Shown here one piece after another: positions 1 through 64,000 of a DNA stretch of 64,000 nt. Under the pieces are notes generated by a model that made no database searches, was not told where the DNA came from, and was given only the letters and a program-made list of their open reading frames with translations. The position numbers were made by a program, and so were the translations under genes. This DNA is from the human T2T-CHM13v2.0 reference genome, Homo sapiens. Every line of letters begins with the position of its first letter. The stretch's first letter is position 1. Location of the stretch: NCBI RefSeq assembly GCF_009914755.1, contig NC_060936.1; one strand, 5' to 3'.

Positions 1-100
1 AAGAACAAGACAACCGAACTGAGACTTGACCTGCTGCCCCAAAGATAGAGATTTAAATTTAAGTCCAACTACACCAATTGCTTGCTAAGGAAGGAAAATT

Positions 101-425
101 GGCCAGGTGCAATGGCTCACGTCTGTGATCCCAACACTATGGGAGGCTGAGGCAAGCAGATTGCTTGAGGTCAGTTTGAGACCAATCTGGCCAACACGGC
201 AAAATCCCATTTCTACAAAAAATAAAAAAAAATTAGCCAGTCATGGTGGTGTGTGCCTGTAACCCCAGCTACTCGGGAGGCTGAGGCAAGAGACTTGCTT
301 GAGTCTGGGAGGTAAAGGTTGCAATGAGCCCAGATCATGTCACACTGCACTCCAGCCAGGGTGACAAAGCAACTCCATGAAAAAAAAAAAAAGAAAAAGA
401 AAAAGAAAAAAAAAGAAAGGAAAAT
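101..425 (+). mobile_element. Alu (old, AluJ/early S)
   Basis: ggccaggtgcaatggctcac start, dimeric body, A-rich tail. Confidence 0.95.
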
Positions 426-439
426 AAACACTTTCACTT

Positions 440-1480
440 TTTTTGGAGGAATATGTGAGAAAACACAGACTTCTCCATATAACTTTCACAATGTATAGTA
501 TATAATCTCAAATGCCTTACATGAAAAACCAGAAAAATATGACCAATTCTAAAGGAAAAGGACAATCAATGCAGCTCAATATAAGGATGATGTGGAAGTT
601 AGAAGTATCAGGCAAATATTTTAAAGCAGCTGTTGTAACTGTGCTTAATGACATAATAGAAAATATGCTTTCAAACGATGAAAAAATAGGATACCTCAGC
701 AAAGAAGGACAGTAGGAAAAAAGCCAAATGAAATTTAGAATTGAGAAATATAGTAAAACATTTTATATAAAAACCATCTCTGGACATACTTAAAGGCAAG
801 ATTTAACAGGAAAACAAGTTAGCGAACTTGAAATTGTCCAATATGAAGAAAAATGTTGGATAATTTTCAGATCCTCAAGGACTTGTGGAATAATATTGAA
901 ACATATGACATATTTAGAATTGAAGTCCCAAAACTTAAGAGAAGAGAAAGATTAGGGCAAAACAAGTTGAAGATACAATAATTGAAATTTTTTCCAAATT
1001 GCTTAAATCCATAAATTTACACTTTCAAGAAGCTCAGCAAAGCCTAAGCAGGTAAATATTAAGAAATTCATATGTATGAATAAGTTAGTCAAACTTAAAA
1101 GCCAAAGATAAAAATCTTGAAAACAGTTTTTGTGCATTACCTGCAAGAAAACAATTATACAAAAATCCCTCATCCTCATTATAAACTATGGGGGCTAGAA
1201 TACAGTAAAAGATATCTTTAAATTGTCAAAGGAAAAAGTAACTGTCAACAAAGTATTCTATATCCAGTGAAAAATCTTCCAAAAATTGTGGCAAATTTAA
1301 GGCATTTTCAGAAAATGAAAAGAACCCCTTGACAACAGATAATCACTATAGCTAATGTTAAAGGAAGTTTTTCAGGCTGATGCGCAATGTTTCTAAATGA
1401 GAACTTGAATATTATTCAAGGGAGAACATAAAAAATGGCAAACATCTGGATAAGCATAAAAGTATAAGGTAATCAACATA
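440..1480 (+). mobile_element. Old L1 fragment (ORF1-like region)
   Basis: A-rich, degenerate L1 ORF1-like phrases (aattgaagtcccaaaa, aagaagctcagcaaagcc, attctatatccagtgaaa). Confidence 0.6.
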
Positions 1481-3759
1481 TCTTCAAAAAACATTTGGTC
1501 TTGCTTACAAATTAAGTTCATACTGTTGCCTAGCTTATAAAGTTCTTTCTCAGACTGATATAATGCACCTAAATCAAACCCTTTCTGAGTAAGTGTATAA
1601 TTATTGCGAAAGATAGAGCAACTATGTAGCTGAAAAATTTTAGGACACATTTAATGAAAACTATAAAAACTACAGTTTCACTTCTCTGATAGACTAGATA
1701 CCTGGAAGCAGTGTTTCACACCCATTTTGATATCATAGAATATAAAAAAATAGATTTCTAAAGTAGAACAAGATAGATAAATAATAGTTTATTTATAGTC
1801 TGTCAAATAGCAACTTGGATTTGTATAGCTCAGGAACTTCAATGCATAAAACGTGTCAGGGCATGCAAAGAAACAACTTTAGGAGAAACAACACTGTTGT
1901 TTCTTTGAAGATGTTTTCACTACAAGACCATTATAACCTGAGATAATTAGGTTAAACATATTGCTTTCTTTGTAAGAAATGAGGAAATCACTAAAGGAAG
2001 GCACTTAGTTAGAAGCAGAATGGGGAGCAGCATTTGGTAAATGAATTCAAAGGGCAAGGTGGCCCTTCATGGTAATAATCTATATATTGGTGCTGAGATT
2101 CTAAGAATAAGCTCTTGGTTTACTGAAAGGTGATGGGATAAATCAGTGAGCCTTTCATCAGTCTGAAACCTTAAAAAGGGCTTCAAGACATCCAAATCAT
2201 TAGCTACACCCTGCCCTCTTACAGATGAAAATGCAGTTAATCTCTGGAAGAAACAATCTTTAATTTTTCCTTATGAATCCCATTATTGAGGTCAACCAAA
2301 TTTTTAAAAATCATCAAATATTTCAGGAAACAAGCCAACATATCAATAGGAAATACAAAGAATGAATTTGGTCACCAAGGACTTTAGATATTTAAATAAT
2401 CCTATGTATTATAAAAAATAATGTTTAAATGGTTTTAAGAAATAAAAGAAGAAATAAAAACATCACATCACAACAACAAAAAACATCAAAAGCCAATAAG
2501 TTTGAAAATACATCCCTAGAATCAAAAACTGTTATCACTGAAATTAAAAACTCAGTGAATGAGAGCAGATGAGGAAAGCAGCAGGAAAAGGGATAATTAG
2601 TGAATTTAAAGATATATCTGAAAATATTGCTAAGAATTCAGCACAAATTGACAGGGACAAAATGTGAAGTTAGGTGAAATGGGGGCTAGAAAGCAAAGGC
2701 CCACTGCACATCTAATTTGAGTCCCAGAAGGAAACAAAGAGAAATTAGAGAAAGAATTTGGAATGGTGGTTGAATAGATCAACTACGTTTTACTTTACAT
2801 ATTTTAAGTCCATTTTGTTATTTTAAGATAAACTCATTTAGATTTGGTGTACTTTCCTAATCAATTGAAAGTAGAACCTTAGGAGAGGTAACTTACACCT
2901 CTATAACAATAGAATAAGGGTAAGAAAACAGATTTGGAAGCATTTAAAGCCAGAGCTTTATTTATTGTCTCCCTGTGTCACAGGTATAAGGATTACAAGA
3001 AAGTGTTTTTGCTTTGGGGATAATGTCTCACAAAGTTAAGAAAAATATTAACTTACATTGTACGAGATAGTCTTTAGATTGTGGTTGAGGGAGCTTGGGA
3101 ACATCAAAGTTCCCAAAGACTTTAAACACCAATGTAAAATCTTAATTAATCCCCAGAATTTGAATCTAGTTTATAATTTGGACATGGTAAGTCATTCTAA
3201 TATAATTGTTTCTGGATGTTATAAAAAGATATATAATATTTTAATACAGAATTAAAATGTAAATTAAAAAATTAAAATCAAATAACCTAAGAAAATTCAA
3301 AGGCCATCTACTGACTTTTAAAATATGCAAATACATTCATACGAGAGAGCAAAAGAAAGACTAACAAAATTAGCATTTACATTTTTAAATATGTAATAAC
3401 GTTAAAAAATTGAAAAACCATCTGCAATGACCATGAATTTTAAGAGGAAAGAAATTTTAACCCCAACCTGTGCTTGCACATACCCCAATAAAAAACAAAA
3501 TAAAATACAATTATTTCAATGAAATACTTTTAAATTCATTTAAAACTCATTGTATAAGCTCATTTGTCTCATTTTGCCTTGGCCCTTTACATGTTAATAT
3601 TTTTATCAGAATTGTAATGAGTCCATGAAAAGCAATGATCTAAACCATCTGTCTATTGTGATAGAGAAGTTTCTCCTCTATTCAGATATCGTCAAAGAAA
3701 ATCAAGGCTACTATTCATGCTTGGTTACTCAGGAATTTGGCAATACAAACTAATATTAC

Positions 3760-3867
3760 CTACTGAGGTGATTGTTCCAGATTTATTTTCCCCAGTACAG
3801 TTTTTCTCTTTTGGCTCATTATACAATTTAGTATTGGATAATGAATAGTATGTCATGCAGTGTTGAA
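3760..3867 (-). pseudogene. CLECL1: Putative ancestral CLECL1 stalk exon, open and symmetric (phase 1-1)
   Basis: Pyrimidine tract then CTAG acceptor; G|GTAAT donor; 108 nt; (V)QHCMTYYSLSNTKLYNEPKEKNCTGENKSGTITSV with two sequons and Cys. Confidence 0.7.
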
Positions 3868-5786
3868 CTAGACAACTAATGAAAGAAGAAACATGTTTTT
3901 CTAATTAGATACAAAGCCCAAAACCATTAGTCTGTAGTTATTCCATGAAGTCCAATGATATGGAAATTCCATATCAAAAGTTAAATGATTAAAAATTTAA
4001 GAGAAAAACATAACTACTCTTTCCAAGATTTAGAGTCTCTTTTGCACTCTTATTAACCTTAGCAATGTTAACTTTAAGAGAATTGGAAAAAATATGACCA
4101 GAAGAATAAGCACTTGAATTTTTTCCTGGAGCTGTCATAATTACTTTAATAAGGACAAAATGTCCAGCTCTGGATATGACTCATATTTAGATCATTTGTG
4201 TTTAGTGAGTTCCTATTAATTATATCAGGTGTCACCTGGTTGATGTTTTGTATGTTTTGGTTTTGGTTAATGATTTGTTCCTTTGAGATTCTGCATATAA
4301 ATGCTGCATATATGAGATAGAGTTAGCCCAGAGTAGTTTTTTTCTGCAACGAAGAAAATATTTGTCTTTCTGCTGGCCATTTAACTGAAATTATCTTTGA
4401 TAATTTATAGTCTCAGAACAATGTATATTAGGTTATTAGTATTGACCATCTAAAACCACATAAACACATCTGAAAGTAATAAAAGTAAATATTTAATAGT
4501 GCTTGTCATTTGCCAGGCATTAACACAAGATACCATATTCAGAATATATTTAATTCATTTAATGTATTAAATATATAATCTCTAATTCTTATGTTGATAC
4601 ATCGTACTTTTAATGCTTCAACATATATACATCATAATATAGTACATCCAATGCAAGAATTTTATTAGTGATGTAGCTGGGATTTGAAAACAGGTCCTGG
4701 GTCTCTAGAGTATCCGTGAACATCGTTGCCTTCTAGAGAAACTTTTTAAGAAGATATTTTATCTTTGAAATCTATTAGTAACACATCAATTTTAGTAGCA
4801 AAAAAATCTATTTTACTAAAAAACTATTTTAGTAACAAGAAAATCTATTGCCTTCTAAAACATAATGAAAAGTAGTATAGTAGGGATTTTTAATGCTAAT
4901 TATTTTTGCTCCCCCAACCCCATTTTATAGCCCTAATTATGCCATTGGCTAGTTACATTAAAGTAGTTAAACCACTTATCCCTCTGGGCTTCAGACTGCT
5001 CATCTAAACTAGACTTTGCTGATTTCTGGAGTCCCTTCTAGTTCTAAAGTTCTACAACTCTGCTTATTTATTTGTAATAGATAATGCCATTCATAATTAC
5101 TAACATAATTCTCTAAGATTCAGTGACATAGACACTGCATTGACCTTTTCTAGGGTTTAGTTTAATCTGGAAGCCTGAATTACTTGGAATATATATAATC
5201 TGTATATCATCTCTGTTCTACAGATATTTGTAAAGAACTTTTCCCCAAGCGTTTATTCAATAAAACATTAAAATAATGGCCATATGAATAATTGGGCTAT
5301 GTTTGGCTATGTCCAAAGTACATTAGTATAAATTTATAATGCTCAATGGAATTGATTTATTTTAGACAAATTTCTCACCTGTTGACACAAGATTGATGAT
5401 ACTTAGGAGTAGCAGATATGAATAAGCATACACAGAAACACAAGTCATAATTTAATTTGCTTCCTTCTGAACATGGTTTCAGAGACATCTGTGTATATCC
5501 CAACATCAAACTGCACCAGGCAATTCACTGCATGATCTTGATCATAAAATAAGCAACTAATCTTGCCATCTCTTTTCTTTATCATTGAGATGAATTTATA
5601 ATGTATATTTTATCACATGGTGAAATTCTATAGAAAATCTCTAATTTTAGTTGTGTATCAAATTTTACACTTTTTGTGAAGTTGTACCATATTGTTTAGG
5701 AACCATTTAAATAGCAAACACAGTTACAACAAGTTAGGAGAAAAATAATACCCTGAGATGAATAAATAATATTACTAATTACTTAC

Positions 5787-5872
5787 CCAAAATATTCAGT
5801 ACAATTACTATTACCAGAAGGATAATATTATTGCACATCCAACGTTAAGAACAATTCCATGGTGGTGAGAAT
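5787..5872 (-). pseudogene. CLECL1: Decayed ancestral CLECL1 transmembrane exon (1-nt frameshift)
   Basis: TTTTGTAG acceptor and GTAAGT donor; 86 nt; reads (D)SHHHGIVLNVGCAI / IILLVIVIVLNIL across a frame change. Confidence 0.8.
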
Positions 5873-6866
5873 CTACAAAATTGAATAGATTTCACTAGTA
5901 AACCCAGCAGGTAGCTCCTTAGATGGTAAGAGGTAGGAGAGGGCCAAATAAACTTTCTCACCTATCATGTTCCTGAGTTACTTTCCTTCGAAATATGTAG
6001 ACCCAGCTTCTTTTTTTTTTTCCACACAAAACACACATATGCGAGTATTCTCTGGTTTGAATAAATATGAATTTTTCCTTTTGGTTTCACTGTTTATATT
6101 CCCCAGTATTGATCTTACTTATGATCACTGTCTGTGTCTCTGGGTTTTTATATAAGACTGTGAAACCCTCAAGATTCTCTAATAAGCTTATTGACAACAC
6201 CCATTTATTTGAGCTGATCTTTTCTGTTTCTCCTCTTATATAATGTATCCATTTCCTGTGATATAGCATTGTAATTCCATAAAACCATACATTTAAACAA
6301 AAAAGAAATGTTAGAGATTATTTTAACGCAATACCCACGTGTTAAAATGGGGATATTCAAGTTCACAGTCACACAGTTACTTGAGAGCAGAGCTGATATC
6401 TAACCTCAGGTCTCTTGACTACCAGACTAGTGCTGCCTTCGGTATCCACACTTCTCATTGCATTTGAAGTACTCAAAAGATAATAAATAAACCAAATAAA
6501 AGAAGTTGTACTTTTAGCTTTAGGCTGAAAGTTTAAAACAACAGTCTCTGGTACATAAAAGTTACAGTACATTGTTTCCACTAGATATGTGACCTAAACA
6601 CACAATACACTGAGAAAGTACTGAAAATAGCTGATATTGAAATATAATCATATCAAGACTAAATGGAATGTTTATTTGGTAGATTATTATTGAGTGCATT
6701 GTTTTATGTGCTGATTATTATTGCTATTAATTAAAACATCTTTAATAGGAATTTGTTAATTTTCAAAACATTAAAAGAAGTCCACATATTTTCACTCATC
6801 AGACAAAACAGTCAAAATTGTGGGAGTCAAGTCAGTCACAGAAAGAATGTGGTGATGTCACTACAC

Positions 6867-7180
<314 letters not shown>

Positions 7181-8169
7181 CACTACACATGTTACTAATA
7201 TGACGAACTGAAATTATGGATCCCTAAGTTTAGTAGAATAAAATTTCAGATTTCATAAAAAGACTAACATAAAAGATATTGATCATTCTTTTAGGCCTCC
7301 TAAGTAAGATTTAAGCAAAGCATAAATTTCTGGGATATTCTCAGTTCAAACACACACTCTCACTGATGTCCTGCTAAGCTTCCTGATGACATTCCTTTAT
7401 GCTTTACATCTTGGAGAACCAATGAGCATACATATATACATTCATCGTCTAATGCGATTCATTTATTTATTCAGCCATTTATAAATTATTTTACTTATCA
7501 AGCATCTATTAATTTCCTGCTCTATATTTAGTACGGTGTGAGGTGCTAGAAACACAAAGATTAATAGATTATGTAGAAAGATTCAGCATTTTATGAGGCT
7601 CTGAAATGGTAAGGAATATGACAACCTTTAGGAGAAAAGAAAAGGCCAATAGCCAGAGCAAAATCAGTGAAAGGTATGAGGTTAGAAGAGATCAGGAACA
7701 ATTGTGTAGGACTCTGTATGTAAGACAACAAAAATCTAATCTATCCAACAGCTCTTTCCCTTGATGGCGAAGTGACGCATGAGAACAAAAGTTGCGTTTA
7801 TCTAACACCACACGTATACAGCACAAGAACAATATGATATTTGACTTCTGGTCATAAGCATGACTATAGGTAGGTAATTTAATCTTCATATAGTTCGTTT
7901 TCTCATTTTTAGCATTCTAAGATTGAACTAGATCACATTAAAAGATGTTGCCCCACATCCCTAAACTGGGAAAAGAATAAGGTTTTATTTATAAAAGTTC
8001 AAACCATAGACAGAAAGGCAATTAAACCCTGGAATGCGGAATCAAAAATATTGGTTTTGTTGCTTAAACTGAGTAAAATAACCTCTAGAAAAAGAAACTA
8101 ACTACAGGACATTTTTGAAGCATAGGGGAATGACAGTGCAGTTCTAGTCCATGTTATTTTTCAAATTAT

Positions 8170-8195
8170 GTTTCACTATTTCATAGGAAGTGAAA
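8170..8195. promoter_or_regulatory. ETS-IRF composite element (EICE) plus IRF-like site in CLECL1 intron 1
   Basis: GGAAGTGAAA at 8186-8195; gtttcactatttc at 8170-8182. Confidence 0.45.
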
Positions 8196-9144
8196 GTGCC
8201 TAAGCTGGAAGAAAAGAAAGCAAGTTAGCCTCTGCTGGGTAAAATAGAGAGGTAAGGTTTAAAATAAGAAACAAGATGCTTTTACAACCAGAAAAGGACA
8301 CACACTAGATTCCTTTGATAACTATAAACTTTTGAAAATATAAAGAAGAAATACATTCCTTGGAAATACGAACAAAGTAGCAGATTCATTCCACAAGGGC
8401 AAATACAAAGGAGGAACTTTAAATTATTTAAAACACCTACATAAACTCTATGCTACAAAAATTCTTACCCTAGAGCAGAGAATGGAAATGTAACAAGACA
8501 GAGAAATTTCCTTAATACTTCAAAGAATAGAAAAGACACTGGCTATGAAAATCTATAATTTTTGAGGGGGTTTGGTGATGAAGGCACCATGTTAAGTTTA
8601 GGCATATGCTTATCGCCTCTGATTCCAGAAATATTCAATTACCTAGTCATTAATTCTAGACTTTATAAAATTAAATCTAACGTTTCATGTTTTCTTAAGT
8701 TTACATTTTTATCCTATTGATATTGTAAAAGAATAAATAACAATATGAGTAAATTGCCACAGGTATTTTTCCCAGTGGAGATGAATTTATCACATTATGT
8801 TAAAAGGTCAGATTTGATTGAGAGTGAGCAAAGCTGTGGAGCAGAAAGGCGTGATCCCGCTAGAAGTTGCTGTGTGAATATAAACATTCATCACGAGAAA
8901 TCAAGAAATAGAAAGGCTATGAAAACAGAAGCAAAGTTCTACATATTAAAACCAAAGTGGCAATTTATTTTATGAACAGACATTTTGCTTCATTAAAAAC
9001 ATTCGCTCTTATTCTTAGCATTCAATGAATTTTGCTTTGAATCCAATCTCCTCTTTTCAGTTTGGCAATTAGATACATAAGAAAGAAATAAAGGAGATAA
9101 CTAGTAAAATCTTAATTCTCAAAGGCACCCTAAATCCAGCTTAC

Positions 9145-9460
9145 CAGATCTCTGAAGTGGAAACGCGAGTTCTAACGGGGAAGTCCGAACAGTTTTGATG
9201 TCAGCGTAGACTACATCTCCAGCCATTGCACAGATCAAAAAGAGAGAGAAGACCACAAATGATGTCCCACTGAAGGGACAATCATATTTCTGCAAAGAAA
9301 CTTCTGATAAGTAAATTGAGATGGCAAATTTCCTTCTGCTCCCCAAGTGGGTGGTGGACTTCCTCCATGAATAAATGACAAAACCAATGTGTTCAGTCTT
9401 ACTAATCAAGGTTGCAGATTTCTCGAATACTTGTATGACTTGGAAGAAATTACTAACCAT
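9145..9460 (-). CDS. CLECL1: CLECL1 (DCAL-1, now often treated as CLECL1P) exon 1 ORF, 105 codons + 1 nt; downstream CTLD exon(s) lie left of the window
   Basis: ORF 9119..9460 matches the recalled DCAL-1 N-terminus (..KSATLISKTEHIGFVIYSW..MAGDVVYADIKTVRTSPLELAFPLQRS); GTAAG donor at 9144-9140. Confidence 0.9.
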
Positions 9461-9561
9461 ACAGTAGGTTCTCGTTTTTCAGTTAGTTTTCTGCCTAAAC
9501 TTGAAATGCTTTTAACTTTTATTAATACCACAGAAGATATCTCACCATTTTCTCCTATAGA

Positions 9562-9575
9562 CCACTTCCTCTTTT
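9562..9575 (-). promoter_or_regulatory. PU.1/SPIB box upstream of CLECL1
   Basis: AAAAGAGGAAGTGG on the minus strand, about 100 bp upstream of the annotated ATG. Confidence 0.55.
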
Positions 9576-10608
9576 AGTTCAGGCATATATTCTCTGGCGG
9601 AAACTCTGAATTTCCAGCATCTTCTCCAAAGTAGGATAGCTATTTGGGAAACAGAACAAGAAAAAGAAGGGATTTTATTACGAAAGTTACAGAAAGGGGC
9701 CCTATGTCTTTTATCCTCCTCTCTAAATGCATTGTATTGTCTAGATAATACCTTAAAAATTCTGAAAGCTATTTGCTTTCCTGTATGCTTTATAATATTA
9801 ACATTAAACTGAGGTAAAACATGAATTATGCAGAGGACTTCTGAACTAAAAAATATATATTTAAGAAACAGAAATAACTCTGTTAAAATAATTCAAGGTA
9901 ATGACATAAAAGAAAAAAATCTAATTTTAAAATGAGGTGTTCAGAAATTTACTATCGAATACAACATAGCAAACATAGATTTTATCTCCTATTTCTTCTA
10001 AAATTCCACTAAAATTGAATTAAGTGAATAAAAATTTGTTAGTCTAAAACAATAACACAAAGGCTCAGGGTCCTATTAGTTGATGAAAAATTTCAACTAA
10101 TTCCTGGAAAATGGAGAGTAGATGGAGATGTGATCATTGATGAAGAAGTAAAATCAGAGAAAAATGCAGCCAACACCATACAGAGGGAAATAATGGAGGA
10201 GAGCCTAGCTACCTGTGAAACCGTCATAGGACATAGAAATGTCAGATATGAAAAATGGCAGGATCCATTAGCTTATGACTAGTAGATTAACTGGAAATCT
10301 GCATATGGAAAAACTGGTTTTTTCAATACCCACTCAAGTGCATTCTGCAGAATTAATCTAAACTGCAGTCACCCCATCCCTACCCCTCATCCAAGAAATT
10401 TAACTTAGGTTAATTAAATAACTAGAGAACAGATCCTGGCTTTGTGGCATTTAGGGATCCCTCCTATAAAGACCAACTTCTGACCCTGGATGAGGCTTGA
10501 GCACCGACCTCTGTCTCTTAAGACTGCATGACACTCTCTCCCTTTTCTGGGCTGTTCCAACTGTTTGTATGTGACTAGACAATACCTACTACATACATGA
10601 AAAACTGA

Positions 10609-10897
<289 letters not shown>

Positions 10898-11182
10898 GCA
10901 TAACCAGTACATTTTAAGAGTGATAACTGAGTTCTAAGTCCATGCCATATAATTCAACTATGCTGTCTAGATTTTGAGGGTAAGACTCACATTTTATTAT
11001 TTTTATTTTCATCACTTAGTTTTGTGTGAAACATAACAGCCGCTCAGTAATTATGTGTTGAATTACCAAATCAGTTATGCTATGCTGAATGTTATAATTA
11101 GGCTATAACAGTTTTCCAGAATGAGAATAATCATTTTTCACTAAAAAGTAGACTTTTATTCATATGAAAAATATGACTGATG

Positions 11183-11511
<329 letters not shown>

Positions 11512-11599
11512 TTACTAGCATGTAGAGTATTAAAAGAGTGTTAAAAAATTAGGGTAAGTATGTCAATTTCTGCCATGAAAAAGGCAGCTGGGATTCAGC

Positions 11600-12060
11600 A
11601 GATCAATTTTGGGAATAGTGCAAACTGAGTAATATTCATTTTTTCAATCCATAAATACAGAATCTCTCCTTTATTTAGATATTCCTTAATCTATTTCAGA
11701 AATGGTTTGCATTGTTCACAGAATAACTCTTACACTTCTGTTATTAAACTTATTCTTTATTTTATTATTTTTGATGTTATTGTAAACAAAGATTTTTCTA
11801 AATTTCATTTTTGGATTGTTCATTGCTAGTCTGTAAAAGCACTATTACTATTTTATATTGATTTTTATCCTGTAATCTTGCTGAACTTGTTTATTACCTC
11901 TAATTTTTATTGCTGTTGTGAATGTTTTAGGATGACATGATATGCAAGATCATGTTATCTGCAAATAAAGACAGTTTCACTTCTTCCTTTCGTATTCTTG
12001 TTTTATTCCCTTGGCAAGAAACTCCAGCATGATGCTGAATAGAAGAGGTGAAAGCAGATC
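11600..12060 (-). mobile_element. L1M ORF2 fragment
   Basis: Typical L1 antisense phrases (atgttatctgcaaataaagacagtttcacttcttcc; ttgctgaacttgtttatt). Confidence 0.7.
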
Positions 12061-12236
12061 TACTCCATCATTTTCACCAATATCATCCCCAGGTTGGGTT
12101 ATCAAGGACTGGCTTTGCAGCATCAGGGCAACGAGTCCTTGTTATGTACAGCGCGAAGACTTAGTTAATGAATTCAAAATCACTAATGTTTATTTTTACA
12201 CAGTTCTTTCATATGCGATATATATATATATATATA

Positions 12237-12548
<312 letters not shown>

Positions 12549-14352
12549 TAACAAAGGTTATCCTATTATATTTTCTCTCTGTGTTAGACGTGCTTAAATT
12601 AAAATTTACATGTGTATTGATGGACCACAGGTCATATCCAAATCTGACTTAGACACAGACACATAATTGTGAGATCCTGGAGGTGAAGATAAAGACAATA
12701 ATTGCACAGAAGTATATTTCTCTTAATGGAGGGGCTTCATGTTTATTTATGTGTATGTTTTCAGTAGTGGTTTGTGTCATTAAGTTTTTGAAAAGGAAGG
12801 TTTTTTTTATATTTAGTTTGAAAAGAAGAATGTGCTTACATAGCCAATACTAAATGCAGTCATAAAAGTGTTTTAACATCTTTGTATGTTTGTTTCTTCA
12901 TTTCTGTCACTTCATGGTACTTTTTAAAAATTTACACAGTTACTTGTTATTGTTCATATCTTCTGTTTCTTGGCATGTTGAATAATTCCTGATTAGATGC
13001 TGGATATTATGATTTATGTTTACAGATGCCTTGATGTTGTGGTCTTCGCTTAAAGCATGTTATGTTGGTTGTCTTCATTTAAAGACTATCAGGCAGTTAA
13101 TTTACCTTACATGGAGATAAGTTTCATAATTTTGAAACCTGTTTTTAATTTTTGCTACGTATGAACTCATCTCACCTCCTCTTCAGGGATAGTTTATTCC
13201 TGCTACCAAGGACTGATCTTTCTGAATGGCCCTGGTGATTACTGATGACAGCACAATAAGAGATTAAGTGTTAACAGCATTAAAATGTCAAAGATGCGGA
13301 ACAGACAGTACAGTGTACTAAAAAATTAACGACATTTTGGGGGAGGCTAAGAAAAAGGAAGTTGTGCAGTTCCAAAAAGAGGAAATATGTTCTAAAATAA
13401 AGAGTAAAATATTAACTTAAAAGAAATCAGTAACTTCAAATGTAGATTTAAAACATTGAGGTTTACACAAAAGTGGAGGTACCAGTATTCTCTAGCTAGT
13501 AAATGATATCAAAGGTAACTCAGAGACATTTAGTTGTAAGCACATAAATTTGCTTAAGAGAGTTTTGTTAACAAAGACAAGTTACATGGGAGAGAGCAAA
13601 AGAGAGAGAACAGTTTTCAGTAATTTGGCTGGAAAGAGTTTTATTGTTCTTATGTACCTGAAGTATAGTTGGACTGAATACAAAAGTTGAGATCTGTTAT
13701 CAGATTTCCTCTGAATTTTAGTTGCACTTTCTGCCAGATGACATAATTGTTAAAAAACACAATATGATTTTGATTTCTGATCCTGTGTCTGAGGCCTAAC
13801 TTTTCTATCTGGAGACTTTCAGAATCTTGTATTTATTCCTACAATTCTGAAATTCTGCAGTGAGGTGTCTTTTAAGTCTATTTTTGTCCTTTCCATGGGG
13901 CATTCAATGTGAAGCTTTAAACAGGAAACTCACACCCTTAGCTTCTGAGAAATTTTTTTATACTTATTTCCTAATTTTCCTCGTATCTTTATTCTAATGT
14001 CTTTTTTCTAGCATTCCTTTTAGTGAAATATTAGTGCTCTTGGGTTGATATTCTACTATTATTATACTTTTTCTTTTATCTCTTCCTCTTTAGATTTTAT
14101 TACCTAGGAAATTTCTCAAGTTTTTCCTCCACCCATTTTATAGAATTTGTTTTTTTATTTTCTTATAATTTTAATTTTCAAGGATTATTTCTTGTTGTGA
14201 TCTTTTTTATAGTTTACTCTTTTTGTTTAAGTGATATACTATTTTCTTTCCCCACACCTGAGATTATGAATTATAAGAATATTTTAAGTCTTTCTTTCAT
14301 TTTTACGATCAATTCTAATTTGAACTTCATCTTATGTGTACTTGTTTTGATC

Positions 14353-14658
14353 TTTTTTTTTTTTTTTTTTGAGACGGAGTTCTGCTGTGTTGCCCAGGGT
14401 GAAGTGCAGTGACAAAATCTCGGCTCACTGCAACCTCCACCTCCCAGGTTCAAGTCAAGCGATTCTCCTGCCTCAGCCTCCCAAGTAGCTGGGATTACAA
14501 GCACGTGCCACCACACCCAGCTAATTTCTTTGTATGTTTAGTGGAGATGGGGTTTCACCATCTTGGCCAGGCTGGTCTCGAACTCCTGGCCTCAGGTGAT
14601 CCGCCTGCCTCAGCCCCCCAAAGTGCTGGGATTCAGGTGTGAGCCATCGGGCCCGGCC
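14353..14658 (-). mobile_element. AluS
   Basis: Poly-T plus full reverse Alu; tgatct flanks. Confidence 0.95.
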
Positions 14659-14946
14659 TGATCTCTTACTTTTATTGGAGACTTTTCTAAATATCTAGTA
14701 GTCCTTAAGTGTCTAACAGCATGCAAGACTGAGGTACTAAATAAGCGAAGGGAATTTCTGTGTCTGGGATCAGTGGACATCACTGGATGTTCAGGCAGAA
14801 GTTATTTATTTCTTCTTAATCTCAATATTTGTAGGTCTTTATTATGAAGCAGGTCAGTTTTTTCAAAGAGAAATTCTCCAATTTTCTTCTTGGGTGCCTT
14901 AAGCCTGATTGTCGAGGATATTGAAGTCAATTAGGAGATGTCAAAC

Positions 14947-16335
14947 TGTGTCCGGACTTGGTGGGTTCTTGGTCTCACTGACTTCAAGAACGAAGCCGTG
15001 GACCCTCGCAGTGAGTGTTACAGCTGTTAAGGTGGCGCCTCTGGAGTTTGTTCCTTCTGGCGTTCGGATGTGTTCGGAGTTTCTTCCTTCTGGTGGGTTC
15101 GGGGTCTCGCTGGCTCAGGAGTGAAGCTGCAGAACCTCAAGGTGAGTGTTACAGCTCCTAAGGCAGCGCGTCTGGAGTTGTTAGTTCCTCCCGGTGGGCT
15201 CCTGGTCTCGCTGGCTTCAGGAGTGAAGCTGCAGATGTTCGCGGTGAGTGTTACAGCTCACATAAGCAGTGCGGACCCAAAGAGTGAGCGGTAGCAAGAT
15301 TTATTGCACAGAACAGAAGAACAAAGCTTCCACAGCGTGACCGAGCGGGCTGCCACTGCTGGCTTGGGCAGCCTGCTTTTATTCTCTTATCTGGCCCCCA
15401 CCCACATCCTGCTGATTGGTAGAGCCCAGTGGTCTGTTTTGACAGGGTGCTGATTGGTGCGTTTACAATCCCTGAGCTAGACACAAAGGTTCTCCACATC
15501 CCCACCAGATTAGCTAGATACGGAGTGTCCACACAAACGTTCTCCAAGGCCCCACCAGAGTAGCTAGATACAGAGTGTCGATTGGTGCATTCACAAACCC
15601 TGAGCTAGACACAGGGTGCTGATTGGTGTATTTACAATCCCTGAGCTAGACATAAAGGTTCTCCACGTCCCCACCAGACTCAGGAGCCCAGCTGGCTTCA
15701 CCCGGTGGATCCCACACCGGGGCTGCAGGTAGAGCTGCCTGCCAGTCCCATGCTCTGCGCCCGCACTCCTCAGCGAGTCGTCCTCAGTGGTCGATGGGAC
15801 TGGGCGCCGTGAAGCAGGGGGCGGCGCTCATCGGGGAGGCTCCGGCCGCACAGGAGCCCACGGAGAGGGTGGGAGGCTCAGGCATGGCGGGCTGCAGGTC
15901 CCGAGCCCTGCCCCGCGGGAAGGCAGCTAAGGCCCGGCGAGAAATCGAGCGCAGCGCCGGTGGGCTGGCACTGCTGGGGGGCCCAGTACACCCTCCGCAG
16001 CCGCTGGCCCGGGTGCTAAGCCCCTCATTGCCCCGGGCCGGCAGGGCCTGCCGGCTGCTCCGAGTGCGGAGCCCGCCAAGCCCACGCCTACCCGGAACTC
16101 CAGCTGGCCCGCAAGCGCCGCGCGCAGCCCCGGTTCCCGCCCGCGCCCCTCCCTCCCACACCTCCCTGCAAGCTGAGGGAGCCGGCTCCGGCCTTGGCCA
16201 GCCCAGCAAGGGGCTCCCACAGTGCAGCGGTGGGCTGAAGTGCTCCTCAAGTGCCACCAAAGTGGGAGCCCCGGCAGAGGAGGCGCCGAGAGCGAGCGAG
16301 GGCTGTGACGACTGCCAGCACGCTGTCACCTCTCA
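14947..16335 (-). mobile_element. LTR12 (HERV9) solo LTR, LTR12C-like, CpG-rich
   Basis: Minus strand starts TGAGAGGTGACAGCGTGCTGGCAG and ends ..CCGGACACA; tandem CCAAT repeats; aaac/aaag flanks. Confidence 0.93.
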
Positions 16336-16574
16336 AAAGCAAGTCTGTTATTCAGAATTTCAATTAATTCCTCTGTCTTTAGTAAAGCACGTCCTCCCTT
16401 AGCCTTGCCTAGAGACTCTTACTCTGAATTCAGGCTCCTTTTGGTTCAGTAATGCCAGGCAATAAACTTCCAATCTTCAGTAGACATACAGGGTTGCCGT
16501 TTGGTTGTTCAAGGGGCTCCTTGTATATATTTTCTACTAATTCCCCAGTTTTCCCCCATATTGAACCCATACGG

Positions 16575-17130
16575 TATTAGTTTTTTATTGCTAAATAACA
16601 AATTACCTTAAGCTTTGTGGTTTAAAACAATGCACATTTGTTATCTCATAATTTCTGTATGCCAGGAGTGTAGGCGTGGCTTGGGTAGGTGCTACGCTTC
16701 AGAGACTCACAAGGCTGCAGTGAAGGTGTTGGCTGTGGCTCTCATCTCCTCTGAGGCTCATCTGGGGAAGGATCTGCTTCTAGGCTCACATGGTTGCTGG
16801 CAGCATTCACTTCCTTGTGGGCCATCAACTGAGGGCCTGAGTTTCTTGATGGCTACTAGCCAGAGGTAGCCCTCAGTTTCTTGCTGTAAGGACTTTCCCG
16901 ACATGGCACCTTGCTTTCTCAAAGCCAGCCATGAAAAGAGTCCCCTCTGGCAGACAGTTATTATAATCTTAGGCACATTCCATTCCATTCATGTAATCAT
17001 GCATATACCATTACCTTTGCTGTATTGTATTGATTAGAGGCAAATCACAAGTCCTATCCACATTCAAAGAGAGGAGATCACACAAGAGCTTGAAGACCAG
17101 AACACGGGGATGATGGGAGCCACCATAGAG
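16575..17130. mobile_element. MLT1 (MaLR) LTR
   Basis: tattagtttttt attgct..acaaattacc..tttaaaacaa..catttgttatctcata..ttctgt pattern. Confidence 0.7.
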
Positions 17131-19001
17131 TCTGTGGTGCATAGGGTCTCTGATGCTTTAGCGTCCAGGGAACTATGGCCTAAGTTACTGAACATAGTCC
17201 AAACTTTGTAGACATTTCTCATCTATGCCTAGTTGCTCCCAATCCTTTTTTATTCTATTAAATGTTTTTATTAATATAATTTTTACTGAGATTTTAGAGA
17301 AAGCAGAAACAAATACATCTGTTGAATATTACAAATGTACCTGAAAGTACCCTATTGAATTTTTAGGTAGCCTTTGTTAGTTTGAGAATTAAAACAAAAA
17401 AACTTCACATCTATGAGAAAAAAAATCAGATATATTACTTTTAATGTTTTATTGAGTTTTCTTAAAGAGCAACCTAATTTAGAATATTAATCAATGAGTT
17501 TTCAAGGCCACTTGATATATACATGCCAAAAAGTTTCCATTCAGAGAAACATCGGGTTAGATTTGTATTAATAGATTAATTTTTATGAAATTTCATACAA
17601 AATTTATAAGATTTATATTGAATGTGTTAATTTATGTGGAAATATTCATATGAAAGTAGCAATCTTAATTTACACTAAACTTATAAATACAGTTTGATGA
17701 TTTGATTAGCTAAAAGCTAACATTTACTAAGAACATTGTGTGTGTCAGGTATTGGCTCATTTAAGTCTTCTGGTATCACAACTGTAGGAGCTAGGCACCT
17801 TTATTATCCCATTTAAGTGCTGATGAGGAAAACAAGGTACTTCACTCAAAGTCACACAGAAGGATAGGAGTTGAGCAGAAATTTGAAACCAGATTACTTG
17901 ACACCAAAGCCTATAAATACAATGGTTAAACTATATTGCTTTCCCTGAAACTGGAAGTTGAGATTAAAAATGATGTCCTCCCTTCAGGGAGCTGATTTTC
18001 TAGTATGTCAATAAGTAAGTAATTTACTGACAATTGATATACAAAACAAAAATGCCCCAACAGAGCACGCATGAGATTTTACCGCAGCCCACAGGTGCAT
18101 CAGAGAGGAAGTGCCACTTGAAATAAGATGTTACATTGACATAAATAAGCATTTAGTTTTACTAAGAAACAGAGATGATGAATCAGTGGTCTAACCACAC
18201 TGAAATGGGCGGTGAAGAAGCATTTTCAGGTTTTGCAGCAATTTGTGTTAGGCTGGTTTCTCTTTGTCATTCTAGGGTTTTAAAAAACTTCATACAAATG
18301 GAATCACACAATCTCGTGATCATTTATGTTTGGCTTCTTTGCTTATCAGTAGGTTTCTGATATTTGTTTGTGTTTTTGCATGTGTAACGGGTATAGTGCT
18401 TCTTGTATGGATGCTGCAACATTTATCTATTTTATAGTTGATGGACATCTGATTCCAATTCAGGGCTATTATGAATAAAACTGCTATGAATATTGATTCC
18501 TGTCTTTGGGTGCACATACATGTTTGTTTCTATTAACGAGTGAGTGGAATTCCTGGTTCACAGAGTATGCTGATGTGCAGCTTTAGTAGAGATGACCAAA
18601 TTAAGATGGTTATTAATTTGAACTTCCTTCAGGTTTATGAACATTTCAGTTGATCTAAATTCTCACCAACCTTTGGTATTCTCAGATTTTATTTCTGTTT
18701 ATTTCTTTAAAAATTTTAGATATTCTAGTTGGTGTGTAGTGACTCCTTTAAGTTTTTTCATTTCTCTGATGACGAATTTGAGTGTTTTGATAAGCTTTTT
18801 TGCCATTTTGGTGTCCTTTTTCTGGGAAATCACTTCTGTAGTCTTTTTCTCACTTAAACATTTGTTGTTGCCTGTCTTTTTAAACCGATTCATGAGTTTG
18901 AAAACTCTCACTCTCCCATTCTTTGCTGAGAGACTTTGCGTGCACTTGGGGGCACACCCTGGACCCTCAGCAAGCAGTTCGCTGTGCTGTTCCTTCACTT
19001 C

Positions 19002-19187
19002 CTGCACAGGCTGAGCTTCGAGGTCAGCCAGAGGTGAGAGCTTAGGTTCTTCTCAGGTAACTCCTGAACCTGTTTACAGCCCTGTACATTCACACTGCAC
19101 AGGCTGAGCTTCGAGGTCAGCCAGAGGTGAGAGCTTAGGTTCTTGTCAGGTAACTCCTGAACCTGTATACAGCCCTGGACATTCACA
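19002..19187 (+). repeat. Two-copy tandem duplication, 93-bp unit
   Basis: 19002-19094 vs 19095-19187, 3 mismatches. Confidence 0.95.
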
Positions 19188-19556
19188 CTGCCCTGTGCTT
19201 TTGCACAACCTTCAAGATTCCAAGAAATATGTTGGAGATTTTGAAGCCTACTATAGACATCTCATTTCCAGTTTTTTTTTTTTTTAAGTTTTCATCAGCT
19301 CTTTGTCTCAGTTTTTATTATATTGCTGCCTCCGGAAGTTAAACAATTATCCCTGGTGTTTTTGACAAACACCCTCAGAAATTATGGAAAGAGTAGACGA
19401 ATTTAAATAGTCTGGAAGTGAGTAGGCAAGCTTCAGCAACAGTGCAAGCTGGAAGAAAAGGAGGTGTTCTGCCAGTAGGGGGCCCTGTGTGATTGAAGTT
19501 GCCATAAACTTTGACAAAAATGAAACCAGGCATTCAGCTTTAAATATATATATAAT

Positions 19557-19840
19557 TTGAGACAGAGTCTCTCTCTGTCACCCAGGCTGGAGTGCAGTGG
19601 CAGGATCTCAGCTCGCTGCAACCTCCCCCTGCCAGGTTGAAGTGATTCTCTTGCCTCAGCCTCCCGAGTAGCTGGGATCATAAGCACCTGCCACCACGCC
19701 TGGCTAATTTTTGTATTTTTAGTAGAGGTGGGTTTTCACCATGTTGGCCAGGTTGGTCTCAAACTCCTGACTTCAGGTGATCCACTCGCCTTGGCCTCCC
19801 AAAGTGCTGGGATTACAGGCATGAGCCACCATTCCCATCC
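19557..19840 (-). mobile_element. AluS
   Basis: Reverse Alu body. Confidence 0.93.
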
Positions 19841-20504
19841 AACGTCCTATATTTTTGAGTGTCAAAATACGTCATGTTTTTCCAAAGTGTCAGATTGCCT
19901 GGCTGTGAAGCGTAGATCTGAAATTTAAAGCCTTCCGGTAAAGCAATTATTTGTGACTTGGTTTTGTTACATATTAAATGAGATATTAGATCTAAGTCAC
20001 AGGGCCGTTTTGGAGATTACATGAATTATATGTAAAACATTTAGTGTCTGGCATATAGAAACACTATAGAGATGTTATAATTATTGTCGTATTTTAATCA
20101 TCCTTATTGTAATTACCGCCATCTGGTACACACTTTGTTACTTTTATTATTTTGGTGCTTTGGATAATACAGGGAGCAAGAGTGCTAAAACTTAGCAAAG
20201 TAGTGTGGGTTGAAGACCACATCATACAGAACCAGCGATAAATCAACAAGATATGACCAGTGGAGCAGACTGGAGCAACAGTTAAGAGAGAGAATTAATA
20301 AGCAACAAACAAGTTTTTAAGTACCCTCTGAGAATTCTCAGGATTACTCAGAAAAATATATTTTTAAAGGCAGAATGAGACTTCAAGTTATTTTATTTGG
20401 CTATTACAAAAAGTGTGGATAGCTTTTTTATTACAAAAAGGGTATTACCAACCCTCTTTCCACTGAGGACAATTGGAGAGTCTAGACAAAATGTTTCAAA
20501 TCGT

Positions 20505-20713
<209 letters not shown>

Positions 20714-20924
20714 TGAAAAATAAAACAATACTAATCCAAGAGATAACTGAAACCCAGAAATAAGAGCTGCTTTTCCAACAGAAAATCTTACAGATGAAAA
20801 AGCTAAGGAGTCAAGCAGGGCTCTTGGCAGTCTTCGGTGCTAGAGTAACTCCAGTCTCCAAGTAGGGGTGGGATGAAAAAATTAATAGTTCTAGTTAGTT
20901 CACCAAAAGCTGCACCCCAGACAA

Positions 20925-21178
20925 AATCTTCCGATCTTGACATCATTGGCACTTTGAGTCATATTATTCTTTCTTGCAGGGGCTGTGCAGCGCATCGTAA
21001 GATGTTTGGCAGCATCCTTTACTTTCATCCCGTAGATGCCAGTAGCCAGCCTCTTCCCCCATCTCACCTACCCTGACACTGACCCTTCACCAAGTCGAAC
21101 AATCACAAATATGTCTAGACATTGCTAAATACCCTTTGAGGGATAAAATTACCCCATCCCAGGTAGAAAAACACTGCC
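20925..21178. mobile_element. MER20 (hAT-Charlie DNA transposon)
   Basis: ggggctgtgc..taagatgtttggcagcatcc..tgtctagacattgctaaat pattern. Confidence 0.75.
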
Positions 21179-21341
21179 CTAGGAATAAGACTAATCTAAG
21201 AGTAGATTGGCTCTTGAAGGAGGTGAAACTCACCTTCAAATCCTTTCCATTACTAAAACTGAAGGAAAGTTGATCGTAGATTGCTAATGGCTGTGATGAT
21301 TTTCTAGAAGCACATTTACGTTCTTCCTGCAGGTACTTTTT

Positions 21342-21815
21342 TTGTCAAAGAAAAATTGCATCATACAAACTAAACAGGGAAGAAAGATTTTATTCAAGAC
21401 CATTGTAATAGAAGAGAGTAATTGAATCCAATTATGCTGAAGTGGGAAGATGTTTAAATACTGGAGTGAGCTGGTGGAAAAGGACCAGAGCATGTTGAGG
21501 GGACTCTGGTCAATGTGATTAGGTCATCGGTAGTTGTTAATTGAAGCTCATTGAAGTGAGGTTCCTGTGCTTCCACAGAAGCCGGAAGTAGGGGCACTGT
21601 CTCGCTTGATGGTTACATTCCAAAAGCCTGGCTCCCAGGTCTTTGAGAAAGACATTCCTGGGCTGTAAAACTGGAAAGAGGCTGGGAGAAGATTTATGTT
21701 TCAAAGAAGCAGAGAAAGAATTTGTAATTACTTTCCTAAATGATCCAAGAAAAGAAAAATCATGGATTCACAGACAAAAAGAAGTCTGAGGGAAACATTA
21801 AGGCCATCTTGGTCA
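21342..21815. mobile_element. ERV1 LTR (MER31-like)
   Basis: tgtcaaagaaaaattgca..tttattcaagaccattgtaata; family from recall. Confidence 0.5.
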
Positions 21816-21825
21816 AAGAATATAA

Positions 21826-22154
<329 letters not shown>

Positions 22155-23216
22155 TCAGTTTTTTTCTTTTTTTCTTTTTTTTAAGACAAAAGTCCAGCAC
22201 TCAACAGCAACACGAAATAAATAACTGGGTACATAAATAGAAAAGATGACATTAAAAGTTACAAATAGAAATAACAGGCAGTGGTTAAGAAATTCCAAGG
22301 GCTCTAGAAAATGCAGTATCACACACAGACTTTAAAGTAAGCATGTTCAAATATTATTTCAAAAAATCAGATTTAAGTCAATACATATTTAAATTTTAAA
22401 TAAATCATTTCTTAAATTTACATACCTATATAGTATTTAAAATGTAACAACATAAAATATTTTTAAAATACTAATATATTTAAAATGAACTCCTGGAAAT
22501 AAAATGAATATATTAGAATTTGGACTGAAACTTGGAAAGTTTGAAAAAGGAGAAGATGGAAACTCTAGAACTAAAATCCACAGTAACTAAAATTAATTTC
22601 ACAGAAGAAATAATTCTTAATCTAATAATATCTATTCTCAGCATCTCCCCCCAAAACAACCAGTCAACCTAACAAGTAAACAAAGCTAGAACAAACATTA
22701 CAGTTAATGGTAGCATATTAAAAACTTTGCCTTTGACATTGGGAACAAGACAAGGTACTCACTGTTATCATTTCCACTTAACATCATTGTTCACGATGTT
22801 AACAGATACAATATGATTTTTAGGTTATAAAACTTTGGAAAGAAAAATACAGCACACATTTACCATGGATATGATTCTGTTTATAGAAAATCCAAGAAAA
22901 TCTATCGATAAATTATTAGAAGTAATAAAGGAGTTTATAAGGCAGCTGGATACAAATTCAATATAAAAGAATCAATTGTATTTCTGTTTCTCAGAAACAA
23001 ACTGAAAATAAAAATTTTTAAAGATACTATTTTTTTATATTGCTGCCGTAACAAATTACCACAAATTTAGCAGCTTAAAACGGCACATGATTATCTTGCG
23101 GTTTCTATAGCTCAGAAGTCCAGGCACAGTTGGTTTTCTGTTTAGGGTCCTATAAGGCCAAATTCGAGGACCCGGTTGTTTTCTGGAAGCTCTGGGGAAA
23201 AATCTGCTTTTAAGCT

Positions 23217-23991
<775 letters not shown>

Positions 23992-24133
23992 AAGCTTCTT
24001 CAGGTTGTTAGCAAAACCAGTTTATTCGACTATAGTGCTGAAGTTTCCTTTTCTTCTTGGCTGAGGACTGAGAGCCTTTCTTAGCTTCTTAAGATCAACA
24101 GTCATTGTATTATTGATTTGTTGTCTAGGTACA

Positions 24134-24164
24134 TGATAGATGATAGATAGATAGATAGATGATT

Positions 24165-24203
<39 letters not shown>

Positions 24204-24205
24204 GA
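24134..24205 (+). repeat. (GATA)n microsatellite
   Basis: Direct reading. Confidence 0.95.
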
Positions 24206-24734
24206 TGGGGGTGGGGAGAGACAGATTCCTTTATCAATTATACGTGTTAGAATGTCTTCCACTCTGTGACGACTTGTCATTCTGTCCATGATGTCTTTTG
24301 AAAACTAGAAATCTGTAATTTTAAGCTTATAATGTGCAGATTTTTGTTTGTTGGTTTCAAGTTATTGGTAGGTATATGTAAAATAAGGAGAAAATAATGT
24401 GAACTTCAGGTCTCAGAACCTAGAAATTTGGAAGCAAGTCAACTTATGGTAATGTAGTTCTTTAGCATAGACGAAGCACTTTTACATGCATTATTTTAAT
24501 TACATTTTAAATTTGGCATTACAAATATTGAGAAATATGAATGGGGTGCAGCATTATCAAAGGTTAAGTTTTACTTTTCTAGATTATGCCATTTCCTTTA
24601 TAACTAGAAAAAATACAAAATGTAGTGTTGAGAGAGTGGTGACTGCCACATCTTTCCACAAAAGAAACCAAGAATCATCATCCACACACACACAAGCCAC
24701 TTGAGTGTAAAAAATAACCAAGATATATTTTAAA

Positions 24735-24945
24735 AATTTATTGTAAATTGACAAATTATAATTGTATCTATTTGTGGGGTATAATGTAGTGTTATTTGTA
24801 CACAATGTGGAATGATTCAGTCAAGCTAATTACCATATCAATCACCATCAAATACTTATAATTTTTCATTGTGAGAACATTTGAAATTTATTTGCTTCGC
24901 GATTTTGAAATGTGCAATATATTATTGTTAATTATAGCCAGCAAG
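24735..24945 (-). mobile_element. L1MA 3'-end fragment
   Basis: aattgacaaattataattgtat..gtgagaacatttgaaattta pattern. Confidence 0.7.
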
Positions 24946-24988
24946 AAATTATTTTTTAATGTCCTTTGACAATGACTTAACACAGAAG

Positions 24989-25023
24989 TGCAGTAATCTC
25001 ATACAGTCACTAGATGGCACTGC
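24989..25023 (+). promoter_or_regulatory. CTCF site (core plus upstream motif), copy 1
   Basis: TGCAGTAATC followed by TCACTAGATGGCACTGC; 18-nt offset between motif starts. Confidence 0.7.
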
Positions 25024-25191
25024 AGCTTTTGCAACAGAGATCTTTAAGACAGGCAGGAGGGGTTCTTGAAATAAACTCATTTTTCATATTTGTAATTGGT
25101 CACCAGACAGTAGAGTCATGCTTTAAATAATAAAACTATTCCCTTTAAGAATTATATATTTGTATCTATTTAAAGAAAACACTTTTTCTTA

Positions 25192-25740
<549 letters not shown>

Positions 25741-27059
25741 CTATTGTATATATTATTTTAAACTAGCAGCAATAATAGTTTGAGTATTCTTTCATATACA
25801 TAAATGTTCTTCATTATTTTTTAATGTTGGGATAGCATTTCATCATGTAGGAGCATTATATTTATTTAACTAAATCTTTGGTTTTGGACAATTAGGTAGC
25901 TTCTGATTTTTCACTACTAGAAATATCCCTTTGATAAACATTTTTGTGGTTATGTCTTGCACATCCAAGATTATTTCTTTAAAATCTCCCTCCCTCCCCA
26001 GTAAGTATTGTCAAGCTGCTTTCCAAAGGGTAAAGGAAACCAGTTTACACCATCACCAGCAGTCGTTCTGGTCATATATTTCCCAATATTTTTCCCTGAA
26101 AAATCATTTACATTTTAATTTCAGTTATAATACATTTTCATGTGCAAAATCTAATCAAATTATGAAAATTGACAGCAAGCTTAAAAATATCATTTCTATA
26201 TTAGTATCATACAATTTTTAAGTAGTTGAATACTGACTATAGCACCTAACAGTTCAATGGCATTTTAGCCTTTTTAAAAAGTTTTATCCAATCCCTACAA
26301 TTATGTGAAATGTGCAGCTGATGTATTCCCCTTTCCAGAGGAAGAAATTGAAATTATGTTGAAAAAGCAACGCAAAACACGGATAACTGATAGTTTTATT
26401 TTACACATATTTATGTAACTATCCAAGATGAATGTAGCCTACAGAGTTAAAATTTTGATAATTAGCTAAAGGTTTGAATACAGGAGTATATCTTTAATAT
26501 GCTTCCATAGCACCCTACGTTTTTCCTATTATAACATTCATCACACCATGTCAATTCATCTTGTTGTTTGTTTTACAAATAGACCACGAATTCCACAAGG
26601 CCAGTTGCCATGCGGAATTTGCTGAGTATTTTAACTCTGGTGTCCACCATAGTAGTAGGTGCTTACTTATAACTTGTGAAATGAAATTTTTAAAAGGCTT
26701 TCCAAAAACAAATACAAATAAGATATATTACGTAGAAATAGACATGTCGTGTAGAAACGCGGCTTTATGCCAATACTGGAAGTTTGAAGACATAGTGTTT
26801 CTAGTTCTAATAATCATCATGAGTATTTAATACATGCCTATGGTGTACTAGGGAGCCAGATAATGTTTTAAGTTTGTTTTCATGTACTAACTAATTTAAC
26901 ATCTAACTAATTTTAGCTGAATTTTGAACGAGTTCTGATAAAATAGCTAGTCAGCCCGCGCGTGGCAGAGATGAAACTCGGGCGGTCTGGCCCCCGTGCT
27001 TTGGGTCTCAGCAGCTCCACGCTCCACATAGATGTTTTGTAGGATCCTTAAAACAGAAG

Positions 27060-27094
27060 TGCAGTAATCTCGTATAACCACTAGATGGCACTGC
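27060..27094 (+). promoter_or_regulatory. CTCF site (core plus upstream motif), copy 2
   Basis: TGCAGTAATC followed by CCACTAGATGGCACTGC; near-consensus. Confidence 0.8.
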
Positions 27095-27848
27095 AACTTT
27101 TGTAACAGGGGACTTAGCCGGGGGCAGGAGGGGTTCTTGAGACAAACCCATTTTTTATATTTGTCATTGGTCACTTGCAAGTAGAGTCATACTTTAAATA
27201 ATAACATTATTCCCTTTAAGAATTGTATATTTTTTATCTATTTAAAGAAAACAGTTGTCCTTATGAATAAAATGACTTCAAATTATGTGTAAAAAATAAC
27301 TCTGTTATCCGTGTTTTGCGTCGCTTTTTCAACATAATTTCAACTTCTTCCTCTGGAAAGGGAAATACATGAGCTACTCATTTCACATAATTATAGGGAT
27401 TCAATAAAATTATTTGTAAAAATGATAAAATTCATTGAATTGTTAGGTGATACAGTCAGTATTCAATGACTTAAAAATTGTGTCATACTAATATAGAAAT
27501 ATTTTTAAGCTTGCTCTCAATTTTCATAATTTGATTAGATTTATGCACATAAAAATATGTTATAACTAAAATATTAATCGCAAGACATTGTTTTCTAAGA
27601 TGACTCGGGAGTAGATTGTTGGTAATGATAGAATATTACAGCTAGGAGGCTGCTTGTTTCTTTTTTCCCACAGCTGTGGGAACTCAGGAGCACAGAGGTC
27701 ATTATTTTTCACTAAGCAGTGTCTGAAATCCACATTTCTGTTTGCCGTTTGCCAATAGTTTAGAGATACCATACACATCATACATTTCCAACAAGCAGAG
27801 AAGAATATTGCAAATTACATTTATAAAACAATTTTGAAGGTAATCAAA

Positions 27849-28278
27849 TGTATTAGGCTATTCTTGCATTGCTATAAAAATATCTGAGACTGGGTAATTT
27901 ATAAAGAAAAAAGGCTTAATTGGCTTACGGTTCTGCAGTTTTTACAAGCATAATGCTGACACTGCTCAGCTTCCGCGGAAGCTTAGGGAGCTTTTATGTA
28001 TGTTGGAAGGTGAAGTGGAGTGGGAGCAGGCATGTCACATGGAGAAAGCAGGAAAGAGAAAGAGAGAGAGAGAGAGAGAAAGTGCTGCACACTTTGAAAA
28101 GACCAGATCTCCTGAGAACTCACTCAGGTGCAAGGAGACCATCAAGAGGATGATGCTAAACCATTCATGAGAGATTTGCTCCCATGATGTAATCACCTCC
28201 CACCAGGCCCCACCTCCAACAAAGGGGATTACAATGCGACATGAGATTTGGGCAGGGACACACATCCAAACTACATCA
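27849..28278 (-). mobile_element. MST (MaLR) LTR
   Basis: tgtattaggctattcttgcattgctataa start, ccaaactacatca end. Confidence 0.85.
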
Positions 28279-28640
28279 TTGAGTTTTTTGCTGATTGAAA
28301 TATCCCATGAAGATTATGCCTCTTTTCTATATATTGAATTATTTTACATAAATAACTAAAGTGTATATAGCACCTCAGAATTGAACAAGATACTTTCAGA
28401 GCATTGACTATGAGGAGTAATTATTACAGAGCATCTGCTATATACAGAAAAATGGATATGGATACATACACCCTTTAGCATATAAGCATATGAAAACAAT
28501 TTGATATGTATAAGCTATTATAAAACTAAGGGTTTTACTCTACATGGGATTTTTTTCTAAGTTATAGTAACTCTGTTTTCTGCTTTCTCATATAGTATAT
28601 ACTTTTTAATGTATTTTGAAGGAATGAACTTTCTTGGAAA

Positions 28641-29638
28641 CCATTGTGTTTATTCTACTTTTATTTCACATATATAAAAACAGCTTATAATTGTACTGAA
28701 CACAAAATACAAACAAATACATTTTATTGCACATAAAAATATTTTAAATGAAGTATTGAAGTATTGCACGTAATAGAATTGATTTAGGAAAGTCACAAAC
28801 CTATTATAAGACTAGTATTATTCTAGGTCTGAAGATTACAGAATATTTCCTAATAGAGATTTGCCACATCACATATTGCACATTTTCCAACACTATTCTA
28901 TGTCTTGCAAATATTCCTCATAGTCTTTGCTTATGTCTTTTCTCTGTAAGACACTGTATAAAAGATTATAAAGGCAAAGAAATATGTACCATCGAAAAGG
29001 ACCTGTCTACAGCTGAGGAAGTAAAAAAATAAATACACGATCATCCCATTCTTTTTGGGGAAAAATAACAAAGTAAATTGGCAAATTTCTCTAAAAAGAG
29101 AGAAATATTACAAATCTTAGTTTCATAAGCATTTGTCCATTTATAAATGCTCCCTGAGTTTAAGGGATTCAATTAGACTAAAAACCTATGTTACCAGCCA
29201 TAATTCCTTTGTTTACATTCAGTATCTAGTACCAACATCTAACTCCTTCCAATAGTGCAAATGCATGAAGGGCTCTCACTGTTGGTAGTCATTCAGCAAT
29301 AAATAGTAAGTCCACGCCTAGTTATTTCATTATTTCTGGATTCAAAATAATATAAAGTGCATCCAAAGGTTGCATAGTCATTCTTCTCATTCTTGGGCAT
29401 GGTTATTGGTCAACCTGTGATGCTTCTAGCTCATGGCAATAAAAGCCCACAGTGCAGATTTTCCTGGAATTTCTTCCTTTTTTTCCATAGTTCTGTTTGG
29501 AAGAAAATTCCCAAGACACTATAAAATTTTTTTTCACAAAGTCTCTATGGAAGACTTCGGACCACAGAGCAGCATCCACTGACACAGATTTCCTTGAGTT
29601 CCATTCTATAATAGTCAATAAGTGAACATGTTTCCTTA
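28641..29638 (-). other. CD69: CD69 3'UTR (AU-rich, many miRNA seed sites)
   Basis: AT-rich with scattered ATTTA pentamers on the minus strand; ends just past tandem AATAAA hexamers. Confidence 0.9.
28649..28665 (-). terminator. CD69: CD69 polyadenylation signals (two AATAAA)
   Basis: tttatt on + at 28649-28654 and 28660-28665; a further AATAAA at 28723-28728. Confidence 0.85.
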
Positions 29639-29747
29639 TTATTTGTAAGGTTTGTTACATATCCAGTATAAATTCTTCTCACATTCCATGCTGCTGACCT
29701 CTGTGTTTTTCAGAAAAACACACTTGTCAGACCCTGTAACGTTGAAC
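29639..29747 (-). CDS. CD69: CD69 exon 5 coding part (FNVTGSDKCVFLKNTEVSSMECEKNLYWICNKPYK*)
   Basis: 109 nt ending in TAA at 29641-29639; exons sum to 64+123+200+104+109=600 nt (199 aa). Confidence 0.98.
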
Positions 29748-30743
29748 CTGTCAAACAATAAAAAAACTTAGAATTATTTTCAGCTCATTGTTTTCATTCA
29801 GTTACATGAGAATGAACTCGGAGATGGTGACCTCTGCTTCTTTTAAATTCTTAGTGGGATACACAAGTCAAATAATCATAGACTAATCTGTAGAGACAAT
29901 GGACAAGAATTGAAAAAAAATAGGATGTGGAGAAAAAATATGGAAGTAAGAGGAAAGCACGCCATTCATTTGGTTGGCATGGCACCAGATAAGTGATTCT
30001 TGGTCATTTCTGAGTTCATAGATTTTTCAATAAATAATTTCACAAAATTATATGCATTCAACAGCCATGCATACTAGTGCATACAGCTTTAAGGGGTTTA
30101 TGGCTCCTGAAGCCCATCTGTGGATATGGAGCCATAGGACAAATATTAGGAATCCCTTTTCTAGAAACCTGAATTTTAATCTCGATACTTTATCAGTATT
30201 ATGATCAACAGCAAACTTATAAAATGATCTTCAAACATTAAATGTATTTTAACTAAAGGTAATGAAAATAGAGTATCTAATTCTGGGGCAAATTTTCTTT
30301 CAGGTGTATAGAAACTCATAATTAGGCATTGAAACTATTCTTTATTCTGTGGAGATGAAAACTGAGAAATAGTAAGAAGGATTTATTTTCCAGCAACTGT
30401 CTTATTAGTAAAGACTAAATGTGACATTGAAAATGGGTTTTTGTTGCATCATCATAATTATTATTGAAATATTTCCAAATTAACCAGATCTACTACTCAC
30501 ATTAGAGTTTGCTGAGAAAAATTACTATAAGCATTTATTTTATGTATTATAAGTGTGGATAAAGAAAAAGAATAATAATAAAGCCTGTTATTAAAGAATT
30601 CCAGAGTATACGCATTCAGAAGAGATTGTTAGAGCTCTTGAAGAGCTCAGCCTTTATATTTAAAGTGCTTTGAAAGGAGAAAAGGAAAGTGATTTTCCTG
30701 AGATGCCACCCTGGGGAATATAAAGAGACTTCTGGAGACTTAC

Positions 30744-30847
30744 CAGTTGTTAAATTCTTTGCCATTTGACCACTTCCATGGGTGACCAGGTTCCTTTTTC
30801 AGTCCAACCCAGTGTTCCTCTCTACCTGCGTATCGTTTTAGAAAGTT
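30744..30847 (-). CDS. CD69: CD69 exon 4 (NFLKRYAGREEHWVGLKKEPGHPWKWSNGKEFNNW)
   Basis: 104 nt; AG at 30849-30848, GTAAGT donor; WVGL motif of the CTLD. Confidence 0.98.
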
Positions 30848-31218
30848 CTTAAAGAAAGCACAAAGGAGTTTGTTACATTAAACACCCTTCTGGGGAAGTA
30901 GATAGTAAATCCTGTTTCTCAAAAGCTGCAACTTGAGGCATGACAGCTTATCTGACCATGTACTCATTCTATATAGGATCAGCATATTTGGATTTCTGGT
31001 CTTTGAAGCTAAGCAATCAAATCAAATTTAAAAGATTAAATTAAATCTCATTTTGACCTCAGGCTGATCATATGGTTCTCTGGGATGACATTTTCCTACA
31101 TCTGAAATAGGTACAATGTTTGTTTGTTTGTTTGTTTTCTCCACTTAGAAACGGAAGGAAAGCACTGATTAGCCATATGAATTAAAATAGTAGTATTTTA
31201 TCTTTTTTTTATTCTTAC

Positions 31219-31418
31219 CATGTCCTTTTCAGAATCAATGACAGCAAGAGTAGCACCATGTTCAGAACAAGCATTTTGGGCTGAAGTCCAGCTCCTCTTC
31301 ACAGTAGAAATAAAGTAGCATTTCCTCTGGTAGCCAACCCAGTCCTCAGAGCATGAAGAAACATGGCTGTCTGATGGCATTGAGAATGTGTATTGGCCTG
31401 GACAATTGTATTGGCCCA
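31219..31418 (-). CDS. CD69: CD69 exon 3, neck and start of the C-type lectin-like domain (VGQYNCPGQY..CSEDWVGYQRKCYF..SEKDM)
   Basis: 200 nt; AG and GTAAG boundaries; seen in ORF 31198..31617. Confidence 0.98.
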
Positions 31419-32453
31419 CTGTGAACAGAAAAATGCTTTGTTTTAGTAACAAAAGAAACCAAATACCCACAGCATGCAAAACTAGCCTTAGGATGCTATG
31501 TTGTGCTAGGTGGTGATAAAGTAAAGGATAAAAGCTAAAAAGTAGAATTCTGAAAAGGGTATGAAGAAAGAAAGTTCTCAGGACCATATCTGATCTTCCA
31601 TTGTGCCTAATCATCATTGGATGGAGATATGAGGATGAGGGGATGTACTTTTGGTCATAATGTCAGAAAATGACAGAAATATAGAACAATTCTGAAAATT
31701 TGGACTAGATATTTCTTTGGACTAGAAAGGATAAAGTGCATTATACATTTCAAATAAGGTTTTGAATCTGAATGCAGAGGCGGAAGAATTTGAAGATGCA
31801 GTATTTATAGCACTAGGCTGGAAAGATGGAGAGAGTAACTAACTTTTAGGGAACCAATTCAAAATACAGAAAGACATATGACTCAGAATATCTCAAAACA
31901 ATGGTAAACATTCCCATTTGTAAAAGATACAAATATATCTTGGTATAGCTGGAGGTATTGAATACCAAATCACTACTGACTCTCTGGGAACTTTTAAATA
32001 TAATCTTAATTATTCAGAACTACCATTCTGTGTCCTTTGAGATAAAACACAAAAGACTGGCCACTTCCTGATTAATCTATGGCTTTAGATACGATTTTTT
32101 TCCATAATCAATGAATGTGAAGTTCACATTTTTTTCTAGCTAAATAGGTATTTATTCAGAATTCAAATCAGCTCCCTTCATTCTAGATGTAAACATCTTT
32201 TCAAATGCAATTTTATTCTACAGTAATATATAAATCATAGATACTTTTAATACTTATAAAAGTATTACATTAATTATTCAAGGATTGTGGAATTATGTTT
32301 AGTATTGATTAGGAAATTGGCCATATATGGTACATGGGATGATTCTGAATTAGCTAGTTTCTGATTAACTAGACTAAACTAATATTGATTTCAGCTGGGC
32401 ATGAATGCTTACAGCTAGGAGGCTTTGAAAGAATTGATGAAGTGTAGACCCAC

Positions 32454-32576
32454 CTGATAAGGCAATGAGAGCTATGATTAAAATGGTGATGAAGACCACA
32501 TTCATTACAGCACACAGGACAGGAACTTGGAAGGACCCTTCATGACGTGTTGAGAAATGGGGACTGGTGGCATCAT
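32454..32576 (-). CDS. CD69: CD69 exon 2, transmembrane segment (..VPVLCAVMNVVFITILIIALIALS)
   Basis: 123 nt; AG acceptor at 32578-32577, GT donor at 32453-32452; phase 1-1; seen in ORF 32374..32655. Confidence 0.98.
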
Positions 32577-32950
32577 CTGGAAGGGAGAAAGTTGATGATG
32601 AGTTCAGGCAGACTATAGAAGTACTATAGGAATATGCAACATTCTTTTGAGGCATTTAAACTTAATATTTCCTATCTCATTATATGAAATTTCCCCGTCT
32701 CTTTATAGAAATTTCTAAGTTAATTTACCCCCAATTTTGAGTGAATTTGAATAGTTTATTGTTGGCTTGAAATGAAACAATTCAAGCATAATGATGAGAT
32801 TATAAAGTGTCTCCCCAAAATATTTACCTGACACATATGATTTATACACTTAGTAACTATGAAAATTCTAAGTATATAATCAGTTTGTTTTAATGATGAT
32901 AAGAACGTTTATTAAATATGCACATGCCCCAGAAGACACATAAAAAAATT

Positions 32951-33265
32951 CTAGGGCATGGTGGCTCACACCTGTAATCTCAGCATTTTGGGAGGCCGAG
33001 GTGAGTGGATTGATCACCTGAGCTCAGGAGTTCAAGACCATCATGAGCAACATGGTGAAACCCTGTCTCCACCAAAAATACAAAAAATTAGCTGGTCATG
33101 GTGGCACGCACTTGTGTTCCCAGCTACTTGGGAGTCTGAAGTGGGAGGATCGCTTTAGCCTGGGAGGCAGAGGTTGCTGTGAGCGGAGATTGCACCACTG
33201 CACTCTAACCTGAGTGACAGAGTGAGACCTTGTCTAAAAAAATAAATAAATAAATAAATAAAAAA
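32951..33265 (+). mobile_element. AluJ in CD69 intron 1
   Basis: Alu body with (AAAT)n tail; aaattctag flanks. Confidence 0.93.
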
Positions 33266-33379
33266 TTCTAGCATAATTCCTTAATCTCCTTGTAGTTACT
33301 GTTTGAGAGAAATGATGTGAATGGGATAAATATGGATAATATCATAAAGTAAAATATTGAATTGCTATATAAATATCTG

Positions 33380-34075
33380 ACATTAAAATGACTGAACAAA
33401 ATTTTAAACGTGACAGTATTTTTTGGTGAAGTTGCTGCAGATGTGGAGCAACTGGAATTTTCAGATATTATTGGTGGGAGAGTAAATTGGAAAAACACTT
33501 TGGAAACTGTTTCTTATAAAATTAAATATATGCCTTTTCTATGGCCCAACAAACCTATTCCTATGTATATCCTCAAGAAAAATGAAAATATGTTCTCAAA
33601 ATGCCTTGTGCAAGAATGCTCCTAGCAGCTTTATTCTTAAGAGCCAAATTCCAGAAATAATCCAAATATCCACCAACAGGAAAATAAGTGAACAAATTAT
33701 GGTATATCCATACAAGGGAATTCCGCTCAGCAATTCAAAATAAGACAACTGATACATGCAACAAAATGAAGGAATCTCCAAAAAAAATGTTGAGTGAAAA
33801 AAAATCCAGCCACAGAAGATTGTATACTACATATTTGCATTTACATGACGTTAAATAATAGTTGGTCTAAGCTCTGGTGTCAAAAATCAGAACAGTAGTT
33901 GCCTTTGTGTGTGTAGGAAAGGTAATTTAACTGGAATGGGACACAGGGCAAACTGTCTAGGGTGATGGAAAGATTCAAATGTTGCTGGTCTTGTGGTTAT
34001 ACCACTGTCATAAGTCGTTAAACTGTATACCTACGAGCTGTGCATTCATTGTATGTGAACTAAACCTCAATTTAA
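33380..34075 (+). mobile_element. Old L1 (L1MC/MD/ME) 3' end in CD69 intron 1
   Basis: gatgtggagcaactggaa..gtaaattgg..cagctttattc..tggtatatccataca pattern. Confidence 0.75.
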
Positions 34076-34649
34076 AATGATATGTGAATGAACAGTAAAA
34101 ATTTGAATTTTTCAAAAGATGTTAAAATAATAGAGGAAATGTAACAGTATTATAGACCAAATATTCAGCGAAAGTTATTTCATTTACCCTCTGTACAATG
34201 GTGAAACAAAGTAAAAGCCTTTTTTTTTTTCCAACAAGCAGTGTTTCTATGGAAGGATTTAGAATAAAAATATGATGTTAACGATAACTGATAGTTACAA
34301 AAAACTCTAAGAGGATGTCTGTTCTACACTCTAAGTAAATAACTGAGGAAGGAGAAAAGAGAATTTTGCGACTTAGATTTTGGATTTTAATTTTGCAGGA
34401 TGAGCTGTCAGGAGTCTTAAAATGCGGCCCCACAAGGAGTATACAGGTCCCTATTATGTTCTCAAAAACCAAAATGTAAAATGGCTGCTTAAGTAACTGA
34501 CAATGCAAAACAGTTTCAAAATAGAAAACATTCTATTTTTCAATATGGATGATTTTCATAACTTAAAAAAGTTTACATAAGACATATCTTGAAATACACA
34601 TATTTTTACCCTTAAAACATTTATCTAAAGGTAAACTGGACCAAGAGAT

Positions 34650-35060
34650 GTTGCCTTTTTTTCACAGTAATTTACTGGGTACTGGTGTCCACATCAACTT
34701 TTGCTTTATCTGGAAGTTATTTTTCCCATCACAGATCGGCACTCAGATTTTGCAAGAGAAGCCTTTACTTCACTGCCGTCTAGCTCGATTTTCTCAGCTT
34801 CTCAAAGCAAATTTTTCTTTGTTCACCGGTATAGAATCATCATTGGAAGCCGCCTTTGCTACCCAAGGTACCAAGTTCGGAGCTCTGTCTGGTTTCACTT
34901 CACATTATGTGAGTCAGTCGTGCTGCTTGAACTCAGTATTGCAACAGCTCTGTCTCCTCAGTGAGCACTAACACACCCCAGTGACCCGTGGGTTCCAGAG
35001 TCTCAGTCAGCCCATCGGCTCAACGAGGGAGTAAGCTTTGGGATGACTCTCAGATGATAC
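34650..35060. promoter_or_regulatory. Candidate CD69 intron-1 regulatory element
   Basis: Unique sequence with locally higher CpG; AP-1 tgagtca 34910-34916; IRF-like ggtttcacttc 34891-34901; octamer atttgcat nearby at 35721-35728. Confidence 0.45.
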
Positions 35061-35088
35061 TTTATTCCCATTAATGAGGGCTACTGTT

Positions 35089-35361
35089 TTATTTATTTAT
35101 TTTTTGAGACGGAGTCTCGCTCTGTCGTCCAGGCTGGAGTGCAGTGGCGATCTCGGCTCACTGCAAGCTCCACCTCCCGGGTTCACGCCATTCTCCTGCC
35201 TCAGCCTCCTAAGTAGCTGGGAGTACAGGCGCCCACCACCATGCCCAGCTAACTTTTTGTATTTTTAGTACAGACGGGGTTTCATCGTGTTAGCCGGGAT
35301 GGTCTCCATCTCCTGACCTCGTGATCCGCCCACCTCGGCCTCCCAAAGTGCTGGGATTACA
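35089..35361 (-). mobile_element. AluY, 5'-truncated, in CD69 intron 1
   Basis: AluY diagnostics; TSD tgagggctaytgtt. Confidence 0.93.
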
Positions 35362-36912
35362 ATTGAGGGCTATTGTTACCCACAGCTTGACTTATCTCCT
35401 AGGTGACAAAACATTTCCCTCAACAGCACACTTTTGCTTTGATTTCAGGTCCTGCACATTAATGGAGAAGTTGAAAATCAACTCAATTTGCTACTAATTG
35501 AATCACCCAAGGATAACGTCCAAGGATGACTAGGGCAGCCTAAATCAGACATTCAAAAGAAAGTTGAAACAGTATCAGGAAAAGTTAAAAATTTCTGTAT
35601 TAGGTCCTTCTTTCACCTATGCTCTCTATTTATTGAGTAGTTATTATTATTATTATTATTATTATTTCTTTTTGGCGGCACACCTGTGCCGTAAGTAATG
35701 GCTCGCCTGATTACCTGAAAATTTGCATGCTTTGCATTTGTAATCCACACTATATTTTATGTTCTTAAACACAGGATGGATTTATGAGAAGTAACTGATG
35801 TTTTTCGGAAGTAAACTAATATAGTAGACACACGCTTAGAAAATAATCCCTTTCCACAAGATTGTTTTAGTTCTCCTGTTTCTTACATATCCCTTTGTTA
35901 ATAGATCGCTCTTGCTGACAAGTAGACTAATTCCTAAGTGCTAGTGCTTTAGGGTACCTCATTAACTAAGGAGAAAGAGGGATAAATAGAAAAACTCAAC
36001 AAATTTTACAGAAGTAAGGTATAGAAAAACAATAGGCAAAATCCCAGTAACAGGAAATAAGCTAGATATGTGGATAGAATAGACAAATAGAAGAGAGGAA
36101 AATTTCTAAGATGATTATATTTTGCTGAGAGACAAAGGAAAGGAAGAACAAATTCTAAGTTACATAGTCTTTGAAGCCAGAGATTGGAAAGGTTAAATAG
36201 AAGGATGAAATAGAGGAAAAGAGTCCTATAAAGAATACCAAAGCAGGAGATTGCATTTTCGGGAATTCTTTTGTGACTTTTTTTTTTAGCAAATTACAAA
36301 TGGACACTGTAAATTTTCATCTGCTGATATAGCTATTCTCTCAAAGATGGCAAACTTGCCCATTTCCAGCAACTAGAGGATGCTGTCATGAGAACACAGG
36401 ATAAGGTACACTGAAAGCAGACACTGAATGCAAAGGAAGGCAAACAATGTAATTGCTTATGTGGAAAACAGAATTTTTCATAAAGAGAGACAACACTTCC
36501 TGGAGAATGTACAGATGGATATGAAAAAAATGATGGAGAATAACTGGGCTAGAGCAGAAAGTTTTCTAATTAAATCTAAACACTGAGATGATATAAACTA
36601 AAGCAAAGAGAAAGATCTTTAAAGATCTTCTGAAATTCATTTTTGCGGCTTTCTCTCATCTCAGGTATTCTATCTTCTTATAGATAAAAAGGGGTTTACC
36701 TCTTCCCTGAAGAAGAACCTGTCTTCTCTAAAAGACAAAGCCTCACTTCCTTCCCTAACAACCATTAGATATCACATACATAGAGATTAGCAGTATATTT
36801 CTCTAAGATTATATATCATATATAGAGAGATTACCAGTATATCTTGTATAACTACTATTAATGTCATATATAGAGATACCAGAGAGTAAATAGGCAATCA
36901 GATCTGACTTAC

Positions 36913-36976
36913 TTTCTTGTCCACTCTCCGGATGCAAAGAGCTGTTCTCTGCTACGAAACAATTTTCAGAGCTCAT
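36913..36976 (-). CDS. CD69: CD69 coding exon 1 (MSSENCFVAENSSLHPESGQE+1 nt), cytoplasmic tail
   Basis: ATG at 36976-36974; 64 nt coding; GTAAGT donor at 36912-36907; translation matches the known CD69 N-terminus. Confidence 0.98.
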
Positions 36977-37056
36977 CTTTATTCTCAAGATTCCCTAGTT
37001 AATCTCAGGTCAAGTCAAGCTACAGTGAAAGTCTTTGCTGGAGCTCTTGTTGAGTC

Positions 37057-37430
37057 TGTGAGGCTCTGAGGCATCTCAGAGTTTATACTCCCTGATGATG
37101 TCTCCGCCCCCTTCCTCTTGCCGCCTACTTGCTTGACTACATTGTTTCTCTTTAATTTATGCTCCAGTGGACCAGACAATGTATAGTGTGTTGTTGTGGT
37201 GAAGTATGGGTTTTCCCTGTTGTCTGAAATGTGCTTTCTCACAACTGTAAGGTGTAGCAGGAGGAAAGTGGGATTTTCCCAGACTCTGAGACATCCTGCC
37301 TTAAATTTCTAGAAAACATAAACAGTTTAGGAGACAGCATAATCTAAGTAAAGAATTAAAAGTTAGAGGTTCCTGTCTTTGAGATGAAGATAATTTGGAG
37401 AAGGAGAGTGTAGTATTTTCCAGGAATCCC
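37057..37430 (-). promoter_or_regulatory. CD69: CD69 proximal promoter
   Basis: TSS about 37057 (81-nt 5'UTR, recalled); AP-1-like TGCCTCA 37067-37073; TATAAA 37082-37087; GC box GGGGGCGGAG 37102-37111; NF-kB-like sites 37208-37217, 37270-37280, 37421-37430. Confidence 0.9.
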
Positions 37431-38199
37431 GTTTATCGATTTATGCATACATTTAACTGATATTTACTGAACACCCCCTATGCACCTGACACTGTCTGGG
37501 GCCCCAGGATTTATTGCTGAACATGAATTTTAAGATCTCTATGCTCATGGATCTCTCTCCAGCTTGAAAGGGTTTTATTTAGAAAGCTACGAATTGGTTT
37601 TTGGAAGTGTGTCATTCGCTTCTTCCCTGGTGACTAGATGTATCACGTAGTAAGAAGTAAGAATGCAGGAAACAGAAAGCTTGTGGTCTGGAACTTCCTT
37701 GCTATGCTCTAAAATTGTTTATCTTAAATTATCTGTTTCATTTGTTTCCTGCTAATTTTCTTGTCACATTTTACTGTCATTTAGACTGCTTTTATGTCAC
37801 CTCAGTAACAGCTCCTTCAATTCTCCCCCTGTGCTCTAGGTTATTCTCTTCAGATACCTCTGAGACTTCAGTCTTTTGAGGTATGATTATTATTTAAAAC
37901 ATCGCTGTGGTATCAGTCTCACTCAGACAAGTAATGACAGTCAACGCAAGATGAATGCAGAAAGCTATGTATGGTGATTTAAGGAGGGAAATCAAAATAC
38001 CACTCTGATTAATAATCTTGGTGCCCCAAATTTTATTATTAATATCACTTATTTAGAATAAAGACGTTAAATTTTATGCATAGGTGGGTTGGAAGTTATC
38101 ATCTAGAGAAGTTAGTTGGACCATTAGATGCATTTGTCTACCTAAGACACAAAGAGGTACATGTTGGCCCTAAAAGCTCCCTTTGCTTCCATCCTATTT

Positions 38200-38800
38200 T
38201 TCAGTCAATTTCTTAGTCCCTTTTCCACATAGCAGCTAGAACCATTGTTTTATAATTAATTCATATGATTTTGGTGAAGTGTTTAACTCCTCCCCCCACT
38301 GCACTTTGAAAGGCTTCCTATCAAATGTACCGTAAAATCCAAAGACCTAATAGTTGAGAATGCTTTATACATAATATGGCCCCTGGTTACCTCTCTTATC
38401 ATTTTTCCTATTATTCAGTATCCTCTCTGACAGAAACCTCCTCCTTAAAAATGCCAAGCATCCTACCACTACAGGGCTTTTACTTTTTCTCTAAAAGATT
38501 CTTTTTCCATCTCCCTGCATGTCTCGCTCTCCCTTTAACCGACTCACTCTTCAGCTGCCACCTGCTCAGAGAAATTGTCAGTTGCTATTATATGTAAAAT
38601 AGAACCTCACACTCTGTGCCTGTACAGATTGCTGTCAATATCTGATATTATATCATGGTTTATTATCTGTTTCCCTTACTAGACTGTAAGCTGCTTGAGG
38701 GCAAGGGCTTTGACTTGTCTCCTCTGTGCCTCTAACACCTGCCGTAGTAACTGGAATCTAGTATGTATTCCATGCCCTTACTGAATGCGTGAATGAATGA
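38200..38800. mobile_element. L2 fragment
   Basis: tactagactgtaagctgcttgagggcaagg..gaatgaatga L2 3' end. Confidence 0.7.
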
Positions 38801-39655
38801 AAAATATGTATAAAACTCTAAAAGTTCTAAAATATGGAGTGCTATTTATTGGGGTTCGTAGGATTGTTTGGTTGAGAAGTGTATGACCTTAGGCTGCTAC
38901 ATGCAAAGAACCAGGTAATACATAGGAATGGATGTGAGGTCATTTATATAGGTCATCAGGCATGGTCTTGTTGAGGAGGTCATATGTGGAATTAAATAAA
39001 AATGGGAGGAAAGAGTTAACCATTGAAAATTTGAGAACAGAAAGAACAAGAACAAGAACACACTCTATAAAATAAAAAGAAGTTTAGCTTCTTTAAGGAA
39101 AAGAATGAAGGTAAGTGCAGTAAGCCAGTAGTGCTTCAGGAAATTGACCATACAAGTCCACTGAGCTTTGGCTTTGTTATCTGTAAACTAAAAATATAAC
39201 ATCCAATTTATAATGTTTCTATGAAGAAAAATTATGAATTCTAAATTTTTTTAATATAGTATTTGGTACATATTATGCCTTCAATTATATGGAAGGGAGT
39301 GACAGTTTGGTACACGTCATGAAAAGAGAAAGTTCCTCATTTGATGTAAGGCATTCAGAGATAATAACTGAGAAGTCACAGCATAATTGCTGATGTAATG
39401 TAATGTGTCTCTTCTCCGTCTGAGAAAGAGACAGAGGAAACTGCAGTCTCCTACAACCACCTCTAGCAGTTTTCATGGTACTAAGACTCATTTGCTCAAG
39501 GTTTCTTGCTTCTTCAACCATAATCAAGTTAATGGATGTGTGTATACACACACACATCTAGTGTGCACACGTTTTTATATATATGTTACGTATAATATAT
39601 ATTTACATATATGCCCTAAGCCACAGAAAAATGATACCTAGAAATCTTATTTTGA

Positions 39656-40291
<636 letters not shown>

Positions 40292-41014
40292 TAAGTGTGA
40301 GAAATCTCTTTTAATTTGAGAAAGCAATCAATTTAAACTCACAGTGAATAATGGTTGCTTGGCACTGTCCTAGCTGACACATGCTGTTAATTATTAACAA
40401 CATGTAATTATTAACACCACGCTATTTCAGTGATTATTAAGAGTATGCTATTTCACTTGTGACAATGTCCTCTTAGGTACAATAAACTATATGCCCACGG
40501 TACTAATCAATACTTGTTAAGCCAAAGAAACATATCTCTACACGTGAAATTCCAGAGAAAAACAAAGGAAAGTGTAGAGGGTCAAGATGCAGTGTGGGAG
40601 AGATTTGGGGGTCAGAGAGTTCTTCAGTACCCCCTTTTTTTTAATCAAAACATGGAAGCAAACTTCTTGTGGTTAGCCCTGATGGGTTTAGTTCTCTTAA
40701 AAAAAAAACACACATAAAGAAACAAACCTTGTGCAAGCAAACCCCTTTCAACCTCTTTATAAAACACAGATGGCAATAATATGTAACTTTCCATTTTAGG
40801 GAGACATTTTATGTGTCTTCTTTCATAAATGATATGTTAAAAAATTAAGTGATATTTTTAGGGCAGAAATTATCATTCACATTTCATCGTGTAGCTGAGA
40901 AAATAGTATAGCCGAGGCTTAGAGAAATTAGTGCGGGGACAAGGTTGGCAAAAGTCTTTCAGGACACCAAAACTCAATGCAGCTTTCCTTCCTGTGTGAC
41001 CTTATATGTAGAAT

Positions 41015-41425
41015 CCAGGGTGAGACGTCAGAAAGGAAGTAAAGATGAGGTAATATGAGCTAGATGCAAAGTGTGCAGAGAAGGTGGGGTACTCTGTGCT
41101 TATCAGACAGCTGCAGCAGCAGGATGCTTTTGGGTACATGTGAACAGGGACCACAGACTTCCGACCTAAGACAATTTCCGGAGACAAACTGCTCATCTCT
41201 CTTTTTTTTTTTTTCCTTTCAGTGGGTGAATTAGGTTTCTGAATGGCTTTTAATCTTCTTGTGAATCAAAACTTCAATTTAGAATACATCATCCTCTCTC
41301 AAATTAATGCAAATTACACAAATTGGTAAAATTTATTTTTAACCTGCAGGTGCCTTTGTGTTTTTGAATTGTTTACCGTAAAGGGTCAATGAAGGTAACC
41401 ATGAGTAAACGGGGGATTTCCAGTT
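41015..41425. promoter_or_regulatory. Upstream CD69 enhancer, probably the described conserved element CNS2 (about -4 kb)
   Basis: Non-repeat motif cluster: CRE gacgtca 41024-41030, ETS aggaagt 41034-41040, GATA 41099-41104, E-box 41108-41113, RUNX accaca 41150-41155, ETS acttccg 41157-41163 and atttccgg 41174-41181, octamer atgcaaat 41307-41314, NF-kB ggggatttcc 41412-41421. Confidence 0.7.
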
Positions 41426-42918
41426 TTAAACACTTTCCAACCTTCTGTCCTCTTCAAGTCTTTGAACTTTCTAACTTTCCTCTTCAATGGAACATCTGAA
41501 ACACAAAAAATGAGCTTGGAAAGTGTGAGCTGGCATTTTCTTCTTTTTGACTTGAGACAGTGAAGGTAAAAGATAGTGCTTGTGTACACACAAGCTTGGA
41601 CTCTGAAAAACCTGACTGTTTCTGAAAGTAAAATACATAAGAGAATAAAAGAAGAGCTATATTAAAGATGAGATATAACGCTTAACCATGTCTGAGTACT
41701 TTACCTAAATTAATTCCAGACTTATCCATATACAACATTTTTGGAGACTACTCTCAAAGATAATGGTGTGAAAATAGCAAATGTACCATATAGAATTTTA
41801 AGGTAGGCCGGGGTCTGGGCTACTATGCTATCATAAAATGTATCCAATTGTACTTGGATCTTGTTTGATAGATGCATAATGAATTTGAACAGAACTGCTT
41901 ATCCCACTTCCTGTGGATCTGTGTGCACCTAACATACCTAGGAAATGCCTCCAGGTGGATGACATTCTGGGACTTTTATCTTAAAAGGGAATTCACAAGA
42001 AAGTATGAGAGAGGTGAAAGTAGGCATGAAAAATTATAATAGTATATTATGAATATTTTTTGGCTATAATATATTTGACAACATAAGTAAAATGAACATA
42101 TTCTAGACAGACGTCTCTTCCAAAACTGAAGCAAGACAAAAATAAAGAATTAAATATTCTGTAACTATTAAGTTAATTGAATCCATAATTAAATACACTC
42201 TTTTTGGGAAAGAATAAAACAAAACAACAACAGAAACAACAAAAACCCCATGTCTAGATGGTTTTATGTTCTAAAATAACGAACATTTAAAAAAGAAATA
42301 GCAAATTACAATTTATTTGAAAGACTATAAGATCAGATCAAGAAAACACTGCAATCAAAACTTGACCTATTCTTACTTATAAGAACAGATGGCAAACAAA
42401 TTAAAAATAAATTTAAAAAATTGTACTCAGCAATATATAAAAAATAATACACCACAGCAAAACTTGGTTTATTGCAGGAATCTAATGTTGATTTCTCATT
42501 TGAAAACCAATCAACACAACTTGCCACATTGACAAATTAAGAGGAAATGATACCTCAGAAGATAAATAATATTTTATAACTTTAATCATGAATCAATAAT
42601 AAAAGTCTATAGCACACTAAGAATCAATGAACTGCATTACTCTATAGGTTATAGATTATAGAAAAGGGTATCCATAAAATACATCATACTTAATGATGAC
42701 CAATTGAGAATGCTTCTTGTGAAATCAGAAATGAGATTAGATGCCCAGTATCCCCATTTTAAAGATAATATTTCTTGATGTAACATGCAGTAAAGTTAAA
42801 TAAATAAATAAAAAAAATATATAATGATTGGGGAGAAGGGTCGAAATATTTTTTACTTATTGTTTTTAAAATTTTGAAATAATTATAGATTCACATAAAG
42901 CTCCCTTTAGGCTTTTAA

Positions 42919-43234
<316 letters not shown>

Positions 43235-46000
43235 CCTTTAAGCTTTCATCCACTTCTCTCAATACCAACATCTTACAAAACTAAGGTGCAATATCACAAC
43301 CAGGATATTGACGCTGACACAGTTAAGATACAGAATAAATCCATCACCACATGAATCTTTCTGTTGTCCTTTAGAGTTAAACCCATTTCCCATTTCCCTC
43401 CACAAGCCCTGGTTTATTAAGAAATTGCCCAGCTCTGTTCCAGAGTGGCTGTTCCTTTTTACAGTGCCATCAACAATACACGAGTGATTCAGTTTCTCCG
43501 CATCTTTGCCAGCATTTGATGTCGCCACTCTGTTTTTAAAATTTCAGCCATTCTGATAGGTGTGCAGTGATATCTCCCTGTGGTTTTCATTTGCATTTCC
43601 CTAATGGCTAATGATGTTGAATATCTTTTTGTGTGCTTAGTTGCTGCTTGTATGTCCTCTAGTGAAATATCTGTATCTTTTGCCTGTTCTAATTGATTTG
43701 TTTGTGGTTTTACTGCTGTTTTTGAAACAATCAATATGAAATTTGAACCCATATTTTCAACTGTTGTTTCACATACAGCTTGTGCCTGTGGATGTCATCG
43801 TTGCCATATTTCTATATAAGATTCTGCCCCCACACTAAAATAAAATAAACTAGAATTGTATTATGCAGGACTACTAACAGAAACACTGTAATAGATTTTT
43901 AATTAATCTCTAATAAAATCAAGAATATTTTAAAAACTCTAATGTTTAAAGTTAATATATAAAGTGTGAATAATTTTTGAAAGGTCTCACATAAACACAA
44001 TTCACTAGTTAGAACAGAAGTGAACTGTACTTACAGGGAATTTTTAATTACGTGACATCAAAACAGCTAACAATCTCTGCTATGGTCTCTGCTATTGTAT
44101 TAAGACAAATACAATGAAGACAGTTAAATAAAAGAGGCAAAGCCAATCAAATGTGAGTTGCATTAATGCAGGTGAAACCTTTTGTTCTTCCTTTAATCTT
44201 CTCAACATTAAAAGCTCTTCTGGAACTAAAAACCCAATGATAAAGTTATAGGGTTCTTTGTACAGCTTAAGAAAAAAGCATATTCACTTCTGTAAGTAAA
44301 ATAATTGTCCAGTACTAATAGAACAAGTACAGCAGAAGCTCTACTCTAGAGAATTGGACTGTGCACAGTTGTTTTTATCTACATAAACTTATGGCACTGG
44401 GAAATTTATTCTGGGTAATTCAACTATATAGAATTATCCCCTATCTGTAGTGAACAGTGCTTCAATCGTCTTAAACACTAATATGCCATTAATTAATCAG
44501 TAAGTAGGTACACTGCACAATTTTTTTATTGCTTACAAGATTCTGAACAGTGTAGTGGATGCACTGTAGAGGACAAAGAGAAATGTATGACCTGGTTCTA
44601 TTCCTCAAAGTCCTAACAACCTAGATAGAATAAATAAGCCCACAAAGTTAAATACAATAGAAATCAAAATAATACATAGGACAATGATAAAAATATATGA
44701 TATTGTCATACTGGATTGTTGCCAAATGAAAAGTTTAGGTTAAAAAATCTATAGGAAGAAAATAAATTTGTTCAGGCTGCAGTGGCAGGAGACATTTCCC
44801 AGAAGAGTAAGAGGAAATGGGTAGAAACTGAAGACAGAAATAAGTTAATACATTATATCATAGCAGTATTCTAAATGTGAGACAATTAATTGAATATAAA
44901 GAAGAATGTGTATGTGCAAAACACTGAAAAGAGCTAGTGAAATGATTCTGATAACAGAAAATGTGAAGGTGATAAAGAGGAAATAGCTAAAGATGACTGA
45001 AGTACTCAGAGTAAAAAAAAAAAAAGTATTCCTTAACTAGCTAATATTTTCATAGGTTGTATTAACCAAAATAAATTTATGCTTTCCAGTTTTTCCAAAT
45101 GTGATACATAAATTATTCCCAAGCATAGATGCAACTACATCTTCATCATCCTTTAACAGGTATACAATTTATGCACCTATTATTTTATTTTCCATGCCAA
45201 TACCGTATATTCTCTTCTGATCAGCTGTCAAAATACTGCCCCACCTGTTGCACATGTTAATTAAATGCTTATTTTTTTCTATTAAAAGGATTCTACTTAT
45301 ATGCTTCCTCACAATCTTCTCTCTTACTAATATTCATCAGAAATCTTCATTGAAAAATAATGAAGTGTTTGGCTGGTCTTATAAAATGAATTTGTCGGTG
45401 TTTCCATACCTACTATTTTTCTGAAAAGGTTTGTATGTGTTTGTTATTATTATTGCTCTGAATGTTTAAAAGAGGTGACTTGTGAAATCATCTGGACCTG
45501 GAGGTACTTTTCGTTGTTTATTTTGCTTTTTAAAAAAGTTTTTTTTTTTTTTTTAATGGCAACTTCGGTTTTTTAATAGATGTGAGGCTGTTTTCTGTTT
45601 CTCCTTGTGACAGTATTATTGAGTAGTACTTCCAAGTGTTTGGTTGTGTAAGTTGTTAAATTTATTGGTTTATTGTCTGCTTTCATTATCCTTTTAATGT
45701 CTACACAATAGGTAGTAACAGTTCCTCTTTCATTTCTGATATTGAGAATTTGTAGTCTCTCTATTTCAATCTCTTTCTTCTATTAGCCTAGCTTGGAAAT
45801 CGTCCAGTATTTTTAAAGAAATAGTCTTTTAATTTGTTACTTTTCTCTCTGCTTTCAGTTTTTTCGTTTTTGTGCTCTTATCTTTATTATTAGCTTATTT
45901 CTACTTTCTTAGGATTAAATTTGTATTTTTTTAGTTTTTAAGGGTAACTTTAGGTTATTGATTATAGAATTATTTTCTTTTATAATTAATTATATGCAAA

Positions 46001-46235
46001 GCAGAGATTAGCAAACTATGGCCTATGGGCCAAATTCCTCCTGTTACTTCTTTTAGTAAATAAAATTTTATTGGAATACAGCCATGCCCACTTGCTTTCA
46101 TATTGTCTATTGCTGTTTTGGGGCTAGAAGATCAAAAAGGAGTTTTGTGATAAAGGTTTTATGTTCTGCAAAACCTAAAATATTTACTCTCCCGCTCTTT
46201 ACTATACACACAAAAAAAATGTATGGATGGCTGAT
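46001..46235. mobile_element. MER58A-like DNA transposon inside old L1 (about 45350-46800)
   Basis: gcaaactatggcctatgggccaaat..gtaaataaaattttattggaatacagccatgcc. Confidence 0.75.
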
Positions 46236-46873
46236 TTAAAGCCAGAACATTCACTCCAAAACTGTTATAAACCTCTTCCCCTAATTTTGGTTGTTACGTT
46301 TTTATTATTGTTCAAGTGAGAATATTTTCTAATTTCCTTATAATTTCACACTTGCATTATCTAGAAAAGACTTGCTTAATTTGCAAATAAGTGTTTTTTC
46401 CATTTTGGTCAGAGAACACACTGAGGTTTATTTATAGCTAAGTACATGGTTTATCTCAAATGCATGTGCCATGCACATTCAGAAAAAAAGGGGCAGTCTG
46501 AAGTTGTTGGGTGTATTGCTCTGTAAACATAAATTAGACCAAGATGATTGATGGTGTTGTTCAAACCTTCTATATCTTTACTGATATTTTGGTCTGGTTA
46601 TTCTATAAATTATTCATAGAGGAATGTTAAAATACCCTTTGGTTATAGAATTGTCTATTTCTTCATTAAAATCTGTCAAAAATTCTTTAATAGATTTTGA
46701 GGCTATGTTATTAAACATATTCATATTTAAAATGTTTCTGACTGATGCATTGCCCTTTTAGATTCTGCAATATTTTCTGAATATATATTCAAAATATATT
46801 GATATTTTTGTTTTAGCGCCCAATGACCCATTAAACTCACACTAGAGCTCTCTTAACTTCTGTGGATGGTGGT

Positions 46874-47535
46874 TGTGATGGTTAATCTTATGGGTCAACA
46901 TGACTGCATCATGCAGTGCCCAGATATTTGGCCAAACATTATTTGTGGGTGTGTCTGCAAGGGTGTTTCTAGACGAAATTAACCTGTAAATCTGGATTTG
47001 GTAAAGTTGTTTGCCTCCCCAGTGTGAATGGGCATTATTTAATCTACTGAGGGCCTGAATAGAAAAAAAAAAAGGTTAAGGAAGGCAGAATTCAGGCCTT
47101 CCTGCCTGATTGCTTGAACTAGAATATTAATCTTCTGTTTCCCTTAGCTTCCCTGGTTCTTGGGCCTTCAGATTTGAACTGAATTACACCATTGGCTTTC
47201 CTGCGTCTTCAGAAAATGGCATGTAAGTATAAATTTATTAGTTTGCATTCTTTCCACTAATGGTCAGAAAATGGTGGTGTCTGTTCCAAGAATCACATGC
47301 AGACACAAGAGCAACCAGAGAGGGAGCAGTAAATAACTGTATATAACAGAACCAATAAGATTATGTATCTATCTATCTATCTTCTATCTAAGATAGATAT
47401 ATATAAGATATGTGTATATATTTTAGTAAATGAAGTTTTATCATATATATATAACTTCATTTACTAAAAGAGGTGACGGGAGGAATTTGGCCCACAGTTT
47501 AAAATTTAAACTATGCTTAAGAACAGCTTATATAA

Positions 47536-47596
<61 letters not shown>

Positions 47597-47622
47597 ATAT
47601 ATAGTGAACCCTGACCAATACA
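46874..47622 (+). mobile_element. MLT2 (ERVL) LTR, internally rearranged, with (TA)n
   Basis: tgtgatggttaat start, gaaccctgaccaataca end. Confidence 0.8.
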
Positions 47623-47789
47623 GTGGTACATATCTCATTTCATTTTTTTAGCTTTTGTTGCATTGCAGGGAGACTGTCCCCTGTCCTGCACATGCCTGTT
47701 TCAGGGGCCAGCCTGGATATTTTACAACATTTGAACCCATTCTCTGGCTCTTTTCTTTCTGGGATTCTTATCTCTTTCTGTGGTAACTA

Positions 47790-47829
47790 CTATATTAGTC
47801 AGGGTTCTCCAAAGAAACAGAACCAATAG

Positions 47830-47875
<46 letters not shown>

Positions 47876-47916
47876 ATTTATATTTATCTTTTATGACACA
47901 TAAAATTAACCATCAC
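47790..47916 (-). mobile_element. MLT2 remnant with (GATA)n at 47830-47874
   Basis: tattagtcagggttctcc..aattaaccatcaca (both LTR ends, middle missing). Confidence 0.7.
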
Positions 47917-49852
47917 ACTACCATTTTCTTTATTCTTTTGTGTTATCTTTTATGAAAATGTTTTTTTCAAATCTTCACCCCAGATTTTGCCCATTGAACT
48001 TCCTTACCAAATGTATACTAAAGCCAATCTTTTCACATGTATCTCCCAGGCAGTGAATTAGCTTGGAAGGACACTGAGGTAGCTCTGTTCCTAGATGTGG
48101 AATTCCTCTGGCAGGCAACCTTGATGTGATGATTCCCTACCAGTCTTGACAAACATTTTTAGAACTGCACTACATTCTAAGGCTTGTACACTCAACCTCT
48201 TTTCCTTCCTTCTTTTCCTCACATGGTATAATATGAAAGCTCTACCATCCTTTTCTGGAGTCTTCTCAATTTTTGTCAACTGTATTTTCTCTAACAAATA
48301 TGTTGCATGTCTAATTCTTTATTGAAGTCTGCTTCTCAGGGGACCCAAAGTAACACACTTTGTCTGGTACGTATAGTTAGAAAAATTGTAGAGTTTTTAT
48401 CGGAAATTGATCACTCATAACCAAACATCTTGCAGTATGCCTGGAGGCAGAGCCGTAATATCACTGGGAAACTCATCTTCATGCTGATAATTTCTCCAAG
48501 GTGTGATTATTTTCCACATACAACTATTCTAATTGCTCTTATAGGTCTTTAGATTACTTGGGTTCTTTTTTTTTTTTGTATTTTGTCTGGATGACATATT
48601 TCTAATCAGTAATTGTGTGGGTCCTTGTGTGTGTTTGTTGGGGCAAAGGGGAATATAGGTAACACTACCACATGGAGGCAGAAATTTACTCATCGTTTCT
48701 TAATGTTCAACTTGTTACTTCTTAGACACTAAGATTCCTCTTTAGGCTGGTTCCATATCTTTTCACTCATCATCTTTAATATCTTTACTTTTCTTTGCAT
48801 TTGAATAATAAGAATGACTTCAGCTGTAAAAACCAAATACTTCTGTGTCAGTTGACTAAAACAATAAAGAATCACAATCACTTAAAACAAGAAAGTCAGA
48901 AGGGGTCTCTACAATTATGATGCACGTGGATGTGCATACCAGATAATTGACTCAACGTGATTTAAACGTTATTATCTCGTTGCAGGTTGAGAGGTGGTGA
49001 TTTCAGCAGTTCAAGAACCCAGGAGTTATCTTTCTATTTTGCTATTCTTATTAGTTGGCATCATTTCTCCTAACGATTACAAAATGGCTGTGTCTGTTCT
49101 AAGAATCACAGGCAGACACAAGAACAACCAGTAAGGAAGACATAAATAACTGTATATAACTCATCTTCTAATTGTTAGAGTATTTTCCTTCAGGTTCTTC
49201 ACACATGAACCAGAACCTTTAGCAATCTCAATGTCCTAGCCTAGATACAGCACGTCTCCAAGAAAGCTTGTTCCAGAGAATCTATCCAATTCCTCTTTAT
49301 CAAGGGCTGTCAAGTATAGAATAATCAAATTCAAATTCTCTTAATTATTCAATTTTTTCAATCGTAAAATGAGACAACATGTGTACTTTCACATAAAATT
49401 GTTGCAAAAACTTAATGAGCTCACACTTCAAAAACACTTAATGTAATATATGGTTGAAAGTTGGTGCTCAGCCAACATTAGCTACAAATGCTAGCCTTAC
49501 TGGCCTTTTATAACCCAGTTGCTAGCATAGAATTGATATCACCATGGTTATCTGGACCAGTTAGGATTCGTCTTCTGAGTTACAGGATGGAATCTACTGC
49601 TCTTGAAACACCAGGACCACATGAAAAATGATGAGCATCTAAATAGTCTCCATTTTCCAGTAGGAAAGGTGAAAGAAATAATAGCATGCTGGCTATGAAA
49701 TCAACACAGTCTGCAACAATTATGGCAAAATATTTGCCAAAAAGAAATCTTTGTTACCGATCTTCATATTCAAGCTCTGGAACTTTATGTCCCTAACTCA
49801 CATTTGTCTTAATCTCCTAACAGGAAATTTTAAAACCACATCAGATAACTTG

Positions 49853-49883
<31 letters not shown>

Positions 49884-50533
49884 TGCTATTGTCCAAACAC
49901 CATAGACAGGTTTTCTATGAAGTAAAGTTTAGAGAAGTGGGTGGGGAATAGCAGAATCAGATAAAAAGGAAACAAAATAGAACCAGCACACATCAGTAGC
50001 AACAGCTTCAAATGGAGAAGGCCTAAGAGATATATATTCTGGTTGCAAGTTGTAGAGACCCAGGCTAGAAATCATAAAGGAATGTGATTTGAAAATTGAC
50101 TGCTACTAATGCATAAAATTAGATAAGTAATTGCATTTCACTGAATTGCACCAATTCATTCAATATTCAACCAATATTTAATGCACACTTACGTTGTTCC
50201 AAACACTGAAATAAGTATGTGCTAAAGATCCAGTATTGAGCAAAACAATTATAGCCATTTTTTTAGGGAGTGTGCCGTCTAGCAAAGAGGACACACAATG
50301 AGTAATTCAGTCTTCTCTCCTTTTTTTCTTGGTCATTCTAGTCAAAGTTTTATCCATTTTGTTAATCTTTAAAAGTAGTAACTTCTGATATCACTGATTC
50401 TTTTTATTGCTTTTCTATTCTGTATTTTGCTTATTTTCTCTTAAATTTTCATTACTTTCTTTCCTCTTGCTTTTGGTTTAGTTTGCTCTTCTTTTTTCAG
50501 TTTTCTTAAGGTGGAAGTTTAGATTATTGATTT

Positions 50534-51251
50534 TGTTACTGGTGGTGAATCTCTACAGGTTTGCAGCAACCTCAGTTTTTGCCTCCTCAGAAGAAAGAAT
50601 TTGACCAAGGGGCATAAGGCAGAAGGAGAGACCAGGACAAATTTTAGAGCAGGAGTGAAAGTTTATTAAAAAGTTTTAGGACAGGAATGAAAAGAAGTAA
50701 AGTACACTTGGAAAAGGGCCCAGCAGGCAACTGGAGAGATCAAGCGAACTGTTTGACTTTGACTTAGGGTTTTATACATTGTTTGACTTTGACTTAGGGC
50801 TTTATACATTGGCATACTTCCAGGGTCTTGTGTCCCTTCTCCCCTGATTCTTCCCTTGGGCTGGGCTGTCCGCATGTGTACTGGCCTGCTAGCACTTGGG
50901 AGGGGAGCATACGCAGTGTGTTTACTGGAGTTGTATGCATGCACCTTGAGGCATTCTTCCTTTACCAGTTGAATGCCCCTAGAAGCCCATATACCAGTTA
51001 AGCTCTGCCATTTTGCCACTTAGTGTGCATGTTTGAGCCCACTCGCCCAACACCTGAGATCTTATTGGGACGCTAATCAGCAGTTTCAGGTTTTTCTATC
51101 TATTGGGAGACTGCCTTTCCCTAGGGCCAACTGCAACCAATTATTATTTTGGAACGAGAGCGTAACAACTAGCTGACCATCACCTGACATTCCTGGTGGG
51201 TGGAGGACCTCTCCCACCCTTCTCATGTCTGCTTGATCACCTACTGTAACA
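50534..51251 (-). mobile_element. ERV1 solo LTR (MER50-like) inserted in L1
   Basis: tgttac..gtaaca termini; minus strand starts TGTTACAGTAGGT..CAGACATGAG. Confidence 0.75.
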
Positions 51252-51989
51252 ATCTGAGATCTTTCTTTAAATGTAGGTGTTTATTGCAGTATGTTTTCTT
51301 CTGAGCACTGTTTTCACTGCATCCTATAAATTTTGATATGTTTTGTTTATTGTCATACAATCCAAAGTCTAATTTCCCAGGTGATTCCTTCTGTGACCCA
51401 TTGGTTATTTAGAAGTTTGCTGTTTAATTTTCACATATATATGAATTTGCCAAATTTGTTTCTCTTACTGATTTCTATTTTCATTTTCATTGTGATCAGA
51501 GAACATACTCTGCATGATCTCCATCATTTTAAATTAAGACATTTTTAAACTTGTTGTGAGCTAACATACGGTTAACCTGGAAGATTTTCCATATCCACTT
51601 AAAAGAAATGTGTTTTTGCCTGTTAAGTGTCCTATAGATGTCTGTTAAGTAATTGATTTGTAGCGTTATTCAGGTCTTCTATTTCCTTGTTGATCTTGTG
51701 AAAAGAAAGTCTCAAGACTCCAAACCCACTATGCCAAAGGGAAAATTAAGTACAGGAACTGAGTCATGCAAAAACTGCCTTCCTTTTGTTACCAAACCAA
51801 TAGCTGTAATTTCCCATGCTTACTTTATCTTATGTGAAATGTAGATTTACTGAGTGTAAAAGGAATGCATAATTGATTGTTCCTCTATTACCTCTCTTAC
51901 TTATAAAATGTGGATCGAATGAGTGCTAACCAAGGCCTCACAAGAATGTAACCACTTGCTTCATTGCTTCATTGCTTACCCTCCTCTGC

Positions 51990-52288
51990 TTTTTTTTTTT
52001 TTTTTTTGGAGACAGAGTCTCGCTCTGTCACCCAGGCGGGAGTGCAGTTGCGTGATCTCGGCTCACTGCAAGCTCCGCCTCCCAGGTTCACGCCATTCTC
52101 CTGCTCAGCTTCCCAAGTAGCTGGGACTACAGGCGCCCGCCATCACGCCCGGCTAATTTTTTGTATTTTTAATAGAAACGGGGTTTCACCGTGTTAGCCA
52201 GGATGGTCTCGATCTCCTGACCTCGTGATCCCCCCGCCTCAGCCTCCCAAAGTGCTGGGATTACAGGCGTGAGCCACTGCACCTGGCC
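51990..52288 (-). mobile_element. AluY inside the 5' LTR
   Basis: Full reverse AluY. Confidence 0.95.
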
Positions 52289-54000
52289 TTTTTTTTTTTT
52301 TTTTTAAACTCTCCTCTTTCCCCTCCTGCTCTCTTTTCCTCCTTTAAATATTGAAGTCCTCCAAACCTTCTTTGGAAGAAGCACATGTCACAGATCTTAC
52401 TGTAACTTGTGTTTCTTTTTCCCAGAAGCATCCTCGACCTTGGCAAAATAAACCTCAAAACTGATTGAGACTTGCCTCAGTCATTTAAAAAAATTTTTTT
52501 GCTTTACATTTTCATAAACATGAGGGGATTCTGAGTGGAGTTTGGCCCTCGACCTGTGGCAACTCTCTTATTGGTGCCTGGTACTGGGGTGGGCTATCTT
52601 CATTGCTTTGATAGGAAAATATGCTGAAGTCTGGGGGCTTCTCCCTCTAGAGATCCCTGGTCTCCCAAAGGTTTTCGTTGCAATCTGAGGTTTATTTCTG
52701 CTGTAGGACTCCTTTTGGGATTTTTTCTGCTTCTGTGGTGACAGAAAGCAGTCTTCAGCATGGGTTCCATCTGCAGGTAAAGAGATGGTTTGGGGTTTCG
52801 TTTTGGGATTTGGTAGCTGAAGGACAAGATCTATTGTCAGCTAGTGATAACTTTTCCTTATGCTGAGAGATATTGACTATATGTAAATTGTGTGATCATT
52901 TTTTTTTTAATTTCTCTGGACCTTTTTTTATGGGGGGGGCGGTGGTTGATTCATCTTCTGTTAGATTTGACCAACTCCTGGCCATCTCTAATGTTGACTG
53001 AAACTCCCACAGCTGCAGAAAGTCAAATTTCCACCTCTAAAAAACCTGGTTGGTTAAGAAAGATAAAAAATTTGACTACCTGAGAATTTCATCTACGTAA
53101 CAAAGTCTCTGTTGCTAGCCAAGCTCCTGCCTTTCTTTCCCTCATAACCTGTGTTGTCACTAAATCTGACTTAGCAACATAACCTGGTTTTGGCCACGCC
53201 CTGATTCTGCATTCTTTACTGTGGCTTTTTAATCTTATTGTTGGGACCGTCTTCATTCTGAAGTCTCTTTATATACAGATTAAATAAATTTGTATGCCTT
53301 TTCTCCTATTAATTAATGTGCCTCATGCCACTGATTTTTAAGCAAAACTTTAGTGGGCCAATGGCCATGGCCCCCGTGATAGTGCAGTAAAAAGGACTCA
53401 AAGCTGTTCTTCGCTTCTAGAAGCTGCTGAGAAGAGAACCCAGTAACCTGATCTGTTGGCAAAGGGGTAAAAGTTTCTTACCCACCAGGCTCCTGGACTC
53501 TGTGCACTCTGGTGGGCAGATGGTAAAAATCACTGTCTCCTCTGGAAGGTTTTGTTTAATGAGAAAAAAGGATTTGTGTGACGGCTCTTGGGTTGTAGTG
53601 ACCCTGGTGCACTTTTGGTACTTTTTGTAGCATCTGAACTTTAAAGAGGCATTTGGATTGAGGCATTTGGATTGAGTCACTGTTGGACCTGAGTATGCCA
53701 CTGAAAATAAAACAAGATTTCAGAGATCTCTTATTCTAAACAATTAATGAAAAGGTTAAATTGAAATAGGATACAAAGTGATGTCATGGCTAGCCTTGAG
53801 ACTTCTGTGACCTAAAAGTTAAAATCCTTTGCAAGCTCAGAACTCTGCTTGATCTGGTATTCTTCTGGGAAGAACAACAAAGACCACCGCATGCTGTAGT
53901 CCAACAGCTAAGGCTCTGTGCTTCCACCACAGTGGCTTGGCTTCAATTCCCAGCCAGAGTATGAGTCTTCTTTGGTTTGATATATGTGTGACTTTTGTAA

Positions 54001-58740
<4,740 letters not shown>

Positions 58741-58987
58741 AACTGAAACCTTTTAAAATAAATGCTTGTGCATGGTTTCTCCATTCACTTCCTTTTCTTA
58801 AAAATTGTTCTTTTATTTACTTTTATTCCACAGTATTCGTCCTTCCCCTTGCTATAATAAACACCAAGTGAAAAGATGTACACAAGACTTCTAATGACTC
58901 AGACCCCTTAAAGAACTCAGAATAAAGGTGACACTTACCCCTTTTCTGGGGTTTTCTGGTTTCTTTGTGGAGTTTCAAGAGTCACAG

Positions 58988-59614
58988 TGATATGGCTCCA
59001 ATGAGTGGAGGAACACCAGGGGTCTTATCTCATGTGACATGGACACACATGGAGTGGTTTTAAGGAGCAGAGAGTTTAAGAGGCAAGAAAGAAGGTAGAA
59101 GAAAGAAAGAAGAACCTCCCTTGTACAGAGACAGAGGGAGGGGGCTCCAAAGCCGAGAGAGGAGACCCTTATATGTAGTGGAAACTTGGCTGCTTATAGG
59201 AGGAGGTTGGAGGAGGTGGTGTCTGATTTGCATAGGGCTCAAGGGATTGGTTTGACTCAGTATGTCACTCATGTAGCCCACGAAAAAACTGGCCCCCCTA
59301 CCCTAGTCTTTTAATATGCAAATACAGGGCGCCATGATGTTCTACACACATGGGGAATATGTGGGGGGTGGCCAGGTTGCCAGGAACATGTGGGGCAAAG
59401 GCAAGAAGAAGGCGGTGGGAATCTCCACGTTTGGGTGGACCCAGTTTCTAATGGCCTGCATTTGCATATCAAAGGTTACCGCAGGGCTCTAAGAGTGGGC
59501 TTTCCTGCTCCACAAGAAACATTTCTGGAGGTGCTTTAAAAGAAACGAAAATTTTCCAAGGACCCCTTTTCCTTTCTCTCTGCCTGCAATAATTTCTTAG
59601 TAACTCCTAACACA
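58988..59614 (-). mobile_element. ERV1 solo LTR (LTR25-like, family uncertain) nested in the provirus
   Basis: tg..ca termini; acag/atag flanks. Confidence 0.6.
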
Positions 59615-59958
59615 ATAGGTAGACATTTCTCAGGTCTAAAGCTCTGCATTTTTTTGCATTGTGGTACTTGATCTTTTCAGCTTTTGGGGGTACCAGAAAT
59701 TGCTTTGCATTATAAGATAATTTGACCTTTGGTATTTATAATGGCTAAGAAATGGGCTGATTACAGAGTAGGCTGATTGGCTTTGGGTTGCCCCGAAGCC
59801 CTGGGGAAATATCCTTACAATGAGGTACATTGGGGGCATTACACTGTCTCATCCCTTAATGTTTCCTTCTTTTTCTGGTCCCAGGGTTCAATGTAAAAAT
59901 AAGATTTTTTATTTTGCTGGATCTGTGTTTTGCCTTCCAGCTATAGCTGCTTCTCACG

Positions 59959-60269
59959 TTTTTTGTTTGTTTGTTTTGTTTTGTTTTTTGAGACAGCATC
60001 TTGCTCTGTCGCCAAGCTGGAGAGCAGTAGCGCGATCTCAGCTCACTGCAACCTCTGCCTCCCAGTTCAAGTGATTCTCCTGCCTCAGCCTCCCGAGCAG
60101 CTGGGATTACAGGCGCACGCCACCACGCCTGGCTAATTTTTTGTATTTTTTAGTAGAGACGGGGTTTCACCGTGTTAGCCAGGATGGTCTTGATCTCCTG
60201 ACCTCGTGATCCACCCGCCTCAGCCTCCCAAAGTGCTGGGATTACAGGCGTGAGCCACCGCGCCCGGCC
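59959..60269 (-). mobile_element. AluSc-like
   Basis: Full reverse Alu with (TTTG)n tail. Confidence 0.95.
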
Positions 60270-63064
60270 TCACATATTTAAATATTAGGTCCTAAAGACT
60301 GCATGCTCTCTTTCCCATGTTTACTGAAGGGCTCCACCCTGAAACCAATAATCTAACTAAGAAACAAGACTAAGTTAAAAAGCCAAAATACAACTTTGTA
60401 GCATTAGCTGGCTATCCTAAAAAGAAATTTATGTCTTTAAGGAAATCTCTTGTAAGGGTGCTTACCTGTGTACATTAGGAACTTTTACCATTGTTTTAAA
60501 TTTACAAATATGCTTTTGTTTAAGGTACCTTTTTTGGTTGTCTTAATTGAACTTTTACTTACAGCATTTTTTCCCTTTGGTTTGATGATGCAGTACTTAG
60601 GCTTAATTTCTTAGCCCTGTGATTTTAAAATACAAATTCTCTATCTTGTTTTACCAAAGTTGTGCCTTTAGAAATGCAAATTTAAGGTTGCCTAGCCAAC
60701 AATTGCCTAAGGCAATAAGGCAGGTAATTGAAAGAAATTGACAGTCTAAAATGGGAGAAGCGAACTTAAAAAACTGGCGAATAATGAACTTATAAATCTA
60801 CAAGATCTGCTTCTATGTCTGTATGTCTATGTGTTTATACATGTCATTTGAATGTGATGTTTTACTACCAAAATATATAAAAGAGCTCTAGTTAATTGGC
60901 TTTAAAATAATAAGCACTTAAATTAAATATTTTAACAGAAAGATAAAAATTTTAACTCAAAGACTTTTAGTTCACGTGACTTTACTAAACTTTAGTAAAT
61001 AGAGATAATTTGCAAATTTTTGATAAAATAATCAGAATGTCTTCCATTGAATTTAGACGTTTCATTTGAATTATTCCAGCAGGTCAGATATTGTCTCTGC
61101 TAGATACTTTAAGGGATAAAACTTTGCTTCTATTTCCCTGTAAATTTAGGTGTTTACATATAAGCCATTGGGGGCCATGGGGAAGTCTACCTTCAGGCAT
61201 TGTCTTTTGTCCTGAGCTTTGCTCCTTGTACGTAATTAAAATTTCTAAACTTCTAGGTTTTTCACTAAAAATAAGAATTACTATGAGTTAACTGTATAAT
61301 GTATGTACACAAAGCTAATGGATATAAAACATCTCTGTATATAAAGTGTATAAGGAAAGCAGGATGTGTTTGGTAAATAGAAGGGTTATAAGAAGGCATG
61401 GAAATACAGTTTTTGCTAAAGTGAAAGTAATTTTGTCTAATTTAGAAGTTTTAAGGATGTATTTCTTTATAAGATTTTATTAAAATTAGCTTTAGTGTTA
61501 ATAATACACTATACATAGGTTTTCTCTTTTAAACAAGATTTCTGTGTAATATTTAGAGATAATAAAATATTTTTGTTTACCTTTTGAGTAAACTGCAAAA
61601 AAAATAAGAGTAAAGGGAGAGAAGACACAGATTCAGATGACTTCATGCCATCTTTATTAGCCTTTATTGTTTGGGAAAGATATTCTTCTATTACAGAGTA
61701 AGGGTTTTTGCTTTTTAAAATCTTTGAATTATCATTTTGGCTAAATGGATGACTTACTTTACAGAGATCTGTGCTCTTATTTTGTCATATCAAGCGTTTT
61801 AATGTTTGCTATTTGACAAACTTTCCAAAATCAAAATTTCAAGTTCTAAATTCAGTCTTTTTGACTTTATTAAGTTTTTTAGATACTAGGTTCCCTGAAG
61901 TCTGAAAAAAAGACATATTCGGATTATTTGATATGTTAAAAATCATAAAGAAAGCATTGTCAAATATGAAACAATGTTTTCCTTTCTTTGGGTTCTATTT
62001 ATATAAATGTTACTAATATGTGTTCTATTATTGTATGAAGTTCCTATAATTCTGATACATCTTAATATATAAGTAATAATTATTATTATGTTAAATTATT
62101 GTATGCCACAGAAATAACAAAATTTTCTTACCAGTTATGTCTTTAACTGTTACTCTCCTAAGACTGTCATCCACAGATATTGTTTTATTTCGATTCTTCT
62201 CAAAAAAACAGTTTATAATCTGCCATAGTCCAAAATTTCCTTCTTTAATAAAATTAATTGAAAGGAGTTCACCAGTACTCCTGAATACAGGTTTCTGATA
62301 ACTTTGGAAATCATACCATTGGACTAAACAAATGAACAAACAAACAAAAAACATCTTCCAAGATTCTAAAAGGCTGATAGTGTTCATGAGAATTGCTAAC
62401 TGAATATCAAGCAGAACAAGAGCTCTGGAGCCTGGTACCTTGTCTACACAGTTCCTTCACAGGATTCCTGACCTGTGATAAGTGAAAAAATGTTACTTTC
62501 TGACAGGCCCAGGAACCCCAAGTTATCTTGAGACTTCATGAAAAGAGAAATTCACTCAATCCCTACAGGCATCTTGCAGATATTCAAATCCTTGGCTAGG
62601 CTCAAAAGGCTTTAAAAAGTGTAACCTGAGATTTCTTATGTTAAAAAACGTTTCAGCAAAGCCATTTTAAAAGGATCCTATAGGATAAATAATTATTCTT
62701 GGAGCAGCTTTTGCAAATAATCAGGCAAAGTAAAGTGAGACTAAAATTTATTTTGCAAATAAATTGGTCCTACTATGATGTTGTCTTTGATAACAATGTG
62801 GGACTGGAGAGAGAAAAATTGTGTTTCAAAAGAAACTATAGTACACCTGTTACTAGATTCTAGCGCTGTCCATTGTTTTTCAGTTTTTATCATTTGTGTA
62901 CAATTTAACTAGACTGGATCCTGAATACTACCTACAAGGCTGCAAAGTAGTGTTTCCAAAAATTTTCTTCTCCCATTTTTCTGTCTTGGAATCACTAGAA
63001 ATTATAACTGCTTTTCTTAAAGCCCTGTAAGCTGAAGTTAGGCAACTTATTTATATGTATAAAT

Positions 63065-63079
63065 GCACACACACACACA

Positions 63080-63113
<34 letters not shown>
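63065..63113 (+). repeat. (CA)n microsatellite
   Basis: Direct reading. Confidence 0.95.
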
Positions 63114-63116
<3 letters not shown>

Positions 63117-63771
63117 CCCACATTCTTGCCTGCCTCCTGATGTGTGGACATCTCGGTAATATAGCCTGAATCAGTTATCCAAGATTGTTTTCCCTTTTGT
63201 TGCTATAATCTGGCTTTGGTCCCCCTCTTTTTCCCTCCTTTTCCCCCAGTCTTTCTTTGCCTACATTTCCCCCCCTTCTTTCTTCCTCCCCTTATTTTAC
63301 TCTGTGGGACATAAGACTCTGTGATCTCCTAGAATGAGCCTTCCTAACAATGTGGGACCTATCCTTCTAGGAATAAAGCATTGTAGTGGCAAGGGATCAG
63401 ATCAAGTCTGTGACGAGAGACTCATTTTCTTTTACAATACTTTCCCCAAAATATTTTGAACAATAGGAGGGATATATAAAAGAAAAATAAAATCTCAGGA
63501 CCCGAAACACTGTGCAAAAAGGAAAGTTAGGCTCGGGAACTAGGTCATGCAAAAACTGATTTTTTTGTTGTTGTTGTTACCAAAGAGATGCAATTTCACA
63601 TGCTGACTTTATATTATGTAAAATGTAAATTTACGGAGTACAATCCGAATGCATAATCGGCCGTTTCTCCACTCCTTCTTTTTACATGTAAAATGTAGAT
63701 TCAGTGAGTGTGAATCAAAGCCTCATAAGAATGTAACCATTTGCCTTGTGGTTACACAAGAATGTAACCAC

Positions 63772-63906
63772 TTTCCAAAGAAGGTTTTGAGAATATTAAT
63801 ATTTAAAGACAAAAGAGTGAGCAGGGCTTTTCTTTTCTTTCTTCTTTCTCTTCCTGCTCACTCTCTTGTCTTTAAATATTGAAGTCCTCAAAACCTTCTT
63901 TGGAAA
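63772..63906. repeat. 54-bp inverted repeat (63772-63825 / 63853-63906)
   Basis: 49/54 complementary; 27-bp pyrimidine-rich spacer. Confidence 0.95.
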
Positions 63907-64000
63907 AAGTGTAAGTCTCAGATTGTACTGTAACTTACTTGTTTTTTTTTGTTTTGTTTTTTGTTTTTTTTCCCCCATGTGCATCCTCAACCTTGGCAAA

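What the first reader, a model, noticed from the sequence alone, without database searches (positions are those of the whole stretch)
5787..5872. Hidden, frameshifted transmembrane exon in CLECL1 intron 1
Seen: the minus strand reads TTTTGTAG|ATTCTCACCACCATGGAATTGTTCTTAACGTTGGATGTGCAATAATATTATCCTTCTGGTAATAGTAATTGTACTGAATATTTTGG|GTAAGT, with canonical splice sites and a length of 86 nt. Spliced to the phase-1 exon-1 donor (9145) it gives DSHHHGIVLNVGCAIILSFW* (TAA at 5813-5811). Restoring one base near 5823-5831 gives DSHHHGIVLNVGCAI-x-IILLVIVIVLNIL, a typical type II TM segment ending in phase 1. Established: NK-complex lectin-like genes, including CD69 in this window, carry the TM in a phase 1-1 exon. 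Inference: this is the true ancestral exon 2, and the 1-nt loss is the lesion that destroyed the receptor. Transcripts that include it should be NMD targets, which could explain why the annotated mRNA skips it.
Basis: partly seen in the sequence, partly recalled or inferred. Interest (0 to 1): 0.9.

Follow-up and report, generated by a model that had tools for sequence, protein, structure and literature searches.

The report
Frameshifted membrane-anchor exon of CLECL1
This 86-base stretch is the leftover membrane-anchor exon of an immune receptor gene that is intact in most mammals but broken in humans and macaques, and it is only one of several breaks in a gene that databases already list as a pseudogene.

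Summary
Minus strand 5872..5787 is an 86-nt exon with AG and GTAAGT splice sites. Joined to exon 1 (9226..9145, phase 1) it stops at TAA 5813-5811.

The main interpretation holds. Intact CLECL1 orthologues from 21 placental mammals, including two strepsirrhine primates, carry an 87-nt, 29-codon TM exon with the same boundaries. A profile of that exon matches the human exon in two frames: positions 1-16 (E 4.5e-9) and positions 17-29 (E 1e-3). This places a 1-nt deletion within 5831-5824. A macaque model ends in the same out-of-frame residues, so the deletion predates the ape/Old World monkey split.

Three points do not hold:
- The exon is not hidden. RefSeq lists it as an exon of other transcripts.
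- It is not shown to be "the" lesion. The neck-exon relic (3875..3760) has two stops and 17 extra bases, and the last two lectin-domain exons are undetectable.
- The NMD argument is weak. The stop lies 24 nt before the junction, and intact orthologues also have TM-exon-skipped isoforms.

GENCODE already lists CLECL1P as a pseudogene. This is an ordinary unitary-pseudogene relic with useful detail.

The parts
9145..9226 (-). CLECL1 exon 1 coding part. It holds the ancestral start codon and a 27-codon cytoplasmic tail with an ITIM-like VxYxxI motif. The donor is in phase 1.
   Evidence: The orthologue exon-1 HMM gives E 3e-14. 23 of 27 residues equal the consensus. The motif is present in 20 of 21 orthologues. 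The hub table gives coding 9145-9226.
5787..5872 (-). Relic of the ancestral TM exon (exon 2). It is 86 nt, against 87 nt in orthologues.
   Evidence: Orthologue exon size comes from the Bubalus isoforms (216 versus 187 aa, 29 codons). RefSeq lists it as an exon of other transcripts (hub table).
5873..5874 (-). AG acceptor of the TM exon.
5781..5786 (-). GTAAGT donor of the TM exon.
5824..5831 (-). A/T-rich run that holds the 1-nt deletion. The exact base is ambiguous. The reading frame switches between profile positions 16 and 17.
   Evidence: two-frame HMM hits. (16 codons in the first frame ending at 5826 and 13 codons in the second frame starting at 5826 share one base).
5811..5813 (-). 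Premature TAA created by the frameshift, 24 nt upstream of the exon's 3' end.
3760..3875 (-). Relic of the neck (stalk) exon 3, not in the hub's RefSeq table. It is 116 nt from the ancestral acceptor, against 99 nt in orthologues. The ancestral frame has TAG 3870-3868 and TGA 3855-3853. A second AG 8 nt downstream (exon start 3867) would give an open 108-nt phase 1-1 exon.
   Evidence: Neck HMM positions 13-33 give E 3e-9. The orthologue size of 99 nt comes from the Microcebus isoforms (223 versus 190 aa).

Best explanation
5787-5872(-) is the decayed transmembrane exon of CLECL1. In most placental mammals this gene encodes a type II lectin-like receptor of about 220 residues, built from six exons. 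Exon 1 gives a short cytoplasmic tail with an ITIM-like motif. Exon 2 gives the TM anchor (87 nt, phase 1-1). Exon 3 gives the neck (99 nt, phase 1-1). Exons 4-6 give the C-type lectin-like domain. On the lineage leading to humans and macaques one base was lost in an A/T run in the middle of exon 2. A ribosome coming from exon 1 therefore leaves the TM frame after 16 codons and stops 4 codons later. The exon kept its splice sites and is still used in some annotated transcripts, where it can only give a truncated product. Because exons 1, 2, 3 and 4 all join in phase 1, skipping exons 2 and 3 keeps the frame. This yields the annotated human ORFs: tail plus the first third of the lectin domain, ending by read-through of the exon-4 donor or in an unrelated exon. 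The gene is a unitary pseudogene with several independent lesions, and this frameshift is one of them. Shown here: exon identity, position of the frameshift, sharing with macaque, neck damage, and absence of exons 5-6. Inferred: the direction of change (deletion in catarrhines), the timing, and the lack of a receptor function in humans.
For: (1): a search with 40 residues around human exon 1 returned a donkey protein (P0008, PF00059-positive). After the exon-1 residues it continues with a DSHHHG...GCA...hydrophobic segment, then neck and a full CTLD. (2): 42 proteins at E<=1e-3, named from horses, rhino, bats, carnivores, cetartiodactyls, elephant, manatee, anteater, mouse lemur and galago. 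I aligned 21 full-length ones and the TM exon is among the best conserved parts. (3): the exon-wise HMMs find human exon 1 (E 3e-14), exon 2 in two frames (4.5e-9 and 1e-3), exon 3 (3e-9) and exon 4 (2e-32), in the expected order on the minus strand. (4): isoforms lacking exactly the 29 TM codons (Sturnira, Tamandua, Bubalus, Dama) or the 33 neck codons (Microcebus, Tursiops, Cervus) fix the orthologous exon boundaries. These coincide with the human AG/GT sites. (5): macaque model P0007 ends with the same four out-of-frame residues as the human read-through. (6): orthologues hit Pfam Lectin_C (E about 1e-15), while human P0001/P0002 and macaque P0007 hit nothing. (7) (passage seen): GENCODE biotype of CLECL1P is given as pseudogene. 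(passages seen): 28 individuals of a cohort described in the abstract as 77 were homozygous for a CLECL1 LoF allele.
Against: No nucleotide alignment with other species could be made, so the comparison rests on proteins, and most of those are automatic gene predictions. The only non-human catarrhine evidence for the frameshift itself is one computational macaque model. RefSeq (hub table) still calls the human gene protein_coding and selects a transcript with an 89-codon ORF, so curators disagree on pseudogene status. The exon keeps a perfect donor and is still annotated in transcripts, so a residual regulatory role is not excluded. Human exon 4 is intact, and only 3 of 20 near-invariant positions are changed. 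That is compatible with either recent decay or some remaining constraint.
Confidence: 0.9

Rival explanations
1. The exon now works as a regulated 'poison' cassette. Its inclusion makes an unproductive mRNA and so tunes CLECL1 transcript output in B cells and myeloid cells. This does not exclude the relic reading.
For: The exon keeps AG and a consensus GTAAGT donor and is annotated in other transcripts (hub table). CLECL1 isoform usage is genetically controlled in B cells: an sQTL of an MS risk variant is reported, although for the 3' isoforms (passage seen).
Against: The stop is only 24 nt from the exon's 3' junction, so the exon1-exon2-exon4 form is not a predicted NMD target. The productive ORF it would regulate encodes a protein without a recognisable domain. 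No expression data could be examined here.
Confidence: 0.1
2. The exon still codes in humans. Either the internal ATG at 5838 in the TM frame, spliced to exon 4, gives a 79-residue membrane-anchored fragment, or a frame-restoring allele segregates in the population.
For:: from ATG 5838 the TM frame is open through exon 4 (79 codons) when exon 2 is joined directly to exon 4.
Against: Exon 1 holds the MAGD start codon. A further ATG at 5860 inside exon 2 opens a short frame that stops within the exon (frame 0), and both lie 5' of ATG 5838. The bases around 5838 are a poor start context (judged against the Kozak consensus, recalled). Even so, the product would have only one third of a lectin domain. 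Population data could not be consulted.
Confidence: 0.03
3. The match is a chance or exonised intronic sequence, or the frameshift is an assembly error of this genome.
For: None found.
Against: HMM E-values are 4.5e-9 and 1e-3, with the next best about 1. The exon boundaries match those of the orthologues. The same out-of-frame ending occurs in an independent macaque model. The sequence is single-copy.
Confidence: 0.01

Closest known systems
CLECL1 / CLECL1P (DCAL-1), the annotated human gene itself
   Same: Same locus, and the exon is already an annotated alternative exon (hub table). GENCODE lists the gene as a pseudogene.
   Different: I found no paper that maps the lesions. Searches. The published 167-residue protein (P0001) starts in what is the 5' leader of the ancestral gene and lacks the ancestral TM, the neck and two thirds of the lectin domain.
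Intact mammalian CLECL1 orthologues (for example P0015 mouse lemur, P0008 donkey, P0025 pig)
   Same: Same exon order, phases and boundaries. 24 of 29 TM-exon residues are identical to their consensus.
   Different: They have 87 nt, an open frame and a full Lectin_C domain. The human exon has 86 nt and a stop.
KLRF2 (NKp65), KLRF1 (NKp80) and NKR-P1B, the killer-cell lectin-like receptors of the NK gene complex
   Same: They are the closest solved lectin domains to the intact orthologue: KLRF2 E 4e-22, NKR-P1B about 1e-17, KLRF1 9e-17, against CD69 1.3e-11. The best paralogous hit in the human genome lies inside KLRF2 (C12:9779254-9779385:+, E 2e-6). All are type II proteins with a TM exon. 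The ITIM-like tail resembles that of inhibitory members (resemblance recalled).
   Different: This is a separate gene sitting between CLEC2D and CD69. No ligand or signalling has been tested. The human copy is broken.
CD69 exon 2 (32454-32576) in this window
   Same: It is also a phase 1-1 TM exon following a phase-1 first exon.
   Different: There is no detectable sequence similarity. The CLECL1 TM-exon HMM does not hit it. CD69 is intact.

Membership tests
Orthologous TM exon (exon 2) of CLECL1 | Lies between exon 1 and the neck exon, on the same strand and in the same order. | tested here: met
   Exon-wise HMM hits at 9226, 5872, 3850 and -988 (window coordinates) on the minus strand.
Orthologous TM exon (exon 2) of CLECL1 | Sequence matches the orthologue profile beyond chance. 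| tested here: met
   E 4.5e-9 and 1e-3 in two frames, next best about 1, among 6984 peptides. 24 of 29 residues equal the consensus.
Orthologous TM exon (exon 2) of CLECL1 | Exon boundaries and phase (1-1) coincide with those of the orthologues. | tested here: met
   TM-skipped isoforms of 4 species remove exactly the 29 codons that the human AG..GT sites bracket.
Orthologous TM exon (exon 2) of CLECL1 | 87 nt with an open frame encoding a hydrophobic helix. | tested here: not met
   86 nt, with a stop at 5813-5811. It is therefore a relic, not a working member.
Unitary (unprocessed) pseudogene | Intact orthologues exist in other lineages. | tested here: met
   21 full-length proteins aligned out of 42 hits.
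Unitary (unprocessed) pseudogene | Disabling lesions in coding exons. | tested here: met
   Exon 2 frameshift. Exon 3 has two stops plus 17 extra nt. Exons 5-6 are undetectable, while CD69's equivalents are found as positive controls (E 0.043 and 1.9e-6)..
Unitary (unprocessed) pseudogene | No intact copy elsewhere in the same genome. | tested here: met
   A whole-genome search with P0015 found 44 matches at E<=10. Apart from this locus, the best is KLRF2 at 45% identity.
Type II C-type lectin-like receptor of the NK gene complex | Complete C-type lectin-like domain (Pfam PF00059). | tested here: not met
   Human P0001 and P0002 have 0 families. Orthologues P0015 and P0008 hit at E about 1e-15.
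ITIM-bearing inhibitory receptor | [ILVS]xYxx[ILV] in the cytoplasmic tail, and recruitment of phosphatases. | tested here: inconclusive
   The motif is present in human exon 1 and in 20 of 21 orthologues. The consensus is recalled, and signalling cannot be tested here.
NMD-triggering poison exon | Premature stop more than about 50-55 nt upstream of the last exon junction (rule recalled). | tested here: inconclusive
   The stop is 24 nt from this exon's own junction. The rule is met only in transcripts with a further downstream junction, whose structures I could not see.

The most novel reading that the evidence does not exclude
The intact CLECL1 of non-catarrhine mammals is an uncharacterised inhibitory (ITIM) receptor of the KLRF/NKR-P1 type. 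Like KLRF1-CLEC2B, KLRF2-CLEC2A and KLRB1-CLEC2D, it would recognise a genetically linked CLEC2 neighbour: either CD69, which a review describes as having no known binding partner (passage seen), or CLEC2D, with which it lies tail to tail. Old World monkeys, apes and humans would then have lost a whole receptor-ligand axis, and the human 'DCAL-1' protein studied so far is a by-product of the wreck.
Probability: 0.15. Interest if true: 0.7.

Novelty: already known. Interest (0 to 1): 0.3.

Why it matters
CLECL1 is repeatedly named as a candidate gene at a multiple sclerosis / type 1 diabetes risk locus. It has eQTL and sQTL effects in monocytes, B cells and microglia (passages seen). Its product is treated in the literature as a type II membrane lectin. 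The lesion map made here covers a TM exon frameshift, a damaged neck exon and two missing lectin exons, all set against intact orthologues in 21 mammals. It gives a concrete basis for the pseudogene label and shows which parts of the ancestral receptor the human ORFs lack. It cautions against reading the risk signal through a receptor function of the human protein. It also points to pig, horse, bat or lemur CLECL1 as the place to learn what the receptor did. As a sequence feature it is an ordinary relic exon, and it is already in the annotation.

Tried and rejected
- I looked for relics of CTLD exons 5 and 6 in window -24000..-1157. I used tblastn with 4 and then 21 orthologues and HMMs. Only weak hits appeared (best E 0.026 at -11751..-11828, with a stop), which I judged to be chance. 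The whole-genome search gave nothing near the locus for residues 150-223.
- I tried to date the deletion more finely. No protein named from a New World monkey, tarsier, rodent or lagomorph appeared among the 11, 42 and 5 hits. Some hits are unnamed. This is weak evidence, because pseudogenes get no protein models.
- The CLECL1 TM-exon HMM does not detect the CD69 TM exon, so I make no claim of sequence homology between the two TM exons.
- Kyte-Doolittle analysis could not dismiss the hydrophobic stretch of the published 167-residue protein as a possible anchor. Its best 19-residue window scores 2.16, against 3.45-3.58 in orthologues.
- Literature: no paper describing the frameshifted TM exon was found. 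One search was badly framed and uninformative. Searches gave nothing relevant. The original DCAL-1 paper (Ryan et al. 2002, recalled) is not in the library, so I did not see it.
- No complex prediction was run. The sequences needed are spliced human CD69, or CD69 from a species with intact CLECL1, and neither was available in an admissible form.

Full report
**Observation.** The minus strand of 5872..5787 is an 86-nt segment preceded by TTTTGTAG and followed by GTAAGT. The coding part of CLECL1 exon 1 (9226..9145) is 82 nt, so its donor is in phase 1. Joining the two gives 27 exon-1 codons, then 20 codons from exon 2, then TAA at 5813-5811 followed by two more stops. A different frame of the same exon reads 13 very hydrophobic residues up to the donor (mean Kyte-Doolittle 3.6) and ends in phase 1. 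The 261 bp around the exon occur once in the genome. The hub's RefSeq table lists 5787-5872 as an exon of other CLECL1 transcripts, so the exon is not hidden from annotation.

**What it is.**
- A protein search with 40 residues around human exon 1 returned 11 proteins. Besides catarrhine CLECL1 models it found a 293-residue donkey protein (P0008) with a Pfam lectin domain. After the exon-1 residues this protein continues with a DSHHHG...GCA...hydrophobic stretch, a neck and a full lectin domain.
- A second search with that region gave 42 proteins at E<=1e-3. They are named from perissodactyls, bats, carnivores, cetartiodactyls, elephant, manatee, an anteater and two strepsirrhine primates (mouse lemur, galago). 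No haplorhine primate or rodent name appears in that list.
- I aligned 21 full-length ones, leaving out shorter isoforms, fusions and fragments. The TM segment is one of the most conserved parts.
- I built a profile for each exon-sized block and searched 6984 six-frame peptides covering window -24000..64000. Exon 1 is found at E 3e-14 and the neck at 3e-9 (ORF 3904..3728). The first lectin exon is found at 2e-32 (window -988..-1157, outside the window).
- The TM exon is found in two pieces: profile positions 1-16 in ORF 5891..5814 (E 4.5e-9) and positions 17-29 in ORF 5844..5782, in another frame (E 1e-3). The next best hit anywhere has E about 1.
- The 16 codons of the first frame and the 13 of the second share one base at 5826, and 24 of the 29 residues equal the orthologue consensus.
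- Orthologue isoform pairs fix the exon sizes and boundaries. Bubalus 216 versus 187 residues differ by exactly the 29 TM codons (87 nt). Microcebus 223 versus 190 residues differ by exactly 33 neck codons (99 nt). The human AG and GT sites bracket the same residues.
- The human exon is therefore the orthologous TM exon, one base short, with the loss somewhere in the A/T run 5831-5824.

**Age.** A macaque model (P0007, 96 residues) runs from exon 1 into this exon and ends with the same four out-of-frame residues as the human read-through. The deletion is therefore shared by humans and an Old World monkey and is absent from the two strepsirrhines. I could not place New World monkeys or tarsiers, because no named protein from them turned up. 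That is weak evidence only.

**Other lesions.**
- *Neck exon.* The neck-exon relic lies at 3875..3760 and is not in the hub's table. From the ancestral acceptor (exon start 3875) it reads VV*FNTA*HT, where orthologues have V-I/V-Q-F-x-S-A-R-H-T. The stops are TAG 3870-3868 and TGA 3855-3853. The exon is 116 nt long instead of 99, and the rest of it matches orthologues in another frame.
From there the exon is 108 nt, phase 1-1 and open. I regard that as possibly fortuitous.
- *Lectin exons 5 and 6.* No relic was found between exon 4 and window -24000. The same profiles do find the much more distant CD69 exons, at E 0.043 and 1.9e-6. The whole-genome search finds nothing near the locus for residues 150-223.
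- *How the human proteins end.* The 167-residue protein ends by reading through the exon-4 GT donor. The 191-residue one ends in an unrelated exon at window -5027..-5113. All 6 catarrhine models that extend past exon 4 use that unrelated exon.
- *Domain content.* Human P0001/P0002 and macaque P0007 hit no Pfam family, whereas P0015 and P0008 hit Lectin_C at about 1e-15.
- *Relaxed constraint.* Human residues differ at 3 of 7 near-invariant columns in exon 1 and at 3 of 20 in exon 4.

The frameshift is therefore one of at least three classes of damage. All of them are seen in catarrhine models as far as the data go, and their order is unknown.

**Splicing and NMD.** Exons 1-4 all join in phase 1, so skipping exons 2 and 3 keeps the frame. 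This gives the 89-codon ORF from the ancestral start, which is the C-terminal part of P0001. TM-exon-skipped isoforms are annotated in four species with an intact exon, and neck-skipped isoforms in at least three. Skipping is therefore not peculiar to the broken human gene. The premature stop lies 24 nt from the exon's 3' junction. By the usual 50-55 nt rule (recalled), an exon1-exon2-exon4 mRNA would escape NMD. Only forms with another downstream junction would be targets. I could not see the 13 transcript structures or any RNA data.

**Comparison with what is known.**
- GENCODE lists CLECL1P as a pseudogene (table passage seen). RefSeq in the hub table still calls the gene protein-coding.
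- A review places DCAL/CLECL1 as a more distant relative of the CLEC2 genes, lying between CLEC2D and CD69 (passages seen).
- A human-knockout study reports 28 individuals homozygous for a CLECL1 LoF allele, in a cohort that its abstract gives as 77 (passages; abstract in the listing).
- The locus is an MS/T1D risk locus with eQTL and sQTL effects on CLECL1 (passages seen).
- I found no paper that describes the frameshifted TM exon or maps the lesions. The original DCAL-1 paper was not available.
- The intact orthologue's lectin domain is closest to the solved structures of KLRF2, NKG2D, NKR-P1B and KLRF1, rather than CD69. The best paralogous genomic hit lies in KLRF2. Its tail carries an ITIM-like motif in 20 of 21 orthologues.
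- The ancestral gene therefore looks like an inhibitory KLR-type receptor rather than a CLEC2-type ligand. This is resemblance only, since no function was tested.

**Verdict.** The claims that the exon is hidden, that the deletion is the destroying lesion, and that NMD explains skipping are not supported. The feature is an ordinary relic exon of a gene already labelled a pseudogene, so the interest is modest. The useful by-products are the full lesion map and the pointer to an uncharacterised ITIM receptor in other mammals.

Noticed in passing
window 3760-3875 (-): Unannotated relic of the CLECL1 neck exon. It has two in-frame stops (3870-3868 and 3855-3853) and 17 extra bases relative to the 99-nt orthologue exon. 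A tandem AG 8 nt downstream would give an open 108-nt phase 1-1 exon.
   Followed up: yes
outside the window, window coordinates -24000..-1157 (L002-L004): No relic of CLECL1 lectin exons 5 and 6 was found, although the same profiles detect the CD69 equivalents at 30743-30877 and 29642-29767. This suggests a deletion or replacement downstream of exon 4. The 191-residue isoform's last exon, at -5027..-5113, is unrelated to a lectin domain.
   Followed up: partly
window 9227-9478 (-): The 5' leader, which supplies the N-terminus and the hydrophobic stretch of the published 167-residue protein, is similar to N-terminal extensions in the donkey and bear models. However, part of it (9334-9423) matches the donkey in a different frame and with a stop. 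This suggests conserved non-coding leader sequence rather than conserved coding sequence.
   Followed up: partly
window 9146-9226 (-): The ancestral cytoplasmic tail carries an ITIM-like VxYxxI motif. It is kept in humans and in 20 of 21 orthologues.
   Followed up: partly
window 5838 (-), exon 2: An ATG in the TM frame would give a 79-codon ORF (TM remnant plus exon 4) if exon 2 is spliced directly to exon 4. The start context is weak, and upstream ATGs make its use unlikely.
   Followed up: partly
P0033 (Bos mutus) and P0038 (Ovis hybrid): Gene models that fuse a CD69-like N-terminal part to CLECL1. They look like read-through predictions and imply that the two genes are neighbours on the same strand in bovids, as they are in this window.
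   Followed up: no
G000:C12:9779254-9779385 (+), window about 169254-169385, outside the window: The closest human paralogue of the first CLECL1 lectin exon lies within KLRF2 (E 2e-6, 45% identity). It ranks ahead of KLRF1 (E 0.007) and CD69 (E 0.016).
   Followed up: partly
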